Shown: in pieces, positions 1-64,000 of the stretch | Position numbering within the stretch: the stretch's first letter is position 1 | Layout of the letters: every line of letters begins with the position of its first letter | The notes under the pieces: model-generated | What the model was told of the DNA's origin: nothing | The model's database searches: none | The model's input: only the letters and a program-made list of their open reading frames with translations | Source of the DNA: Candidatus Latescibacterota bacterium | GTDB taxonomy: Bacteria; Latescibacterota; UBA2968; UBA8231 | Direction: 5' to 3' | Assembly (NCBI GenBank): GCA_965215195.1 | Contig: CBDCDC010000001.1 | Coordinates: 480,001 to 544,000, forward strand | DNA length: 64,000 nucleotides | Position numbers and translations under genes: made by a program

Positions 1-2
1 CG

Positions 3-290
3 GTGTGTACGCCCAATGGGGACGGCGTCAACGAAGAGAGTCGCATCGTTTTCCAAGCCCTGCGTCTGGTGCGGGAAGTCGATTTTTCCATCGGCATATA
101 CGATTTGGCTGGACGCCGGGTGCGGCAGCTATTTTTCGCCGCCTTGCCTGCCGGCGCCTACGAGCACACCTGGGATGGCCGCGATGCGACCGGCGATCTG
201 GTGCCTCCAGGGGCTTATGTCGTGCGCATTGCGGCTGACACCGAATCGGGAGAAGAGGTGCTGGCGAGGACGCTTAGCGTGGCCTATTGA
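3..290 (+). CDS. C-terminal FlgD-like Ig domain of a larger protein (5' truncated by window edge)
   Basis: TPNGDGVNE...IYDLAGRRVRQL...WDGRDATGDLVPPGAYVVRI is a typical FlgD-Ig C-terminal domain; the frame is open to the window start. Confidence 0.75.
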   Translation: MCTPNGDGVNEESRIVFQALRLVREVDFSIGIYDLAGRRVRQLFFAALPAGAYEHTWDGRDATGDLVPPGAYVVRIAADTESGEEVLARTLSVAY

Positions 291-517
291 ATTCAACGAC
301 TGGCAACTCCAAAAGCTAAGTACACGACACCTCCTGTGGGCGCATTAGTACTTGATGGTAGGACGCAGTTGTCGCCTTAGCGAATGCGCCCGACGCGGGG
401 AGCCATCCTAGCGCCGGCCGATGCCGCTCAAGCCACGCGGCCATTAGAAGCGGTTGGATTAAAACGAAATGGCGGCTACCATCCGCTCTTCTGTGTGACT
501 TTTGGCTTAGCCGGCCT

Positions 518-1471
518 TCACCGGGCGGTCATCTCATCCATCAAGCGCGTGAACTCGGCGAGGTCCGCCACCTGTATGGCGGCGCGCAGCAAGACTTGGA
601 GTTGCTCCACCGCTTCGATGCCGGCCAAGCGACCCGACAACGCCCGGGCTAAATCCGCATCAAACCGAATCGCCAAGGCTTCTTGGATACTTTGCCGAAG
701 CCCAGCACGCCCTTGCTCGATGCCTTGCTCGATGCCTTGCTCGATGCCTTGCTCGATGCCTTGCTCGATGCCTTCTTCACGACCCTGCGCCAACGCTCGC
801 TTGCGCAAAGACTCAAGTAACGGAAACTCAGTCATAATCTCCTCCGAAATCAAAGAAAAAATGGTCGATTCCTCGCACACCAACGAACTCAACACCCCCA
901 TGTGCGCCAACACACTATGCTTGACGGCACGAGATACAGCTAACTCCTCGGTCGTCTCCACACACCGACGCAACCACGCCTCCACATCCATCCCTTCAGG
1001 ACGACCCATCAGCGGCGTGAACGGCAGCACCCCCACAGAACCCGACGCCAAATGCGCCAGCCCATCCAACGCGGTCAGACGGATCACCTTGTAGCGCAGC
1101 ACCACCTCATAGCCGACGACCTCTTGGAGGTATTGCCCCGGATCGCGGCCACCCGCGTCGGGACGCAAGTAGATTACGTGCGAAAACAGGGGCAAGCCAT
1201 ACTCGGCAAGGCAGCGTCCCATGTACCGAGCCATCCGCAGCGGCATGGACAAGGCCGTGCTATCCGTGGTCTGAAACTCGCAGTGGACTAACGCCTTCTG
1301 GCCGTTGATCCGCACCCGCAGCAGACTGTCCATCACCTGCGTCTTCACGATGGGCTGCTCCGGGTTGAGCAGTTCCAGCATCTGCCCCTGTGAATGCCCG
1401 AGCAGAAAGGCCAAAAAGTCTTGCGGATAGGTGCTGATTAGGGACTTGGAAACAGTGTCAAAAGCGGCCAT
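518..1471 (-). CDS. Rpn-family PD-(D/E)XK nuclease / putative transposase, copy 1
   Basis: FDTVSK start, DSLL..HCEFQT..MPLRMARY core, C-terminal (GIEQ)n repeat and IRF...LLRAAI tail. Confidence 0.8.
   Translation of the reverse strand: MAAFDTVSKSLISTYPQDFLAFLLGHSQGQMLELLNPEQPIVKTQVMDSLLRVRINGQKALVHCEFQTTDSTALSMPLRMARYMGRCLAEYGLPLFSHVIYLRPDAGGRDPGQYLQEVVGYEVVLRYKVIRLTALDGLAHLASGSVGVLPFTPLMGRPEGMDVEAWLRRCVETTEELAVSRAVKHSVLAHMGVLSSLVCEESTIFSLISEEIMTEFPLLESLRKRALAQGREEGIEQGIEQGIEQGIEQGIEQGRAGLRQSIQEALAIRFDADLARALSGRLAGIEAVEQLQVLLRAAIQVADLAEFTRLMDEMTAR
711..774. repeat. 12-bp tandem repeat (ccttgctcgatg x5) encoding the GIEQ repeat of Rpn copy 1
   Basis: Five perfect copies read directly. Confidence 0.95.
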
Positions 1472-1584
1472 CCGAGCCTTTCTGCTAAGCGTTGACGCGA
1501 TGGGGAGAATATACCCGATTGGGATACAAATACAAAAATATCGCGCCCGTGCGCCGGCGCCGGCTAAGTGGCGATAGTTCCACG

Positions 1585-3075
1585 TCAGCAGATACGCACA
1601 GCGGAAGAGGGGCCACTAACAAACGCCGCGCTCGCTTCGGCGATGGAGCCAAACGCGCCGTCGGCCACGGCCGCACACAGCGCGGCACCAACGGCCGCCT
1701 CTTCGCCGTGCGATCCCACGTGCAGCCGCATGGCGAACTCCGCTTCCAGCGCGGCCCGCAGCACGGGATTCAGCTTGATGCCATTGCCCGCGCCAACTAG
1801 CTTGGAGCGCGCGCCAGCACCCAGCCTGAGGGCCTCGCGGTACGAATCGGCCAGCTCAACGGCCATGCTTTCCAACAGTGCGCGCGTTAGATGCCCGGCC
1901 GTCAGAGTTGCAGCGGTCAGCTCGCGGAAGGCGGCTTTGGCGCGTGGCCTGCGGCGCGACCCGGAAAACAGCGGGTCCGCGCGTACGCCCTCGGCACCGG
2001 CCGGCACGTCGGCCGCTAATGCTACCAGCCGCTCGTACAGGGCCTCGCGGTCGGGTTGGACCTCGGCGAGGGCATAGATGGCGTCGGCGAAGAAGTCGCG
2101 CAGAGTCCTGAACGTCCGCCCGCCGACGGCTCCCACGCCGGCCAGCAGATAGCCGCGCTGCATATAGGGACGCAGTTCGAGCCACCCACGTGGCAGTGGG
2201 GCTTCGACGTGCAGTGCGGCTTGCCCGCCGGTGCCGACATTGACGGCCACAGTGTTGGCGCAATCGGCGACCGTGCCGGCAAAGCTGCACTGGTGATCGC
2301 CGGACGCCACGGCCACGGGCAGGCCGGCTGGTAGGCCGAGCTTGTGGGCCATTGCGGCGGTCAGGGAACCGGCCATGGTACAGGATTCGGCGAGAGCGGG
2401 AAACAGCGACTGGTCTAGGCCGAGGGCGGCGATAAGCTCGTCCGCCCAAGCGCGCTTGGCTACGTCATAGACGCCCCAGCCGAGCGCGTCTGTGGGATCG
2501 ACAACCGGCCGTTTGCCCACCAAGCGCGATACCACAAACTCCGGGGCCGTCGTGCCGCTGACGCCGCTGGGAAGCTGGTTGTTGGCTTGCAGCCAAAACA
2601 GGTGCGGTCCAGCGTGCCCGGCCACGAGAGGACAGCCCGTGTTGGCAAAGGCGGGCTGCTCGCCCTCGGCGGCAGTGGCCCCCCCGCGCTGGGCCATGGC
2701 GTCTAAGTAGGTGTGCGGCTGGCCCGGCAGGCATTCTTGGGCGCGCTGGTCCTGCCACGAAAAAAAAGGACCGACGGCGTTGAGCGCGGCGTCGAGGAGC
2801 TGCAGGCCCTGTTGCTGCCCGGTGACGCCGATGGCGGCCGGCTGGGCGTTGGTGCGGGCGACGAGCGCGGCCGCGTTGTCGATGGCTAGCTCGGTCATCG
2901 CGTTGAGGTCCCACTCCGAGCGGCTGATTCGCTTGTCGGACGCAGAGGTTACTTCGGACAAATTGGCCGTGCTGGCTGTGCCGACGACGGCGTTGGCGTC
3001 GAGGTCAATGACGAGGGCGACGACGGTCGTCGAGCCGATGTCTAGCGCGAGGTAGTGCGTTGGCACAAGGCTCAA
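1585..3075 (-). CDS. FGGY-family carbohydrate kinase (sedoheptulokinase/xylulokinase-like)
   Basis: LALDIGSTT, IGVTGQQQG, SWQD, SGDHQCS, NVGTG and GAGNG motifs. Confidence 0.85.
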   Translation of the reverse strand: MSLVPTHYLALDIGSTTVVALVIDLDANAVVGTASTANLSEVTSASDKRISRSEWDLNAMTELAIDNAAALVARTNAQPAAIGVTGQQQGLQLLDAALNAVGPFFSWQDQRAQECLPGQPHTYLDAMAQRGGATAAEGEQPAFANTGCPLVAGHAGPHLFWLQANNQLPSGVSGTTAPEFVVSRLVGKRPVVDPTDALGWGVYDVAKRAWADELIAALGLDQSLFPALAESCTMAGSLTAAMAHKLGLPAGLPVAVASGDHQCSFAGTVADCANTVAVNVGTGGQAALHVEAPLPRGWLELRPYMQRGYLLAGVGAVGGRTFRTLRDFFADAIYALAEVQPDREALYERLVALAADVPAGAEGVRADPLFSGSRRRPRAKAAFRELTAATLTAGHLTRALLESMAVELADSYREALRLGAGARSKLVGAGNGIKLNPVLRAALEAEFAMRLHVGSHGEEAAVGAALCAAVADGAFGSIAEASAAFVSGPSSAVRIC

Positions 3076-4091
3076 CTCAGGCGCGACCAGTCGAAGACCA
3101 CGCCGAGGTATTCCTCTTTATTGGCGGTAAGTCCCTCGTACATCTGCTGACAGTCGGCTGGCGACGCGAGGTGCGTGAGCAGGGGTTCGACCACGAGCCT
3201 TCGGCTGGCGATCCACGCGGCAATCTGGCGGTAATTGGCGTCGAGGTCGCGACAGCGCTCGGTGGCGTGCTGGGGCCAGCGCCACTCGAGGGCACCGATC
3301 ACGCGGATGGCCTCTAGGTGAATGTGCAGCAGCATGGGCGTCACATCGAAGTGGGCCGGGGCGCGCGGACTGCCGAGGAGGATGAGTTCGCCGTGGCGGG
3401 CAATGCACATCGCGGTCTGGGCAATGACTTCGCTGATGCCAATGGCCTCCACGCCGATGCGGGCACCTGCGCCGCCGGTCCAGTCGCGCACTGCTTCTTG
3501 CAGATCGTCGCGGGCGGGATTGACCGTGCGCTCAATGCCGCAAGCGCACGCCTGCCGCAGGCGCAGGTCAGACAGGTCGGCGAGCATGACGTCGGCACCA
3601 GCGAGGCAAAAGAGCTGGGCGGCGAAGTTGCCCACGAGGCCGCCGCCAACCACGAGCACCGCATCGCCGGGCTGGGCGCTAGCAGAGCGCAAGGCCGAGA
3701 TGCTGACGCCGGCCATGCGCGCAAACGCGAGGTGCTGGCCGGGCGCTTCGCGCGAGACGGGCAGGACCATGCGCTGGGCATCCGCCTTGACAATGGAAGC
3801 GTGTTGGGCAAAGGACAGCACACGGTCGCCCGCTTGTACGCCGGAGACTGCGTCCCCGACTCGCAGCACGCGGCCGAGGTTGCCGTAGCCAGTGCGGCGG
3901 GGGTACTGGCCGGCGTCGCCAAAAGGCATCTGCTTGACGAGGCCAGTAAAGCCCGCGCCTTCGGTGCCGGCACTGACGATGGAGTATTCGGTTGCTATCA
4001 GCACTTCCGCCGGGTGCAGGCGGTCGTCGAGGTCGCTTTTGGCAAGCTCAATTCGCCCCGGCTCTACGACGATGAGTTCATGGGTTATCAC
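3072..4091 (-). CDS. MDR-family (zinc-binding type) dehydrogenase
   Basis: SAGTE, TGYGNLG, GGGLVG nucleotide-binding motif; 4-nt overlap with the kinase gene. Confidence 0.8.
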   Translation of the reverse strand: MITHELIVVEPGRIELAKSDLDDRLHPAEVLIATEYSIVSAGTEGAGFTGLVKQMPFGDAGQYPRRTGYGNLGRVLRVGDAVSGVQAGDRVLSFAQHASIVKADAQRMVLPVSREAPGQHLAFARMAGVSISALRSASAQPGDAVLVVGGGLVGNFAAQLFCLAGADVMLADLSDLRLRQACACGIERTVNPARDDLQEAVRDWTGGAGARIGVEAIGISEVIAQTAMCIARHGELILLGSPRAPAHFDVTPMLLHIHLEAIRVIGALEWRWPQHATERCRDLDANYRQIAAWIASRRLVVEPLLTHLASPADCQQMYEGLTANKEEYLGVVFDWSRLS

Positions 4092-4172
4092 GGCAGTCCA
4101 TCCTTGATTGAAGGAGAAGATAAAGGGCCTTTAGGGAAGCCAAGTCAAGCCGTGCCGAGGGGGCCGAGCGAG

Positions 4173-4201
4173 TTGACGAAGTATGGGCTAGGGCGTAAAA
4201 T
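4173..4201 (+). promoter_or_regulatory. sigma70-type promoter upstream of mltF
   Basis: TTGACG-N17-TAAAAT. Confidence 0.55.
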
Positions 4202-4233
4202 GCTAGCCCTAGCACCCGCCGAAAACGCGGCCA

Positions 4234-6357
4234 ATGCACTACAAGTCAATCGATCCAATGGAAAGGAGGCGCATCGCGTTGTTTCGCACCCGAACGCTTC
4301 TTCCCGCAGGGCTTATTGCCCTTTCTACCTTTGCGCAATGCAGCCCATCGGCGACCCCGGCGACCCCGCCACCGCCGCCCAAATACACCGGCGATCTGCC
4401 GGTATTGCAGGAGCGCGGCGCGTTGCGCGTCATCGTCCCTCCAGAGCCGATTGCCCATATACCCAAGTCCGCGGAACAGGTGACGATCGACTACGATCTC
4501 GCCCGCGACTTGGCCGAGGCACTCAAGCTAAAAATGCAGCTAGTAAAGGCCAACAGTTATGCCCAGATGGTGCAGAAGCTGCTGGAAGGCGAAGGCGATA
4601 TCGTCGCGGCGAGTCTGACGATTACGCCAGCGCGGCAGGAGCAAGCGGCGTTTTCCGTGCCGTATCTCTACGTGGCTGAGTATCTGATTACAGGGGCCGG
4701 CGATAGCTTGCCGACGGCAATTGAGGACTTGGCCGATATGAAAATCGGCGTCCGGCGCTCCAGCTCGCACTACCAGACCTTGTTGGACATTCAGCAACAG
4801 GTGCCGTCGTTGCGCATTCACGCTGCGCCGGAAAAGCTCGGCCTCGAACACCTCGTCGAAGGAATCGTCCGCGGCGAATACGCGGCGACCGTCGCCGACG
4901 AGCATTTGTGGCGGGCGGTGGCAAGCTACTACGACAGCATGGCTACGCCGCTGGTGCTGGCCGAAAATCGCCCGATCGCCCTGATGATGCGGCCCAACGA
5001 CGTGCAGCTCAAGACCAAGGTCGATGAATATCTGCTCGCGCGGCAGTTTACGCGCCAGCCCCAGCAAGCCTTCACCGACGATCTGCCTGGCCTAAAAAAG
5101 CGGCGGCGGCTGCGCATGATCACGCGCAACAATGCGATGACCTACTTCATCCACCGCGGCCGGCAGGTGGGCTTTGAATACGAGCTCATAAAGGAATTCG
5201 CCGCCCGGCACGACCTGCGGCTCGATATCGTCATCCCAGACAGCCACGCCGAGCTGCTGTCGCATTTGAACGAAGGCAAAGGCGATGTCGTGGCCGCGGC
5301 CATGACTATTACCGAGGAGCGACGAGGGCAGGCCGCGTTCACCCTGCCCTATAACGAAGTGGATGAGCTCGTGGTAGTGCGCGCGGATGAGGATTCGATT
5401 GCCAGCCTTGCAGACTTGGCCGGGCGCACGGTCCACGTGCGCCCAAGCTCTTCTTTTTACACCACCCTGCTGGCCCTCGCCGATTCCATAGAGGGTTTGC
5501 AGATCGCGCCACTGCCCGACGACCTCGAAACCGAAGACATCTTGGCCGGCCTCGAGGAGGGCCGCTACGACATTACCTTGTGCGATTCCAATTTGCTCGA
5601 CGTGGAACTCGCCTATGGGCGGCAGCTAAAGGCCGCCTTTAGCGTCAAGCCGACGGTCTTGGGCTGGGCGGTGCGCCGGGATAATCCGGCTTTGCTAACG
5701 GCGCTCAATCAGTATGTACAAGAGGAAAAGGGCGGTTTGTTTTTTAACCTGATGAAGAAGCGCTACTTCAAGAACAAGCGCACCATCACTAGGGCCAAGG
5801 ATTCGCTGCGGGTCGATTTGAGCGGTCGCCTGTCGCCCTATGACGAGTTGGTGAAAAAATACGCCCAGCAGTACGGTCAGGATTGGCGGTTGATTACCGC
5901 GCAGATGTACCAAGAGTCCAAATTCGATCCACAGGCCACGAGCTGGGTCGGCGCTCGCGGGCTAATGCAGATCATGCCGGTCACCGGGCGCGAGTTGGGA
6001 TTTACCGATCTGCACGACCCGGAAGAGAACATCCACGCAGGGGTAAAATACCTGCACCAACTGGTCAATCGCTTCGATCCGAACATCCCCCTAGACGAGC
6101 GGATGCGCCTTGCATTGGCCTCCTACAATGTCGGGTACGGGCACGTGCTCGACGCGCGCCGCTTGGCCCGCGAGAACGGGTGGAATCCCGACCGGTGGTT
6201 TGGCCACGTGGAACAGGCCATGAGGCTGCTGGCCAAGCCGGCGTACTACAAACGGGCGCGCTACGGCTTCTGTCGCTGCGGTCAGCCCGTGCATTACGTG
6301 GGCAACATTCAGAACTTCTACGACGCCTATGTCGGGATGCTGACGATGGCGATGTAG
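4234..6357 (+). CDS. mltF: MltF-like lytic murein transglycosylase with two SBP family-3 domains and an SLT domain
   Basis: Two SBP repeats (IDYDLA / GFEYEL, GDIVAA / GDVVAA); SLT motifs YQESKF, GARGLMQIMP, ASYNVGYGHV, YGFCR. Confidence 0.85.
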   Translation: MHYKSIDPMERRRIALFRTRTLLPAGLIALSTFAQCSPSATPATPPPPPKYTGDLPVLQERGALRVIVPPEPIAHIPKSAEQVTIDYDLARDLAEALKLKMQLVKANSYAQMVQKLLEGEGDIVAASLTITPARQEQAAFSVPYLYVAEYLITGAGDSLPTAIEDLADMKIGVRRSSSHYQTLLDIQQQVPSLRIHAAPEKLGLEHLVEGIVRGEYAATVADEHLWRAVASYYDSMATPLVLAENRPIALMMRPNDVQLKTKVDEYLLARQFTRQPQQAFTDDLPGLKKRRRLRMITRNNAMTYFIHRGRQVGFEYELIKEFAARHDLRLDIVIPDSHAELLSHLNEGKGDVVAAAMTITEERRGQAAFTLPYNEVDELVVVRADEDSIASLADLAGRTVHVRPSSSFYTTLLALADSIEGLQIAPLPDDLETEDILAGLEEGRYDITLCDSNLLDVELAYGRQLKAAFSVKPTVLGWAVRRDNPALLTALNQYVQEEKGGLFFNLMKKRYFKNKRTITRAKDSLRVDLSGRLSPYDELVKKYAQQYGQDWRLITAQMYQESKFDPQATSWVGARGLMQIMPVTGRELGFTDLHDPEENIHAGVKYLHQLVNRFDPNIPLDERMRLALASYNVGYGHVLDARRLARENGWNPDRWFGHVEQAMRLLAKPAYYKRARYGFCRCGQPVHYVGNIQNFYDAYVGMLTMAM

Positions 6358-6418
6358 GGGAGTCACCGGCCCAGTACAAAGTGGCGACCCGATCCTCGCC
6401 GGCATAAGCGCGGACTGA

Positions 6419-6712
6419 TTGACGCAAGAAGGAGACGCGCATACGCTGTTCCTCGACGAGCCGGACAACTACGTGGCATTGGCGGAAATCCAGCCTTGGC
6501 TCATGGCGCTGTCCGACGCCTACGGAGCAGAAATCCAGCAGGCCGTGCTATGCTCTCACCATCCGGAGTTGATCGACTATTTGGGCAGCGACTACGGTCT
6601 TCTGCTCAAACGGGAAGCCTCTGGGGTTGTTACGACGCAAAAACCGGCAACTGGCCAGATCGACAGCGGCTTGAAACTCTCAGAGGCGGTTGCCAGAGGG
6701 TGGGTAGGTTGA
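6419..6712 (+). pseudogene. C-terminal remnant of an ABC/AAA_21-type ATPase
   Basis: LFLDEPDN Walker B/D-loop and LCSHHPELID His-switch present; no Walker A and no N-terminal half; in-frame stop immediately upstream. Confidence 0.7.
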
Positions 6713-6759
6713 GGCGGAGTATCCAAATTGTCCTGTTGTGCGAGGATGGCCGAGCCTAA
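6709..6759 (+). pseudogene. N-terminal stub of the ATPase partner gene (TOPRIM-like IVLLCED motif)
   Basis: TTG overlaps the ATPase stop; reads (M)RRSIQIVLLCEDGRA*. Confidence 0.45.
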
Positions 6760-8752
6760 GCGGCGACTCCCGGTGCGGAAGTTAGCGGCGCTCAGGCCGG
6801 GTTATCTGGCGTTGCTGTTTGTGGTGCTGGCCTTGGTGTTGGGGGCCTTTGCGCTCTACGGCCTGCGGCAGTCCCAGCAATCGACCTTAGAGACGCTCGA
6901 ACGCGGGGCGCGGTCGCTGGCCGAAGCGGTCTCGCGCGCCGAGGAGAACGTACTCCGCGCCGAAGGCGACATGGAAGAACTGGTCGGGGAGCGCCTGCTG
7001 GACAACGCCCGGCTGCTGGCCGAATGGGAGCTGGCGTTTTCCGACACGCTGTTGGAGCGGATCGCCGCGGACAACGCTCTCGACCAAGTCGATGTGCTTG
7101 ACGCGGCCGGCCGGCTGGTGGCGTCGAGTGGCGTCGTCGATGCGGCCGCGCTGGCCGAGTGGCAGCGGGAGCTGGAGCCGCTGTTGGCCGGCGCAGAGGA
7201 GGCGCTGCTGTTCGAGTTAGACGACCAGCTCTTTGCCGTGGCCGTGGCCGTGCCGGGTGGAGGCGCGGTGATCGTGCGGGCTGCGGCCGAGCGGCTTTTG
7301 CACCTGCGGATTCGCTCGGGGGCTGGTCGGCTGATCCAAGAGATCGGTGCCAACCAAGACATTGTATACATGGCATTGCAGGACACGCTGGGCCTGTTGG
7401 CGGCCTCGCGCGATTTGGTGTTGCTCGCAAGCATTGCCGGCGACGCATTTCTCGAGACAGCTCTGACGCGCAATGCGGCCGCTTCGCGCGTCGTCGAGTT
7501 CGAGGGCGAGGAGGTCTTTGAGGTCGTCATCCCGTTTGCACCCCAAGAGACGACGTTGGGGCTTTTGCGCATCGGCCTCGCGCTCGACGAATTCCGGGCA
7601 CGAAAGCAGCGCGGGCGGCTGCAAGTGGCGCTGCTGGTGCTCCTGCTCCTGATATTGGGTGCCGTGGGCACCGGGGCGGTAACGGTGCGGCAAAACTTGG
7701 CCCTGCTCGGCGATGCGTACGCGCACATACAGACCTATAGCAGCCGCATCTTGGCGCAGATGACGGACGCGGTGGTGGCCGCGGATCCGGCTGGGGCCAT
7801 TGAAGTCTTCAACCAAGCGGCCGAGGCCTTGTTTGGGGTTGAGGGCGAGCAAGTGCGGGGGCAGAGCCTGCGCAATGTATGGCCGCACGAGGCCGTGGAT
7901 AGGGCCTTGGCCGGCGAGGAGCTCGCGGGCGTGGCCTGCCGCTTGGCGGATGCTCAGGGCCGCGAGCGGACCTTGTCGCTGTCGAGCGCACAAGTGTACA
8001 ATGCCAGCGGCGAGGTGGAGACCATCGTCTTGGTAATTCAGGATCTGAGCGAGAAGGTGGCGCTGGAGGCCGATCTGCGGCGGCGCGACCGCTTGGCCTC
8101 CATGGGGGCCTTGGCTTCGGGCGTGGCCCACGAAGTGCGCAACCCACTCAACGCCATAAGCGTGATAGTGCAGCGCCTGCGGCGCGAGTTTGTTCCGCGC
8201 ACAGACGAGGGCGAATACCGCCAGCTAACCCAAGTAGTAGCCGGGGAGGTCGAGCGAGTCAACCGCATCATTGAGCAGTTCTTAGAGTTGGCCCGCCCGC
8301 CCGCCCTCGCAAAGACGCGCGTAGAGCTGGCGTCGATCTTGGAGCGGGCGGCCGAGACGGTCGAGCCGCAAATTCTCGCGGCCGGGCTGGGGCTGGAGCG
8401 GGATTTCGCCGGCGTGGGCGCGGCCCAAGTCGATGCGGATCAGCTCCACCAAGCGCTGCTTAACTTGCTGGTCAATGCGGTGGAAGCCACGGACGAGGGG
8501 CGCATCCGGCTAGAGGCCCGGTCGCTGGCCGAGGGTTGGGTGGAAATCGGAGTGGCCGACACCGGCGCGGGCATTCCGGCCGCCGATGCCGAGCGGATTT
8601 TCGACCTGTACTTTACGACCAAGGCCGCGGGCACTGGGTTGGGTTTGAGCTTGGTTCACCGCATCGTCTCAGAGCACGGGGGGCGCGTTGAAGTGCAAAG
8701 CACCCGCGGCGCGGGGACGCGATTTGTCATTCTACTGCCGAGGGGAGCTTAA
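6746..8752 (+). CDS. Membrane sensor histidine kinase with PAS domain (ZraS/AtoS-like)
   Basis: Two TM segments, PAS (FNQAAE), H-box AHEVRNPL, N-box NLLVNA, DTGAG, FTTK, GTGLGL. Confidence 0.9.
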   Translation: MAEPKRRLPVRKLAALRPGYLALLFVVLALVLGAFALYGLRQSQQSTLETLERGARSLAEAVSRAEENVLRAEGDMEELVGERLLDNARLLAEWELAFSDTLLERIAADNALDQVDVLDAAGRLVASSGVVDAAALAEWQRELEPLLAGAEEALLFELDDQLFAVAVAVPGGGAVIVRAAAERLLHLRIRSGAGRLIQEIGANQDIVYMALQDTLGLLAASRDLVLLASIAGDAFLETALTRNAAASRVVEFEGEEVFEVVIPFAPQETTLGLLRIGLALDEFRARKQRGRLQVALLVLLLLILGAVGTGAVTVRQNLALLGDAYAHIQTYSSRILAQMTDAVVAADPAGAIEVFNQAAEALFGVEGEQVRGQSLRNVWPHEAVDRALAGEELAGVACRLADAQGRERTLSLSSAQVYNASGEVETIVLVIQDLSEKVALEADLRRRDRLASMGALASGVAHEVRNPLNAISVIVQRLRREFVPRTDEGEYRQLTQVVAGEVERVNRIIEQFLELARPPALAKTRVELASILERAAETVEPQILAAGLGLERDFAGVGAAQVDADQLHQALLNLLVNAVEATDEGRIRLEARSLAEGWVEIGVADTGAGIPAADAERIFDLYFTTKAAGTGLGLSLVHRIVSEHGGRVEVQSTRGAGTRFVILLPRGA

Positions 8753-8753
8753 C

Positions 8754-10100
8754 ATGGCTGGAGAGACCATTCTGGTAATTGACGACGAGGCCGCGCAGCG
8801 CGAGGCCGTGAGTGGCTATTTGCGCAAGCGGGGTTTTGCGGTCTTACAGGCCGCCAACGGGCGGGCGGGCTTGGCCCTATTGCAGGGCCAAGTGATCGAT
8901 CTGATTATCACGGATTTGCGGATGCCAGAGCTAGACGGGATGGGCGTGCTTGCCGCCGCCCGCGAGACCAACCCCGCCATTGGGGTGGTGCTAGCGACGG
9001 CTTTCGGAACGGTTGATGGGGCCGTTGACGCCATGCAGGAAGGGGCCTTCTACTACCTGCAAAAGCCGCTTGACCTCGACGTGCTCGACCGGATCGTCGA
9101 TCGCGCCTTGGAGCAGCGGCACCGCATCTCGGAAAACGAGCTCCTCCGCCAGCAGATTGGGGAGCGGGTGCCGTTTGGCGGCATTATGGGCTGCTCGCCG
9201 GCCATAGAAGAGGCCCTCAACGTGGTGGCGCGGGTCGCGCCGAGCCGGGCGACCGTGCTGTTGCGCGGCGAGTCGGGCACCGGCAAGGAGCTGATGGCGC
9301 GCGCAGTACACGAGGCCAGCCCCCGAGCCGCCCGCCCCTTTGTGGCCGTCAACTGCGCCGCCCTCAACAAGGGCTTGATCGAAAGCGAGCTGTTTGGGCA
9401 CGAGAAAGGGGCCTTTACCGGGGCCGACGCCCGGCGCATCGGCCGCTTTGAGCAGGCCGACGGAGGCACCTTATTCCTCGACGAGTTGGCCGAAATCCCC
9501 CTTGACGTGCAGGTCAAACTCTTGCGGGTCTTGCAGGAGCGCAAGATCGAGCGCGTCGGCAGCGGCGTTGAGATCGAGGTTGATGTGCGGCTGATCGGGG
9601 CGACGAATCGAGATTTGGAGGCGCTGGTAGCGCAAGGGACGTTCCGCGAGGATCTGTTTTACCGGCTCAACGTCGTCGCGGTGGACCTGCCGCCGTTGCG
9701 GCACCGCAAGGGCGACATTCCCCTGCTCGCCGACCACTTTCTCGCCCGCTACGCCGAGGAAAACGCCAAAGCCGTCGGCGAGATCTCCAAAGAGGCCTTG
9801 GAGCTCCTAACGCGCTACGCCTACCCGGGCAATGTGCGCGAGTTGCAAAACATCGTCGAGCGCGCGGTGGTCATGGCGCGCGGCCCAGTGGTGACACGGG
9901 CAGATTTGCCAGCCGAAGTGCAAAAAGCAGTGGCTGGGCCGGACGCGGACACCTTGCCCGCGCAAGTGGAGGAACTGGAAAAGACGGCCATTGCCCAAGC
10001 CTTGGAGCGGGCCGGCGGCGTCCAGAGCCGGGCCGCCGAGATGCTGGGTCTGACCGAGCGCAACCTGCGCTACAAGCTAAAGAAATACAGGCTAAAGTAG
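8754..10100 (+). CDS. sigma54-dependent response regulator (ZraR/AtoC-like; REC-AAA-HTH)
   Basis: VIDDE, DLRMP, GESGTGKE, ESELFGHEKGAFTGA, FREDLFYRLNV, Fis-type HTH. Confidence 0.92.
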   Translation: MAGETILVIDDEAAQREAVSGYLRKRGFAVLQAANGRAGLALLQGQVIDLIITDLRMPELDGMGVLAAARETNPAIGVVLATAFGTVDGAVDAMQEGAFYYLQKPLDLDVLDRIVDRALEQRHRISENELLRQQIGERVPFGGIMGCSPAIEEALNVVARVAPSRATVLLRGESGTGKELMARAVHEASPRAARPFVAVNCAALNKGLIESELFGHEKGAFTGADARRIGRFEQADGGTLFLDELAEIPLDVQVKLLRVLQERKIERVGSGVEIEVDVRLIGATNRDLEALVAQGTFREDLFYRLNVVAVDLPPLRHRKGDIPLLADHFLARYAEENAKAVGEISKEALELLTRYAYPGNVRELQNIVERAVVMARGPVVTRADLPAEVQKAVAGPDADTLPAQVEELEKTAIAQALERAGGVQSRAAEMLGLTERNLRYKLKKYRLK

Positions 10101-10102
10101 CT

Positions 10103-11245
10103 TCAAAAACCGAGCCGGACGCCCGCGGAGTACGCATGGGCGTCCGCATTGTAGAAAGCGTCGTTGGACGCGACCGCGCGGTAGAGCCACTCCAGTTCGA
10201 GGGCGATCTCTCGGAGCCGGGTGCTTTCTAGGTAAAACACACGCCCTAGGCTCAAGCGTGCGGTGCGGCGCGTTTCCGCCGTGGATTCCCCAGTGGGAAA
10301 TGCTGGCCGGTGGCTGTAGAGGCGGCTTTCGCTTTGCAAGGAGGTCGCCAATTCCCAGTCTAGCGGGGCCAAGTACTTTAGAGTGGCACTCCATTGATCC
10401 CCATCATAGTTGTAGAGGTCTTCAAAAAGCTCGTCCGGGTCGTACCAGTGCGCCTTGGAGGCCTGAGCTTCGTAGAGCTGCGCCTTAGATTTCGTCTTGG
10501 CCTTGTAGCCATCGTCGAAGAGTTCGTCCGGGTCGTACCAGAACCAATCGGCATAGCGGCTCTGGCCGGCGAGGTTGCGCTGGTGGTGCCACGCTAGCTG
10601 CAATCCGAGGTTGGGCCCCAGGGATTGGGCGGCCTTGAGGCGGGTGCCCCACCTGAGCAGGTTGCGGCTGGGCTGGGCCGTTTCTCGCAGGTAGGATTTA
10701 AGGCCCAACTCGCCGTTTAGCTGCAAGGTGGTGCGGGTGGGAAAGTAGTGGGTTAGCTGGGCGTCGAGGTGCTGTTCGGCGTAGTTGTAGTCGGCCGCGT
10801 TGAGAAAGTTTTGGTAGCTCAGGGTATAGTCGAGGCGGCCGAGCATATCCGGGTGTAGATAAGACTCAACGCTGGCGAAAGCCCAGCCGGCCGCAAAGTC
10901 TCGGTAGGAGTAGAGCGGGCGGTCCAAGCGCAGGCTTAGGGCGGCACCAGAAAAGAACAGGCCGGCCGCCCCCAAGGGACGCGCATAGCTCGCGCCAAAG
11001 CGGTGCAAGTGGTTGAAAAGGTCGGGGTTTTCGCTGAATACGTTGGCGCTGCCCGAGTAGTACAAGTCCAAGTCGGCGTCGAGCTGGTAGGAGAAGTCGA
11101 TATAGGCCGACTGGATCAGGTCGCTGCGCTGGCTGGTGGTGAGAAAAACATTGTCCGTATAGGTGGCGTACAGGTCGGCGTTGAGCGCGACTTGAGCCTC
11201 GGCTGCGGAAATTAGCGCGATTAGGCAGGCGGGTAGGCACTTCAT
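10103..11245 (-). CDS. Putative outer-membrane beta-barrel protein
   Basis: Signal peptide, YTDNVF, alternating Tyr-rich strands, C-terminal YSAGVRLGF beta-signal. Confidence 0.65.
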   Translation of the reverse strand: MKCLPACLIALISAAEAQVALNADLYATYTDNVFLTTSQRSDLIQSAYIDFSYQLDADLDLYYSGSANVFSENPDLFNHLHRFGASYARPLGAAGLFFSGAALSLRLDRPLYSYRDFAAGWAFASVESYLHPDMLGRLDYTLSYQNFLNAADYNYAEQHLDAQLTHYFPTRTTLQLNGELGLKSYLRETAQPSRNLLRWGTRLKAAQSLGPNLGLQLAWHHQRNLAGQSRYADWFWYDPDELFDDGYKAKTKSKAQLYEAQASKAHWYDPDELFEDLYNYDGDQWSATLKYLAPLDWELATSLQSESRLYSHRPAFPTGESTAETRRTARLSLGRVFYLESTRLREIALELEWLYRAVASNDAFYNADAHAYSAGVRLGF

Positions 11246-11934
11246 TTGCGGTCCTTTTGCTTTTTGTACTGCTTGGCATCTTTTAGACGCGGGGGTACGT
11301 AGCGGCGTTTTAGGCGTTTTTTGACTAGGTATTTCGCGCGCTCGTCCGGGTGCTTTAGGAGGCGGCGCAAAAGGCGGGCGTCGTCAATGCCGTCGCCATC
11401 CTCGTCCAAGAAGAAGTCCATCCGCCGGTTTAGAGCGCGTAGCCGCTGGTGCAGCCGCTTGAGCGGATCGTGCATGCCGTCGCCATCGGCGTCGCGGAAG
11501 TGCTTGATCCGGTGCTTGCGCTCTTCGACGATGCGGCCAAAGCGATAGCCCATAAGCCCGTGCGGGCCGTACTTTGCGCCGGTTATATCGTTTAAGCGGT
11601 CGCCATTGCAATCGACGACATTGTCGATGAAGCCGTCTTTGTCGGCGTCGCGGAAGCGGCTGTCGAGGTCGTTTACGCCGTCGCCATCGGCGTCGCGGAA
11701 GCGGTCGTTTACGCCGTCGCCATCCTCGTCGGCAAAGGAAAAGTGGTGGGGATAAGGCTGGCCATCGCGGTCGTTTACGCCGTCGCCATCCTCGTCGCGG
11801 AAGCGGTCGTTTACGCCGTCGCGGTCGGCATCGACATAGCCGACGACGGGCGCGGGGGTTGCGTCGGCCGGCCCGGATTGGGCGCAGACGGAACAGGCCA
11901 GCAGGGCGCTGGCCGCGATAGCGATGACGACCAT
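11242..11934 (-). CDS. Secreted protein with multiple DxDxDG calcium-binding-type motifs and a basic C-terminus
   Basis: Signal peptide; about 8 D(A/E)DGDGVND-like repeats, also repeated at DNA level. Confidence 0.7.
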   Translation of the reverse strand: MVVIAIAASALLACSVCAQSGPADATPAPVVGYVDADRDGVNDRFRDEDGDGVNDRDGQPYPHHFSFADEDGDGVNDRFRDADGDGVNDLDSRFRDADKDGFIDNVVDCNGDRLNDITGAKYGPHGLMGYRFGRIVEERKHRIKHFRDADGDGMHDPLKRLHQRLRALNRRMDFFLDEDGDGIDDARLLRRLLKHPDERAKYLVKKRLKRRYVPPRLKDAKQYKKQKDRK

Positions 11935-11956
11935 GTTTCTCTCCATCCGCTCGTAC

Positions 11957-11998
11957 GCAACAGACAGCACCCGGGAGCGGCCGAGTGCCGTCTGTTGC
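11957..11998. terminator. Intercistronic stem-loop downstream of the Spy-like gene
   Basis: gcaacagacagcac / gtgccgtctgttgc inverted repeat. Confidence 0.55.
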
Positions 11999-12009
11999 TT
12001 TTTGCCGTG

Positions 12010-12738
12010 CTATCGGCCGAAGGACTCCTTGACGCGGCCCCAGCTCGTCTCCTCGACGGCTGTCGTGGCTTTGCCCGCAGCCGCTGGCTCGCTCTCTTCC
12101 TCGCTGCCCTTTGAATGGCTGCCGCGAAAGGTTGCGCGCTGTTCGGCGGTCAGGATGGCCTCAAAGCCGGCGCGGTACTGTTCGCCGAGGGCCTGCTTCT
12201 GCTCGTTTAGGCCCTCTCTGAGTGCTTGGATCTGGGCCTGCTGATCGTCGCTCAAGCCGAGTTGCTCGACCAACGCGCCCTTGTGCTTTCCTCGCTTGCC
12301 GCGATTGGCCGTAAGTCCTGCGAGGGCGTCGCGCTGCTCATCGGTTAGGATGGCCTCAAAGCCGGCGCGGTACTCTTCTTTAGTCAGGTCCTGCTCTTTG
12401 AGGGCTTGAATTTGCGTCTGCTGGTCGTCGCTCAGGCCGAGCGGGTTCCTGATTGCCGCGAGGGTTTGGTGCTGCTCGTCGGTCAGGATGGCCTCAAAGC
12501 CGGCGCGGTACTGTTCGCCGAGGGCCTGTCTCTGGCCGCGTATGTCCTCTTTGAGGGCTTGAATTTGCGCTTGCTGGTCTTCGCTCAGGCCGAGTTGCTC
12601 GACCAACGCGCCCTTGTGCCCGCTGCGCTTGCCGTGCCCGTGGAATCCCTGCTTGCCTCCCCGGCCTCGCGCCGAGGTGTCCATGGCTGCCGCGGCTACC
12701 AACAGCAGCGCGGCTGCGATTCCCCACGTTGTCTTCAC
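12010..12738 (-). CDS. Spy/CpxP/ZraP-like periplasmic protein with three LTxxQ-type repeats and a C-terminal TSWGRVK motif
   Basis: AAGGAGG RBS then GTG; signal peptide; Gly/His-rich segment; LGLS(E/D)DQQ...ILT(D/A)EQ x3. Confidence 0.75.
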   Translation of the reverse strand: MKTTWGIAAALLLVAAAAMDTSARGRGGKQGFHGHGKRSGHKGALVEQLGLSEDQQAQIQALKEDIRGQRQALGEQYRAGFEAILTDEQHQTLAAIRNPLGLSDDQQTQIQALKEQDLTKEEYRAGFEAILTDEQRDALAGLTANRGKRGKHKGALVEQLGLSDDQQAQIQALREGLNEQKQALGEQYRAGFEAILTAEQRATFRGSHSKGSEEESEPAAAGKATTAVEETSWGRVKESFGR

Positions 12739-12802
12739 GATGTGCCTCCTTGAAAGAGATAAGTGTGCTGCCCAACGTGCATCGTTGGGTCGCACTGTAT
12801 TT

Positions 12803-12819
12803 AGCAACCTCCGTGCCAA
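12803..12819 (-). promoter_or_regulatory. sigma54 promoter of the Spy-like operon
   Basis: TTGGCACGGAGGTTGCT matches TGGCAC-N5-TTGCW. Confidence 0.85.
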
Positions 12820-12906
12820 GTGAGAGCATTTTTTTGCAAAGTGCCGTTTTACAGTGGGCAACAGCCCTGCGTCGTGGCAAAAGAGCCGTAGACTTGGTGC
12901 GGCGAA

Positions 12907-13014
12907 TTCGACCATTTGGTCGAAGCAGGTAGAGCTTAACATGGCATAACATTTTGTTTTTATTGGTCAGATAGATAATTCGACCAAGGCTAAAAATTCG
13001 ACCGAATGGTCGCT
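12907..13014. promoter_or_regulatory. Candidate enhancer sites, TTCGACC-N4-GGTCG(AA)
   Basis: Near-perfect palindrome (8-bp arms) at 12907-12924, half site at 12979-12986, second site at 12997-13014. Confidence 0.6.
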
Positions 13015-13037
13015 GGTAAAGCAAATCCCACCAAACC

Positions 13038-14432
13038 TTATCCCCGCCCCAACACCCGCGCCGGCAGATGCGTAGCCAGCTCCGGCGCAAACCACAGCCC
13101 CACTAACAGCAGCACCTGAATCGCGATAAAGGGCACGACCCCCCGGTAGATCTGCGGTGTGCTGATCTGAGGAGGGGCGACGCCACGCAAGTAAAAGAGC
13201 GAGAAGCCAAACGGGGGCGTGAGAAAAGAGGTCTGCAAGTTCAGGGCGATCATCACGCCCAACCACACCGGATCCAAACCCATGGCCAAGAGAATCGGGC
13301 CGACGATGGGGACGACGACGAAGATGATCTCGAAGAAGTCGAGAAAGAAGCCGAGCAAAAACATCACGGCCATCACCAGCGCGAAAGAGCCGACCACGCC
13401 GCCGGTCGCCTCATGGGTCAGAAAGCTCTCGACCGCTTCGTCGCCGCCGTAGCCGCGAAAGACCAACGAAAACACACTCGCGCCGATGAGTATGGTAAAA
13501 ACCATGGCGTTGATCTCAGTAGTGGCGCGCATGACTTCTTTGAGTGCGGCGCGGTTGAACTGTCCTTTGGCCAGCGCCAAGAGCATGGCACCAACGGCCC
13601 CGACCGAAGCCGCCTCGGTCGGGGTGGCCACCCCTAAGAGGATGGAGCCGAGCACCCCGCCGATGAGGACTAGGGGCGGCACGAGGGCCGCGCCGAGGCG
13701 GCCGAGGAAGGCCGCGCTGAGGATTTGTACGCGCTCCGCGGCCGGCACGGCTGGCACGGCAGCAGGCTTGAGGAGGCCGAGGCCGACGATGTAGAGGATA
13801 TAGAGGCCCATCAGCACGAGGCCGGGCACGAGCGCCCCCATAAAGAGGTCGCCGACCGACACCGAAACCGGGGCAAAATTGCCCATTTTGATCTGGGCCT
13901 GCTGGTAGGCCGAGGAGACGACGTCGCCGAGGATGACTAGCACAATGCTGGGCGGGATGATCTGGCCGAGCGTTCCCGAGGCGCAGATGATGCCGGTGGC
14001 AACCGCTGGGGAGTACGCGCGTTTGAGCATGGCCGGCAGCGAAATGAGACCCATGGTGACGACCGTTGCGCCGACGATGCCGGTGGAGGCCGCCAACAGG
14101 CCCCCGACGAGGCAGACCGAAATCCCCAGCCCCCCGCACAAGCGGCCGCAGAGTTGGGCCATGGTTTCGAGCAGGTCCTCGGCGATTTTTGAGCGCTCTA
14201 ACACGACCCCCATAAAGACGAACAGGGGCACGGCCATCAGGGTCTCGTTGGCCATGATGCCGTAGATGCGGGCCGGCAAGGCCGAGAGAAAGGCCGCGTC
14301 AAAGTGGCCGGTGAGGACGCCGAGGCCGGCAAAGCCGAGGGCCGTACCCGCGAGACAAAAGGCCACCGGGAAGCCGGATAGCAGCACCGCGAAGGTGCAG
14401 AGGAACATGGCCAGCGGCGCGAGTTCGCTCAT
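13038..14432 (-). CDS. dctM: TRAP transporter large permease
   Basis: AVPLFVFMG, GTLGQIIPPSI, ATPTEAA, FLTPPFG; likely start MSELAPL. Confidence 0.92.
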   Translation of the reverse strand: MSELAPLAMFLCTFAVLLSGFPVAFCLAGTALGFAGLGVLTGHFDAAFLSALPARIYGIMANETLMAVPLFVFMGVVLERSKIAEDLLETMAQLCGRLCGGLGISVCLVGGLLAASTGIVGATVVTMGLISLPAMLKRAYSPAVATGIICASGTLGQIIPPSIVLVILGDVVSSAYQQAQIKMGNFAPVSVSVGDLFMGALVPGLVLMGLYILYIVGLGLLKPAAVPAVPAAERVQILSAAFLGRLGAALVPPLVLIGGVLGSILLGVATPTEAASVGAVGAMLLALAKGQFNRAALKEVMRATTEINAMVFTILIGASVFSLVFRGYGGDEAVESFLTHEATGGVVGSFALVMAVMFLLGFFLDFFEIIFVVVPIVGPILLAMGLDPVWLGVMIALNLQTSFLTPPFGFSLFYLRGVAPPQISTPQIYRGVVPFIAIQVLLLVGLWFAPELATHLPARVLGRG

Positions 14433-14920
14433 GGGCTGCGGAGGGTTTGCACGCTGTGGTGAATGATGGCTAGGGCTTGCAGCAACAGCAACGAGAAGCA
14501 CAGGGGAATGGCGGTTTTGAGCAGATAGACCGCCTCCAAGCCGCCGCCATCTTTGGAGCCCTCGAGCACGGCCCAAGAGTCGGCGACAAAGGGCAGCGAC
14601 TGGTAGAGCAGCACCGTGCAGCAGGGGATCAGCAGCAGCGCACTGCCCAAGAGATTGACGAGGGCCTTGCGCCGGACGCCCAAGGGCCGGTAGAGGATAT
14701 CGACGCGGACGTGCGCGTCGCGCGAGAGGGTGTAACCGGCCGCGAGGAGGAAGGTAAAGGCGTGCATGTACAGGGCTATTTCCTGCATCCACACCCAGCC
14801 GCGCCCAAACAGGTAGCGCAAGATGACGATGGCAAAGGTCACCAAGACCATGCCCAGCGTCAGCCAAGGCACGGTGTGGGCGACGAAGCGGTTGAGGCGT
14901 TCCATGCGGGCGTCAGCCAA
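14429..14920 (-). CDS. dctQ: TRAP transporter small permease
   Basis: VILRYLF, WMQE, HVRVDILY; four TM segments; start uncertain. Confidence 0.88.
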   Translation of the reverse strand: MADARMERLNRFVAHTVPWLTLGMVLVTFAIVILRYLFGRGWVWMQEIALYMHAFTFLLAAGYTLSRDAHVRVDILYRPLGVRRKALVNLLGSALLLIPCCTVLLYQSLPFVADSWAVLEGSKDGGGLEAVYLLKTAIPLCFSLLLLQALAIIHHSVQTLRSP

Positions 14921-16037
14921 AGGTCAGGGCGCGGGCCTGAGTATAGGCTTCCTCGGAGATGCGCGTGTACGCGATGGAGTTTTTGCGGAAGGCGTCAAAC
15001 GAGCGATAAACCCGGCTGGAAAAGGGGTCTTGGCCGGCGATCTCGGCTACGACTTCGGCGGCCACTTGGCCGATTTGCGCCAAGAGTTCGTCGGGAAAGC
15101 GCCGGAGTTGGACGCCGTGTTCTTCGACCAAGGTCTTGAGGGCGTGGCCGTTGCGCGCGGTGAACTCGCTGAGCATGTCGTCGTTGGCCGCTTGGCAGGC
15201 ATATTCGACGACAGCTTGGAGGTCTGCGGGAAGGGCTTCCAAGGCTTGCTTGTTGACCATGCACTCTAGCGTCGTCCCGGGCTCGTGCCAGCCCGGCCAG
15301 TAGTAGTATTGGGCGGCTTGGTGCAGCCCAAAGGCGAGATCGTTGTACGGGCCGACCCATTCGGTGGCGTCGATGGCCCCGGTCTTGAGGGCTTGGAAGA
15401 TCTCGCCGCCGGGCAGGGCTTTGACCGTGGCTTGGAGGCGGCGCAGGACCTCGCCGCCCAAGCCCGGCATCCGCATGACCAAGCCGGAAAAGTCGCTTAG
15501 GGCGTTGATTTCCCGGTTGAACCAACCGCCCATCTGCACGCCGGTGTTGCCGACGGGAAAGGCCCGCAGGTTGAAGGAGGCGTAGAGCTCGTCCCACAAG
15601 CTCTGGCCACCGCCATAGCGCAGCCAGCCGTTGATCTCGGCCGCGTTGAGCCCAAAGGGGACGGCCGAAAAAAATTGGGTCGCCTCGTGCTTGCCCTTCC
15701 AGTAGTAAGCAGCGCCGTGGCCCATCTCGGCGGTGCCGCCGGCGACCGCGTCGAACACGCCCGAGGCCGGCACCAGCTCACCCGCGCCGTACACCTTGAC
15801 TTGCAGGCGTCCCCCGGACAGGGCCGCCATGCTGTGAGCGAGGTTGTTGGCCCCGGTGCCCAAGGCCGGAAAGTCCTTGGGCCACGTGGTGACCATCTTC
15901 CACTTGAAGTGGCGTTGGGATTGGACGGCCGGGGCCGCTTGCTGTTCGGCTTGGCCACAGGCGGCCAAGGTGCCGGCCGCTAGCAGTGGGGTGCTTTGCA
16001 GAAAGGAGCGGCGCGAGCGTGGTGCAGAATCGTGCAT
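14913..16037 (-). CDS. dctP: TRAP substrate-binding protein (TakP-like, Tat/lipoprotein signal)
   Basis: SRRSFL twin-arginine; WKMVTTWP, GNTGVQMGGWF, EWVGPYND, PGWHEPG. Confidence 0.9.
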   Translation of the reverse strand: MHDSAPRSRRSFLQSTPLLAAGTLAACGQAEQQAAPAVQSQRHFKWKMVTTWPKDFPALGTGANNLAHSMAALSGGRLQVKVYGAGELVPASGVFDAVAGGTAEMGHGAAYYWKGKHEATQFFSAVPFGLNAAEINGWLRYGGGQSLWDELYASFNLRAFPVGNTGVQMGGWFNREINALSDFSGLVMRMPGLGGEVLRRLQATVKALPGGEIFQALKTGAIDATEWVGPYNDLAFGLHQAAQYYYWPGWHEPGTTLECMVNKQALEALPADLQAVVEYACQAANDDMLSEFTARNGHALKTLVEEHGVQLRRFPDELLAQIGQVAAEVVAEIAGQDPFSSRVYRSFDAFRKNSIAYTRISEEAYTQARALTFG

Positions 16038-16044
16038 GGGAGTC

Positions 16045-16725
16045 TCAGCTTTTGTCGATTAGGTGGCAGGAGCCGTCGTCTTGGCCGACGATCACGAGAT
16101 GGGTCAGGCCGAGGAAAAGCCCGTTTTCCACGACCCCGGGCAGGGCGTTGAGCCAGCGCTCGGTGGCGCGGGCGTCGTCGATCCCGGTGGGAAAACGAGC
16201 GTCGATGACCCAGTTGCCGTTGTCGGTGACAAATGGGATGTCCGGTGCGCACAAGCGCAAGGCCGGGGCGAGGCCCCGCTCTTGGAGACACCGCACGATG
16301 AGGGGATGGGACCAAGGGACGACCTCGACCGGCAGCGGAGCCTTGGTGCCGAGCCGATTGACTAGCTTGGATGGGTCGGCGACAATGATTTGGCGCGTGG
16401 TGATGGAGGCGACGACCTTCTCGCGCAGGAGTGCGCCGCCGAGGCCCTTGATTAAGTCGAGGCTGGGATCGACCTCGTCGGCCCCGTCAATGGTCAAATC
16501 GGCGCTGGACACCTCGGCGAGCGTCGTCAGCTCAATACCGAGGGCGCGGGCCAAGGCGGCCGTGGCTTCCGAGGTGGGGATGGCCTTGACCACCAGCCCG
16601 GCCGCGACGCGCTCGCCGAGGGCGCGGATGGCCCATTCGGCGGTCGAGCCAGTACCCAAGCCTACGATCATACCGGCTTCAATGTACTCGGCCGCGCAGC
16701 GGCCGGCGGCTTCTTTCGGCGTCAT
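16045..16725 (-). CDS. rpiA: Ribose-5-phosphate isomerase A
   Basis: GLGTGST, DGADEVD, IKGLGGALLREK, PGVVENGLF. Confidence 0.95.
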   Translation of the reverse strand: MTPKEAAGRCAAEYIEAGMIVGLGTGSTAEWAIRALGERVAAGLVVKAIPTSEATAALARALGIELTTLAEVSSADLTIDGADEVDPSLDLIKGLGGALLREKVVASITTRQIIVADPSKLVNRLGTKAPLPVEVVPWSHPLIVRCLQERGLAPALRLCAPDIPFVTDNGNWVIDARFPTGIDDARATERWLNALPGVVENGLFLGLTHLVIVGQDDGSCHLIDKS

Positions 16726-16737
16726 GTCGTTATCAAT

Positions 16738-17205
16738 TCACAGGCGCGTGCAATAGTGGATTTGGCGGGCGACTTCCTCAAAACCGAGGCTGGGATACAA
16801 GTGCGCGCCGATGGGGTTTTGCGCCAGCGTCTCGATTTTGGCGCACTCCATGCCAGCGGCGCGCAAGTGCGCTAGGCCGTGCTCTAGGAGCTGGCGGCCC
16901 ATGCCCTCGCCTTGGCAATGCGGCAGAACGGCGATGTTGGGGATCCCGCCTATTTTGCTCTCGCGGTCAATGCGGGTGGTGATGTAGCCTACTACCTCGC
17001 CGTCCTCCTCCCACACAAAAACGCCGCCCGCCCGCTCGCCGGCCACGTCGTCGTCAATGTGGCGCAGCTTGCGAAATTGCCAGTCGCGGCCGCCGATTAG
17101 CCCGAAGCGCTGCTCAATGTTGTGGTCGATGGATACCCCGGGGAAGCAGACGGCCGTGATGTGCTTGAGCGCGGCCAAGTCCTCTGGGCGATAGGGGCGG
17201 ATCAC
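16738..17205 (-). CDS. GNAT-family N-acetyltransferase
   Basis: IAVLPHCQGEGMG acetyl-CoA motif; LYPSLGF. Confidence 0.85.
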   Translation of the reverse strand: MIRPYRPEDLAALKHITAVCFPGVSIDHNIEQRFGLIGGRDWQFRKLRHIDDDVAGERAGGVFVWEEDGEVVGYITTRIDRESKIGGIPNIAVLPHCQGEGMGRQLLEHGLAHLRAAGMECAKIETLAQNPIGAHLYPSLGFEEVARQIHYCTRL

Positions 17206-17209
17206 GAGG

Positions 17210-20200
17210 TTAGCTTGCAGTGGATGCGACGATCTGCAACAGCGCCGGGTCCGCGGCGGTCTCGCGCCCGGCTAGCAGCTCGGCGGCCCGCTCTTTGGCC
17301 GCCTCCATTTTGGGCTGCCGGACGCCGCGATAGCCGCGCACCTCCTCGGGCAGGGACAGGACGTGTACCCAAGTGTGGTACTCGTCTGTGGAGCGAGGGG
17401 AAAAGTCGGCGATCAGGCTTTCGTACCAAGCGGCAAAGTCGCGCTCTTCGCGGTGCCACCACGAGGAGCAGAGCCGGCGGAGGAACTTCATGCGGGCGAT
17501 CCACTTCAGCGGCCCATCGCCCAGCTTGAGATCCGGGCGGAAGTCGCGGCCAAACAGGCGCAGATGGGGTCGGTTCAGGTGGCGGTAGCGGATGCGGTCG
17601 CCGCGGCTGGGGTCGATGTTGTAGCGCCGGCGGTCGCGGCGGTACTTCTCCTCGCAGGTCAGCAGATGGGCCACGTAGATTTCGTCCTTGATGGCGAGGA
17701 CCTTGGCGAGCTGATAAATGACCGCACGGGTGGCCGCGAAATTGTGCTCGGGCCCGTCTTTGGCCTGCACGGCGAGCACTTGGCGGATGTAGCGGTCGGC
17801 GTACGCGAGGTCTTCGTACTGGATCAGGTCGTACACCCGCAGTGCGAAGTGCCGTCGCGCTACGGCGACGGGCGTCTCGCGGATGCGTTGGCGGTAGGCC
17901 TCGGCCACGCGCTTGCCCCGCGTCTGGGCCAGCAGCGCGGTTTTGTCGGCGACGAGCTCGGCGTAGCTGAGTGGTTTTTCCTCGAGTGGAAAGTGATTCG
18001 GATCGAGCGCTAGGTGCCGCCCCATGTTAAAAGCCTTTAGGTTCGTCTCTAGGTCGCGGCGCACGGCCCGGCCTATGGCCCACAGCAAGGTGTCTAGCTC
18101 TAGGGAGAGCAGCCCGCGCTGGAAGGCCACGCCGAGCATCATGATGTTGGCGTAGAGCTTGTTGCCCAAGTAGTGCTCGCAGATGCGGAAGAGATCCGCG
18201 CCGAAGTACGCGTCTGGACGGGTGTGTTGGCGGATTAGGTCGGCTTGAGCTTCGGCCGAGAAGTCCTCTTGGCCGATGAGGGTGTCGATCGTGGGGGTCT
18301 TGGCGGTGTTGACGATGGCGGCGGTGCGCTCCGGGTGGGCGATGCGGTAGCGGCCTTGAGGTTCGAGGCCCCGCGCCGCTTCGAGGACGTCGAGCCCGAG
18401 GAGCAAGTCGGCCTTGCCGCAGGGAATCAGCGGGGAGACCGGAGTGCCCTTGGGCGCGTAGCTCAAGTGCGAATAGACCGAGCCGTTGCGGATGGCCAGC
18501 CCCTTCTTGTTGGTCAGTCGCACCTCGTAGCCCTGCCGCACCCCGGCTTGCGCCAGCACCGAGGCCACCACGTTGACGCCCATGCCGCCGACCCCGGCTA
18601 TGTAGGTGTACCAGATGTCGGCGAGGGGCCGGTGTGCGGGCGCGGGCAACTGGCCGACGTCAATGGGAGGGGTCGAGACAGTGGGGGGGGCTTGGCGATA
18701 GACCGTGACCTCCTCAAAGGAGGGACAGGTTTTGTCGCCATCGCCGACTTCGACCCGGGTGCAGGCGCCGTCGGCAACGCAGGAGGAAGGGTCAATGGCG
18801 ATCTTGGGACCGTATTCGGTGGCGGCCGCGACCGTCAGGCCGCTGCACCCGGTGGCCCGGGTGCATTCGAGACAGTACTCGCAGACGTCTTCGCTGATGT
18901 TGATGTGCTTTTCGACCGGCAGGAAGCCCTGCTCTTTGGCGATCGCGCTCTGGCGCGCCCGTTCGCGGCGGTGGTAGGTGATGCCGCATTCCTTGTCGGC
19001 GATAATGATTTTGACCCCGTCGCGGAGCAAGGTTTCGCGGACGAGGGCGTCGTAGTCTTGGCGCTGGGATGGGTCCATGCGGGCGATAAAAGTCGGCGAG
19101 TCGCCCGCTAGGCCGGCGACGGTTTTTTCAATGTCTTGGGCAAAGGTCGGTTTGCCCAAGACGTCGACGTCCACGCCCGGGGTGGGCTGGTGCCCGGTCA
19201 TGGCCGTGGTCTTGTTGTCGAGGATGATGTAGGTGATGTCTTGGCCGTTTTTGATCGAGTCGGAGATGGCGATCATACCGGTGTGGAAGAAGGTCGAATC
19301 CCCCATGAAGACGAGTTGTTTGTTGTCGATGAAGGGGTCGATGCCCGCGCCAGTGCCGCCGCCCAAGCCCATGCCGGAAAGATTGTGCATCAGCTCGGAA
19401 AACGGCGCGTATTTGAGCATGGAATAGCAGCCGATGTCGCCGTGGAAGACCAAATCTACCGGAGCTTGGCCCGCAGGCGGCGCGGCCAAGTCGGCCGCGG
19501 TTTTCTTGAGTACGCTGGCTGAGTCGCGGTGCGGACACCCCGGGCAGAAGGAGGGCGCGCGCGGCGGTACGGCCGTGGTCGCGGGCACCGGTGCCAAGGC
19601 GTTGAGTTCGGCTTGGACTTTCTCGCGGTCAATGGGCAGCTCGGCCTTTAGCACGGCGAAGAGGCGGGATAGGGCTTGGACGATGAGCGAGGGGTGCAGG
19701 CCCTGGACATCGGGAAAGCCCGGAGCATTGCCCGGAAAGCGCTTGCCCCACAGCGCGGGGCTGAGGTCTTTTTGCCGCGCCAGTTCGGCCGCGATCTGCG
19801 GCTCGATAAAGGGCCGCTTTTCCTCGACCACGCAGAAGGCTTGGGCGCAATCGGCAAAGCGCGCGATCACGTGCGGATCGACCGGGTAGGTAATGCCCAG
19901 CTTGAGGATGGGAAAATGCCCGGTCAGCCCGAGGATGTGCAGGGCGTGTTCGAGATAGCTATAAGCCAAGCCAGAGGTAATAAAGCCCAGCGGCTTGGGG
20001 GCCGCGTGCGGAGGATAGAGGATTTGGTTGATGCCCGCCTCCCGCGCTAGCTGCCACAGGCGGGGGTAGCGCTGGTGTACTACTTCGCGCTCTTTGTGCG
20101 CCGTGGCCGGCGGGATGACGACGCGGTCGTCCGAGCAAATGGCGCTGGTGTCGAGCGCGATGCGCTGCTTGCGGTTGAGGGCGGCAAAGCGGTTGGGATA

Positions 20201-20764
20201 GACGGTGACGCTGCCGCCGCCATCGGCTTGGTTGGAAGTGACCAGATAGGTCAGATAAAGCCGCGAGCGCCGCGACAACTCAAAGCCCTGCCCGACCCAG
20301 TCCTTGATCTCCTGAAAGGTCGCGGGTTCGAGGACGGGCATGTAGAGATGCTGGGACAAAAAGCGCGAGTCGGCCGGCACTTGGGTCCCCTCGGACCAGG
20401 TGTCGTCGCCCACGGCCACTAGGACACCCCCGCTGGGCGAGGTCCCGACCATGTTGCCGAGGGCCAACCCATCGGCTGCCACGTGCAGGCCGACGCTCTT
20501 CATCACGGCCAAGGCGCGGATGCCCTCCATCTGCGAGCCGTTGAGGCGGGCGGCGGCGAGGGCTTCGTTGTTGGCGATCTGCGCGACGATGCCGCGTTCG
20601 TTGAAGAGGTCCTTGTTGTTTTCGAGGGTCTCAAAAAGCTCGGCCAAGGGCGATCCAGGGTATCCGGTAATGACGCCGACTTGGCTTTCTAGGGCACCCT
20701 TGACGATCAGTTCGTTGCCGGTGTAAATGCCCGTGCCTTGTTCGAGTGAGAAGCGGGGATCCAT
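17210..20764 (-). CDS. Fused indolepyruvate:ferredoxin oxidoreductase-family protein
   Basis: GYPGSPL, FCPGCPH, GDIGCY, GDSTFFH, NKTTAMTGHQP, ferredoxin Cys cluster, GVGGMG, IKDE, VRGY. Confidence 0.9.
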   Translation of the reverse strand: MDPRFSLEQGTGIYTGNELIVKGALESQVGVITGYPGSPLAELFETLENNKDLFNERGIVAQIANNEALAAARLNGSQMEGIRALAVMKSVGLHVAADGLALGNMVGTSPSGGVLVAVGDDTWSEGTQVPADSRFLSQHLYMPVLEPATFQEIKDWVGQGFELSRRSRLYLTYLVTSNQADGGGSVTVYPNRFAALNRKQRIALDTSAICSDDRVVIPPATAHKEREVVHQRYPRLWQLAREAGINQILYPPHAAPKPLGFITSGLAYSYLEHALHILGLTGHFPILKLGITYPVDPHVIARFADCAQAFCVVEEKRPFIEPQIAAELARQKDLSPALWGKRFPGNAPGFPDVQGLHPSLIVQALSRLFAVLKAELPIDREKVQAELNALAPVPATTAVPPRAPSFCPGCPHRDSASVLKKTAADLAAPPAGQAPVDLVFHGDIGCYSMLKYAPFSELMHNLSGMGLGGGTGAGIDPFIDNKQLVFMGDSTFFHTGMIAISDSIKNGQDITYIILDNKTTAMTGHQPTPGVDVDVLGKPTFAQDIEKTVAGLAGDSPTFIARMDPSQRQDYDALVRETLLRDGVKIIIADKECGITYHRRERARQSAIAKEQGFLPVEKHINISEDVCEYCLECTRATGCSGLTVAAATEYGPKIAIDPSSCVADGACTRVEVGDGDKTCPSFEEVTVYRQAPPTVSTPPIDVGQLPAPAHRPLADIWYTYIAGVGGMGVNVVASVLAQAGVRQGYEVRLTNKKGLAIRNGSVYSHLSYAPKGTPVSPLIPCGKADLLLGLDVLEAARGLEPQGRYRIAHPERTAAIVNTAKTPTIDTLIGQEDFSAEAQADLIRQHTRPDAYFGADLFRICEHYLGNKLYANIMMLGVAFQRGLLSLELDTLLWAIGRAVRRDLETNLKAFNMGRHLALDPNHFPLEEKPLSYAELVADKTALLAQTRGKRVAEAYRQRIRETPVAVARRHFALRVYDLIQYEDLAYADRYIRQVLAVQAKDGPEHNFAATRAVIYQLAKVLAIKDEIYVAHLLTCEEKYRRDRRRYNIDPSRGDRIRYRHLNRPHLRLFGRDFRPDLKLGDGPLKWIARMKFLRRLCSSWWHREERDFAAWYESLIADFSPRSTDEYHTWVHVLSLPEEVRGYRGVRQPKMEAAKERAAELLAGRETAADPALLQIVASTAS

Positions 20765-20799
20765 GGGCCTATCTGAGGAAATTGGGAATAAATGCAAAC

Positions 20800-20827
20800 A
20801 TAGTACGAGGTCTGGGGCGGTTGTCAA
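20800..20827 (-). promoter_or_regulatory. sigma70-type promoter of the ior gene
   Basis: TTGACA-N16-TACTAT. Confidence 0.55.
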
Positions 20828-20856
20828 GTCGGCTCGCTCTCACCGGACCGGCGACC

Positions 20857-21393
20857 TCACGCTTGGGCATCGAGCCAATAGCGCTGGTATTCTTCTAGGA
20901 AGGTAAGGGTCTGTAGATCGGCCATGCGGTCTGGAAAGAGCACGCCGTCGAGATGGTCGATTTCGTGCTGGAGGACGCGGGCGCAAAGCCCCTCTGCTTC
21001 CATCGCCACCGCTCGCCCCTCGCGGTCGTAGCCCCGCACCGCGACGGCTGCCGCGCGCGGGACGACGCCGCGCAATTGGGGGATGCTCAAGCAGCCTTCC
21101 CAGCCGTCGAGGTGCTCTGGCGACCGGGCGGTAAACTGCGGATTGAAGAGCACGGTCAGGGGTATGGCGGCCTCGTCTTGGGGGTCGGCTGCGGGGTCGC
21201 CGAGGACGATCAGCCGCAGGGGTTCAAAGACTTGCGGCGCGGCCAAGCCAATGCCCTCGTAGTCGATCATGGTCTCGATCATGTCTTCGACTAAGCACTG
21301 CATCTGGGCACTCTGCATCTGGGCCGGAGGGATCTCTACGGCGCGTTGGCGCAGCACTGGATGCCCCATCTGCGACACCTTGCGAATGGCCAT
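20857..21393 (-). CDS. def: Peptide deformylase
   Basis: GIGLAAPQV, EGCLS, QHEIDHLDG. Confidence 0.95.
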   Translation of the reverse strand: MAIRKVSQMGHPVLRQRAVEIPPAQMQSAQMQCLVEDMIETMIDYEGIGLAAPQVFEPLRLIVLGDPAADPQDEAAIPLTVLFNPQFTARSPEHLDGWEGCLSIPQLRGVVPRAAAVAVRGYDREGRAVAMEAEGLCARVLQHEIDHLDGVLFPDRMADLQTLTFLEEYQRYWLDAQA

Positions 21394-21395
21394 GG

Positions 21396-21983
21396 TTACG
21401 GCGCTTGGGGGGGAGCCGCCGAAAGACAGCAGCGGAACCCCACTAAATCGACGTGGTACTCGGAGTCGAGGAATCGCCCGTAGCGGGCGTCGGCTCGGGC
21501 TAGGTTGACGCTGTGGAAAAAGGAGCCGCCGCGCACGACCCGCCAGCGGTCGGAGCGCGAATACCAAGACGCGGTCCACTCCCAAGCATTGCCGATCATG
21601 TCATAGACCCCGTAGGCGTTGGTGCAGCGTTCATGTGCGCCGCTAGGTGCTAGGCCCGTCCCGCGCTGCCAGATCCCATCAACGGCAAAGCGCGTGTTGC
21701 AGCGCCCCGGTTCGAATTCTGGGCCATAGGAGTACGCGAAGTTCTGCGGCCCGGTGCAGGCTTTCTGCCACTCCTGTTCGGTACACAGCCGCTTGCCCTG
21801 CGCCGCGCAGAGCGATTCTGCTTCGCCCCAGGTGACGTCGACTGTGGGGAGGATGCCGCGCTGGTTGGGGTACTCGTACCTGTCGATGTAGAAGTCCGGG
21901 CCGATCCATACCATGCCTTCCACGTCGGCTGCGGCCAGCACTGGCAGGGCCAGCAAAAGGCCGGGGGCTAAGAGCTTATTCAT
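21396..21983 (-). CDS. FGE-sulfatase (SUMF1) domain protein, secreted
   Basis: FYIDRYE, KRLCTEQEW, YDMIGNAWEW, RGGSF, GFRCC. Confidence 0.85.
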   Translation of the reverse strand: MNKLLAPGLLLALPVLAAADVEGMVWIGPDFYIDRYEYPNQRGILPTVDVTWGEAESLCAAQGKRLCTEQEWQKACTGPQNFAYSYGPEFEPGRCNTRFAVDGIWQRGTGLAPSGAHERCTNAYGVYDMIGNAWEWTASWYSRSDRWRVVRGGSFFHSVNLARADARYGRFLDSEYHVDLVGFRCCLSAAPPQAP

Positions 21984-21989
21984 GGCTAC

Positions 21990-22784
21990 TCACTCCGCAA
22001 ATTGCACCGCGCCAAAGCGGGCGGGGTGGTGAAAGCCGCGCTGGTAGGTCTCGCTCCAAGCCGTGTACTCGGTCTGCTCGTGGTAGTGCTGCTGGAGCGC
22101 GTCTGCGTCTTGGAGGTCGTTTAGGCGGCTTTTTAGATTGCGCCCGCCCTTGCGTTCGATGCGGTAGAGGTTGAGCCGCCAGACATCGCCGGCTGCCGGG
22201 CGCCCCCCGCCTGTGACGCTGTCGGCTAGAGCGGCCCAAGGAATGGCGATCTCCGCGGTCCAGCCCCAGTCGAGCGCGAGCGAGTCGTTCACGGTGCCGT
22301 AAGCTTGGACGGCTGTTTTAAGCCCGGCGATATCCCAGTCTTTGGACGAGTGCCACTCGGGCGACACCGAATAGATCAGCAAATCGACGACCACATTGCG
22401 CGGGTTGACCTCCAGCTCTAGGTAGCGTTTGCCGTCGCCATCGGGGTCGATAAAGATCTCCACGACTTCCTCTCCCCACAGGGGATCGTCTTCCTCTTCG
22501 CAAATGGCCCACATGTCCGCATCTTGACAGACAAAGGCAAAGTAAAAGTAGAAGTCATCCCACAGCATCTTCGCCCGCGTGGGAAAGAGCACTTCGTCGT
22601 AGTCGTTGAGGATGCGCTCGAAGCGGTTGATTTGCTGCGCCCGTTCCCACGAAAATTCGTCCAATTTGCCATCGACGACGACCGGTGCGAGAGCGCGTTG
22701 GACTGCGTATTGAGCCTCCAGACCTACTTCGGCGTACGTTGCGAGTGGGAGGATCGCGAGCACGAGAATCGTCGAGAAGTGCAT
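21990..22784 (-). CDS. Carbohydrate-binding family 9-like (DOMON-like) protein
   Basis: VDGKLDE, MLWDD, VEIFIDPDGD, YLELEVNP, WTAEIAIPW, WRLNLYR. Confidence 0.8.
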   Translation of the reverse strand: MHFSTILVLAILPLATYAEVGLEAQYAVQRALAPVVVDGKLDEFSWERAQQINRFERILNDYDEVLFPTRAKMLWDDFYFYFAFVCQDADMWAICEEEDDPLWGEEVVEIFIDPDGDGKRYLELEVNPRNVVVDLLIYSVSPEWHSSKDWDIAGLKTAVQAYGTVNDSLALDWGWTAEIAIPWAALADSVTGGGRPAAGDVWRLNLYRIERKGGRNLKSRLNDLQDADALQQHYHEQTEYTAWSETYQRGFHHPARFGAVQFAE

Positions 22785-22842
22785 ACATTCTCCTTGCGTT
22801 AGCGGGCTGAATATACGAAATCGCGCTAGCGCACCAAAATGT

Positions 22843-22877
22843 AAAAAGGGGCGCTGCCAAGCTGGCACCGCCCCTTT
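22843..22877 (-). terminator. Rho-independent terminator after glnA
   Basis: Minus strand aaaggggcggtgccagcttggcagcgccccttttt. Confidence 0.8.
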
Positions 22878-22901
22878 GCGTCGGTTGTAGCTCGTAGCTG
22901 T

Positions 22902-24341
22902 TTACACGTCGTAGTAGAGCGCGAACTCATAGGGATGGGGCCGCAAGCGGATGGCATCGACCTCCTCGGTGCGCTTGTAGTTGATCCACGCGTCGATCAG
23001 GTCGTCGGAGAACACATCGCCCTGCAACAGAAAGTCCCGATCCTGATTCAAGTGATCCAACGAATCCTCCAACGACCCGGCTGTCTGCGGCACCCCGGCT
23101 CGCTCCTCGGCCGACAGATCATACAGATTCTTGTCCAGCGGTGCCCCCGGATCCCGCTGCTGCTCAATCCCGTCCAGCCCCGCCATCAGCATCGCCGACA
23201 GCGCCAAGTACAGATTGCACGACGGATCCGGACAGCGAAACTCCACCCGCTTGCTCTTGGGACTGGGCGAATACATCGGAATGCGCACGGCCGCACTGCG
23301 GTTGCGCTGGGAATACGCCAAGTTCACCGGCGCTTCGTAGCCGGGCACCAGCCGCTTGTAGGAGTTGGTCGTCGGGTTGGTGAACGCCAGCAGCGCCGGC
23401 GCGTGGTGCAACAGCCCGCCGATGTAGTGCAGCGCCATCGGGCTGAGGCCAGCGTAGCCGTTGCCGGCAAACAGGGGCTGGTCGCCCTGCCACAGGCTCT
23501 GGTGGGTGTGCATGCCCGTGCCGTTGTCCTCAAACAGCGGCTTGGGCATGAACGTGGCTGTCTTGCCGTGCTGCCGCGCCACGTTCTTGACGATGTACTT
23601 ATACAGCATCATCCGGTCGGCGCACACCAGCAGCGGACAAAAGCGGATGTCGATTTCGCCTTGGCCGGCCGTGCCCACCTCGTGGTGGTGAATCTCCACG
23701 TCGATGCCGCAGGCGATCATGGTCTGCACCATCTGGGTGCGGAGGTCTTGCAGGGAGTCGGTCGGCGGCACGGGAAAGTAGCCGCCCTTGTAGTCGGGCT
23801 TGTAGCCTAAGTTGGGGCCTTCGGCTGAACCGCTGTTCCAGCGGCCTTCGGCCGAGTCGATCGCGTAGAAGCCCCGATGGGCTTGCTGGTCGAAGCGGAT
23901 GTTGTCGAAGACGAAAAACTCGGCTTCGGGGCCAAAGTAGGCCGTGTCGGCCAGCTGGGTGTGTAGCAGGTAGGCTTGGGCGCGCTGGGCAACGCCGCGC
24001 GGATCGCGGGCATAGGGCTGGCGGGTGATGGGGTCTTCAATGGAGCAGACCAAAGACAGGGTGGGCACTTGGGTGAAGGGGTCCATCACGGCCGTGGTCG
24101 GATCGGGTATCACGAGCATGTCGGATTCGTTGATTTCCTGCCAGCCGCGAATGGAGGAGCCGTCGAAGCCGAGGCCGTCGTCGAACAGGTCGGGGGTGAG
24201 GTCGGCGGCGGGCATGGTGAAGTGCTGCCAGATGCCGGGCAGATCGACGAACTTGAAATCGACCATCTGGGCTTTGTGCTGGCGGCCTAAGGCCAGCGCG
24301 GACTCAATCGCGCTGGGCGGTTTGGCTTTGGCTTTGGCCAT
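22902..24341 (-). CDS. glnA: Glutamine synthetase type I
   Basis: [50 protein letters not shown] adenylylation site. Confidence 0.97.
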
Positions 24342-24376
24342 GAGAATTCCTTTCGCAAAAAGTGATTGAGATGGGG

Positions 24377-24408
24377 TCAGGGGCGCACTCCCCGCAGCGC
24401 GCCCCTGA
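24377..24408. other. Intercistronic stem-loop between the porin gene and glnA
   Basis: tcaggggcgc / gcgcccctga inverted repeat without a U-tract. Confidence 0.5.
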
Positions 24409-24449
24409 GTCTGGCTTGGCCCCGCCGTTGGTCGCACGGGATGCCGTTT

Positions 24450-25097
24450 TTAGAAGCTCCTGCCAAAGACGAGGAAGGTGCTTTCTCTGTCTGGGTTGAG
24501 GATGTACGAGGCGAAGTAATCGCCCTTGCTCATGTTGAGGCCAACGCTGACCAGAGCCGGGTCGGTATCTGTGGTGTAAACCCCGTTGCCGAGGCCGGCG
24601 GTGACGCTGACGGCGGTCTCTTCCATCTCGCCCAAGTCGAGGCTCGCTTCCACCCAGAACGAATCCTCGGTGTCGCCGGAGAAGTTATAGGCGACCAAGG
24701 CGCTCAAGGGCATGTCGTCGAGGGCGAGAGACGCGCTGATTTCGAGGATGTGTACTGCGTCGTCGTCGCTGTAGCTGAAGAACATGTCGTCTTCGGTCAG
24801 GCCCGGGAAGTAGTAGTCGGTCAGGGTGATGCCGATGGGGCCGGACGAGAAGCTGGCATAGAGGTCGTTCTCGTTGGCACCACCGCCGGTGATGGCCCAC
24901 GACGACCACGCGCCGACTTCGATGTTGCCGTGGCTGATGGACATGCCCGGCTGGACGCTGACGGCGTTGCCAAAGTCCGTGCCGCGCCACACGTAGCGGT
25001 TGACTACGTCGGCGCCAAAGCCAACTCCGGCATCGGCCGGAATGGCCGCTAGCGTCAGGGCGAAGAGAAGGGGTGCGGCAAAAAGCAAGCGGTTCAT
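24450..25097 (-). CDS. Putative small outer-membrane porin (TorF-like)
   Basis: Signal peptide, RYVWRG, VQP, GAW, ENDLY, TDYYFP, terminal Phe. Confidence 0.65.
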   Translation of the reverse strand: MNRLLFAAPLLFALTLAAIPADAGVGFGADVVNRYVWRGTDFGNAVSVQPGMSISHGNIEVGAWSSWAITGGGANENDLYASFSSGPIGITLTDYYFPGLTEDDMFFSYSDDDAVHILEISASLALDDMPLSALVAYNFSGDTEDSFWVEASLDLGEMEETAVSVTAGLGNGVYTTDTDPALVSVGLNMSKGDYFASYILNPDRESTFLVFGRSF

Positions 25098-25157
25098 CAA
25101 GTTCTCCTTAGGTGGGTTGAGGTAAGAGGTAGGGCCGGCTGAACCGGCCCCTCGCTA

Positions 25158-25496
25158 TCACAGGGCGCTTTCGCCCGTCTCGCCGGTGCGGATGCGCACG
25201 GCTTCTTGGATCGGCGAGGCAAAGACCTTGCCGTCGCCGACTTTGCCGGACTTGGCCGCCTCGACAATGGTGTTGATCGCCTGCTCGTGGTCTGCGTCCT
25301 TGACGACGACCTCGACTTTGATCTTGGGAACGAAATCAATGCGGTACTCGGCGCCGCGATAGACCTCGCGGTGGCCGCGCTGGCGGCCAAAGCCCCGCAC
25401 TTCGGTTACGGACATGCCGGCAATGCCCCGTTCGCCGAGGGCCTTTTGCACGGCCTCAAGGGCCGATGGCCGGAGGAATGCTTCAATTTTATACAT
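25158..25496 (-). CDS. glnK: P-II nitrogen regulatory protein
   Basis: GFGRQRG, YRGAEY, GKVGDGK, RIRTGE; adjacent to amtB. Confidence 0.95.
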   Translation of the reverse strand: MYKIEAFLRPSALEAVQKALGERGIAGMSVTEVRGFGRQRGHREVYRGAEYRIDFVPKIKVEVVVKDADHEQAINTIVEAAKSGKVGDGKVFASPIQEAVRIRTGETGESAL

Positions 25497-25514
25497 CGCT
25501 AGTTCTCCCCTCGC

Positions 25515-26855
25515 TTAGTTGTTGATGTGCTGGAAATCCGCGTACGCGGGTTGGCCGTGCTCGCTTAGATCGAGGCCCTCGTCCTCTTCCTCCTCCTCGA
25601 CGCGGAACCCGAGTATCGCCTTGACAACGGTCGCGAGGACAAAGGAAAAGACAAAGGCGAAGAGGGCATAAGACAAGGTGCCCAAGATCTGAGTGCCCAC
25701 GCTGTGGTCGGTGCTGAACAGCCCGACCGCGACCGTGCCCCAGACGCCGCAGATGCCGTGGACGGAGATGGCCCCGACCGGATCGTCGATCTTGATGCGG
25801 TCGATAAAGACAATGGCGAAAACGACGATGACCCCGGCGAGCAGCCCAATCCAAATGGCCCCGCCCCAAGTGACCACGTCGGCCCCGGCCGTGATGCCGA
25901 CTAGGCCGGCGAGGATGCCGTTGAGCGCCATGGTGATGTCGGGCTTTTTAAGGTAGAAATAGGAGGTGAAAATCGAGGCCATACAACCGGCCGCAGCCGC
26001 GAGGGTCGTGGTGACAAAGACCAGCGATACGGCCGCTGGATCGGCGCTGAGCACCGAGCCGCCGTTGAAGCCGAACCAGCCGAGCCAGAGCAGGAAGACG
26101 CCGATGGTCGATAGCGGCATGCTGTGCCCGAGGATGGGCCTGATTTCCCCATTGACGTACTTGCCCTTGCGCGCCCCCAGCACCAAGACTGCGGCGAGGG
26201 CTGAGAAGCCGCCAAAGGCGTGGACGACCGACGAGCCGGCGAAATCGTAGAAACCGAGGTCGTCGAGCCAGCCGGCACCCCATTTCCAAGAGCCGGCTAT
26301 GGTGTAGCCAAAGGCCACCAAAATCGCGGCGTAGAGCATGAAGCCCGACAGCTTGACGCGCTCGGCCACCGCACCGGAGACGATGGTAGCGGCCGTGGCG
26401 GCAAACATGGCTTGGAAGATGAAGTCCGACCAGTAGGTGTAATCTGCGTACTGATTGGTCAGGTTGGCCACATCGCTGTCAAAGCCGAGCCAGCCCTTGA
26501 GGGCCAGCACATCGGCGATGAGCCAATCGTCGCCCGGATACATGATGTTGAAGCCGCACAGGGCGTAGGTGAGGATGCCGGCCGAGATGATAAAGAGGTT
26601 CTTGAAGAGGATGTTGACCGTGTTCTTCTGCCGGGTCAGGCCGGATTCGAGCGTGGCAAAGCCCAAGTGCATGACGAAGACCAAGGCTGCGGCGATGAGA
26701 ATCCACAGGTTGTCCACCATGAATTTGGGATAGGCTAAGGGCATGGCTTGGAAGGCTTCTACGGTTGTGAAGTCTCCAGCCGAAACCTGAGTGGTCGCCC
26801 CGAGGATCCCGGCACAGATCCATAAGAGCGAAGGACGGTTGCGAAAAACAGACAT
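25515..26855 (-). CDS. amtB: Ammonium transporter
   Basis: FQAMFAAT, DFAGSSVVH, WLGWFGFNGGS, NGILAGLVGITA, DDPVGAISVHG. Confidence 0.95.
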   Translation of the reverse strand: MSVFRNRPSLLWICAGILGATTQVSAGDFTTVEAFQAMPLAYPKFMVDNLWILIAAALVFVMHLGFATLESGLTRQKNTVNILFKNLFIISAGILTYALCGFNIMYPGDDWLIADVLALKGWLGFDSDVANLTNQYADYTYWSDFIFQAMFAATAATIVSGAVAERVKLSGFMLYAAILVAFGYTIAGSWKWGAGWLDDLGFYDFAGSSVVHAFGGFSALAAVLVLGARKGKYVNGEIRPILGHSMPLSTIGVFLLWLGWFGFNGGSVLSADPAAVSLVFVTTTLAAAAGCMASIFTSYFYLKKPDITMALNGILAGLVGITAGADVVTWGGAIWIGLLAGVIVVFAIVFIDRIKIDDPVGAISVHGICGVWGTVAVGLFSTDHSVGTQILGTLSYALFAFVFSFVLATVVKAILGFRVEEEEEDEGLDLSEHGQPAYADFQHINN

Positions 26856-26934
26856 GGGCAATCCCTTCCCTAAATAGAGGTATGAGGAGGCATCCGATCG
26901 AGGCTTCGTGGATGCGAACGTCGGATTGCTACAA

Positions 26935-26951
26935 GGCAAGAAATGTGCCAA
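26935..26951 (-). promoter_or_regulatory. sigma54 promoter of the amtB operon
   Basis: TTGGCACATTTCTTGCC, with an AT-rich region upstream. Confidence 0.85.
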
Positions 26952-27095
26952 GTGGATTGGGTGCGGATATTTCATAATGGTAGCTTATTGTAAATTAGGG
27001 AGTTAGAAAAAATAACAATAAAGAGGGAAACGAAGCGAGCATAAGCTACAAAATTGAAATAGCAGCAAGAAACAACAATTTTGTATTTCATATAG

Positions 27096-28640
27096 CTACT
27101 TCTTGTAGTTTTGCGGGCAGATGTCTAGTTTTTTGATATTATAAGAGAAAATGCGGGTCGTAGTGCCGAGGGTGCGGGCGGCCTTGGCCATATTGCCGCA
27201 GGCATTCTTGAGGGCTTCAATGAGGATTTCTCGTTTATAGGCCCGCACCATCGCCTCATACGAGCCGGCAACCGGCGTTCCGGTAGCATCAGCCGTTTGC
27301 AGGGAGGGGGGCAGGTGGTGGCCGTGGATGACGCCGTCGTTGCTGAGAATGATCGCCCGTTCAATGCAGTTTTCCAATTCGCGTACGTTGCCCGGCCAGT
27401 GGTAGCTCGTCATCATGTCAATAGCGGGCGTAGAGATGCGGTGCATCTCCACGCTGTGCTGACGAGCGTACTTTTCGAGGAAGTGGTCGGCGAGCTGGGT
27501 TATGTCGGATTTGCGCTCGCGCAAGGGCGGGATGAAGATGGGAAAGACATTGAGTCGGTAGAAGAGGTCCTCGCGGAAGGTCCCCTCGGTCATGGCTTTT
27601 TCCAAGTCGATGTGGGTCGCCGCCACGACGCGGACATCCGTCGGCACGGGGCCGCGGCCGCCGAGGCGCTCGACTTCGCGATTTTGCAGTACGCGGAGTA
27701 GCTTGACCTGCACACTCGGGCTGAGCTCGCCGATTTCGTCGAGGAAAATCGTCCCGCCGCGCGCTCGTTCAAACCGGCCGGCTTTGCTCGTCGAGGCCCC
27801 GGTGTACGCGCCGCGCTCGTAGCCGAATAGCTCGGATTCGACCAAGGTCTCCGGCAGGGAGGCGACATGCACTTTGACAAAGGGTTTGTCGGCGCGTAAG
27901 CTGTTGTAATGTATGGCATCTGCGGCAAGTTCCTTACCCGTGCCGCTCGCGCCGCGCAACAGGACCGTGGCGTCGCTGGGGGCCACTTGGCCGATGAGCT
28001 GGCCAACCTCCTGCATGGGTCGGGAGTTGCCGATGAGGTTGGCGGGGTGGAAGCGCTCGCGGAGCTCCTTTTGCAGGCGCAAGTTTTCGTCGAGGAGCTC
28101 GGTTTGCTCGGCGCGGGCGCGCTGCCGGGCGGCGACCGATTGGCCGATCATGACGGATATGATGGACAGCAGGCGCACGGTATCTTGCAGGCTTTCGTTA
28201 TTTTTGTAGGGAATATCGACGCTAATGGTGCCTACTACCTGCTGCTGCTGCAGGATGGGTACGCAAATGAACGAGGTCTGGCTCTTAGCCGCGCTGCCGC
28301 GAGCGCCGGTGCGGTTGAGGAAGAGAGGCTCGCTACTGATGCGCGGCACGATCACGGGTTTGCCCGATTCTACGACCTTGCCGGTGATGCCTTCTCCAAC
28401 GTCGTAGCGGCCGCGCTTGATTTCCGATTTCGAGAGCCCATACGCCACGTCAATGGAGACTTCGGTGGCTTTTTGGCTTAAGAGGCTGACCGTCCCCAAG
28501 CTCATGTCGAGCCGGTCGCACATGAGCTTGAGAATGACGTTGAGCGCCTTGTCAAACTCGGTCGTCGAGCCTAGTATTTGCCCGATTTCGTGTAGGATGG
28601 AGATTTGCTGTTGGGCACTGGCGGTCGGTTGGGTGGACAT
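27096..28640 (-). CDS. NifA-like GAF-AAA-HTH sigma54 activator
   Basis: GAF (GEGITGKV, EPLFLNRTG, SFICVPI), GASGTGKE, ESELFGYERGAYTGA, WPGNVRELEN. Confidence 0.9.
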   Translation of the reverse strand: MSTQPTASAQQQISILHEIGQILGSTTEFDKALNVILKLMCDRLDMSLGTVSLLSQKATEVSIDVAYGLSKSEIKRGRYDVGEGITGKVVESGKPVIVPRISSEPLFLNRTGARGSAAKSQTSFICVPILQQQQVVGTISVDIPYKNNESLQDTVRLLSIISVMIGQSVAARQRARAEQTELLDENLRLQKELRERFHPANLIGNSRPMQEVGQLIGQVAPSDATVLLRGASGTGKELAADAIHYNSLRADKPFVKVHVASLPETLVESELFGYERGAYTGASTSKAGRFERARGGTIFLDEIGELSPSVQVKLLRVLQNREVERLGGRGPVPTDVRVVAATHIDLEKAMTEGTFREDLFYRLNVFPIFIPPLRERKSDITQLADHFLEKYARQHSVEMHRISTPAIDMMTSYHWPGNVRELENCIERAIILSNDGVIHGHHLPPSLQTADATGTPVAGSYEAMVRAYKREILIEALKNACGNMAKAARTLGTTTRIFSYNIKKLDICPQNYKK

Positions 28641-29007
28641 AAGGCATCCTATCTTACGACATTTCTGTCGATAATATGAGGAAAATGACATTTTTGTAAA
28701 TATCAAAAAGCCACATATTCGTCGTCGAAAAGCGAAAAATCCACCAAAGATACAGGGATATGCGCCACAAGGGGCGTCATTTAAGCAAATGCAAAAGAAA
28801 CGTCGTACATTGTTGTAGCATAAACTATGCCATCGCAGATCGAGGTCCAAAAGATCCGCGGATACGGTGCGGCTCCTGCAGCCGCGAGAAGGTCATTGCC
28901 GCCGCAGGTTGCACGCTAGCAGCTTACCCCATGCTTGCGGTGCCGGATGGGTGCCCCTTTAGTCGCCCGTCCACCCTTTTGAAAGGCGGCAGGCCGCTGG
29001 GGAGTCA

Positions 29008-29982
29008 GTGTCCCCCTGTGCAAGAGTGGAGGGGGTTGATCTAAAAGCCAACGCCCGTACGAGAAAAATAACCTCTATCGCAGAAATGCGAGGAGGTTCT
29101 TCTCCTGATTTGGTATTCAGCGATAGGTTCAATGGCGAGCAACAGGCCGATGTTATCTATCACGAGTACACCCACGCCGTCATATACAAATTGCACGATC
29201 GCAACGTCGGCTCATCTGGACAAGGAGCAGCCCTTGGGGAAGCCGTAGCCTTTTACTTCCCTCAGTCGTTCCTCGATGACCCTCGACAGGAATCAGGCAC
29301 ACCCGATGAGTACGACCTCCTGTTTAACTTAAGGAAGTATCCAAGAGACTATAATAACACCACCTCAGCGCATCAGAGGGGTCTGATAGCAGCAGGGGCC
29401 GCTTGGGATCTTCGGGCTGACATAGGAGCGACCAAGACGGATAAAATCATCTTCGCCGCGATGGAGATGGACTCTCCCCGCGCCAATACCTTTGAGGAAT
29501 TTTACGACAATGTGCTGCTGGCCGACGACGACCTGTACGGGAATGGAACTTGGAACTGGCAGGGGTGTAGTCAAGGGGGCGACAAAAGTCCCCACGCCGG
29601 CGAAATATGGAAGGCCTTTGACGACAATCATGGAATGCCCTCCAGCCTGCTTGACGAAGATCCTGATTGTCCCTCCTCGAAGCCGCAAGCGCAAGGAGCG
29701 GCCGCCGATGCGGTCGAAGGGGCCTATCCCAATCCGTTCAATTCGTCCGTGCATCTGCGCTATCACCTCGACGAGCCGGGGCGGGTCGAGGTGGCTGTCT
29801 ATTCAACCACCGGCCAACTCATAAGACGCCTATCCTCCCACGAGCAGGCGCAGCCGGGGTCGTACTTGGTTGTTTGGGACGGGCAATCGGATGGGGGCAC
29901 ACCCGTTGCCAGCGGCGTGTACTTCGTGCGCGTGAAGTCGCCGAGCTTGGTCAAATCGTTCAAGCTCAGCCTGATTCGGTAG
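29008..29982 (+). pseudogene. N-terminally truncated M4/M36-type zinc metallopeptidase with a C-terminal FlgD-like domain
   Basis: DVIYHEYTH...ALGEA zinc motif; YPNPFN...WDG...ASGVYF domain; no signal peptide or propeptide; lower GC than neighbours. Confidence 0.6.
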
Positions 29983-29987
29983 CCCTG

Positions 29988-30614
29988 ATGAGACCGCTGA
30001 CGCTCAGCCTTATAGCCTGTTGGGTCTTGGCCGCTTGTAGTGAGCCGATGGGTTATTCGTGTGAGGATCCCGAGCCTTGGCCGGATTGGTCCTGTGCATC
30101 GGCGAAGTTGGCGCTCACATGCGCTGGTCTCCCGCCACCGGAGGCGGTGTGCCCGGAAATATTATTCCCTCTTCTTTCTTGGGCGATGAATGATCTGAAC
30201 TGGGGCTTTCTTATATACTTGATGTCCCCAGACTTCACGTTTGTTGATGAGACGACCGGAATCAGCACACAAGGCCGAGCGCACGAAGAGAGCCTAGCCG
30301 ATAGTAGTCTGTACTGCCACTACCGTGGAGCAGAGTTCGATTTCCACGTTTCCTCCCGCACCCAGACGGATGAGTGTCTAGTGGTGTGTGGATTGGTCGA
30401 AATGCGCCTGTACCGCGAGCATGACGCTGGTTTCATAGTCAACGACGAGACCTGTCTGACGGCTTGCCCACAAGCCGAGGACGGTTTATGGCGTCTGACT
30501 GAGTGGCGGATTTTGCGGAGTGTGCCCCCTGCGCAAACCGAGGAGGGATTTGAAGTGGCCACTTGGGGCGAAGTCAAAAGAAAGGAGTGGAGTAGGGATT
30601 TCTGCACAGACTGA
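29988..30614 (+). CDS. Cys-rich putative lipoprotein with an ATWGEVK motif
   Basis: LAAC lipobox; WRLTEW...ATWGEVK near the C-terminus. Confidence 0.6.
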   Translation: MRPLTLSLIACWVLAACSEPMGYSCEDPEPWPDWSCASAKLALTCAGLPPPEAVCPEILFPLLSWAMNDLNWGFLIYLMSPDFTFVDETTGISTQGRAHEESLADSSLYCHYRGAEFDFHVSSRTQTDECLVVCGLVEMRLYREHDAGFIVNDETCLTACPQAEDGLWRLTEWRILRSVPPAQTEEGFEVATWGEVKRKEWSRDFCTD

Positions 30615-30619
30615 ATGGC

Positions 30620-30659
30620 AAAGGCCCCCTTGGCACGTCGTTGCCAAGGGGGCCTTTTT
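30620..30659 (+). terminator. Rho-independent terminator
   Basis: 16-bp stem aaaggcccccttggca / tgccaagggggccttt ending in a T-tract. Confidence 0.85.
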
Positions 30660-30775
30660 ATGCCCGAAAATTTCAAAGAACACCACTACCTCATTGCCGC
30701 AATGCATCAACCCGGTTATTATTTTGCAATGAGAATTTTTGCAATGTCAGTCAATAGTGGTCGTGCGAGGTTGGC

Positions 30776-31549
30776 ATGAGTCGAGATATGACCGACCTAT
30801 TAAATGAATGGTCCTTCGATCCAGAGGCGAATGTGCGAAAAATATCGGGAAGGGACGGGATTGCGAAGATTCAAATCCGGGTGGATCAAGGGGCCTTTCA
30901 GGGCATTTTGCAGCTAAATCTCGATGGCCGGCCCGACGGCCGCCGCCCTCACGAGCGGGACTTTGCCCTCGATTACTACCGAGACGAATTAAAAAAATAC
31001 CGCCGCGAGCACGGGGCCAGCGACGAGGGCTTCGCGCTCGATGAAGCGGCTTGCCGCGAGCTTTTCGACGAGGGGAGCCGCTTGTACAAGCGCTACGCCT
31101 TTTTGATCCAACTGCACGACTACCGCCGGGTCGTGCGCGATACCGAGCGCAATATGATGCTCTTTCGGTTTGTCAACCGCTATGCCGAGCGCGAAGAGGA
31201 CCGCGACAATCTAGAGAAATGGTGGCCCTATATCTTGCGCATCAACGGCGTGGCCCGAGCCATGATCGCGGTCGGCGACCAAGACTACGATGGCGCATTG
31301 GCGATCGTGCAGCGGACCCGCGCGCGGATTGGCACGTGGCCCGAGGTGGAGGCCGAGGAGTTCTACCTCGAGCGCGAGCGTTCAGAAACCGCGCTCGAGG
31401 AGCTGGAGCAGGAGATTTTGCAAAAGAGGCCGCTGAGCCAAAAGGAGCAGCTAGAGCGCTGGCTACAAGAAGCGGTCGATAGCGAAGAATTTGAAAAAGC
31501 CGCGCTTTTGCGCGACGAACTCAAGAAGTTGCGGGAGGACGAAGGCTGA
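30776..31549 (+). CDS. UvrB/UvrC-motif-containing protein
   Basis: LDGRPDGRRPH, VVRDTERN, C-terminal AVDSEEFEKAALLRDEL UVR motif. Confidence 0.8.
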   Translation: MSRDMTDLLNEWSFDPEANVRKISGRDGIAKIQIRVDQGAFQGILQLNLDGRPDGRRPHERDFALDYYRDELKKYRREHGASDEGFALDEAACRELFDEGSRLYKRYAFLIQLHDYRRVVRDTERNMMLFRFVNRYAEREEDRDNLEKWWPYILRINGVARAMIAVGDQDYDGALAIVQRTRARIGTWPEVEAEEFYLERERSETALEELEQEILQKRPLSQKEQLERWLQEAVDSEEFEKAALLRDELKKLREDEG

Positions 31550-31581
31550 GCGCCTCCCTGCTACATCCTACCGAATTGGCG

Positions 31582-31610
31582 GTCCGCTGCCCTAGACGCG
31601 GGCAGCGGAC
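31582..31610. terminator. Stem-loop between convergent genes
   Basis: gtccgctgccc / gggcagcggac. Confidence 0.65.
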
Positions 31611-31622
31611 TCCGTTGCAATC

Positions 31623-32492
31623 CTAGTAAAACTCCGTTTCGTCGACCAACGCGAGGAGCGACTGATAGCGAGTCGGGTGGCGGAGCTTGCTCAGGGCGCG
31701 CTCCTTGAGCTGGCGCACGCGCTCCCGCGTCAGGCCCATCAACCCGCCGATCTGCTCCAAGGTTAGCTGGCTGCCATCGAGACCGAAGTAGAGGCGAATG
31801 ATGCGCAACTCGCGGTCTTCGAGGCTGGCGAGGGCTTCCTCTAAGTGGGCGCGGGCCGAGCTTTGCAAGACGTCGCTGTCGGGCGTGGCCTGATTGTCGT
31901 CGGCGAGGAGGCTGAGCAAGCTGCGGTCGTCGTCGTCCTCAAAGGACTCGTCGAGCGAGCGCACTGAGCGGGCACTGAGCATGGTGTCGAGAATCTCCTC
32001 GGTTGGCAGGCCCAACTCAGCGGCGATTTCTTCGACGTCCGGCTCGCTCTCGCGGCCTTGGCCCAGCTTGCGCACGGCCCGCGAAATGTCCTTGAGCAGG
32101 CTGAGCTTGTTCAGGGGCAGGCGCACGGTGCGGGCGTGCTCGGCGATGGTCTGCAAGATAGACTGCTTGATCCACCACACCGCGTACGAGATGAACTTGT
32201 ATCCCTTGGTGCCGTCGAAGCGCTCGGCAGCGGTCAGCAAGCCCACGTTGCCCGCGCTGATCAAGTCTTCTAGCGAGAGACCGCGGTTCTGGTAGTTTTT
32301 GGCCACATCGATGACGAAGCGCAAGTTGGCTTGAACCAACTCGTCGCGGGCGGCCATGTCGCCGCCTTGGATCCGCGCCGACAGCTCAACTTCCCGCTGG
32401 CGGCTCAGCGGCCGAGACTCGGCAATGTCGTCGAAGTAGAGGCGCAGTACGTTGTCCTCGTCGTTTAGGGCTTCTTGGATCGCGTAAGCCAT
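31623..32492 (-). CDS. RpoD/RpoS-family sigma70 factor lacking region 1.1
   Basis: ANLRFV, KFISYAVWWIKQ, RTVRLP, TLEQIG..TRERVRQL. Confidence 0.92.
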   Translation of the reverse strand: MAYAIQEALNDEDNVLRLYFDDIAESRPLSRQREVELSARIQGGDMAARDELVQANLRFVIDVAKNYQNRGLSLEDLISAGNVGLLTAAERFDGTKGYKFISYAVWWIKQSILQTIAEHARTVRLPLNKLSLLKDISRAVRKLGQGRESEPDVEEIAAELGLPTEEILDTMLSARSVRSLDESFEDDDDRSLLSLLADDNQATPDSDVLQSSARAHLEEALASLEDRELRIIRLYFGLDGSQLTLEQIGGLMGLTRERVRQLKERALSKLRHPTRYQSLLALVDETEFY

Positions 32493-32806
32493 GTGCGAAA
32501 CCTTCCTTGGGTAATGGGGTCAGCAGGTGCAAATTTTTGCACTCAGTTGCGACAATTTTGGGCCGACGTTCCGCAAGGCGCTTGAATTGCGCGAGTTAGA
32601 AGCGTCAACTCTGGTGTGCTCAAAGTGCATAATTTGCATTCTCACCATTTCAATTGGGGGCCGCAAAGCACCCCCGCGTTGCTCAATGCTTGCTCTGACA
32701 AAATTGCTTGCTCTGTATTAACAAATAGTTAAGGCCGAAACGCGCCGTGAAACTCTTATGGTCGCGCAGAGGGCGACTGGCGCTCCTTTGGACTCACGTA
32801 TAGATA

Positions 32807-32822
32807 AGCAAATCCAATGCCA
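32807..32822 (-). promoter_or_regulatory. sigma54 promoter about 315 bp upstream of the sigma70 gene
   Basis: TGGCATTGGATTTGCT (GG-N10-GC). Confidence 0.7.
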
Positions 32823-32990
32823 CACTTGCTTGCTTACTAGTTAAGGCATTGTGAATGCGTTAGTTATGCAAAAGGCCCTGCCGGGTCGAGGAGCGGGTCG
32901 AGGGGCCGCGCAGGTGCAAAAGTGCAAAAAATGCAGAAGCTGCCTAAAATTGGCGAGCGGCTGCCGACTGGTCGTGCGTACGCCGACAGC

Positions 32991-34355
32991 TTACTTGGCC
33001 GTGATATTGTAGCGCTTGAGCTTGTACTGGAGGGAGCGGACGCTAATGCCCAAAATGGCGGCCGCTTCGCGGCGGTTGCCCGTGAGGCGTTGGAGGGTCT
33101 GGCGGATGAGCTCGGCTTCGACCTCTTGCAGGGAAGAGCCGAGGGCCATTGAGAACTGCCCGGGGCCATCGGCTAGCTCGCCGAGCGGGCCGGGCAGGTG
33201 TTCGGGGAGGATGACCGCAACCGGGGTGGTGACCACGAGCCGCTGTAGCAGGTTGCGCAACTGGCGCACATTGCCCGGCCAATCATAGGCGATGAGCCCC
33301 TCCATAGCTTCTGGGCTGATTTTCTTGGGGGGCTTGTTTTGGGCGCGGCAGGTTTCATCGAGGCACATTTCGACCAAGACCGGGATGTCTTCGCGCCGCT
33401 GGCGCAAGGGGGGAATGTCGATGGGGATCACGTTGAGGCGGTAGTACAGGTCTTCGCGGAAGGCCCCTGTTGCGACAGCGGCTTCGAGGTCGCGGTTGGT
33501 GGCGGCAATGATGCGCACATCGGCGCGGTGGGGCTTAGGGTCCCCGAGCGGTTGGAACTCGTGGTTCTCTAGGACGCGCAATAGCTCGACCTGATTTTTG
33601 TGCGAGACCTCGCCGATTTCGTCGAGGAAAAGAGTCCCGCCCTCGGCGAGGGTGAAGCGGCCGGGCCGGTCGGCGTGGGCGCTGGTAAAAGCCCCGCGCT
33701 TGTGGCCGAACAGTTCGCTGGTAAAAAGCTCCTCGGTGAAGCCACCGCAGTTGACGGCCACAAAGGGACCTTCGCGGCGCTTGCTGCGCTCGTGGATGGC
33801 GCGTGCTACCAAATCCTTGCCGACGCCGGTCTCGCCGCGCAAGAGCACCGGCACATCCGCTTGGGCCACTTGTTTGATCGTGGCCGCGGCCGCCTGCATG
33901 GCCGGGCTGCGGCGCACGAGGCGGCGGAAGGGTGCTTCTTTTTCGAGGCGGTTGTGGAGCTTGCGGTTTTCCACGACGAGCTCAAAGCGATCGAGGGCGC
34001 GGGCGACTACGAGGCGCAGGTGGTCTAGATCGACGGGTTTGGTCACTACGTCGTACGCGCCTTTGCGCATGGCTTCGACCGCGGTGTGGACGTTGTCGTG
34101 GGCCGTGAGTACGATGCACAGGGTGTCGGGGTGGTGCTGGCCGACCTCCTGCAAAAGTTGCATCCCAGAGGGGCCGGGCATCTGCAAGTCGAGAATGGCC
34201 AAGTGAAAGTCGCCGGCTTTCAGCATCCGGCGCGTTTGGGCACCGTCGGCAGCGGTTTCGATGGCATAACCGGGTTTTTGCAATGCCTCTTGCAGCCCTT
34301 CGCGGATAAAGAGCGAGTGGTCGGCGATGAGGATGTTGGCTTGGAGTTGGGGCAT
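32991..34355 (-). CDS. sigma54-dependent response regulator (no adjacent kinase)
   Basis: DLQMP receiver, GETGVGKD, SELFGHKRGAFTSA, FREDLYYRLNV, HTH. Confidence 0.9.
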   Translation of the reverse strand: MPQLQANILIADHSLFIREGLQEALQKPGYAIETAADGAQTRRMLKAGDFHLAILDLQMPGPSGMQLLQEVGQHHPDTLCIVLTAHDNVHTAVEAMRKGAYDVVTKPVDLDHLRLVVARALDRFELVVENRKLHNRLEKEAPFRRLVRRSPAMQAAAATIKQVAQADVPVLLRGETGVGKDLVARAIHERSKRREGPFVAVNCGGFTEELFTSELFGHKRGAFTSAHADRPGRFTLAEGGTLFLDEIGEVSHKNQVELLRVLENHEFQPLGDPKPHRADVRIIAATNRDLEAAVATGAFREDLYYRLNVIPIDIPPLRQRREDIPVLVEMCLDETCRAQNKPPKKISPEAMEGLIAYDWPGNVRQLRNLLQRLVVTTPVAVILPEHLPGPLGELADGPGQFSMALGSSLQEVEAELIRQTLQRLTGNRREAAAILGISVRSLQYKLKRYNITAK

Positions 34356-34399
34356 GAGCTTCTGTTGACAGTGCTGGGAAGTGGACTAGCTTTTCCTGC

Positions 34400-35128
34400 A
34401 TGGAGAATAAGCAAAACATCGCCGAGCACAAGAGGCGCAACCGAGACATGTTCAACGCCATTGCCCGGCGCTACGATTTGCTCAATCACCTGCTCAGTGG
34501 CGGCGTAGATGTGTACTGGCGGCGGTGCGCCCTCGACTGCGCCTTGGGCTCCTCCCCGCAGCGCGTCTTGGACTTGGCTACCGGCACCGGCGATTTTGCC
34601 CTAGCGGCGGCGCGGTTGAGGCCGCAGCAGGTCGTCGGTATTGACATGGCCGTTGAGATGCTGCGGTTGGGTGCCGCCAAGGTCGCTGCCAAACGCCCGC
34701 CGATGCCGCTGGAACTCTTGGTCGGCGACGCCGAGCAGTTGCCGTTTCAGGAGGCCACCTTCGACTTGGTGACCGGGGCCTTTGGCGTGCGCAACTTTGG
34801 GCACATTCCCAGCGGCTTGGCCGAGGCCCACCGCGTCCTCAAACCCGGCGGCCAGATCTTGGTGCTCGACTTTTGCGAGCCGACTGCGCCGCTGTTTAGG
34901 CAATTGTACTTGTTTTACTTCCACAAAGTGCTGCCCCTGATCGGCGGCCTAATCTCCGGCCAGCGCCGGGCCTACGCCTATCTGCCGCGCTCGGTGGGGA
35001 CTTTTCCCCAAGGGCCGGCCTTTGTCGAATTGCTCGCCGCGGCTGGTTTCAGCCAAGCGCGCTACACGCCCATGACGCTGGGGATTGCCGCGGTGTACCA
35101 AGGCGTCAAAGGGCCGGTTGACGAATGA
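34400..35128 (+). CDS. menG: Demethylmenaquinone methyltransferase (UbiE/MenG)
   Basis: MFNAIARRYDLLNHLLS, LDLATGTGD, FGVRN, AYAYLPRS. Confidence 0.92.
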   Translation: MENKQNIAEHKRRNRDMFNAIARRYDLLNHLLSGGVDVYWRRCALDCALGSSPQRVLDLATGTGDFALAAARLRPQQVVGIDMAVEMLRLGAAKVAAKRPPMPLELLVGDAEQLPFQEATFDLVTGAFGVRNFGHIPSGLAEAHRVLKPGGQILVLDFCEPTAPLFRQLYLFYFHKVLPLIGGLISGQRRAYAYLPRSVGTFPQGPAFVELLAAAGFSQARYTPMTLGIAAVYQGVKGPVDE

Positions 35129-35168
35129 GATACCCATAGGTATTATGTACTAAACGCGGGAGAAATAA

Positions 35169-36293
35169 GTGATTTACGACGACCTTATCGGCCGCGCCGG
35201 CCTCGCAGATATCCACGACAAAGTGATGACCGGCCAGCGCTTGAGCTTGGACGATGGCTTGCGCCTGTACGCCTGCGACGAGCTGCCCATCTTGGGCTAT
35301 CTGGCCAATATCGTCCGCGAGCGCAAAAGCGGCGATATTGCGTACTACGTACGCAACCAGCACATCAACTACACCAACATCTGCAACAAGCTCTGCAAGT
35401 TCTGCTCCTTCTACGTCAAGCCCAAAGACGAGCGCGGCTACGTGTTGGCCCCCGAGCAGGTCGCCGCGCGCGTCGCCGAGTACGACCAAGCCCCGATCAC
35501 CGAGATCCACGTGGTCGGCGGCGTCAATCCCAAGCTGCCCTACCAATACTATCTCGACGTCTTGCAGGCCATGAAGCAAGCCCGCCCGGCCGCGCATCTG
35601 AAGGCCTTCACCATGATCGAGATCGCCCAGATCCAGCGCATCGCCAAAAAGCCGCTCGCAGAGGTCTTTGCCGATATGAAGGCGGCCGGGTTGGAGTCGT
35701 TGCCCGGCGGTGGGGCCGAGGTATTTAGCGATCGGGTCCAAGGCGACCTCTTCTGGACCAAGGCGGATTCCGAGGAGTGGCTGGAAATCGCGCAGGCGGC
35801 GCATCGAGCCGGCCTGCCCTCCAACGCCACCATGCTCTACGGTCACATCGAAAACACCTCAGAGAAGGTCTATCACCTCGTGCGGCTGCGCGAAGTGCAG
35901 GACGAGACCGGCGGTTTCCTCTGCTATATCCCACTCTCCTTCCACCCCGAGCGCACCGAGCTGGCGGACTTACCCGGGCCGACGGGTTGCCTAGACCTCA
36001 AGGAAATCGCCGTGGGGCGGCTGATGCTCGACAATTTCCCCCACGTCAAGACCTTTTGGATTATGAACACCATTGAGATTTCGCAAACCGCGCTCTGGTA
36101 CGGGGCCGACGATATCGACGGCACGGTCATGGACTACGAAATCACCCGCAAGAGTTTCACCCAGACCCAGCAGCGGCTGACCCAAGCCGAACTCGTGCAG
36201 CGCATCGTCGAGGCCGGGCGCCAGCCGCTAGAGCGCGACTCCCTCTACAATATCGTCGCCGATACCCCAGCTCTGCTGGCGGCGGCCGGATAG
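35169..36293 (+). CDS. mqnE: Aminofutalosine synthase (radical SAM)
   Basis: CNKLCKFC, EIHVVGG, LKAFT, SNATMLYGHIE, HVKTFW, GADDIDGT. Confidence 0.9.
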   Translation: MIYDDLIGRAGLADIHDKVMTGQRLSLDDGLRLYACDELPILGYLANIVRERKSGDIAYYVRNQHINYTNICNKLCKFCSFYVKPKDERGYVLAPEQVAARVAEYDQAPITEIHVVGGVNPKLPYQYYLDVLQAMKQARPAAHLKAFTMIEIAQIQRIAKKPLAEVFADMKAAGLESLPGGGAEVFSDRVQGDLFWTKADSEEWLEIAQAAHRAGLPSNATMLYGHIENTSEKVYHLVRLREVQDETGGFLCYIPLSFHPERTELADLPGPTGCLDLKEIAVGRLMLDNFPHVKTFWIMNTIEISQTALWYGADDIDGTVMDYEITRKSFTQTQQRLTQAELVQRIVEAGRQPLERDSLYNIVADTPALLAAAG

Positions 36294-36298
36294 CACCC

Positions 36299-37441
36299 GT
36301 GATCGCCGATATTGCCGACAAGGTCTATGCCGGGGAGCGCCTCGCGCTCGCTGATGCCCGCCGCCTGTACGCGCACCACAACCTCGCCGAGTTGGGGATG
36401 CTGGCGCATTGGGCGCGCCAGCAGAAACACCCCGAGCCGGTGGTCACCTACAACGTCGGGCGCAACATCAACTACACCAATGTCTGCTGGGTCAAGTGCG
36501 ACTTTTGCGCCTTCTACCGGCCGCCGGGTTCCAGCGAGGGCTACGTCTTGCCCAATGAGCAGATATTTGCCAAAATCGACGAGTTGGTGGCCTTTGGCGG
36601 CTACGAGCCTAAGTCCTGCGAAATTCTGATGCAGGGCGGCCTCAACCCCAAGCTGCGCCTCGATTACTACGAACAGTTGCTCTCGACGATCAGAGACCGC
36701 TATCCCGAGGTGCAGCTACACTGTCTTTCGGCCACGGAAATCATCTACATCGCGCATTTATCGCGGCTGCCGCTAGACGCGACCATTCGCCGCCTGCGCG
36801 ACGCCGGGCTGGATTCGATACCAGGGGCCGGGGCCGAGATTCTCAACGACGAGGTGCGCGACATTATCGGCTTTCGCAAGGACCGCACCGAAGAGTGGCT
36901 GGAAGTGCATCGCGTGGCGCACGGGCTGGGGATGCCCACTACGGCGACGATGATGTACGGCCACGTGGAGACGGTCGAACACCGTCTAGAGCACCTCAAC
37001 CACCTGCGGCAGCTACAGGACGAATGCGGTGGCTTCACCGCCTTTATCGCTTGGAATTTCCAGCCCGACCACACGGACTTGGGCGCGGACGCGACCCGCT
37101 GGAACGGCGCCAAAGCAACTGGGTACGACCACTTGCGCACGGTGGCCGTAGCGCGGCTCTTTCTCGACAATATCCCCAGCCTACAGGCCTCGTGGGTGAC
37201 CCAAGGGCCTAAAATCGCCCAAGTCAGCTTGCGCTACGGCGTCAACGACTTCGGCAGCACCATGCTCGAAGAAAACGTCGTCAGCGCCGCCGGCACCAGC
37301 CACACCAACGAGATGGGCTTGGATGCCATGGAACGGCTAATCCGCGCGGCCGGCTTTGCGCCGCAACGGCGCAACACCCGCTACGAGCCGGTGGCTTCCC
37401 CCTGTCGGATCGACGCTTTGCAAGAGGCCCTCCATTCATGA
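36299..37441 (+). CDS. mqnC: Dehypoxanthine futalosine cyclase (radical SAM)
   Basis: CWVKCDFCAFYR, MQGG, TATMMYGHVE, QASWVTQG, NDFGSTMLEENVV. Confidence 0.9.
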   Translation: MIADIADKVYAGERLALADARRLYAHHNLAELGMLAHWARQQKHPEPVVTYNVGRNINYTNVCWVKCDFCAFYRPPGSSEGYVLPNEQIFAKIDELVAFGGYEPKSCEILMQGGLNPKLRLDYYEQLLSTIRDRYPEVQLHCLSATEIIYIAHLSRLPLDATIRRLRDAGLDSIPGAGAEILNDEVRDIIGFRKDRTEEWLEVHRVAHGLGMPTTATMMYGHVETVEHRLEHLNHLRQLQDECGGFTAFIAWNFQPDHTDLGADATRWNGAKATGYDHLRTVAVARLFLDNIPSLQASWVTQGPKIAQVSLRYGVNDFGSTMLEENVVSAAGTSHTNEMGLDAMERLIRAAGFAPQRRNTRYEPVASPCRIDALQEALHS

Positions 37442-38232
37442 AGCCGCGCTTGGGCGCGGTCCCATACCTCAACACGCGGCCCCTCGTCGTTGCCCTCGAA
37501 TGCGACCCCGCACCTTTCGCATTGAGTTATGCGGTGCCCTCGCGCTGCGCGAGGGAACTGGCGGATGGCACCATTGACGTGGGGATCATTCCCGCGATCG
37601 AATATGCCCGCAACTCTCGCCTCTATTGGATCGTCCCCGAGATAGCCATTGGTTCGCAGGGGCCGGTGCTGACCGTGCGCCTCTTTTGCCGCCGTCCGTT
37701 GCCGCAGATCGAGCGCATAGCCCTCGACACCAGTTCCCGCACTTCAGTGGCTCTGTTGGCCATTCTCCTGCGCGAAAAATTCGCTCTCACCCCGCAATTG
37801 ATCGAAGCTCCGCCCGATCTGGAGGTCATGCTAGCTGCGGCTGACGCGGCCCTGCTCATCGGCGATCAGGTCTTCCCGCACTTGGACGGGGACTTGGAGA
37901 GCTTGGATTTGGGGCGGGAATGGACGGCCATGACCGATCTGCCTTTTGTCTTTGCCTTTTGGGCCGGTCGCCAGCAGGCACTCACACCCGCCCAAGTCCA
38001 ACAATTGCAGTGGGCCAAAGAGCAGGGGTTGTGCCAAGTGCCGTCCATCGCCGCAGCGTACAGTCGAGAATGCGGCGGCCCGCCCGAGTTCTACGAGCGC
38101 TACCTGACCCACCACATCCGCTTTGATTTGGACGAGGCCGCTCAAGCTGGTTTGCGGCTGTTCTATCAACTGGCTCACCGCCACGGCCTGATCGACGCGG
38201 TCCCCCGGCTGCGCTTTTATCCTGCGACCTGA
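37438..38232 (+). CDS. mqnA: Chorismate dehydratase
   Basis: VPYLNTRP, SSRTSV, LLIGD, DLGREW, LPFVFA. Confidence 0.9.
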   Translation: MKPRLGAVPYLNTRPLVVALECDPAPFALSYAVPSRCARELADGTIDVGIIPAIEYARNSRLYWIVPEIAIGSQGPVLTVRLFCRRPLPQIERIALDTSSRTSVALLAILLREKFALTPQLIEAPPDLEVMLAAADAALLIGDQVFPHLDGDLESLDLGREWTAMTDLPFVFAFWAGRQQALTPAQVQQLQWAKEQGLCQVPSIAAAYSRECGGPPEFYERYLTHHIRFDLDEAAQAGLRLFYQLAHRHGLIDAVPRLRFYPAT

Positions 38233-38265
38233 CCTAGGCCGCCTTTGTCGACGAGGAAGGTCGAG

Positions 38266-39153
38266 ATGGCTCTCTTGCAGGCCATTGCGGCGTACGGCCG
38301 CATGATCAAATTCTCCCACAGCGTCTTTGCCCTGCCTTTTGCCTTTAGCGGTGCCTTGCTGGCCGCGACGCACACTGGCATCACTCCGGCTCAGATCGGC
38401 TGGATTGCGCTGGCGATGGTCGGGGCGCGCAGCGCGGCGATGGGTTTTAATCGCCTCGTCGACCGCCACTTCGACGCGGCCAATCCCCGCACCCAAAACC
38501 GCGAACTGCCGCAAGGCGTGGTCTCGCCCCGGGCCGTGGGGGTGTTCGTGGTTCTGTCGGCCTTGGTCCTGGTCCTCGCCGCTCACCAGCTCAACCCGTT
38601 GTGCTTTTACCTGTCGCCGCTGGTTTTGGCCGTGCTCTTGTTCTACTCGCTGACCAAGCGCTTCACTTGGGCCTCCCACTTGGTTCTGGGGCTGAGTTTG
38701 GGCGGGGCACCGCTGGGCGCTTGGATTGCGGTCACCGGTGGCTTTGACCTCATCCCGCTGCTGCTCTGCTCGGGGGTGCTGGTTTGGGTGGCCGGCTTTG
38801 ACATCATCTACGCCTGCGGGGATCGCGCCTTTGACGTCCGGGCCGGGCTCCATTCTATCCCGGTCCGCTTTGGCATTGCCCGCGCCCTGTACATCGCCCG
38901 CGTTTTGCACCTCTTGTTCGTGGTGCTGCTGGTCCTCGTGGGCCGTGCGGCCGGCTTGAGCCTTTTGTATTGGTTGGGCGTAGTAGTGGTCGCCGGCTTG
39001 CTGGTGTACGAGCACCGGCTGGTGCGGACTGACGATCTGTCCCGCCTGAGCACGGCCTTTATGACGGTCAACAGCGCGGTCAGCCTGATCTACTTTGCCG
39101 CGATCTGGGCCGATCTGCTCGTCTTTGGCGAGGGGGAATTGCTGCGCTTTTGA
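38266..39153 (+). CDS. UbiA-like polyprenyltransferase of the futalosine pathway
   Basis: KFSHSVFALPFA, ARSAAMGFNRLVD, NPRT..RELP, YSLTKRF, GFDIIYA. Confidence 0.88.
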   Translation: MALLQAIAAYGRMIKFSHSVFALPFAFSGALLAATHTGITPAQIGWIALAMVGARSAAMGFNRLVDRHFDAANPRTQNRELPQGVVSPRAVGVFVVLSALVLVLAAHQLNPLCFYLSPLVLAVLLFYSLTKRFTWASHLVLGLSLGGAPLGAWIAVTGGFDLIPLLLCSGVLVWVAGFDIIYACGDRAFDVRAGLHSIPVRFGIARALYIARVLHLLFVVLLVLVGRAAGLSLLYWLGVVVVAGLLVYEHRLVRTDDLSRLSTAFMTVNSAVSLIYFAAIWADLLVFGEGELLRF

Positions 39154-39190
39154 TGGGAAATACGAACCAATGCTTCACTGCTCATTCTCA

Positions 39191-40315
39191 TCAAAACGCC
39201 GTCTCGTAAAGCCGCAGGAAGTCCGCTTCTTGCAAGGGAAGCGGATTGAAGGCGCCGGTCCATTGGCCGGCGGCCTCTTGGGCCATAGCGGGTAGATCGC
39301 TTGCGGCGACTTGGCACTCGGCGAGCCGACGCGGTAGCTCCGCCCTAGCGCACAATTCTTCGAGGTGTGCGGCGAGCGCAAGGGTGCCGCCCTTGAGTTG
39401 GATTTCCGCGCAAAGCTCGCCGTATAAATCATCCACCACCAGGCCATTCAAGCGAACCACGTGCGGCAGCATCAGGGCCACGGCGCAACCGTGGGAGAGC
39501 GGGTAGCGGGCAGTGAGGGGGTTGGCGGTGGCGTGGGCCGCGCCGAGCATGGAGTTTTCGATGGCAGTGCCGGCTAGGTGGGCACCTAAAAGCATGGCGG
39601 CGGCGTTTTGGGGATCGGCGACAGCGGCCTCGTAGTGGGGCACTAGCAGCCGATAGGCTTGGCGGGCGAACATCTGCGAGAGGGGCGTGCGGCGGGTGGA
39701 GACGTAGCTTTCAACCGCGTGGGCGAGGGCGTCCATACCCGCGTCGGTGCGCACGCGCTGGGGAGCACTGGCCAGCAGGGTCGGGTCGAGGATGGCGACG
39801 TGGAAGCGCGCTTGGCGGGCACCGCAGGCCATTTTGGTGCCGTTGTCAGCGCAGGTAATCAGGGCGTAGGATTGGGCCTCGCTGCCCGTCCCGGCCGTAG
39901 TGGGGACGCCGATGGAGGGAAGCATGGGCTGGGTGGCTTTGCCGTAGCCTCGGTAGTCCTGCATTTGGCCGCCGTTGGTCAGCAGGAAATTGATGCCCTT
40001 GGCGCAATCCATAGCACTGCCGCCGCCCAAGGCGACGATCAGGTCAATGGGTCCGTGGGCGCGGGCGTGGCGGACGCCGGCGGCTACGTGTTCGGTCGTG
40101 GGGTTTTCCGCTATGGAGGCGAAGGGGGTCGTCGCTAGCCCGGCGCGTTGCAGGGCGCGGCTTGCCCGGTCGGCGAGGCCGGCTTGCACGAGGCCGGGGT
40201 CGGTTACGAGCAAGGCGCGGGGGCCGGCCAATGCACTGGCGAGGTCGCCTAGCTGGTCGAGGATCCCGGCACCAAAGACCACGCGGATGGACGGATCAAA
40301 GTCGAAAGGGGTCAT
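39191..40315 (-). CDS. Iron-containing alcohol dehydrogenase
   Basis: GGGSAMDCAK, PTTAGTGSE, DALAH, GAAHA, HG. Confidence 0.9.
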   Translation of the reverse strand: MTPFDFDPSIRVVFGAGILDQLGDLASALAGPRALLVTDPGLVQAGLADRASRALQRAGLATTPFASIAENPTTEHVAAGVRHARAHGPIDLIVALGGGSAMDCAKGINFLLTNGGQMQDYRGYGKATQPMLPSIGVPTTAGTGSEAQSYALITCADNGTKMACGARQARFHVAILDPTLLASAPQRVRTDAGMDALAHAVESYVSTRRTPLSQMFARQAYRLLVPHYEAAVADPQNAAAMLLGAHLAGTAIENSMLGAAHATANPLTARYPLSHGCAVALMLPHVVRLNGLVVDDLYGELCAEIQLKGGTLALAAHLEELCARAELPRRLAECQVAASDLPAMAQEAAGQWTGAFNPLPLQEADFLRLYETAF

Positions 40316-41709
40316 CCGGCCCAGCACTGCAAGGCGCGCTGCTGGTAGAGGAAGTCGAAGAGGTTGCCCTCGTGCGGTTGCTCCCAAGCGATTTGGTGGG
40401 TGGGGATCGGGCCGAGGTTGAGGCGCTCGATGTGGGGTGCGGCGAGCAGTTGGCGCGTCAGGTGCTCGTCCTCAGTGAGGGCGGTAGCCACCAGCGTCGG
40501 GCCAATGCGTGCGACCACTTCCTCTTGCGGGACTTCGACGACTGCGGCGAAAGGAAAGAGATATTCGGTATTGGCCAGCGGATGTTGCCAGTCGGGAGCG
40601 TGGATCAAGGTCGGGTTGAGGAAGGTGCAGCCGCCGCTCTCGGCGATGCGTTCGCCTTGGCCTCTGGCCGTGTCCTCGGCTGAGTCGCCGAGCTGGACGT
40701 CGATTAGGGCCGAGAGCTGGCGCACTCCTGCGGGATTGGGGAAGGCGGCGATCTGGGCTTGGGGATCGTCGAGGGGACGGGCTTGGATTTGGCTCAGGCA
40801 CTCGCCGAGAGCGGCGGCTATTTCGCGGCCGCGGGCGGGCACCCATACGCCCGAGGCGTTGAGGCAGGAGCGGCCCCCATTGGCGGCGATTGAGGCGACC
40901 ATGAGGTCGAGGTAGTGGTCCCACTGGTCGATTTTGTCCGCGCCGATGATAATCTTGCTGCGCCCCGGTCCGTGTAGCTGGACGCGAGGATCGTCGCGAT
41001 AGGGGGCAACGGTGGGACCGCCGCCAAACAGCAGCGAGCGACCGCAGCCGAGCAGGATTTCCGTGCTGCCGCCGTGGTCGGTTGGGTAGTAGCTCAGGGC
41101 GTAGGGCGGGCAGCCGGCCGCGATCAGGGCTTGGGCGATGCGGTGGGGGGTCCACGGCTCTTCGCGGCCCGGCTTGAGCACCAGCGGGATCTTGAGCGGG
41201 ATGGCCGGCAACCACAGCGCGTGGACGCCGGGCGAATTGCTGGGCAGGACGCAGCCGAGGGCGTGGGCGTGGGGCACAAAGTGGAGCGGGCGTGGGCCAT
41301 CGTCGAGAACGGTCAGGTCCAAGCCGCGGGTCAGGCCGCTGAGCACGGCGGGCATTTCCGTGCCGACGCGGTGGATTTTGTCCATGTTGGCGCGGGCCAG
41401 TGCCTGCGGCAGGCCGGTGGTGGCCGAGACTTGCGCGACATAGTCGTCCGGGGTTTGGCCATCGTCGCCTAAAGGCAGTTCGGCGCGCAAGAAGAGGTCG
41501 GCGGCTCGTTGGCAAATGGCGACCAATTCGGCGACAGTGAGGGCTTGCAGTGCCTGGCGGTTGCGCTCTTGGGCAGCTAAGTCGCGGGCAATCAGGCCGC
41601 GGTTGGCTTGGCTGACTTGAGCTAGGGGTTGGCCGGTGGCGATGTGGGCGACGGCGAGGCGGTCGAGGCTGGCGTAGGGCTGACCGGCGCGGAGGAGGGG
41701 TAGGTGCAT
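40312..41709 (-). CDS. ALDH-fold acyl reductase (GriD/LuxC-like)
   Basis: PSNSPGVH, LKPG, HGPGRSK in place of ELGGK, NGGRSCLN catalytic Cys, EYLFP. Confidence 0.75.
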   Translation of the reverse strand: MHLPLLRAGQPYASLDRLAVAHIATGQPLAQVSQANRGLIARDLAAQERNRQALQALTVAELVAICQRAADLFLRAELPLGDDGQTPDDYVAQVSATTGLPQALARANMDKIHRVGTEMPAVLSGLTRGLDLTVLDDGPRPLHFVPHAHALGCVLPSNSPGVHALWLPAIPLKIPLVLKPGREEPWTPHRIAQALIAAGCPPYALSYYPTDHGGSTEILLGCGRSLLFGGGPTVAPYRDDPRVQLHGPGRSKIIIGADKIDQWDHYLDLMVASIAANGGRSCLNASGVWVPARGREIAAALGECLSQIQARPLDDPQAQIAAFPNPAGVRQLSALIDVQLGDSAEDTARGQGERIAESGGCTFLNPTLIHAPDWQHPLANTEYLFPFAAVVEVPQEEVVARIGPTLVATALTEDEHLTRQLLAAPHIERLNLGPIPTHQIAWEQPHEGNLFDFLYQQRALQCWAG

Positions 41710-41784
41710 GGGTTTGGGTTTCAGATTGGAGTTGGAATGAGCCGTTGTGGTCTATAAGCGTTGAGCGAGCTTAGAACTCACCCC

Positions 41785-42861
41785 TCAGTACACTCCCACC
41801 ACCACCGACTCCTGCAACTCCGTCAGCAGGCGCAGGTCTTTAACCCCATCCCAAGGATACGCATCAATCGGCGCGGCGCGTTCGGCCTCGTCGCGCTCGA
41901 GGAAACGGGGCATGAAAAATTCCTTGGTCAGGGTGGTGAGCATGACTTGGCCGGTCTCGCCGTAGCCGACCTTGCGCGAGGAGTCTTTGGGATCAACCAG
42001 TTCGATGACGGCGCGTGGTTGCGGCGGGTAGTAGGTGATGGCGTATTCGTCAGCCGGATCAAAGGGCTTGGGGCAGGCCAAGCCCATCAGGGTGTTGCCG
42101 TAGGTGGGGACAAAGGCGAGGCCGGGCACCAACTCCTCGCGGGCGAAGCGGTGGAACTGGGCGTTCATTTCCGTGCCGCCGCAGAAGATGCCCTTAACGC
42201 CTAACTTGGGCAGGGAGACTTTTTCGCAGAGGGCTTCGAGGAGGCGGGGGGTGGTGAAGACGCACTGCACGTTGTCGTGGGCTTTGAGGATTTTGAGCGC
42301 CTGATCGACGACGTGGGCCTTGTAGGCTTCGAGTTCGCGCATCTTGCCAGCGCGGATGAGTTCGTTGACCCAGCGCGGATCGAGATCGACCATAAAGCAC
42401 AAGCCGCCGCGGAGTTGGGCCAAGTACTCGATGGCTAGGCGCAGGCGGCGCGGCCCCGAAGGCCCCAGCATCAGCCAGTCGGCCCCCTTGGGAAAACCCG
42501 CCTCGGATAGGCTCTCGCTGTAGAGCGCGTAATCGGTTTGAAAGTCGCGGATGTTGATGCGGTACTTGGGCAAGCCGGTCGAGCCGCCCGTCTCGAAGAC
42601 GTAGATCGGCTCGGCCGCGTAGGCTTTGGGCACCCACTGGCGCACTGGGCCGCCGCGCAGGCACTCGTCCTCAAAGTGGCCGAGCAGGGCCAAGTCGGCA
42701 TAGGAGCGGATTTTCTCGCGCGGGTCAAAGTCGAGCCGCTGTGCGTAGGAGAGCCAAAACGGGCAGCCGGTCGCGGGGCTGAAGTGCCACTCGACGATGG
42801 TGCGGACGTGGGCGTCGAGCCCGGCGCGGGCCGCGGCAATTTTATCGGGGGCGACGCTCAT
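41785..42861 (-). CDS. Short adenylate-forming protein (GriC/EhpF/LuxE-like)
   Basis: ETGGSTGLPK P-loop, GGT, YGNT, ERD. Confidence 0.7.
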   Translation of the reverse strand: MSVAPDKIAAARAGLDAHVRTIVEWHFSPATGCPFWLSYAQRLDFDPREKIRSYADLALLGHFEDECLRGGPVRQWVPKAYAAEPIYVFETGGSTGLPKYRINIRDFQTDYALYSESLSEAGFPKGADWLMLGPSGPRRLRLAIEYLAQLRGGLCFMVDLDPRWVNELIRAGKMRELEAYKAHVVDQALKILKAHDNVQCVFTTPRLLEALCEKVSLPKLGVKGIFCGGTEMNAQFHRFAREELVPGLAFVPTYGNTLMGLACPKPFDPADEYAITYYPPQPRAVIELVDPKDSSRKVGYGETGQVMLTTLTKEFFMPRFLERDEAERAAPIDAYPWDGVKDLRLLTELQESVVVGVY

Positions 42862-44285
42862 TGGCGCTCTTCCGCGATGGCGAAGAGGGTGTTGCGCGAG
42901 GCGATGTACAGCACACCATCGCGGGCGACCGGCGTGGTGTACACGGCACTACCCAGATTGGTTTCCCGTAGTACTTCGAGCGTTTTGCCAGCCTTGAGCA
43001 CATCGACGTCGCCGTCCTCGTCGCCGATATAGACCTTGCCGTCGGCGACAAAGGGCGAGCCCCAGATCGCGGCGAAGGTGTCGTGGGTCCAGTGGTGGGT
43101 GCCGGTCTTGGCGTCGAGGCAATAGACGAAGCCGCTTAGGTCGGCCGCGTAGAGCAGGCCGTCGGCAATGGCGACCGTGGAGATGGTGCGATTGTAGTTT
43201 TCGCCGCCGAAGTGCCAGACTGCGCCCGTCTCGGTGATGTCGCCGGTGCCGCTGGCGTCAATGGCCCACAGGTGCCCTTCGCCTTCGCCGTGCTCGGGGT
43301 CTTGGCCGACGCCGAGATAGACTACTCCGTCGTGAAAAACGGGCGTTGAGACGAGGTTGTTGCGGGTGCCGCGCCCGCCCAATTCCCAGACCGAATCCTT
43401 GGGGTTGCAGTCGAATTTCCAGATCAGCTCGCCGCTGTCGGGCGCGAGGGCATAGACCCAACCGTCGCCGCCGGGGAAGATCACCTGCTTGCGGCCACCA
43501 GCTTCGCCGTAGGCGGGGTTGGACCATTGGCCGTGCAAAATCTGGTCGCCGGGCAGGTCGCTGTCCCAGAGGAGTTGGCCGGTCTGCATGTCGAGGGCGA
43601 TGAAGCTGGGGGCAAAGGGGGCGGGAATGTGGACGTGGCCCTCATCGACTCCGTTGCTGGTCAGGGCGAAGAGGCGACCATCAACGCCCAAGGGCGAACT
43701 GGTGGCGAGGTTGTGGGGGAAGACGTCCAACTCGGCGATCATGTCGAATTTCCAGATCAGATCCGCGTTGGTGGGCGCGGTGGCGGTTTCATCGGCGATG
43801 GGGCCGTCGTTCTCGCCGTCGCGGAAGCCCTCGGTGTCGAGGCATACGACTTCGGCGCGATTGGAGACGTAGTAGAGGCGGTCCCCTTCGACATAAGGGG
43901 TGGAGCAGACGCCCTGCTGCGGCCAGTCGTTGACGCGGCCGGCCGGCAGCTTGGGATGGGCGATTTGCCAGAGGAAGGCTCCGTCCTCTAAGGAAAAGGC
44001 CATGACCACGCCGCGATCGCCCTTGTGGCTGGGATCGCGCTCGGCTTGGTTGTTGGTGCCGACGAAAATTTTGTCGCCGGCGATCAGGGGCCCGGCATAG
44101 GTCTGCGAGCCGAGGGTGGCCCGCCACTTGACGTTTTCGCCGGTCTCGATGTCCCAAGTGGTGGGTAGGTTTTTCTCGTCCGAGGCTTGGTTGCGACTCA
44201 GCGAGCCGCCCCACATCGCGGTTTGGGCACCGGCCGAGGCGGTTAGGACGAGGATGAGGATGAGGCTGCGCGTAGCTGTAGGCAT
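42858..44285 (-). CDS. Secreted PQQ-binding-like beta-propeller protein
   Basis: Signal peptide; repeated G..xW blades, STP/SSP motifs. Confidence 0.85.
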   Translation of the reverse strand: MPTATRSLILILVLTASAGAQTAMWGGSLSRNQASDEKNLPTTWDIETGENVKWRATLGSQTYAGPLIAGDKIFVGTNNQAERDPSHKGDRGVVMAFSLEDGAFLWQIAHPKLPAGRVNDWPQQGVCSTPYVEGDRLYYVSNRAEVVCLDTEGFRDGENDGPIADETATAPTNADLIWKFDMIAELDVFPHNLATSSPLGVDGRLFALTSNGVDEGHVHIPAPFAPSFIALDMQTGQLLWDSDLPGDQILHGQWSNPAYGEAGGRKQVIFPGGDGWVYALAPDSGELIWKFDCNPKDSVWELGGRGTRNNLVSTPVFHDGVVYLGVGQDPEHGEGEGHLWAIDASGTGDITETGAVWHFGGENYNRTISTVAIADGLLYAADLSGFVYCLDAKTGTHHWTHDTFAAIWGSPFVADGKVYIGDEDGDVDVLKAGKTLEVLRETNLGSAVYTTPVARDGVLYIASRNTLFAIAEERQ

Positions 44286-46426
44286 TACCAAACTTTCAGG
44301 TTGTCGTAGTAGATTTCGGCCGGAGAATAGCCGTAGATGCCGGGGCTGCCGCTGAGGTTGGGCAGGGGATCGACCGCTTGGATGCTCCACGCGGTCGGCT
44401 CCGGCTCGCCGCGGGGCCAGACCTTGCCGCGAATACGGGCCTTATCGCCCTCGATTTCCACCTGCATCTTCATGGTGTACCAGACGCCAGTTTCCCAAGC
44501 GAAGGGCACGGTTTGGGCCATCCGCAGCTCGGCGGCCCAAGTGCGGACCTGCAACTGCTGGTGGTAGCCCATTAGGTCGAGGGTGTAGCGATGCGCGATC
44601 AGGCCCATGTCCGGGACGGCGCGGCGCTTCTTGGTGCCGAGCAGGTCGGCTTGGATGGTGTAGCCGGCCATGTCGGGTGCGCCGAGATAGGTGTTGGCGC
44701 GGTGCAGGCCGCGGGCCGCGGGCGGTTTGACCAGCACCTTGTTGCCTTGTACTTCGCGCACCTTGAATTTGCTGCCCGTGCCGACCCAAGCTGGTGAGGC
44801 GTCGGCCGCGAATCCCTCGAAGGCTTCGCTGTAGATCGGCGGCGGCAGCACGGCAACGCGCGCCTCGGCAGCCAATTCACCTGCGCTGGCGACGATTTTG
44901 CCGCCGCTGGGTGCGTCCGCGAGCACGAGCACATTGCCGTCGAGTTGGCCGATCGGACCAGCGAGTGTCCATTCGGCCGCAACCGGGCCGATCAGGCGGC
45001 CCTGCGCGTCGAAGGCCCGGGCGCGCAACGACACGCGAGCCCCGGGCTGGGTTACTACTTCAGCGGGGATGATTTGCAGGTGCGCCGGGATTGCGCTTGG
45101 GGGAGCTTGCTCGCGTGGGTAGTTGGCTGCGGTCGCTGCGACCTTGAACGGAGCCTCTGGGTCGCCGAGGCAGTAAACGCCAGCTTCGGTGGAAAGGTAG
45201 ATGCGGCCGTAGGCTACGGCCGGCGAGCCGAACAGCTCGGCTGGGCGGCCGTCGGGCATGGCGATCTCGGCGAGGTTGAGGGTCTGGGCTTGGTCGCGGC
45301 CGGGAGCGACGATGGCGAAGCGACCGTTGACCTCTGGTGCGTAGAGCCGGCCGTCGGCCCACACGGGCGATCCCTTGCCGACGGTGCCGATGTTGTGGAC
45401 CCAGTGTACTTGGCCGCTGGCGGCGTCGAGCGCGTGGATGTTGGCCGAGTTGTCGATGATGTACAAGCGACCGTCGTAAAAGACCGGGCTGCTGTAACCG
45501 GCGAAGACGCCGTCGTAGCGCCAGACTTCGCGGCCGGTGGCGTCGATGCACACGACGCGGCCGAGGGCGGTGTTGTCGAGGTTTTCTTCGCTGTGGGCCG
45601 CGTACACCTTGTCGCCAGCGACGACGACCGAGGAGTTGATGCCGCGCCGACTGAGCGCAAAGCCCCACACCGTCTCGCCCGTGCGGATTTTCAGGGCATA
45701 GATGGAGCCGTCGGCGTTGCCGGCGATGAGCAGGCGCACGCCGTTGATGGTGGCGACGACGGGTACTGAGTACGTGGTGTCGAGGGGCCGGCCCCCCGGG
45801 GTGGCGATCCAGACGACTTCGCCGCTGCGCTTGTCAAAGGCGAAGTAGCGATGGCGGCCCGGGGTGTGGCTGCCCCAATTGGAGCTGAGGTAGCTGATGA
45901 TGACGAGGTCTTCATCGACGACGGGCGTGTGGATGCGGCCGCCGTAGCCGGAGATGCGCCCGAACTCCTCGGTCAGCGAGCGCGACCAGACGACCTTGCC
46001 ATCGCGGTCGAAGCAAAAGAACAGCCCGCTGACGGTGTGGCCATAGACATAGCCGGTCTCTGGGTCGCCAGCGAGGCTGGCCCAGCCGACGCGGTTGAAG
46101 GGGATGGTGGTGTGGAAGATGTTGTAGGCGTACTCCCACAGCGGGGTGCCGTCTTGGGCGTCAAAAGCGGCGACGACGCCTTCCTCCGCGATGCCCTCGC
46201 CGCGCCGGCCAATGACAAAGACCCGGCCATTGAGGACGATGGGGGTCGAGCGGCCGGTGAATGCGGCGTGCCAGATAGGCGACCAAGATGCGACGAGGCC
46301 GGTCTCTTCGGAGACGCCGTTTTGCGCTGGGCCGCGCCAAGAGGGCCAGTCGGCTGGGTAGGCGCTGGAAGTGGCGAACAGGAGGCCAAGAAGGGCGTAG
46401 GGAAGTTGCAAGCGGAGGTTGGACAC
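44285..46426 (-). CDS. Secreted PQQ-like beta-propeller with probable C-terminal Ig-like and ConA/lectin-like domains
   Basis: ADWPSWRGP start, propeller blades, C-terminal WYTMKM..RGKVW..EP..W..PGIYG. Confidence 0.8.
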   Translation of the reverse strand: MSNLRLQLPYALLGLLFATSSAYPADWPSWRGPAQNGVSEETGLVASWSPIWHAAFTGRSTPIVLNGRVFVIGRRGEGIAEEGVVAAFDAQDGTPLWEYAYNIFHTTIPFNRVGWASLAGDPETGYVYGHTVSGLFFCFDRDGKVVWSRSLTEEFGRISGYGGRIHTPVVDEDLVIISYLSSNWGSHTPGRHRYFAFDKRSGEVVWIATPGGRPLDTTYSVPVVATINGVRLLIAGNADGSIYALKIRTGETVWGFALSRRGINSSVVVAGDKVYAAHSEENLDNTALGRVVCIDATGREVWRYDGVFAGYSSPVFYDGRLYIIDNSANIHALDAASGQVHWVHNIGTVGKGSPVWADGRLYAPEVNGRFAIVAPGRDQAQTLNLAEIAMPDGRPAELFGSPAVAYGRIYLSTEAGVYCLGDPEAPFKVAATAANYPREQAPPSAIPAHLQIIPAEVVTQPGARVSLRARAFDAQGRLIGPVAAEWTLAGPIGQLDGNVLVLADAPSGGKIVASAGELAAEARVAVLPPPIYSEAFEGFAADASPAWVGTGSKFKVREVQGNKVLVKPPAARGLHRANTYLGAPDMAGYTIQADLLGTKKRRAVPDMGLIAHRYTLDLMGYHQQLQVRTWAAELRMAQTVPFAWETGVWYTMKMQVEIEGDKARIRGKVWPRGEPEPTAWSIQAVDPLPNLSGSPGIYGYSPAEIYYDNLKVW

Positions 46427-46638
46427 GGCTAGTCCTTGGTAGAGCGGGAATGGAGGTTAAACATTTAGGTACGCCCGGGTGCCTTGGATTGTAGGAAATA
46501 ACGATCGTTACCCACGAGGAGCACCAACGTCTGAACGATGCCTAACATTAGGTACATAAAAAGGCTGCCAATCCTTGTCAATTAGCGGCCCGGTGTGCAA
46601 CTTGTCCGAGTCCATTCAAATAGGAGGATTTAGAAGCT

Positions 46639-47850
46639 ATGAGCAGTCAAAAAGACTACATCGTCCGCGCCACCCACTGTAGCCACCAAGCGTCGCTGGA
46701 TGCGATCTACGACAGGCTGGTGGCGATCACCGCGCCCTTGCACCGGTCGTGGGCCAAGATCGAAAAGGCGCGGCGAATCGGCATCAAGATCAACATGCAG
46801 ATGCGCACCCATAATATCCGCCGGATCGGCGGGCGGCGGCAGGAATTGGTGGACGACGACGTGATGCGGGCGGTGCTGCGGCTTTTGCGGGAGCGCAGCA
46901 ACGCGGAGATATTCGCGCTCGATACCAGCGCTGCGCGGCCGGGCGAGCGCCCGGGCGACGATTTCAATGCCGGGCCGATCTTGGAGGAATTCGGCGTCGA
47001 ATACGTCGAGGCCGGCGACCCGCCCTTTGAGCGTTACAAAGTGCCCAACGGCGGGATCATGTTTTCCGAGTACCAGCTTTCGGCCGCCTTGGGCGAGGCC
47101 GACGCCTTTGTGTCGCTGGCCAAGATGAAAAATCACGGCTTCATGGGCATCACCCTGTGCCTGAAAAATCTCTTTGGCCTGCCGCCAATCCCGCCGCACG
47201 GCCGGCTGCGCACGTACTTCCACCACGTCATTCGCCTCTCGTATGTCCTGCCCGACTTGGGGCTGATTGCCCAGCCTTGCCTCAACATCATCGACGGCCT
47301 GACCGGGCAAGCGCGCATGGAATGGGGCGGCGAGGGCCGGATCGCCGACTGCTTGGTCGCTGGCGATCACGTCATTGCCACTGACGCCTGCGGCTCCTAC
47401 CTGATGGGCACCGACCCCCGGCTTGATTGGCCGACGCCACCGTTTCGCCGCGACCGCAGTCCGGTGGCCGTGGCGGCCGAGCACGGCTTCGGGACGGTGG
47501 ATATGGACGAAATCGACTTTGCCATGGACGGCCTGACGCCGCCGGTAGCCGAGTTCGATTCGGCTGAAGCCGAGCCGCCGGAGCAGATCGCGCTGTTGCG
47601 GCGCACCGCCAGCGAGCAGGCCCTTTTTTACCGCGACCACTGCGAGCGGATTTGGGACGCCCACGCCGGCAATTACGTCTTTTTGCAGGATGGCGAGGTG
47701 ATTTGGAGCGGGCTTAAGCCCGAGGAAGCGGGGGCCGTGCAGCACGTCGCCGCGGGCAAAAAGGATCAGGCGGTTTGGCTCAAACTGGCCGATCCAGAAG
47801 AGCGCGAGGGCGAGCGGATGGAGGTGTACGAGAAAATTTTAGCGGCCTAA
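46639..47850 (+). CDS. DUF362 domain protein
   Basis: IKIN, SLAKMKNH, TLCLKNLFG, LNIIDG, ATDA. Confidence 0.75.
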   Translation: MSSQKDYIVRATHCSHQASLDAIYDRLVAITAPLHRSWAKIEKARRIGIKINMQMRTHNIRRIGGRRQELVDDDVMRAVLRLLRERSNAEIFALDTSAARPGERPGDDFNAGPILEEFGVEYVEAGDPPFERYKVPNGGIMFSEYQLSAALGEADAFVSLAKMKNHGFMGITLCLKNLFGLPPIPPHGRLRTYFHHVIRLSYVLPDLGLIAQPCLNIIDGLTGQARMEWGGEGRIADCLVAGDHVIATDACGSYLMGTDPRLDWPTPPFRRDRSPVAVAAEHGFGTVDMDEIDFAMDGLTPPVAEFDSAEAEPPEQIALLRRTASEQALFYRDHCERIWDAHAGNYVFLQDGEVIWSGLKPEEAGAVQHVAAGKKDQAVWLKLADPEEREGERMEVYEKILAA

Positions 47851-47905
47851 CGGGAGGGGATTAGTCGGCTCTATGGCTTTGAGCCAACCGCCGCTAACGC
47901 TGCGC

Positions 47906-48889
47906 TCATCGCGCCTCTCGCTCCACCAGTGCGCTGATGGCTTCGAGATCGAGGTCGCTGCCGTCATGGGGATAGGCGTAGGGCAGGAGCCACCAGTCCT
48001 CGGTGAAGGATGCCTCGCGGCCGGGCGGAATATCCTCACGCGGGCCGATTGGCTCCAACTCGCACATCAGATTCTCGTAGTACCATATCGAGATCGTCAG
48101 CCCGGCCAGTTCGCCATAGGGGCGGTCCGGGTACACCGGATAGCGCTTGACCCACAGCAGGTCGTTGCGGTCGAGATAGGCAAACCATCCGGCTTGCGAG
48201 TCCATGCCGAGCTTGGGGCGCAAGGGGGTGGCGAGGACTTCGAGAAAGTTGTCGCGGATGCGGATGTTGGGGTCTTCGGGGCGGTAGTTGATGACCGGGC
48301 CGGGGCCGTACATGACGTAGGAGGCCGGGAAGCGGCTCGCAGGCGTCAGGGGAATGAGCACGATGCCGCCGCCGGTGCCAAAGGTGCGGCTCCAGTGGCC
48401 CCAGTGCTTTTCGCGGTCGGAGACATTTTTGATGGTCTGGGTGACGCGCAAGTGCGTGGAGTGCTCGGCGAGCTGGAAGTCGCGAATGAGCTGGACGCCG
48501 GTAGGCTCGTCCTTTTTGCTGATCAGGCGCGCCGAGCGCGGGCCGGTGATCTGGCTTTCCCACGGTCCGAGCCAAAGGTCGGGGTGGGCGGGGATGACCA
48601 TTTCCGGGCCGATGTCGAGGCGGCCGCCAGTGGGACCAAAAGGAGGGTCGCCGTCGGCAAAGGTCGCGCCTTCTTGCGCGGGGTCGAGGTAGATGGCGTT
48701 GGGACCTTTGCGCGAGTATTCGAGGACGCGACCGGCCGATGCGGTGAGGACGACGCGGGTGTGGGCGTTTTCGAGGCGGATGCAGTCTTCGTAGCCGAAG
48801 TAGGTGATGCGGTCGGTTCCGGGCATGTTGTGGTCGGCCTTAGCTTGGGTGGCGGCGAGGGTGAGGACTAGAAGCATTAGTCGGCGCAT
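47906..48889 (-). CDS. Secreted galactose-mutarotase-like (DUF4380-like) protein
   Basis: Signal peptide; GRVLEY, GGRLDIGPE, QTIKN, ELEPIGP, EDWWL. Confidence 0.55.
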   Translation of the reverse strand: MRRLMLLVLTLAATQAKADHNMPGTDRITYFGYEDCIRLENAHTRVVLTASAGRVLEYSRKGPNAIYLDPAQEGATFADGDPPFGPTGGRLDIGPEMVIPAHPDLWLGPWESQITGPRSARLISKKDEPTGVQLIRDFQLAEHSTHLRVTQTIKNVSDREKHWGHWSRTFGTGGGIVLIPLTPASRFPASYVMYGPGPVINYRPEDPNIRIRDNFLEVLATPLRPKLGMDSQAGWFAYLDRNDLLWVKRYPVYPDRPYGELAGLTISIWYYENLMCELEPIGPREDIPPGREASFTEDWWLLPYAYPHDGSDLDLEAISALVEREAR

Positions 48890-48901
48890 AGCGTGTTTTC
48901 C

Positions 48902-49876
48902 TTACTCGTTGGGGTTGACAATGACGCGCCCTTGCACTTTGCCCGCTAGGATGTCCTTGCCGAGACGGGGGACGTCGGCTAAACCGACCTCAGTGCAGAT
49001 GCGATCTAATTTTTCCAAGGGCAATTCGGTGGCTAGACGCGCCCAAGCGGCTGCGCGGCGCTCGGCCGGGTAGAAGACCGAGTCAATGCCGAGGATGTTG
49101 ACGCCGCGCAGCAAGAAGGGGATGACGGTGGTTGCGAATTGGGCGCCGCCGGCCAAGCCCACGGCCGCGACGGAAGCTCCGTAGTTCATCTGGGCCAAGG
49201 CGCGGGCCAAGGTGGTGCCGCCGACCGAGTCGATGCAGGCGGCCCAGCGCGCACTTTCTAACGGTTTGTTGGATGGCTCGGCGAGGGCTTGGCGCGGGAT
49301 GATGGTCTGGGCACCGAGGTCTTTTAGATAGGGTTCGAGTTCGGGGCGGCCAGTGGACGCGGCGACTTGGTAGCCCAGCGCGGCGAGCAGTAAAACGGAT
49401 AGGGAACCAACGCCGCCGGCCGCGCCGGTGACGAGGACTTCCCCCTTGTCGGACGCGAGGCCGTGGGCTTCGAGGGCTTCTAAGGAGATGGCCGCGGTCA
49501 GGCCGGCCGCACCCAAGCCCATGGCAGTGCGCAGCGTCAGACCGGCGGGCAGGGGCACGAGCCAGTCGGCCTTGAGCCGCGCCTTTTGCGCGTACCCGCC
49601 CCAGTGGATTTCGCCGACGCGCCAGCCCGTGCATATAACTGGGTCGCCGCGTTGGAACTGGTCGCTCTGGCTGTGGACGACGGTGCCGGCGAGGTCAAGG
49701 CCGGGGACGTGGGGATAGGTTTTGACCAAGCCGCCTTGGCCGTTGAGGATCAATCCGTCCTTGTAGTTGAGCGAGGAATAGGCGACGGCGATTTCTACGT
49801 CGCCGGCGGGCAGGCGGCTTTCGTCGAGTTCTTCGATGAGGGCCGAGTGCTCGTGTAAGATGAGTGCTTTGAACAT
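48902..49876 (-). CDS. acuI: MDR-family acryloyl-CoA reductase (AcuI/YhdH)
   Basis: YSSLNYKD, VTGAAGGVGS, ASTGR, PFLLRGVNILGIDSV. Confidence 0.88.
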   Translation of the reverse strand: MFKALILHEHSALIEELDESRLPAGDVEIAVAYSSLNYKDGLILNGQGGLVKTYPHVPGLDLAGTVVHSQSDQFQRGDPVICTGWRVGEIHWGGYAQKARLKADWLVPLPAGLTLRTAMGLGAAGLTAAISLEALEAHGLASDKGEVLVTGAAGGVGSLSVLLLAALGYQVAASTGRPELEPYLKDLGAQTIIPRQALAEPSNKPLESARWAACIDSVGGTTLARALAQMNYGASVAAVGLAGGAQFATTVIPFLLRGVNILGIDSVFYPAERRAAAWARLATELPLEKLDRICTEVGLADVPRLGKDILAGKVQGRVIVNPNE

Positions 49877-49967
49877 GGTCTTTATAGGTTTGAAAGAGGG
49901 GTAATGGGTTCGTTGGAGTGCCAATGCGTCCCGACCGGATTGTCCCGTTTGGTCGTCGAATCCACAC

Positions 49968-50213
49968 TTAGTTGTCGGCATAGGGACTGTATAGCACGGA
50001 AGCCGGCAGTGTCATCGGTGGTTCTCCGACTCGTTTGATTAGGTACGGCCCGCGCCCGAAACGCTGTACGGCGTTGTCGGCTGCCACTTCAAACGAGTCA
50101 TAGATCCCGGCCAGTTTCTCGTCATGTACAACGACCCACTCACCGAAGTGCTCTAATTCGAGGTCGGTACGCAGGCGTTCGTACGCGGCGATTTCTTGTT
50201 TTAGCCTAGGCAT
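49968..50213 (-). CDS. Small DUF5678-like protein, separated from its promoter and RBS by the IS
   Basis: EIAAYE..LELEHFGEWVVVHDEKLAGIYDSFE; the reconstructed empty site gives AAGGAGG-N6-ATG. Confidence 0.65.
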   Translation of the reverse strand: MPRLKQEIAAYERLRTDLELEHFGEWVVVHDEKLAGIYDSFEVAADNAVQRFGRGPYLIKRVGEPPMTLPASVLYSPYADN

Positions 50214-50217
50214 AATA

Positions 50218-51102
50218 ACCAATGGTGCTAGTGAGTTGACCGTGGTCAAGGTAGTTCCTACGCTGAGGGTATCCCCCCTTTCAGCGAAGGAGCGTCCCAT
50301 GACCACGGCCGAGTTTATAATAGCCCTGTTCTGTCGAATCGACCACCAGATGGGCGATGTGCCCAAACACCCCCAAGCCGCCTTATATCCCAGCGAAACG
50401 GTGACCTTGGCGGTTCTGTATGCGCTCAAAGGGGGCGGCAAACGGGCGTTTTATCGCTGGGTAGCGCGCGATTGGCGCGCCTTTTTTCCGCGCCTGCCCG
50501 AGCGCACCCGCTTGTTCCGCCTGTTTGCCGCCCATGCGGACTGGACCGATCGCTTTCGAGCGGACCCCACCCCTTTAGGCGTGATCGATAGCTATGGCAT
50601 CGAGTTGATCCATCCAGTACGCGAAGGCCGCTCCGCTCACCCTATCGGCCGGAAAGGGCGGTCCAATCACCGCTGGATCGTCGGCGGCAAGCTGGGCTTG
50701 ATCGTCAACCAATGGGGCTTGATCGTCGATTGGGATTGTAATACCGCCAATGTCCACGATACGGTCTTTCACCCGATGATTGGCCGCTACGAAGAGCAGA
50801 TGATCCTCCTCAGCGACCAAGGCTTTCATGCCAAAGCCGGTGATCCGGCCAATCTGAAAGTGTGTCCCCGCAAAACGTGGGGCGAGCGTATGGTCATCGA
50901 GACCGTCTTTTCCATGCTGACCCGCATCGGGCACTTCAAGCGACAGACCCATCGAGCCTGGGCCTACTTTAGAGCGCATCTGAGCTTTGCCATGGCCACC
51001 TTCAACCTGCTGGTTCAGTGGCACGGGTTGCAACCCGATGAAAATGGATTCGTCCGCTTGTCCATCGCGGAATTTAGCTTGTAGCCCACTAGCACCATTG
51101 GT
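50218..51102 (+). mobile_element. IS982-like insertion sequence, 885 bp
   Basis: Perfect 16-bp TIRs ACCAATGGTGCTAGTG / CACTAGCACCATTGGT; 5-bp TSD TAATA at 50213-50217 and 51103-51107. Confidence 0.88.
50299..51084 (+). CDS. DDE transposase
   Basis: FPRLPERTRLFR, VIDS, GGKL, ANVHD, SDQGF, RMVIETVFS. Confidence 0.88.
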   Translation: MTTAEFIIALFCRIDHQMGDVPKHPQAALYPSETVTLAVLYALKGGGKRAFYRWVARDWRAFFPRLPERTRLFRLFAAHADWTDRFRADPTPLGVIDSYGIELIHPVREGRSAHPIGRKGRSNHRWIVGGKLGLIVNQWGLIVDWDCNTANVHDTVFHPMIGRYEEQMILLSDQGFHAKAGDPANLKVCPRKTWGERMVIETVFSMLTRIGHFKRQTHRAWAYFRAHLSFAMATFNLLVQWHGLQPDENGFVRLSIAEFSL

Positions 51103-51132
51103 TAATATGCCTCCTTCTTAAGTATTACTTGC

Positions 51133-51161
51133 AGCGTACCATGCTCAAATCGTCGTGTCAA
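51133..51161 (-). promoter_or_regulatory. sigma70 promoter, originally for the DUF5678-like gene
   Basis: TTGACA-N17-TACGCT with extended -10 TG, followed by AAGGAGG at about 51110-51116. Confidence 0.65.
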
Positions 51162-51532
51162 GATTCCCGCTTGAACAAGCTCACGAAAATACGCCGTACT
51201 CGAGGCGACCGAGGAGGTTTTCGACCTCGCGGGCACCTTATGGGTTTATTTTTTTGCTTAGACGATGAAGACATGATGGGAGCGCATCCTCCTTTTCGCG
51301 AAGGAATTGAGGCTATATTGCCATGTAAGATGGGCCGTATGGCGTTATGGCAAACTTATAGCGTTTTCGCCCCCACCTCCGGCTCGTTGTGGACTAACTT
51401 CCTCAGATTGGGAGATGGCGAACAGAAGGTAATAGATCGCGCCTGTCCATGCCGAAGCTAGTTGCAAAAGCGGACCATCTCCCACCGACCAAGGAGGGGC
51501 TAAGAGGTTCTTTCAACTAGCGCAAGCGGTGT

Positions 51533-53443
51533 TTATTGACAGAAGGCTAGCCCTAGGACAGGTAAGTCGTTGTTCGGTACATCTTGCAACGCTGAGGGGA
51601 TGCACCCGGTCAACGCGTTGCCGTCGAGATATAGGTATTGCAGGTTTTCGAGTTGTCCGAGTGTTTCGGGAATCGGCCCCGTCAACCCGTTGAAGGAGAG
51701 AGACAGCCTTTGCAGGTTGGTGAGATTGCCCAACGATTCGGGAATCTCCCCCGTCAACTCGTTGCCGTCGAGAGACAGGGCTTGCAGGTTTTCGAGTTGT
51801 CCGAGTGTTTCGGGAATCTCCCCCGTCAACTCGTTGCCGTCGAGAGACAGGCGTTGCAGGTTGCTGAGGGTGCCTAACCATTCGGGAATCTCCCCCGTCA
51901 ACCCGTTGGAGGAGAGAGACAGGCGTTGCAGGTTGGTGAGATTGCCCAACGATTCGGGAATCTCCCCCGTCAACTCGTTGGAGGAGAGAGACAGGCGTTG
52001 CAGGTTGGTGAGATTGCCCAACGATTCGGGAATCTCCCCCGTCAACTCGTTCCAGGAGAGACCCAGGGCTTGCAGGTTGCTGAGGGTGCCCAACGATTCG
52101 GGAATCTCCCCCGTCAACTCGTTGCCGTCGAGATCCAGGGCTTGCAGGTTGCTGAGGGTGCCTAACCATTCGGGAATCTCCCCCGTCAACCCGTTGGAGG
52201 AGAGAGACAGGCGTTGCAGGTTGGTGAGATTGCCCAACGATTCGGGAATCTCCCCCGTCAACTCGTTCCAGGAGAGATATAGGGCTTGCAGGTTTTCGAG
52301 TTGTCCGAGTGTTTCGGGAATCTCCCCCGTCAACTCGTTCCAGAAGAGATCCAGGGCTTGCAGGTTGGTGAGATTGCCCAACGATTCGGGAATCTCCCCC
52401 GTCAACTCGTTGAGGGAGAGATCCAGGGCTTGCAGGTTGGTGAGATTGCCCAACGATTCGGGAATCTCCCCCGTCAACCCGTTGGAGGAGAGAGACAGGC
52501 GTTGCAGGTTGGTGAGATTGCCCAACGATTCGGGAATCTCCCCCGTCAACTCGTTGAAGGAGAGATCCAGGGCTTGCAGGTTGGTGAGATTGCCCAACGA
52601 TTCGGGAATCTCCCCCGTCAACCCGTTGACGGAGAGAGACAGGCTAGTGACCCGCCCCTCGTCATCCGTTTCGACTCCGTACCATTGATTGAGCGAGTAC
52701 GCGTTGCTGATGAGCCAGTTCGTATTGTTCTTCCAGTTAACGCCGCCGGTAGCTTTATAGAGCGCGATCAACACCGCTCGATCTCGGTCTCCGGCTAAAC
52801 CGATTCCATCCGGCAACATCGAGCCAAGCCCGATACCATCCGGCAACGTCGGGTCAAGCGGATTCGCAACATAGGTCATAATAAGCAGGACATCGGCTAC
52901 GTCTATCTGACCGTCTTCGTTGACATCCCCTAGGGCGATATTGCCTTGATTGGGCGCGACGAAGGAGATGCGTTCTAAGGTATAGAGCAGCACGAGTAGC
53001 GCGTCCGCTATATCGACTTGATTATCGTTGTTGACATCGCCCAGTATGCCCGCCGCTTGTGCGGCCTTGCCCGCAGGATGGGACCGCGGAAGCTCACCGA
53101 CGGTTACGGCCTCTCCCGTAAAGACAAACGCCGTGTCCACATAGGTTGCCATATAGGGACCGGCAACGCCCAACCAGTAGCTCGGCCGCTGGGGCACAGA
53201 GACCACGAAGCCGCCTTGGGCACCCACCGGCGCACGGGCCAGCACCACCAGACGCTCCGCGTCGATGATAATCACCTCGGCTCCCGATACCAAAGCTCCC
53301 TCAACCGTCACAATCTGGCCTCGTTGGACCTGTTCCGGGCCAGACGGATAGAGGGGATTGGAAAATTGGTTTTCAGGCCGGTGGTTGCTGTCGCCACAAG
53401 CGATCATGGACAAGGCGCACATCACAACGAATAGGCTACGCAT
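51533..53443 (-). CDS. Lipoprotein with a dockerin domain and 15 plant-type LRRs
   Basis: MIAC lipobox; GDVNNDNQVDIADA / GDVNEDGQIDVADV; DRAVLIALYKATGGVNW cap; 24-aa LxxLxLxxNxLTGEIP repeats. Confidence 0.9.
   Translation of the reverse strand: MRSLFVVMCALSMIACGDSNHRPENQFSNPLYPSGPEQVQRGQIVTVEGALVSGAEVIIIDAERLVVLARAPVGAQGGFVVSVPQRPSYWLGVAGPYMATYVDTAFVFTGEAVTVGELPRSHPAGKAAQAAGILGDVNNDNQVDIADALLVLLYTLERISFVAPNQGNIALGDVNEDGQIDVADVLLIMTYVANPLDPTLPDGIGLGSMLPDGIGLAGDRDRAVLIALYKATGGVNWKNNTNWLISNAYSLNQWYGVETDDEGRVTSLSLSVNGLTGEIPESLGNLTNLQALDLSFNELTGEIPESLGNLTNLQRLSLSSNGLTGEIPESLGNLTNLQALDLSLNELTGEIPESLGNLTNLQALDLFWNELTGEIPETLGQLENLQALYLSWNELTGEIPESLGNLTNLQRLSLSSNGLTGEIPEWLGTLSNLQALDLDGNELTGEIPESLGTLSNLQALGLSWNELTGEIPESLGNLTNLQRLSLSSNELTGEIPESLGNLTNLQRLSLSSNGLTGEIPEWLGTLSNLQRLSLDGNELTGEIPETLGQLENLQALSLDGNELTGEIPESLGNLTNLQRLSLSFNGLTGPIPETLGQLENLQYLYLDGNALTGCIPSALQDVPNNDLPVLGLAFCQ
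51600..52645. repeat. 72-bp tandem repeat array encoding the LRRs
   Basis: Recurring ttcgggaatctcccccgtcaac...ttgcaggtt with 72-nt period. Confidence 0.95.
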
Positions 53444-53629
53444 GGCATGTTTTTGCGGTTTAGAGTGAAGAGCTGACCGGATCGAACGCACTTTAGGCGA
53501 TGCGCTATCGCCGTATCAGCGCATTAAAAGGCCCTTTACAAGGTGGATGGAACACACGGATTTTAGCCTGGGCATAGTCCCAACTCGCCTGTTGCATCGG
53601 TGCGTATTCTGTCTATTGTCGCAGTGCCC

Positions 53630-54577
53630 CTACTCGGCGGCATCTAACAGGTTCTTAAAGGCTTCGAGGCTGGGCACGTGTATAGCCGCCCGATGCAACT
53701 GCTTGAGACGCTGCACATCGTCAATGGCCCCAACACGGTCAGCCAACGGATCCGACGCGGCCAGCGCAAAGCGAACCTCTAGCACATCGAGCAGGGCTTC
53801 AATGGCGCGTTCTCGGCCTCCTCGCTTGATGCCTCGCTCGATGCCTTGCTCAATGCCTTGCTCAATGCCTTGCTCAATGCCTCGCTTAATGCCTTGCTCA
53901 AGGGCCTTTTCCGTGAAATACTGCACTACTGACGATTCGTACATGGTCTCCTCCGAGATGATGGTCATTATGGTCTCTGAGTTATACACCAATCCGCTCA
54001 AAATCGCAAGATCGGCTAGGTAATTGGCCTTGAGGGTCTCGTCCATGGGCACCGCTTGCGCCCGGCTTATACACTGGCGCAACCATGCTTCCGCATCCAC
54101 ATCGGCCGGTCGCTGCATCAACGGCGCGAAAGGGATCAAGCCCGGATGCTCCTCGGCGAGAATGCCTTGGCCGGCTATGTCAATCAGCCGAATCACCTTG
54201 TACTGCACCAGCACGCGGTAGCCGTGCCGCTCTTGGAGATAATACCCCGGATCGGTGCGGCCGGCGTTGGGACGCAGATAGATGACGTTGGAGTAGATGG
54301 GCAGGCCGTACTGCTCAATGCCGCGCCCGATGTAGCCGGCCATGCGGAGTGGCATGGGTGATTTGCTGTCGGTGGTTTGAAATTCGTGATGGATCAACGC
54401 CTCCTCACCGCCGACTTGTACGTGGATGAGGCTGTCAGTGCGGTGGGCTTCGACGGTGGGTTGCTCGGTGTCAACGACGCCAAGGACTTCGATGTCGTCT
54501 TGGGGGAGGGCGAAGTGGGCGAAGTCGTGGGGGTAGGTGTGGATGAGATGTTTGGAGATGGTATCAAATTCAGCCAT
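53630..54577 (-). CDS. Rpn-family PD-(D/E)XK nuclease / putative transposase, copy 2
   Basis: FDTISK, DSLI..HHEFQT..MPLRMAGY, GIEQ repeats; paralogous to 518-1471. Confidence 0.8.
   Translation of the reverse strand: MAEFDTISKHLIHTYPHDFAHFALPQDDIEVLGVVDTEQPTVEAHRTDSLIHVQVGGEEALIHHEFQTTDSKSPMPLRMAGYIGRGIEQYGLPIYSNVIYLRPNAGRTDPGYYLQERHGYRVLVQYKVIRLIDIAGQGILAEEHPGLIPFAPLMQRPADVDAEAWLRQCISRAQAVPMDETLKANYLADLAILSGLVYNSETIMTIISEETMYESSVVQYFTEKALEQGIKRGIEQGIEQGIEQGIERGIKRGGRERAIEALLDVLEVRFALAASDPLADRVGAIDDVQRLKQLHRAAIHVPSLEAFKNLLDAAE
53820..53902. repeat. Imperfect 12-bp tandem repeat (GIEQ/GIKR) in Rpn copy 2
   Basis: About 7 units related to gccttgctcaat. Confidence 0.85.
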
Positions 54578-54618
54578 GCGCCATGCCTTGGGTTGCGGGT
54601 GGGATGGTACCCGCGACA

Positions 54619-54635
54619 GGCAAGAATCGTGCCAA
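54619..54635 (-). promoter_or_regulatory. sigma54 promoter upstream of Rpn copy 2
   Basis: TTGGCACGATTCTTGCC, 41 bp before the ATG. Confidence 0.75.
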
Positions 54636-54769
54636 GGCGGCGGTTCAGAGGGGCGGAGGGGGATAGGAGGCGCTGGAGTGTAGCGGAAAGGATACAGGGA
54701 TGAGAAGTTAGGGACAAAAGCTGCGTAACAACGGATGGCCCCACGCCGCCCTCGTAAAAGCGAATGCAC

Positions 54770-55582
54770 TCACTCCACAGGGATTTCGTCGTTGAAAACT
54801 TGGGTGCGCTTCATCAGGCGGCGCTGGTCTGGGGGGAAGGCGAGGCGGCGGTGCATGGTCGGGCGGTTGTCGAAGAGGACGAGATCGCCGACTTGCCACG
54901 CATGGGTCCAGACAAAGCGCGGCTGTTCGAGATGGGCGTACAGTTGGCCGAGCAGGGCGTCGCTGTCTCGGCGGCTGAGGCCGACGACGTATTTGGTCAA
55001 GTGCGGCCCTACGTAGAGCGAGCGGCGGCCCGTTTCGGGGTGGGTGCGGACGATGGGGTGGGCGACGTGCTCGGGGGGGTTTTGCGCTTCGACGTGGTGG
55101 CGATGCACGGCGCGCATTCCCTTGAGGCGGATTTTCCAAGCGTCGTCGAGCGCCTCGTACGCGGCCGTGCAATTGCACCACTCGGTCTGGCCGCCCTCCG
55201 AGGGGATCTCCACCGCGTAGAGCACCGACAGGGTGCCGGGGCGCGGCAGGTACGAAAGATCCGAATGGAAGGGGATCAATTCGTCGCCTAATTCGCCGAT
55301 TGGCTCGCCGTTTTCTTTGACATTGGAGATGAGGAAAATCTCCTTGACCCGCCGCGGGCGCTGCTTGCGCACGTGGGGTACGGGTTGGCCAAAGTACGCG
55401 GTGAAGTGCACTTGGTCTTCGTCGCTGAGTTGCTGCTGGCGGAAAAAGACCACGCCGTAGTCGAGCAGTGCTTGGCGCACCTCGGCGACTTGGGCGGGCG
55501 CGAGCGGTGCGGACAAATCGCAGCCTTTGATCTCAGCGCCGAGTGCGCCGCCGGTGGGTACAATTGTTAGCTCAGAGTCCAT
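54770..55582 (-). CDS. TauD/TfdA-family 2-oxoglutarate-dependent dioxygenase
   Basis: GVVFFRQQ, FHSD, HPIVRTHPETGR, FDNRPTMHR. Confidence 0.9.
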   Translation of the reverse strand: MDSELTIVPTGGALGAEIKGCDLSAPLAPAQVAEVRQALLDYGVVFFRQQQLSDEDQVHFTAYFGQPVPHVRKQRPRRVKEIFLISNVKENGEPIGELGDELIPFHSDLSYLPRPGTLSVLYAVEIPSEGGQTEWCNCTAAYEALDDAWKIRLKGMRAVHRHHVEAQNPPEHVAHPIVRTHPETGRRSLYVGPHLTKYVVGLSRRDSDALLGQLYAHLEQPRFVWTHAWQVGDLVLFDNRPTMHRRLAFPPDQRRLMKRTQVFNDEIPVE

Positions 55583-55616
55583 TTGAAATTCCGCGTACGC
55601 CCCAAACGGCTTCTTA

Positions 55617-55784
55617 GAAGCGGTCTGAAAATTCCGCGAACCGTCCCTTGTGTGCAGCAAACAATCTAGGAGCGAGGACATCTCGCCCTCGAAAAACGCG
55701 CCCTCCGAGCACCGCTTGACCACTACTCAACGCGATCCGCCGGGAGTTTGTCACGCCTAAAGGCGCGGTGAAGCAGACCGCTTC
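55617..55784. mobile_element. 168-bp MITE
   Basis: 11-bp TIR GAAGCGGTCTG / CAGACCGCTTC flanked by TTA on both sides. Confidence 0.7.
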
Positions 55785-56546
55785 TTAGACATTGCAGACC
55801 GAGAAGGCGTGTTCGAGCGAGTCAATGGGATCGCCCTTGGGCCGGTACTCGTGGCCGACGTAGCCCGCGTAGGAAGTGGCGGCAATGGCCTGCATGATCG
55901 GCGGGTAGTAAATCTCCTGCTGGTCGTCGAGGTCTTGGCGGCCGGGGTTGCCGGCCGTGTGGAAGTGGCCGATGCAGTCGATGTGGTCGGTGATGTTGCG
56001 GATGAGATCGCCTTCCATGATCTGCATGTGGTAAATGTCGTAGAGGAGCTTGAACCGGGGCGAGCCAACGGCCCGGCACAGGGCCGCGCCCCAAGCGGTG
56101 CGGTCGCACTGGTAGTCGGGATGGTTGACGCGCGAGTTGAGCAATTCCATGCAGAGGGTAATGCCTTTTTGCTCGGCGGCCGGGACCACGCGGCGCAGGC
56201 CAGCGACGCAGTTGGCGAGCCCCTCTTCTGAGGGCCGGCCCTCCCTGTTGCCGGAAAAGCAAATCAGCGAGGGAATGCCGCATTCAACGGCGAGGTCCAT
56301 GTTGGCGAGGAGCTCGCCTTCGATGCGGTCGTGATTTTCGGGCTTGTTGAGCCCGTCGGGCAGGGAAGCGTGCCCGGAGACGATGGCAATGGCGAGGCCG
56401 TGGTCTTGGATGAGTGGCCAGTGCTCTTGGGGGGCCATCTCTACGGATTGATAGCCGATGCGGGCGGCGGCCGCCACGAGCTCCTGCGGGCTGAGGCCGC
56501 TGCCGGTGAAGGGATTGAAGCAGACGGATTGCTTGATGGCAGGCAT
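55785..56546 (-). CDS. Hydroxypyruvate isomerase-family TIM-barrel protein
   Basis: ICFSGNR, MELLNSRVNHPDY, LLYDIYHMQIMEGD, HFHTAGNPGR, GHEY. Confidence 0.88.
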   Translation of the reverse strand: MPAIKQSVCFNPFTGSGLSPQELVAAAARIGYQSVEMAPQEHWPLIQDHGLAIAIVSGHASLPDGLNKPENHDRIEGELLANMDLAVECGIPSLICFSGNREGRPSEEGLANCVAGLRRVVPAAEQKGITLCMELLNSRVNHPDYQCDRTAWGAALCRAVGSPRFKLLYDIYHMQIMEGDLIRNITDHIDCIGHFHTAGNPGRQDLDDQQEIYYPPIMQAIAATSYAGYVGHEYRPKGDPIDSLEHAFSVCNV

Positions 56547-56550
56547 AACG

Positions 56551-58038
56551 CTAGGCTCCTGTGCCGAACATTTCGGCGACCGGGGTAAAAGGGGCGTCAA
56601 GTTCGAGGGGGTACATGGGCCGCTGGCAGACGCGGTGCCCGAGGGTGGGCAGGTTCGCGCTGGTCGAGCCCGGGGCATCGACGTTGAAGTTTTTCTCGGC
56701 CCATTCGTCGAAAAAGTGCCACTGGCAGTGCGGCGACTTGACGACGATGAGGTCGTAGTTCTTGGGGTTGATGTCGTGGGCGATAAAGACCGAGCGATCG
56801 ATAAAGGGCACCGAGCGGCTGACGCAGACGATGGTGAGCGCGTCGCTTTGCAGCACGGCCGTAGGCCCGGCGTGCTGGGGCGTGTTCCAAGACTCGCAGA
56901 CGTATTCGCCGTCGCCGAGCTGGGTGACTTCGACCTCTAGATCGAGCGGAGCAAAGCGCGAGTCGAGCGAGCCGCCCAAAACCACGTGGATGCGCGCGCC
57001 TAGCCCGGCGTCGTGGGCCATGTACGCGGCGGGCGCATCCACCAGCGGCGCGAGTATGTGGCCAGAGTACCCGCTGGCGAGCAGGGCTTGGACGAGGACA
57101 TTGCTGTCGCCGGTCGCGCCCGAGGAGGGGGCGTCGGCCGCGTCGGTAAAGAGCACTGGGCCGCTGTATTGGGCGGCCTCGGCGACGGCGTCTTCGACCG
57201 ATACGAGATCGGGCTGCATGAGGGCGCGGCGTTCCCAGAACTCGGCCGCGAGGTGTAGGGCCTCGCTGCGAGCGAGGTCCGGGTCGGCATCGGCCACGAC
57301 GACGGCTTGGGAGCACAGCTCGGGCACATCGGTGAACGGGTTGCCGATCATCATGCCGGCGGCGAGAATGTCGGGCTGCTCCTCTAGGGCTTGGCAGTAG
57401 CGGATGGACTCGCCATACGCGCCCGAGGCGGTGATGAGCTCGTTGCCGCGCACGAGCGCCGGCACCCGCACGCGGGCCACTACGGGCTGAGCGCCGGCGA
57501 GGACTTGCAGGAGCAAGTACGCGGCGCGGCGGCCGGTGTCGGCCAAATCAACGTGCGGATAGGTGTGATAAATGGCGAGACCGTTTGAGTGCTCCAGCAT
57601 GCGGTGGGTGAGGATGCCGTGCAGATCTTGCGAGATTGCGATGGGAAAGTCGGGACCAGCGGCTTGGCGGATCTGTTGCAGCAAGTAGCCCTCCGGGTCC
57701 AGCTCTTGGGTGCAGCCCATGGCGCCGTGCAGGCAGAAGTACATGCCGTCGGCTTGGGCTAGGTGCGGCGCGACCGCATTGAGTAGCTCGGCGGCAATGC
57801 GCTCGAAGTCCTGCTGGTCTAAAGGCCCGGCCGAAGGGGCGCAGGCTCCGTACGTGGGGATGACATCGATGTGGCTGTCGGCGAAGACCTGCGAGGCACC
57901 GCACAGCTCGGTCTCGCGGCCTTGGTGATAGGCGAGCAGCTCGGCGCCGCGGCGGACGGAGAAGTTGTCGTACGCGCCGATGACCGGGTTGAAGGAGGAG
58001 ATTTCTTGCTTGCACTCGGCGACGAGAATGCGGGACAT
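56551..58038 (-). CDS. M81-family metallopeptidase (MlrC-like)
   Basis: QEISSFNP, LHGAM, DLHG, TYPHVD, VVKSP, RPMYPLE. Confidence 0.88.
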   Translation of the reverse strand: MSRILVAECKQEISSFNPVIGAYDNFSVRRGAELLAYHQGRETELCGASQVFADSHIDVIPTYGACAPSAGPLDQQDFERIAAELLNAVAPHLAQADGMYFCLHGAMGCTQELDPEGYLLQQIRQAAGPDFPIAISQDLHGILTHRMLEHSNGLAIYHTYPHVDLADTGRRAAYLLLQVLAGAQPVVARVRVPALVRGNELITASGAYGESIRYCQALEEQPDILAAGMMIGNPFTDVPELCSQAVVVADADPDLARSEALHLAAEFWERRALMQPDLVSVEDAVAEAAQYSGPVLFTDAADAPSSGATGDSNVLVQALLASGYSGHILAPLVDAPAAYMAHDAGLGARIHVVLGGSLDSRFAPLDLEVEVTQLGDGEYVCESWNTPQHAGPTAVLQSDALTIVCVSRSVPFIDRSVFIAHDINPKNYDLIVVKSPHCQWHFFDEWAEKNFNVDAPGSTSANLPTLGHRVCQRPMYPLELDAPFTPVAEMFGTGA

Positions 58039-58124
58039 GGGCGTCCGTTCGGTTAGATTTTGCGCGGGCGAAGGTGGGGGCCGTTGTCTAGGGGGCGGAT
58101 CTCAGCATCCATATATAAATAGAA

Positions 58125-59507
58125 TTAGGCTTTGGAGCGCGGGCGAAGGTGGAAGCCTTGGGGGGTGTCTTCGATTTCGTAGCCGGCCGCGGCGATCTCG
58201 TCGCGCAGGGCGTCGGCCGTGGCCCAGTCCTTGGCGGCGCGGGCCTGTTGGCGCTGTTCGGCGAGCGCGTGAATCGCGTCGGGTACGTCCTCCTCTGGCG
58301 GCGTCCACTTGGCCAGCCCCAAGCCCATGACTTGGTCGAAGTGCAGGAGCGTGGCCTTTTTCGCGGCGGCGGGCAGGGCGTCGGCCACCAGCTCCCAGCA
58401 CAGGGCGAGGACGCGCGGCATGTTGAGGTCGTCCTCAACGCGCTCTTTGAATGCGGCCACGTAGCGGGCGTCGGGTTCGGACGGTGCGCCATAGGCGTGG
58501 GCGGCTGCGCGCAGCCGGTTGAGGGCCGTGGCCGCGCCGGCGAGGCTCTCCCAGCTAAAGGAGAGCTTGGCCCGGTAGCGCGCCCCGAGGCAGAAAAAGC
58601 GGTAGGCGAGCGGGTCGTAGCCCTTTTCGACGAGCGATTCGAGGCGCAGGAAGTCGCCGCTCGACTTGGACATCTTCTCCCCATCGAGCTGCAAAAACGC
58701 GCCGTGCAGCCAGAACTCGGCCAGCCGCGTGTCGTAGCAGGCTTGGGCTTGGGCGATCTCGTTGGTATGGTGAACCGGGACGTGATCCTCGCCGCCGCAG
58801 TGGATGTCGAAGTACGGCCCCAAGTACTTGGCGGCCATGGCCGTGCATTCGATGTGCCAGCCCGGGAAGCCGCGCCCCCACGGGCTGTCCCACTCCATCT
58901 GCCGCTGGGTCTGGGCCGGGCTGAACTTCCACAGCGCGAAGTCCGTGACGCGGCGCTTCTGCCCGAGATCGACGCGCTGGCCGCCTTGCAGGCCGGCGAT
59001 GTCGAGGCGGGCGAGGTGGCCGTAGTCGCTCAGGCGCGAGGTGTCGAAGTACAGGCCGTCGTCCGTGCGGTACGCATAGCCTTTTTCCTCGATGGCGGCG
59101 ATGGCCGCAATCTGTTCGCGGATGTGATCGGTGGCCCGGCACCAGACGTGGGGGGGGCGCACGTTGAGCCACTCGAGCTTTTCTTGGAAATCCGCGGTGT
59201 AGCGCTCGGCGATTTCCCAAGCCGTCAGGCCGGCGCGCCGCGCACCGGCCTCCATCTTGTCCTCGCCGGTGTCCGCGTCCGAGGTCAGGTGCCCCACGTC
59301 GGTGATGTTGACGACGTGGTGGACCGCATAGCCGCAGTATTCGAGGGTGCGCCGCAGGATGTCTTCGAAGATGTAGGTGCGCAAGTTGCCGATGTGCTGG
59401 TAGTTGTACACGGTCGGGCCGCAGGCGTACAGGCGAACTTGGGGAGGCGCGAGCGGGGCGAAGGGGCGCTCTTGGCGGGCATAGGTGTCAAAAAGATGCA
59501 GGGTCAT
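58125..59507 (-). CDS. cysS: Cysteine--tRNA ligase
   Basis: CGPTVY, HIGN, DFALWK, PGWHIEC, HHTNE, KMSKS. Confidence 0.97.
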   Translation of the reverse strand: MTLHLFDTYARQERPFAPLAPPQVRLYACGPTVYNYQHIGNLRTYIFEDILRRTLEYCGYAVHHVVNITDVGHLTSDADTGEDKMEAGARRAGLTAWEIAERYTADFQEKLEWLNVRPPHVWCRATDHIREQIAAIAAIEEKGYAYRTDDGLYFDTSRLSDYGHLARLDIAGLQGGQRVDLGQKRRVTDFALWKFSPAQTQRQMEWDSPWGRGFPGWHIECTAMAAKYLGPYFDIHCGGEDHVPVHHTNEIAQAQACYDTRLAEFWLHGAFLQLDGEKMSKSSGDFLRLESLVEKGYDPLAYRFFCLGARYRAKLSFSWESLAGAATALNRLRAAAHAYGAPSEPDARYVAAFKERVEDDLNMPRVLALCWELVADALPAAAKKATLLHFDQVMGLGLAKWTPPEEDVPDAIHALAEQRQQARAAKDWATADALRDEIAAAGYEIEDTPQGFHLRPRSKA

Positions 59508-59558
59508 AAGTCTAAAGAGGGGTTAGCGGCAAGATGTGGCAATGGAGAAAGAACCAGT

Positions 59559-60548
59559 CTATAACTCGGCGATGGATACTTCGCGGCCTTCCACCGCGCT
59601 TTTGACTGCGGCAAAAACCATGGCCATGGACTTGAGGTTGTCGGCCGCGTTGCACTCGGGCGCACGCTCCGCCTCAATGGCGGCGACGAACTCCCGCAGC
59701 ACCGGGTTCTGGCCTTGGCCGCCATCGTCGAGGGGGACCTGCCGCCGGATCGGAGGGTCGGCGCGGTGCGAGTGGGTGTGGTATAGATCGAAGCCCTCCC
59801 ACGTCAGGGTGCCGCACGGCCCCTCGTAGCGCCACTCGCCGTTGTGCCCGGCTGGCACGTGGCCGACCGTGCAGCCGATGCCGCGGTGAGTGGCGATTGC
59901 GCCGTTGGCAAAGCGGAAGAGGATCATCTGGGCGGCGTCGCCTTGGTGCCAGCCCCAAGGGAGGTTCCAAGTGAGGGCATGTGCGCTCACCGGGTCTTGG
60001 CCGAGGGTGTAGCGCATCATGTCGAAGTGGTGAATGCCCATGTCGGTGAGGAACATGTACGGCTCGGTGACGTAATGCGAGCCGGGCGAGTCGGCCCAAT
60101 TGACGTAGAGCGAGACATCGAGCTGGCCGACCGGGCCGATGAGGTCCTCGGCGAGCAGGCGGCGGGTGGTGCGCGGCAGGCCGTTGAAGCGGTAGTTCTG
60201 GGTAATCATGTGCGCGACGCCGGCTTGGGTCCCGGCTGCGACGATGCGCCGGGCCGCTTGGTAATCGTCGCTGAGGGGCTTTTCCCCGAGCAGGTGCAGG
60301 CCGGCGGCAAAAGTCTGCACGGCGATTTCTTCGTGGACCGCTGGCGGCGTCACGTCGAGGACGAAGTCGGCTCGCACGGCCGCGAGGGCCTCGCCGAGGT
60401 CGCGGTAGAGTGCGCATTCTGCGGCCGCGCGCTCGCGGTTTTGCGCACTCGGCTCGACGCAGGCGACCACGTCGACGCCCGGCTGCTTGCGGCATTGGCC
60501 GAGCCAATAGCGGCCCCTACCGCCCAACCCTACGAGTATGGCTTTCAT
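59559..60548 (-). CDS. Gfo/Idh/MocA-family oxidoreductase
   Basis: GLGGRG, EKPL, QNYRF, DMGIHHFD. Confidence 0.88.
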   Translation of the reverse strand: MKAILVGLGGRGRYWLGQCRKQPGVDVVACVEPSAQNRERAAAECALYRDLGEALAAVRADFVLDVTPPAVHEEIAVQTFAAGLHLLGEKPLSDDYQAARRIVAAGTQAGVAHMITQNYRFNGLPRTTRRLLAEDLIGPVGQLDVSLYVNWADSPGSHYVTEPYMFLTDMGIHHFDMMRYTLGQDPVSAHALTWNLPWGWHQGDAAQMILFRFANGAIATHRGIGCTVGHVPAGHNGEWRYEGPCGTLTWEGFDLYHTHSHRADPPIRRQVPLDDGGQGQNPVLREFVAAIEAERAPECNAADNLKSMAMVFAAVKSAVEGREVSIAEL

Positions 60549-60578
60549 CGGCGTCCTTTCTCTGTTTTTGTCTAAAAT

Positions 60579-60730
60579 CTTACTACCCGACACCAGCCCG
60601 CAGCCGGCCAAGGATCGAGGGCATCTTGCCCTCGGCGAGGGCGGGACGCCCTCGATCCCGCACCCATCGGTAACAGCAGAAAAGGCGTACTCAAAGTAAG
60701 GGTCGCCTACTTTAGGGGTCGGGTACTAAG
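60579..60730. mobile_element. 152-bp MITE with 9-bp TSD
   Basis: TIRs CTTACTACCCGACACC / GGGGTCGGGTACTAAG (14/16 match); GTCTAAAAT at 60570-60578 and 60731-60739. Confidence 0.82.
60612..60658. repeat. REPIN-like doublet of inverted REP palindromes
   Basis: ggatcgagggcatcttgccctcg and cgagggcgggacgccctcgatcc. Confidence 0.7.
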
Positions 60731-60864
60731 GTCTAAAATAAAAGGCTTGGCCCGCAGCTAGGCCAGTGGCCGGAAAAAATTGACACGGTTACAGGGCAGG
60801 GCTACCTTTGGTCGCTTTCAACGAGGGTCCCCACTCGTTCCCTTGCTTCTGAGGTACACTTCTT

Positions 60865-62031
60865 TTGGCTAGATCGCACAGCGCTTGTACGCGCCTCGTC
60901 CTCTTGCTTCTCGCGTGGAGTTTGAGTTGGAGCTGTAACCGAGAAAACACCGAGGAGCTAGCCCCCGGGGTAGTGTACCGCGAGATCCACTTGCCCGAAG
61001 GGCCGTGGCGGATCCACTTGGTGGAAGTGGATTTACCCCGCTCTTGGGCGGCAGGCATCCGCGTACGCACGGCCAAGCAGGGGGAGGCGCAAAAAACCAG
61101 TAGCTTGGCCGCCGGCGCCTTAGCGGCCATAAACGGGGACTTTTTGTTTCCCGGCGAGGCCGGCCGGCCGGCCGGGTTGTACATTGAGTCCGGCGACCTC
61201 ATCCGCATCCCGCAGCGGCGCTCGGCCTTTGCCATTACCGAGGCGGGCCAGCCCTTGATCGCAGTGTACAAGATGGAATGGGGCCTGTTGACGGCCGAGG
61301 GCGACCACCTGCGCGTCGCCGGCTTTAACCGCGAGCCCGCACTCGGGGAGCTGTCCGTGTTCAACGATCGCGCGCAGGTGCAGGGGGATTCGCTGCAAGC
61401 AGCCACGGGCTTCCTGTTGCAGGGGTTGGGCAGCACCTCCATTGCCAACGACACGATCGCCGCTCGGGTGCAGCAAGTCCGGCGGCGGGCGTGGCCCCTC
61501 TCCCTCCAGCGCGACCAGTGGCTGTTGGCCGCCGGCGCCGAATACGAGGCGACCGAGCAGATCGCCTTGGGCGACACGGTGCAGCTATATTGTCGGCTGT
61601 CGCCGGCCCGCGCCAAGCTGATGGAGGCCATCAGCGGGGGGCCGCGCATCCTGCGCGATGGCGAAGTATCCATTGAAGTGGAAAAGGAGCGGCTCAGCCG
61701 CAGCTTTGCCGACAAGCGGCACCCGCGCACGGCCATTGGGTATTCCCGAGACGAACAGGTGCTCTTTCTAATTGCGGTCGATGGGCGGCAGCCAGGGTAC
61801 AGCGTTGGCATGAGCTTGCAGGAGCTAGCCGAATTTATGCGCACGCGCTTGGCCGAGTTTTCCCGCGCCGAGGTCAATGCCCATCAGGGGCTGAACCTCG
61901 ACGGCGGCGGCTCAACCACGATGGTCGTAAGCGAGCAGGTGGTCAACAAGCCGTCCGATCCCACGGGCGAGCGGCCGGTGGCCAACGCCCTGTTGGTCGT
62001 GGCGGACGCTTGGGACGAGGAGCTGCCCTAG
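60865..62031 (+). CDS. Phosphodiester glycosidase (NAGPA)-family protein
   Basis: AAINGDF, GGPRIL, HPRTAIG, VDGRQ, NLDGGGST, ERPVAN. Confidence 0.88.
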   Translation: MARSHSACTRLVLLLLAWSLSWSCNRENTEELAPGVVYREIHLPEGPWRIHLVEVDLPRSWAAGIRVRTAKQGEAQKTSSLAAGALAAINGDFLFPGEAGRPAGLYIESGDLIRIPQRRSAFAITEAGQPLIAVYKMEWGLLTAEGDHLRVAGFNREPALGELSVFNDRAQVQGDSLQAATGFLLQGLGSTSIANDTIAARVQQVRRRAWPLSLQRDQWLLAAGAEYEATEQIALGDTVQLYCRLSPARAKLMEAISGGPRILRDGEVSIEVEKERLSRSFADKRHPRTAIGYSRDEQVLFLIAVDGRQPGYSVGMSLQELAEFMRTRLAEFSRAEVNAHQGLNLDGGGSTTMVVSEQVVNKPSDPTGERPVANALLVVADAWDEELP

Positions 62032-63095
62032 TGCCCACTTTGTGCGCCGAAGACCTCGATGCACTGGCGCGAGCTTGCTTGCGACGCGTCGGCGTCCCCT
62101 TGTCCGCCGCCGCGTTGGTGGCCGAGCACTTGGTCGAAGCCGGGCTAATGGGGCACGACACCCACAGCGTGTTGCGGCTGCCCCAATACGTGAACATGGT
62201 GCGCGACGGCCAAGTTGAGCCTAAAGCTGAGTTGGTGGTGTTGGACGAAAGCGAGTGCGGGGGCCGGCTGAGCGGCCAGTGGAACTACGGCCCGGTGACG
62301 GCGACCCAAGCCGTGCGCTGGGTGCTGGACAAGGTAGGCAACGGGGCGGTGGCGGTCGCCGGAGTGCGCGACTGCAACCACGTGGCGCGGCTGGGGCGCT
62401 TTGCCGAGATCGCCACCCGCGCCGACTGCATCGCCCTCATCGCGGCCAATGGCCACGGCGGCGATGGGGCGGTGGCCCCGTTTGGCGGCCGCAGCCGCCG
62501 CCTGCCCACGAATCCGCTCTGCTGCGGCATTCCCACCAGCGGCGCGTGGCCAGTTATCCTAGACATGACGACGAGCATGATTTCCGGCGGCGATATGCGG
62601 CTCTTGCGCAACCGAGGCGAGGACGCTCCGCCCGGGATGCTGATCGACGCGGAGGGCCGCCCGACGACGAGTGTGGATGCGTACTACGGCCCGCCGGCCG
62701 GTGCCATGTTGCCGCTCGGTTTCCCCCAGAGCGGGCACAAGGGCTACGGGCTTTCCGTGCTAGTCGATATTTTGGCCGGGTCGCTTTCCGGGGCTGGGAT
62801 GACGCAAGAAGCACCCGAGCGCGCCGGCAACGCCCTGTTCATCGCCGTGCTCAAGGTCGCGGCCTTCCTGCCGTTGGACGAGTTCTACGCCGAGGTCGCG
62901 GGCTTTGTCGAGTGGGTCAAGTCGTGTCCGCCGGCTCCCGGAGTGGCCGAGGTGTTGCTGCCCGGAGAGCGGGCGCACCAGCGGTTGCAGGCGCGGCGGC
63001 GCAATGGCCTGTACGTGGATGAGACAGCTTGGGCCGAGATAGGGGCTTTGGCGGCTGAGTTGGGGGTGGAACTGCCCACGCCCGTGGCCGCTTAG
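62031..63095 (+). CDS. Ldh_2-family (malate/L-lactate/sulfolactate) oxidoreductase
   Basis: GHDTHS, NHVARLG, TNPL, LDMTTS, GHKGYGL, LPGE. Confidence 0.88.
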   Translation: MPTLCAEDLDALARACLRRVGVPLSAAALVAEHLVEAGLMGHDTHSVLRLPQYVNMVRDGQVEPKAELVVLDESECGGRLSGQWNYGPVTATQAVRWVLDKVGNGAVAVAGVRDCNHVARLGRFAEIATRADCIALIAANGHGGDGAVAPFGGRSRRLPTNPLCCGIPTSGAWPVILDMTTSMISGGDMRLLRNRGEDAPPGMLIDAEGRPTTSVDAYYGPPAGAMLPLGFPQSGHKGYGLSVLVDILAGSLSGAGMTQEAPERAGNALFIAVLKVAAFLPLDEFYAEVAGFVEWVKSCPPAPGVAEVLLPGERAHQRLQARRRNGLYVDETAWAEIGALAAELGVELPTPVAA

Positions 63096-63210
63096 GCGCG
63101 ATCCTTTGCGCCGGTAACGCATCAACGATCAGCCCAAGGGATTTAGCTGCTGGATCAGGAGCAGTAGATCAATTTTTTTATAAAAACCGCAAACCAAAAA
63201 GGAGTTTGCC

Positions 63211-64000
63211 ATGCTTCACATCGGGATCGTCGGCATGGGTGGAATTGGCAACAACCACGCCCGTTGCTACACTGCAAACGAGAACACAGAGGTCGTGGCC
63301 GTGTGCGATATGGTCGCCCAACAGGCCGACGCAGCGGCCGAGCGCTACGGGGCGCGGGCCTTTTACTCGGTCGAGGCGATGATCGCCAGCGGCCTGCGGC
63401 TCGACGCCTGCTCGGTGACCACGGCCGGGGTGGAGAACGGAGGCGATCACTACGAGCCGACCATGGCCCTTTTGCGCGCCGGCATTCCCGTGCTGGGCGA
63501 GAAGCCGATTTCCAATGAAATTCCCAAGGCGCGGGAAATGGTGGCCTTGGCCGCAGAAAAGCAGTTGCCCTATGGGATCAACCTGAACCACCGCTTCACG
63601 CCCGCGGCCGTCAGGGCCAAGGAATGGCTGACCAACGGGCGGCTCGGCGAGCTACAAATAGTCAACATGACGATGTGGATCAACAATCCCAATGAGTCGA
63701 GCCCGTGGTTCCACATCCGCGCCCTGCATCCGCACTCGCTGGACGTGATGAGCTATTTCGCCGGTGGGGTGGATCGGGTACACGCCTTTTTCAAAAAGGG
63801 TAAAGGCCGGCAGATCTGGTCCAATGTGCAGGCAAACCTGCTGTACGAGAATGGCGTCATCGGGCATTTGACCGGATCGTACGACGCCGGAGGGAGCTAC
63901 GGCTTGGAGACCTTGGAGCTGGTCGGCTCGGAGGGACGGGTTATCATCAATGAAGCCTGCGAAAAGCTCGCGTTTTACCCGCGTTTTTCGCGCGAGGTGG
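63211..64000 (+). CDS. Gfo/Idh/MocA-family oxidoreductase (3' truncated by window edge; absent from the ORF track)
   Basis: AAGGAG RBS; MLHIGIVGMGGIG, EKPI, NHRF; open to the window end. Confidence 0.85.
   Translation, partial: MLHIGIVGMGGIGNNHARCYTANENTEVVAVCDMVAQQADAAAERYGARAFYSVEAMIASGLRLDACSVTTAGVENGGDHYEPTMALLRAGIPVLGEKPISNEIPKAREMVALAAEKQLPYGINLNHRFTPAAVRAKEWLTNGRLGELQIVNMTMWINNPNESSPWFHIRALHPHSLDVMSYFAGGVDRVHAFFKKGKGRQIWSNVQANLLYENGVIGHLTGSYDAGGSYGLETLELVGSEGRVIINEACEKLAFYPRFSREV

Follow-up and report, generated by a model that had tools for sequence, protein, structure and literature searches.

Organization of the locus

Within the window (the whole stretch of DNA analysed here, 64,000 nucleotides), the ORF list places five co-directional open reading frames on the minus strand between positions 39191 and 46426 (Table 1). 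The original prediction described these as a five-gene operon with overlapping starts and stops, and the junctions, read directly from the sequence, bear this out: genes 1 and 2 meet in TAATG, with a TAA stop and a 1-nucleotide stop/start overlap at 44285, and ATGA joins genes 2 and 3 at 42858–42861 and genes 4 and 5 at 40312–40315. Genes 3 and 4 are separated by a 75-nucleotide gap. On the basis of the start/stop overlaps, we assigned the starts of genes 2 and 5 to internal ATG codons rather than to the starts of the respective longest ORFs. The intergenic region between gene 1 and a divergent DUF362 gene presumably holds the operon promoter region; a scan for consensus promoters and terminators returned no promoter-like site within it, and over the scanned region as a whole such sites were no more numerous than in shuffled sequence. 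Genes for scaffold biosynthesis of the PhzA–G or GriI/GriH type were likewise not found among the 21 flanking ORFs of the window, in agreement with the claim that none lie nearby.

Table 1 Features of the five-gene operon and its upstream region.
Feature	Position	Strand	Length and basis
Propeller 1 (gene 1)	44285..46426	-	713 aa; Pfam PQQ_2, AlphaFold, Foldseek
Propeller 2 (gene 2)	42858..44285	-	475 aa from ATG at 44285; longest ORF 42858-44390
EhpF/GriC-type adenylating subunit (gene 3)	41785..42861	-	358 aa; PDB EhpF match
EhpG/GriD-type reductase subunit (gene 4)	40312..41709	-	465 aa; aldehyde dehydrogenase fold
Iron-containing alcohol dehydrogenase (gene 5)	39191..40315	-	374 aa from ATG at 40315; longest ORF 39191-40387
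Intergenic region, propeller 1 / divergent DUF362 gene	46427..46638	.	212 bp

Two secreted propellers of the BamB type

Genes 1 and 2 encode secreted BamB/PQQ_2-type propellers of eight blades rather than PQQ dehydrogenases. Both match Pfam PQQ_2 (135 and 94.5 bits, respectively) and, on reading of the sequence, both start with a basic–hydrophobic–AxA-type leader, which coincides with low-confidence parts of the predicted structures (residues 1–22 of propeller 1 and 1–20 of propeller 2). Because neither leader contains a Cys, the propellers are probably not lipoproteins. They had been described as PQQ-like secreted propellers, of which the propeller fold and the leader stand and the PQQ type does not. 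Three specific identities were tried and rejected for genes 1 and 2: PQQ alcohol dehydrogenase (TIGR03075; 40.9 and 45.9 bits versus a cut-off of 480), PQQ dehydrogenase (TIGR03074; 20.6 and 18.3 bits versus 833) and BamB orthology (TIGR03300; 64.9 and 80.3 bits versus 285.2).

The AlphaFold model of propeller 1 (pLDDT 90.2, pTM 0.90) comprises the leader, an eight-bladed propeller (residues ~25–430), a small beta domain (~449–526) and a C-terminal beta-sandwich (~555–712); its best Foldseek matches were BamB (E 3e-17), and the C-terminal part had no Pfam match at E ≤ 0.01. Propeller 2 (pLDDT 85.5) was also closest to BamB in Foldseek (E 2e-24), and VIA gave YxaL (Z 38.1), BamB (Z 35), Rv3035 (Z 32.9) and tetrathionate hydrolase (Z 31.4). 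Both proteins thus share the fold of these cofactor-less eight-bladed PQQ_2-type propellers. Unlike these reference proteins, however, propeller 1 bears two extra beta domains, and the long loops of propeller 2 hold numerous invariant His, Asp and Glu residues (alignment A2, 30 sequences), with invariant loop positions at R117-P122, P190-H-N192, D214, H217, H251, Q328-G333, H338 and H358.

A putative two-component carboxylate reductase and an iron alcohol dehydrogenase

Gene 3 scores barely above the cut-off for Pfam AMP-binding (30.6 bits), and its residues 16–358 of 358 align to residues 21–366 of 366 of EhpF (PDB 3l2k/3hgu; E 4e-44). Identity to the EhpF-like protein encoded in an ehp-like phenazine cluster is 33% (E 9e-58). 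By these alignments, gene 3 is a full-length EhpF relative and, as predicted, a member of the ANL family, one that lacks the usual C-terminal domain. The two motifs first noticed in it, ETGGSTGLPK and YGNT, are both present, and ETGGSTGxPK and TYGNT are invariant in 28/28 aligned adenylase sequences. Annotations of its relatives read arylcarboxylate reductase, phenazine biosynthesis protein or AMP-binding protein (29 plasmid relatives, 33–38% identity) and arylcarboxylate reductase (Streptomyces relatives); in the one Streptomyces context examined (L103), the adenylase is followed by a polyketide synthase rather than by an aldehyde-dehydrogenase-fold gene. A Pfam search at E ≤ 0.01 assigned neither gene 3 nor gene 4 to the LuxE or LuxC family.

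Gene 4 matches Pfam Aldedh (48.2 bits) and shares 28% identity across its whole length (E 2e-41) with an EhpG-like protein, the product of the next gene after the EhpF-like gene in the ehp-like phenazine cluster; among ordinary aldehyde dehydrogenases in the PDB, none did better than E 7e-10. It was predicted to keep the catalytic Cys while carrying HGPGRSK in place of the general-base motif, and both features were confirmed, with the Cys lying within NGGRSCLNASG. Across the family (alignment A3, 27 sequences), Cys282, Asn158, Lys179, Glu382 and Phe385 are invariant, and His246 occupies the position of the general-base Glu of ordinary aldehyde dehydrogenases in 27/27 sequences; nucleotide-binding elements are kept in gene 4. 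The EhpG-like protein shares the Cys and the GPGR(S/A)K and PG(V/I)HALW signatures and likewise has no general-base Glu, although it has Gln where this clade has the invariant His. The absent Glu and the EhpG-like relative indicate a protein other than the ordinary oxidizing type, as originally proposed: with no Glu to hydrolyse the thioester, the thioester would instead be reduced to the aldehyde. In principle, His246 itself might act as a base and so permit an oxidizing reaction.

The complex of genes 3 and 4 was predicted with a score of 0.72, versus 0.00 for the best of three controls; the pass mark used is reached by 116/157 solved complexes and 2/215 mismatched pairs, a calibration that is only approximate here because the prediction ran on custom-built alignments. 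Runs agree on at least 68% of contacts, with a partner pLDDT of at least 89, and the predicted interface joins invariant residues of the adenylase (E209, Q235, F239, E243 and L244) to invariant residues of the reductase (S14, N36 and G38). This model supports binding of the two proteins to each other. Phenazine clusters and a haloarchaeal plasmid show the same gene order, with the aldehyde-dehydrogenase-fold gene after the adenylase, and the reductase lies within reach of the adenylase in 41 of the 59 loci with at least 3 kb downstream.

These comparisons uphold the proposed GriC/GriD–EhpF assignment and suggest that genes 3 and 4 probably form a two-component carboxylate reductase like GriC/GriD and EhpF/EhpG. 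The resemblance to EhpF/EhpG of the D-alanylgriseoluteic acid (phenazine) pathway extends to an adenylase of the same length, aligned end to end and also without a C-terminal domain, and to an aldehyde-dehydrogenase-fold gene directly after it, but the window lacks phenazine scaffold genes. The likeness to GriC/GriD of Streptomyces griseus, from the grixazone pathway, is one of description and of the relatives' annotation: as summarized in PMC10179220 (citing Suzuki 2007), the AMP-binding protein GriC makes acyl-AMP, which its ALDH-like partner GriD reduces to the aldehyde. A search of this genome for the 3,4-AHBA-forming GriH gene of that pathway (PF01959) found none, and a control search matched in three archaea.

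Nocardia-type carboxylic acid reductases are single polypeptides with adenylation, carrier and reductase domains. By analogy, the net chemistry would be the same ATP- and NADPH-dependent conversion of acid to aldehyde, but the present pair lacks both a carrier domain and a phosphopantetheine arm, and its reductase adopts the aldehyde dehydrogenase fold, with a Cys in the active site.

Gene 5 matches Pfam Fe-ADH (153.2 bits; cut-off 31.3) and ADH_Fe_C (121.9 bits; cut-off 27), and GGGS and DAL-H motifs can be read in its sequence. No NCBIfam equivalog cut-off was reached, the best match being ErcA (255.6 bits versus a cut-off of 550). An orthologue adjoins the reductase in 93/131 genomes of the class sample.

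Co-inheritance across genomes

The gene set was expected to be conserved together, and this holds across phyla, extending to genomes in which the genes are unlinked. The window's phylum was represented by 168 genomes. Of these, 98 carry the adenylase, 96 the reductase (96/98 adenylase-positive and 0/70 adenylase-negative genomes), 99 a single orthologue of propeller 1 and 98 a HemN-like radical SAM enzyme; apart from fragmented assemblies, these four genes occur in the same genomes. In one genus, propeller 1 is retained even though it lies 0.4–1.2 Mb from the adenylase. A GT4 glycosyltransferase follows the same pattern in the family, occurring in 47/49 adenylase-positive and 0/27 adenylase-negative genomes. 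In Acidobacteriota (n = 61), the adenylase and propeller 2 are each found in 15 genomes, and these are identical; the count includes the unpublished genome G225 and becomes 14/60 without it. Linkage is looser there: among the best 80 loci, the propellers adjoin the adenylase in only 3/32 Acidobacteriota and the reductase is within reach in 15/27. Of five Acidobacteria with no such partners beside the adenylase, every one has them elsewhere in the genome. A word search for this reductase clade gave at least 8000 scored candidates, all at E ≤ 1e-5, the best 120 of which are 73–94% identical.

These distributions bear on the idea that the operon tailors some lineage-specific secondary metabolite (such as a phenazine, aminophenol or metallophore) and that the propellers are unrelated neighbours. 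All characterized relatives, GriC/GriD and EhpF/EhpG, come from antibiotic or pigment pathways, the siderophore-type TonB receptor is part of the extended locus described below, and the distribution among genera is uneven, with 21 of the 49 in the phylum carrying the system. We nonetheless regard this idea as very unlikely, given that co-inheritance of propellers and adenylase holds in two phyla whether they are linked or not, that no scaffold genes were found in the window, nor a GriH-type gene in the genome, and that the adenylase is single-copy and 61–77% identical between phyla, which is unusual for secondary metabolism. This clade is far more conserved than EhpF/EhpG and, unlike them, is tied to secreted propellers, the HemN-like radical SAM enzyme and GT4. 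A literature search returned no description of this reductase and propeller combination, and the pairing of a carboxylate reductase with co-inherited secreted propellers seems to be undescribed.

A second locus and a larger system

The strict co-inheritance of further genes implies that the operon is one part of a larger system, and a second locus of this genome carries the system's other genes. These other members are the GT4 glycosyltransferase, the HemN-like radical SAM enzyme, more secreted propellers, a siderophore-type TonB receptor, a sodium:solute symporter and a PaaK-like ligase, next to which lie a flavin oxidoreductase and a 4HBT thioesterase. The TonB receptor recurs in four other loci among those examined, the flavin oxidoreductase in two and the symporter in one; these genes, like the thioesterase, were seen in few lineages only. 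In Acidobacteriota, the gene order runs from the reductase to GT4 and on to an ABC ATPase and a MacB/FtsX-type permease.

This order, and the co-inheritance of GT4 with the adenylase, would suit a role in cell-envelope biogenesis, in which a lipid-like or other alcohol produced by the reductase and the alcohol dehydrogenase is glycosylated by GT4 and exported, with the propellers serving as periplasmic placement scaffolds rather than as enzymes. Both propellers are closest to BamB in fold, propeller 2 additionally resembles Rv3035, and Rv3035 with FecB is described as a periplasmic complex that supports an arabinofuranosyltransferase (PMC13041763). Such a role is nevertheless unlikely: the adenylase is homologous to aromatic-acid enzymes and not to fatty-acyl AMP ligases, the LuxE/LuxC search was negative at its threshold, the invariant loop His, Asp and Glu of propeller 2 exceed what a plain scaffold needs, and the siderophore-type TonB receptor and solute symporter favour import over export.

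The second-locus flavin enzyme resembles the cofactor maturases QhpG, LodB and GoxB (QhpG 136.5 bits versus a cut-off of 240). In one Poribacteria genome, a MauG/CCP-type gene lies beside the radical SAM gene.

In the Pseudomonas ethanol oxidation system, a periplasmic propeller occurs alongside an aldehyde dehydrogenase, an ANL enzyme and an ErcA-like Fe-ADH. The analogous set of folds found here could suggest oxidative catabolism, with propeller dehydrogenases oxidizing an alcohol or amine, gene 4 oxidizing the aldehyde and the adenylase activating the resulting acid, a scheme with which the ErcA match of gene 5, the maturase-like flavin enzyme and the Poribacteria MauG/CCP-type neighbour would all be compatible. 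We consider it quite unlikely, however, because the general-base Glu is replaced in every reductase sequence aligned, the adenylase is an EhpF relative without the C-terminal domain needed for thioester formation, the propellers fall far below the PQQ-dehydrogenase cut-offs and are most like BamB, and no cytochrome c partner was found in the operon.

A proposed acid-to-alcohol route

We favour, as the probable explanation, an ATP- and NAD(P)H-dependent route from acid to aldehyde to alcohol inside a co-inherited two-compartment system, of which the cytoplasmic trio (genes 3–5) would form one arm and which would be gained and lost as a unit. This explanation draws on family membership, gene order, co-inheritance and the predicted complex; from these we infer the direction of the reaction, the substrate class, the import and glycosylation steps and any role of the propellers. 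In the proposed route, an aromatic or heteroaromatic carboxylate would be handled by the periplasmic propellers and then imported, tailored in the cytoplasm, reduced to the alcohol and probably glycosylated. For the reduction, the adenylase would form the acyl-adenylate, the docked gene 4 protein would accept the acyl group as a thioester on Cys282 and reduce it to the aldehyde using NAD(P)H, and the iron alcohol dehydrogenase would turn the aldehyde into the alcohol. An aromatic acid substrate is suggested only by structural homology to EhpF and by the names of relatives.

Against this route, the cytoplasmic enzymes and the secreted propellers occupy different compartments, and the scaffold genes of the known pathways were not found, neither phenazine genes in the window nor a GriH-type gene in the genome.

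A more specific and tentative possibility places the operon at the centre of an undescribed multi-phylum system. Its cytoplasmic enzymes (the carboxylate reductase, the alcohol dehydrogenase, the radical SAM enzyme and the glycosyltransferase) would produce or recycle a small (hetero)aromatic cofactor, metallophore or signal that the secreted propellers need, and the invariant His/Asp/Glu face of propeller 2 would bind it or a metal. If this is true, the cofactor-less PQQ_2 propellers would gain a dedicated ligand pathway.

In Acidobacteriota, Planctomycetota, Poribacteria and Latescibacterota, few unexplained secreted proteins are as common as PQQ_2/BamB-type propellers. Here, two such propeller families are tied by strict co-inheritance to what would be acid activation, the formation of an aldehyde and then an alcohol, and probably glycosylation, which makes propeller function testable through the substrate of the reductase pair. 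GriC/GriD-type reductases, so far from antibiotic and pigment pathways, would thereby include a very widespread, highly conserved clade that probably has a housekeeping-like or ecological role.

A compact five-gene operon with unrelated flanks

Five tandem ORFs on the window's minus strand encode two propellers (genes 1 and 2), an adenylase (gene 3), a reductase of the aldehyde-dehydrogenase fold (gene 4) and an iron-containing alcohol dehydrogenase (Fe-ADH, gene 5). Direct reading of the junctions confirmed the start/stop overlaps claimed in the original prediction, and because of these overlaps the starts of genes 2 and 5 were placed at ATGs within the longest ORFs (giving 475 and 374 amino acids, respectively). 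In Pfam, genes 1 and 2 matched PQQ_2, gene 3 matched AMP-binding (30.6 bits versus a cut-off of 29.9), gene 4 matched Aldedh (48.2 bits) and gene 5 matched Fe-ADH with ADH_Fe_C; none of the five genes reached an NCBIfam cut-off. Both flanks are unrelated to the operon. A convergent futalosine-type menaquinone gene set lies 3', an adjacency that we treat as chance because no such genes occur in the conserved set of 80 related loci; a divergent DUF362 gene, a mutarotase-like gene and an AcuI/YhdH-type reductase lie 5', a trio that recurs in the locus sample in the closest relatives only. Eukaryote-like repeat proteins, such as the leucine-rich-repeat/dockerin type also encoded in the window, are typical of sponge symbionts.

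A promoter and terminator scan of the operon region gave no signal above shuffled sequence. In RNA libraries, contigs 90–99% alike from four metatranscriptome runs of three studies spanned 20–27 of 30 operon bins, with one contig bridging the propeller 1/propeller 2 junction; as these are relatives' sequences with possible DNA carry-over, we take them as a mere hint that relatives express the operon.

Coordinates of the operon, the second locus and other features (window positions unless a contig or compared locus is named)
Feature	Position	Strand	Description
Operon	39191-46426	-	Genes 1-5
Gene 1/gene 2 junction	44285	-	TAATG; stop and start share one base
Gene 2/gene 3 junction	42858-42861	-	ATGA
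Gene 3/gene 4 junction		-	Separated by 75 nt
Gene 4/gene 5 junction	40312-40315	-	ATGA
Menaquinone set	34400-39153	+	UbiE-type methyltransferase, two CofH/MqnC-like radical SAM genes, MqnA-like (VitK2_biosynth), UbiA prenyltransferase
Repeat protein	51533-53491	-	652 aa; dockerin domain and numerous leucine-rich repeats
Transposase-like ORF	50236-51084	+	DDE_Tnp_1_3, 31 bits; GC falls here from ~0.64 to 0.55
FlgD_ig ORF	29008-29982	+	Weak type IX secretion C-terminal sorting domain, 26.3 bits versus a 27-bit cut-off
Two sigma-54 activators	27096-28850, 32991-34355		Near the FlgD_ig ORF
Second locus	G000 (window's genome), second contig, C2:3927454-3950000 (L096, L106)	one strand	Ten entries, in order below
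Second locus 1			Third propeller
Second locus 2			HemN-like radical SAM enzyme
Second locus 3			Two further PQQ_2 propellers
Second locus 4			TonB-dependent siderophore receptor (TIGR01783, 243 bits versus a cut-off of 223.5)
Second locus 5			PaaK-like ligase
Second locus 6			Flavin enzyme (oxidoreductase); resembles halogenases, QhpG and geranylgeranyl reductases, all below cut-offs
Second locus 7			Uma2-type gene, probably an insertion
Second locus 8			Sodium:solute symporter
Second locus 9			GT4 glycosyltransferase
Second locus 10			4HBT thioesterase
MauG-family gene	L097:8580-9848 (Poribacteria locus)		Di-haem cytochrome c peroxidase/MauG family; directly 5' of radical SAM and PaaK-like genes

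An EhpF/EhpG-type adenylase and reductase pair

Genes 3 and 4 are of the same kind as EhpF/EhpG (phenazine) and GriC/GriD (grixazone), with catalytic residues kept, and the kinship originally proposed was upheld by both a PDB match and identities to phenazine-cluster proteins. Gene 3 matched EhpF over its full length (residues 16–358 against 21–366 of 366, E = 4e-44), the only match in the PDB search, and plasmid tblastn returned 29 relatives at 33–38% identity, annotated as arylcarboxylate reductase, phenazine biosynthesis protein or AMP-binding protein. An ehp-like phenazine cluster carried by an E. coli plasmid has an EhpF-like gene and, immediately 3' of it, a gene of the aldehyde dehydrogenase family; the first encodes a protein 33% identical to gene 3 (E = 9e-58) and the second one 28% identical to gene 4 over 458 columns (E = 2e-41), whereas gene 4 matched no ordinary aldehyde dehydrogenase in the PDB better than E = 7e-10. 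A Burkholderia phenazine cluster and a haloarchaeal plasmid show this adenylase-then-reductase order too, the plasmid with a sodium:solute symporter 5' of the pair. According to PMC10179220, in passages that cite Suzuki et al. 2007, GriC makes an acyl-AMP, which GriD reduces to the aldehyde.

The anticipated motifs were present: gene 3 contains ETGGSTGLPK and YGNT, and gene 4 contains HGPGRSK as well as NGGRSCLNASG, with its Cys. Across 28 orthologues, gene 3 had a mean column identity of 75% with invariant ANL motifs. An alignment of 27 orthologues bore out that gene 4 retains its catalytic Cys and has its general-base motif replaced, with Cys282, Asn158, Lys179, Gly229, Glu382, Phe385 and His246 all invariant. 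Gene 4 and its phenazine-cluster counterpart share PG(V/I)HALW, GPGR(S/A)K and the catalytic Cys. An oxidative route is a rival reading of the pathway; both proteins lack the general-base Glu of oxidizing aldehyde dehydrogenases, carrying His (gene 4) or Gln (phenazine-cluster protein) instead.

The two proteins are predicted to form a complex, scoring 0.72, 0.73 and 0.72 in three runs, where the highest of three controls scored 0.00. Among solved complexes 116 of 157 reach the pass mark, as do 2 of 215 mismatched pairs, calibration counts that hold only roughly here because author-built alignments were used. At least 68% of contacts were common to the runs, and partner pLDDT was at least 89. 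The predicted interface would join adenylase residues 209–213, 233–244 and 272–273 with reductase residues 14–16 and 34–45, and family-invariant residues lie within it (adenylase E209, Q235, F239, E243 and L244; reductase S14, N36 and G38).

An atlas search with the adenylase returned unnamed or AMP-binding clusters only. Longer forms bearing Aldedh, PQQ_2, symporter or other domains amounted to 16 proteins, 15 of them single-member clusters and the symporter form a cluster of three; none was counted as a fusion because both that were inspected contained frameshift-type junk. We likewise rejected an 833-aa adenylase–reductase 'fusion' in one genus as an out-of-frame open stretch in high-GC DNA. 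Two Acidobacteria genomes (G170 and G168) carry a second, more divergent adenylase–reductase pair (loci L092 and L093; 58% and 48% identity), and their main adenylase adjoins a GT4 gene, with no reductase there.

Secreted eight-bladed propellers

Propellers 1 and 2 both begin with a Sec-type leader, as read from sequence, and AlphaFold modelled each as eight-bladed (pLDDT 90.2 and pTM 0.90 for propeller 1; 85.5 and 0.88 for propeller 2). The nearest structures were BamB and other PQQ_2 proteins, with genuine PQQ alcohol dehydrogenases ranking below them; these fold searches returned generic eight-bladed propellers only and gave no functional clue. Both propellers fell under the HMM cut-offs for BamB and for PQQ dehydrogenases alike. 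In its model, propeller 1 has an additional small beta domain and a C-terminal beta-sandwich, and its C-terminal 284 residues gave only a chance-level match to Pfam. In propeller 2, the loops between blades are long and rich in polar residues that do not vary across 30 sequences (53% mean column identity), including RVNDWP, PHN, D214, H217, HGxW, QDPEHG, H338 and WH; together they resemble a face for catalysis or for binding a metal or ligand.

Co-inheritance across phyla despite variable linkage

A word-based protein search returned at least 8,000 candidates for gene 3 at E ≤ 1e-5, the best 120 being 73–94% identical, and 587 stretches encode a gene 3 relative when one genome is taken per species. 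The culturable Sulfidibacter corallicola M133 is among the carriers of the locus. Among the best 80 of these 587 loci, physical linkage of the operon genes varies, as the neighbourhood counts indicate.

Identity to gene 3 and operon-gene neighbourhood among the best 80 of 587 loci (phylum labels from record titles; counts require at least 4 kb upstream for propellers, and at least 3 kb downstream for the reductase and 6 kb for Fe-ADH)
Group	Identity to gene 3	Both propellers upstream	Reductase downstream	Fe-ADH downstream
All		35/66	41/59	16/50
Latescibacterota, or older Gemmatimonadetes labels	71-95%	15/15	11/12	8/12
Poribacteria	74-77%	8/8	6/7	2/6
Calditrichota	72-74%
Acidobacteriota	63-70%	3/32	15/27	2/22
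Planctomycetota	61-66%	7/7	4/6	1/3

The cross-phylum neighbourhood analysis proposed originally supports the association, as co-inheritance was constant even though linkage varied (80 loci, 168 genomes of the window's phylum and 61 Acidobacteriota): inheritance of the secreted propellers, radical SAM enzyme and GT4 strictly tracks that of the cytoplasmic enzymes. Within the 168 genomes, the adenylase (98), reductase (96) and propeller 1 (99) are each single-copy, and their genome sets are identical save for two genomes with the adenylase at a contig end and no reductase found (G118 and G066) and one fragmented assembly carrying a piece of propeller 1 (G095). Propeller 1 is still retained in one genus in which it lies 0.4–1.2 Mb from the adenylase, and adenylase and reductase are 0.5 Mb apart in one genome (G139). 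The radical SAM enzyme, also present in 98 of the 168, follows the adenylase set save for its absence from G147 and presence in G095, and it was found in five of five genomes tested from other phyla (53–63% identity), at times solitary. Fe-ADH adjoins the reductase in 93 of 131 genomes of a class sample. GT4 was present in 47 of 49 adenylase-positive versus 0 of 27 adenylase-negative genomes of the family, and the two exceptions are 75% and 77% complete.

Five Acidobacteria were picked whose adenylase locus shows neither reductase nor propellers. All five encode elsewhere a reductase orthologue (48–53% identity) and exactly one clear propeller 2 orthologue (55–59%, next paralogues at most 38%), in propeller loci that run from propeller 1 to propeller 2 with an Fe-ADH and a third propeller next in three of five. 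Among 61 evenly drawn Acidobacteriota, adenylase and propeller 2 occur in the same 15 genomes (14 of 60 without the unpublished genome G225), several of which carry them on separate contigs or 0.8 Mb apart.

In an adenylase tree of 28 rows, author-picked from the 80 loci plus two paralogues, the window and a close relative cluster with Poribacteria (support 97/96), apart from another Latescibacterota sequence, and a marine/sponge group is split from a soil Acidobacteriota group. This grouping suggests that the system has passed between phyla to some extent.

Local variants accompany this distribution. Same-genus relatives (L002, L004–L007 and G146) have 4–13 kb of other genes between adenylase and reductase, including one that resembles TonB-receptor genes and a small ORF of 91 aa, and the window's form is compact. 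At 14 loci mostly labelled Acidobacteriota (L034, L036, L039, L043, L044, L048, L051, L060, L064, L066, L067 and L074–L076), Vut_1, a YhhQ-type vitamin/queuosine-precursor transporter, lies just 5' of the adenylase on the same strand, directly adjoining it in 11 by rough gene calls; with no Vut_1 gene in the window's genome, we did not accept it as a core member. Poribacteria loci carry two to four Laminin_G_3 genes 5' of the operon (L011–L017 and L024), and in L012–L017 and L024 the operon also has a small Vgb-lyase/PQQ_2-like gene, with a sulfatase too in five.

A second locus extends the system

Relatives have a third propeller and a HemN/ChuW-like radical SAM enzyme 3' of the reductase; in the window's genome both sit on the other contig. 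The third propeller is a true PF13570 member (206 bits versus a cut-off of 133), and the radical SAM enzyme fell below every NCBIfam cut-off (best HutW, 201 bits versus 400). The genes of this second locus lie within ~10–25 kb of the adenylase in most same-genus genomes. GT4 is directly 3' of the reductase in many Acidobacteriota and accompanies a 63% identical symporter at a Calditrichia locus. The PaaK-like ligase is 5' of propeller 1 in seven of seven Planctomycetota loci, sits beside the radical SAM gene in one Poribacteria genome and lies close to it in a distant Latescibacterota genome. The receptor, flavin enzyme, symporter and thioesterase were found in few lineages only. By analogy, the MauG-family gene and the QhpG/LodB-like flavin enzyme faintly echo maturation systems for protein-derived quinone cofactors.

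Discussion

The carboxylate-reductase chemistry expected of the gene 3/gene 4 pair is already known. Literature searches on EhpF/GriC-type two-component carboxylate reductases turned up Streptomyces gene-cluster papers and one EhpR paper, none describing this clade, and no curated NCBIfam model covers gene 3 or gene 4. Four traits of the clade are new: very high conservation, the invariant His, the lack of a scaffold pathway, and the obligatory association with PQQ_2 propellers, a HemN-like radical SAM enzyme and GT4. Envelope biogenesis and secondary-metabolite tailoring are further rival readings of such a system.

On our preferred reading, of an acid-reducing pathway, the acid would be adenylated and then handed to Cys282, and the thioester would be reduced to the aldehyde because there is no Glu for thioester hydrolysis. 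Gene 5 would turn the aldehyde into the alcohol, which GT4 may glycosylate. An aromatic or heteroaromatic acid is the probable substrate, given the known relatives together with the PaaK-like ligase, 4HBT thioesterase and flavin hydroxylase-like enzyme, and it may be imported, in view of the TonB receptor and symporter. The propellers would act in the periplasm on the substrate, a precursor or the product.
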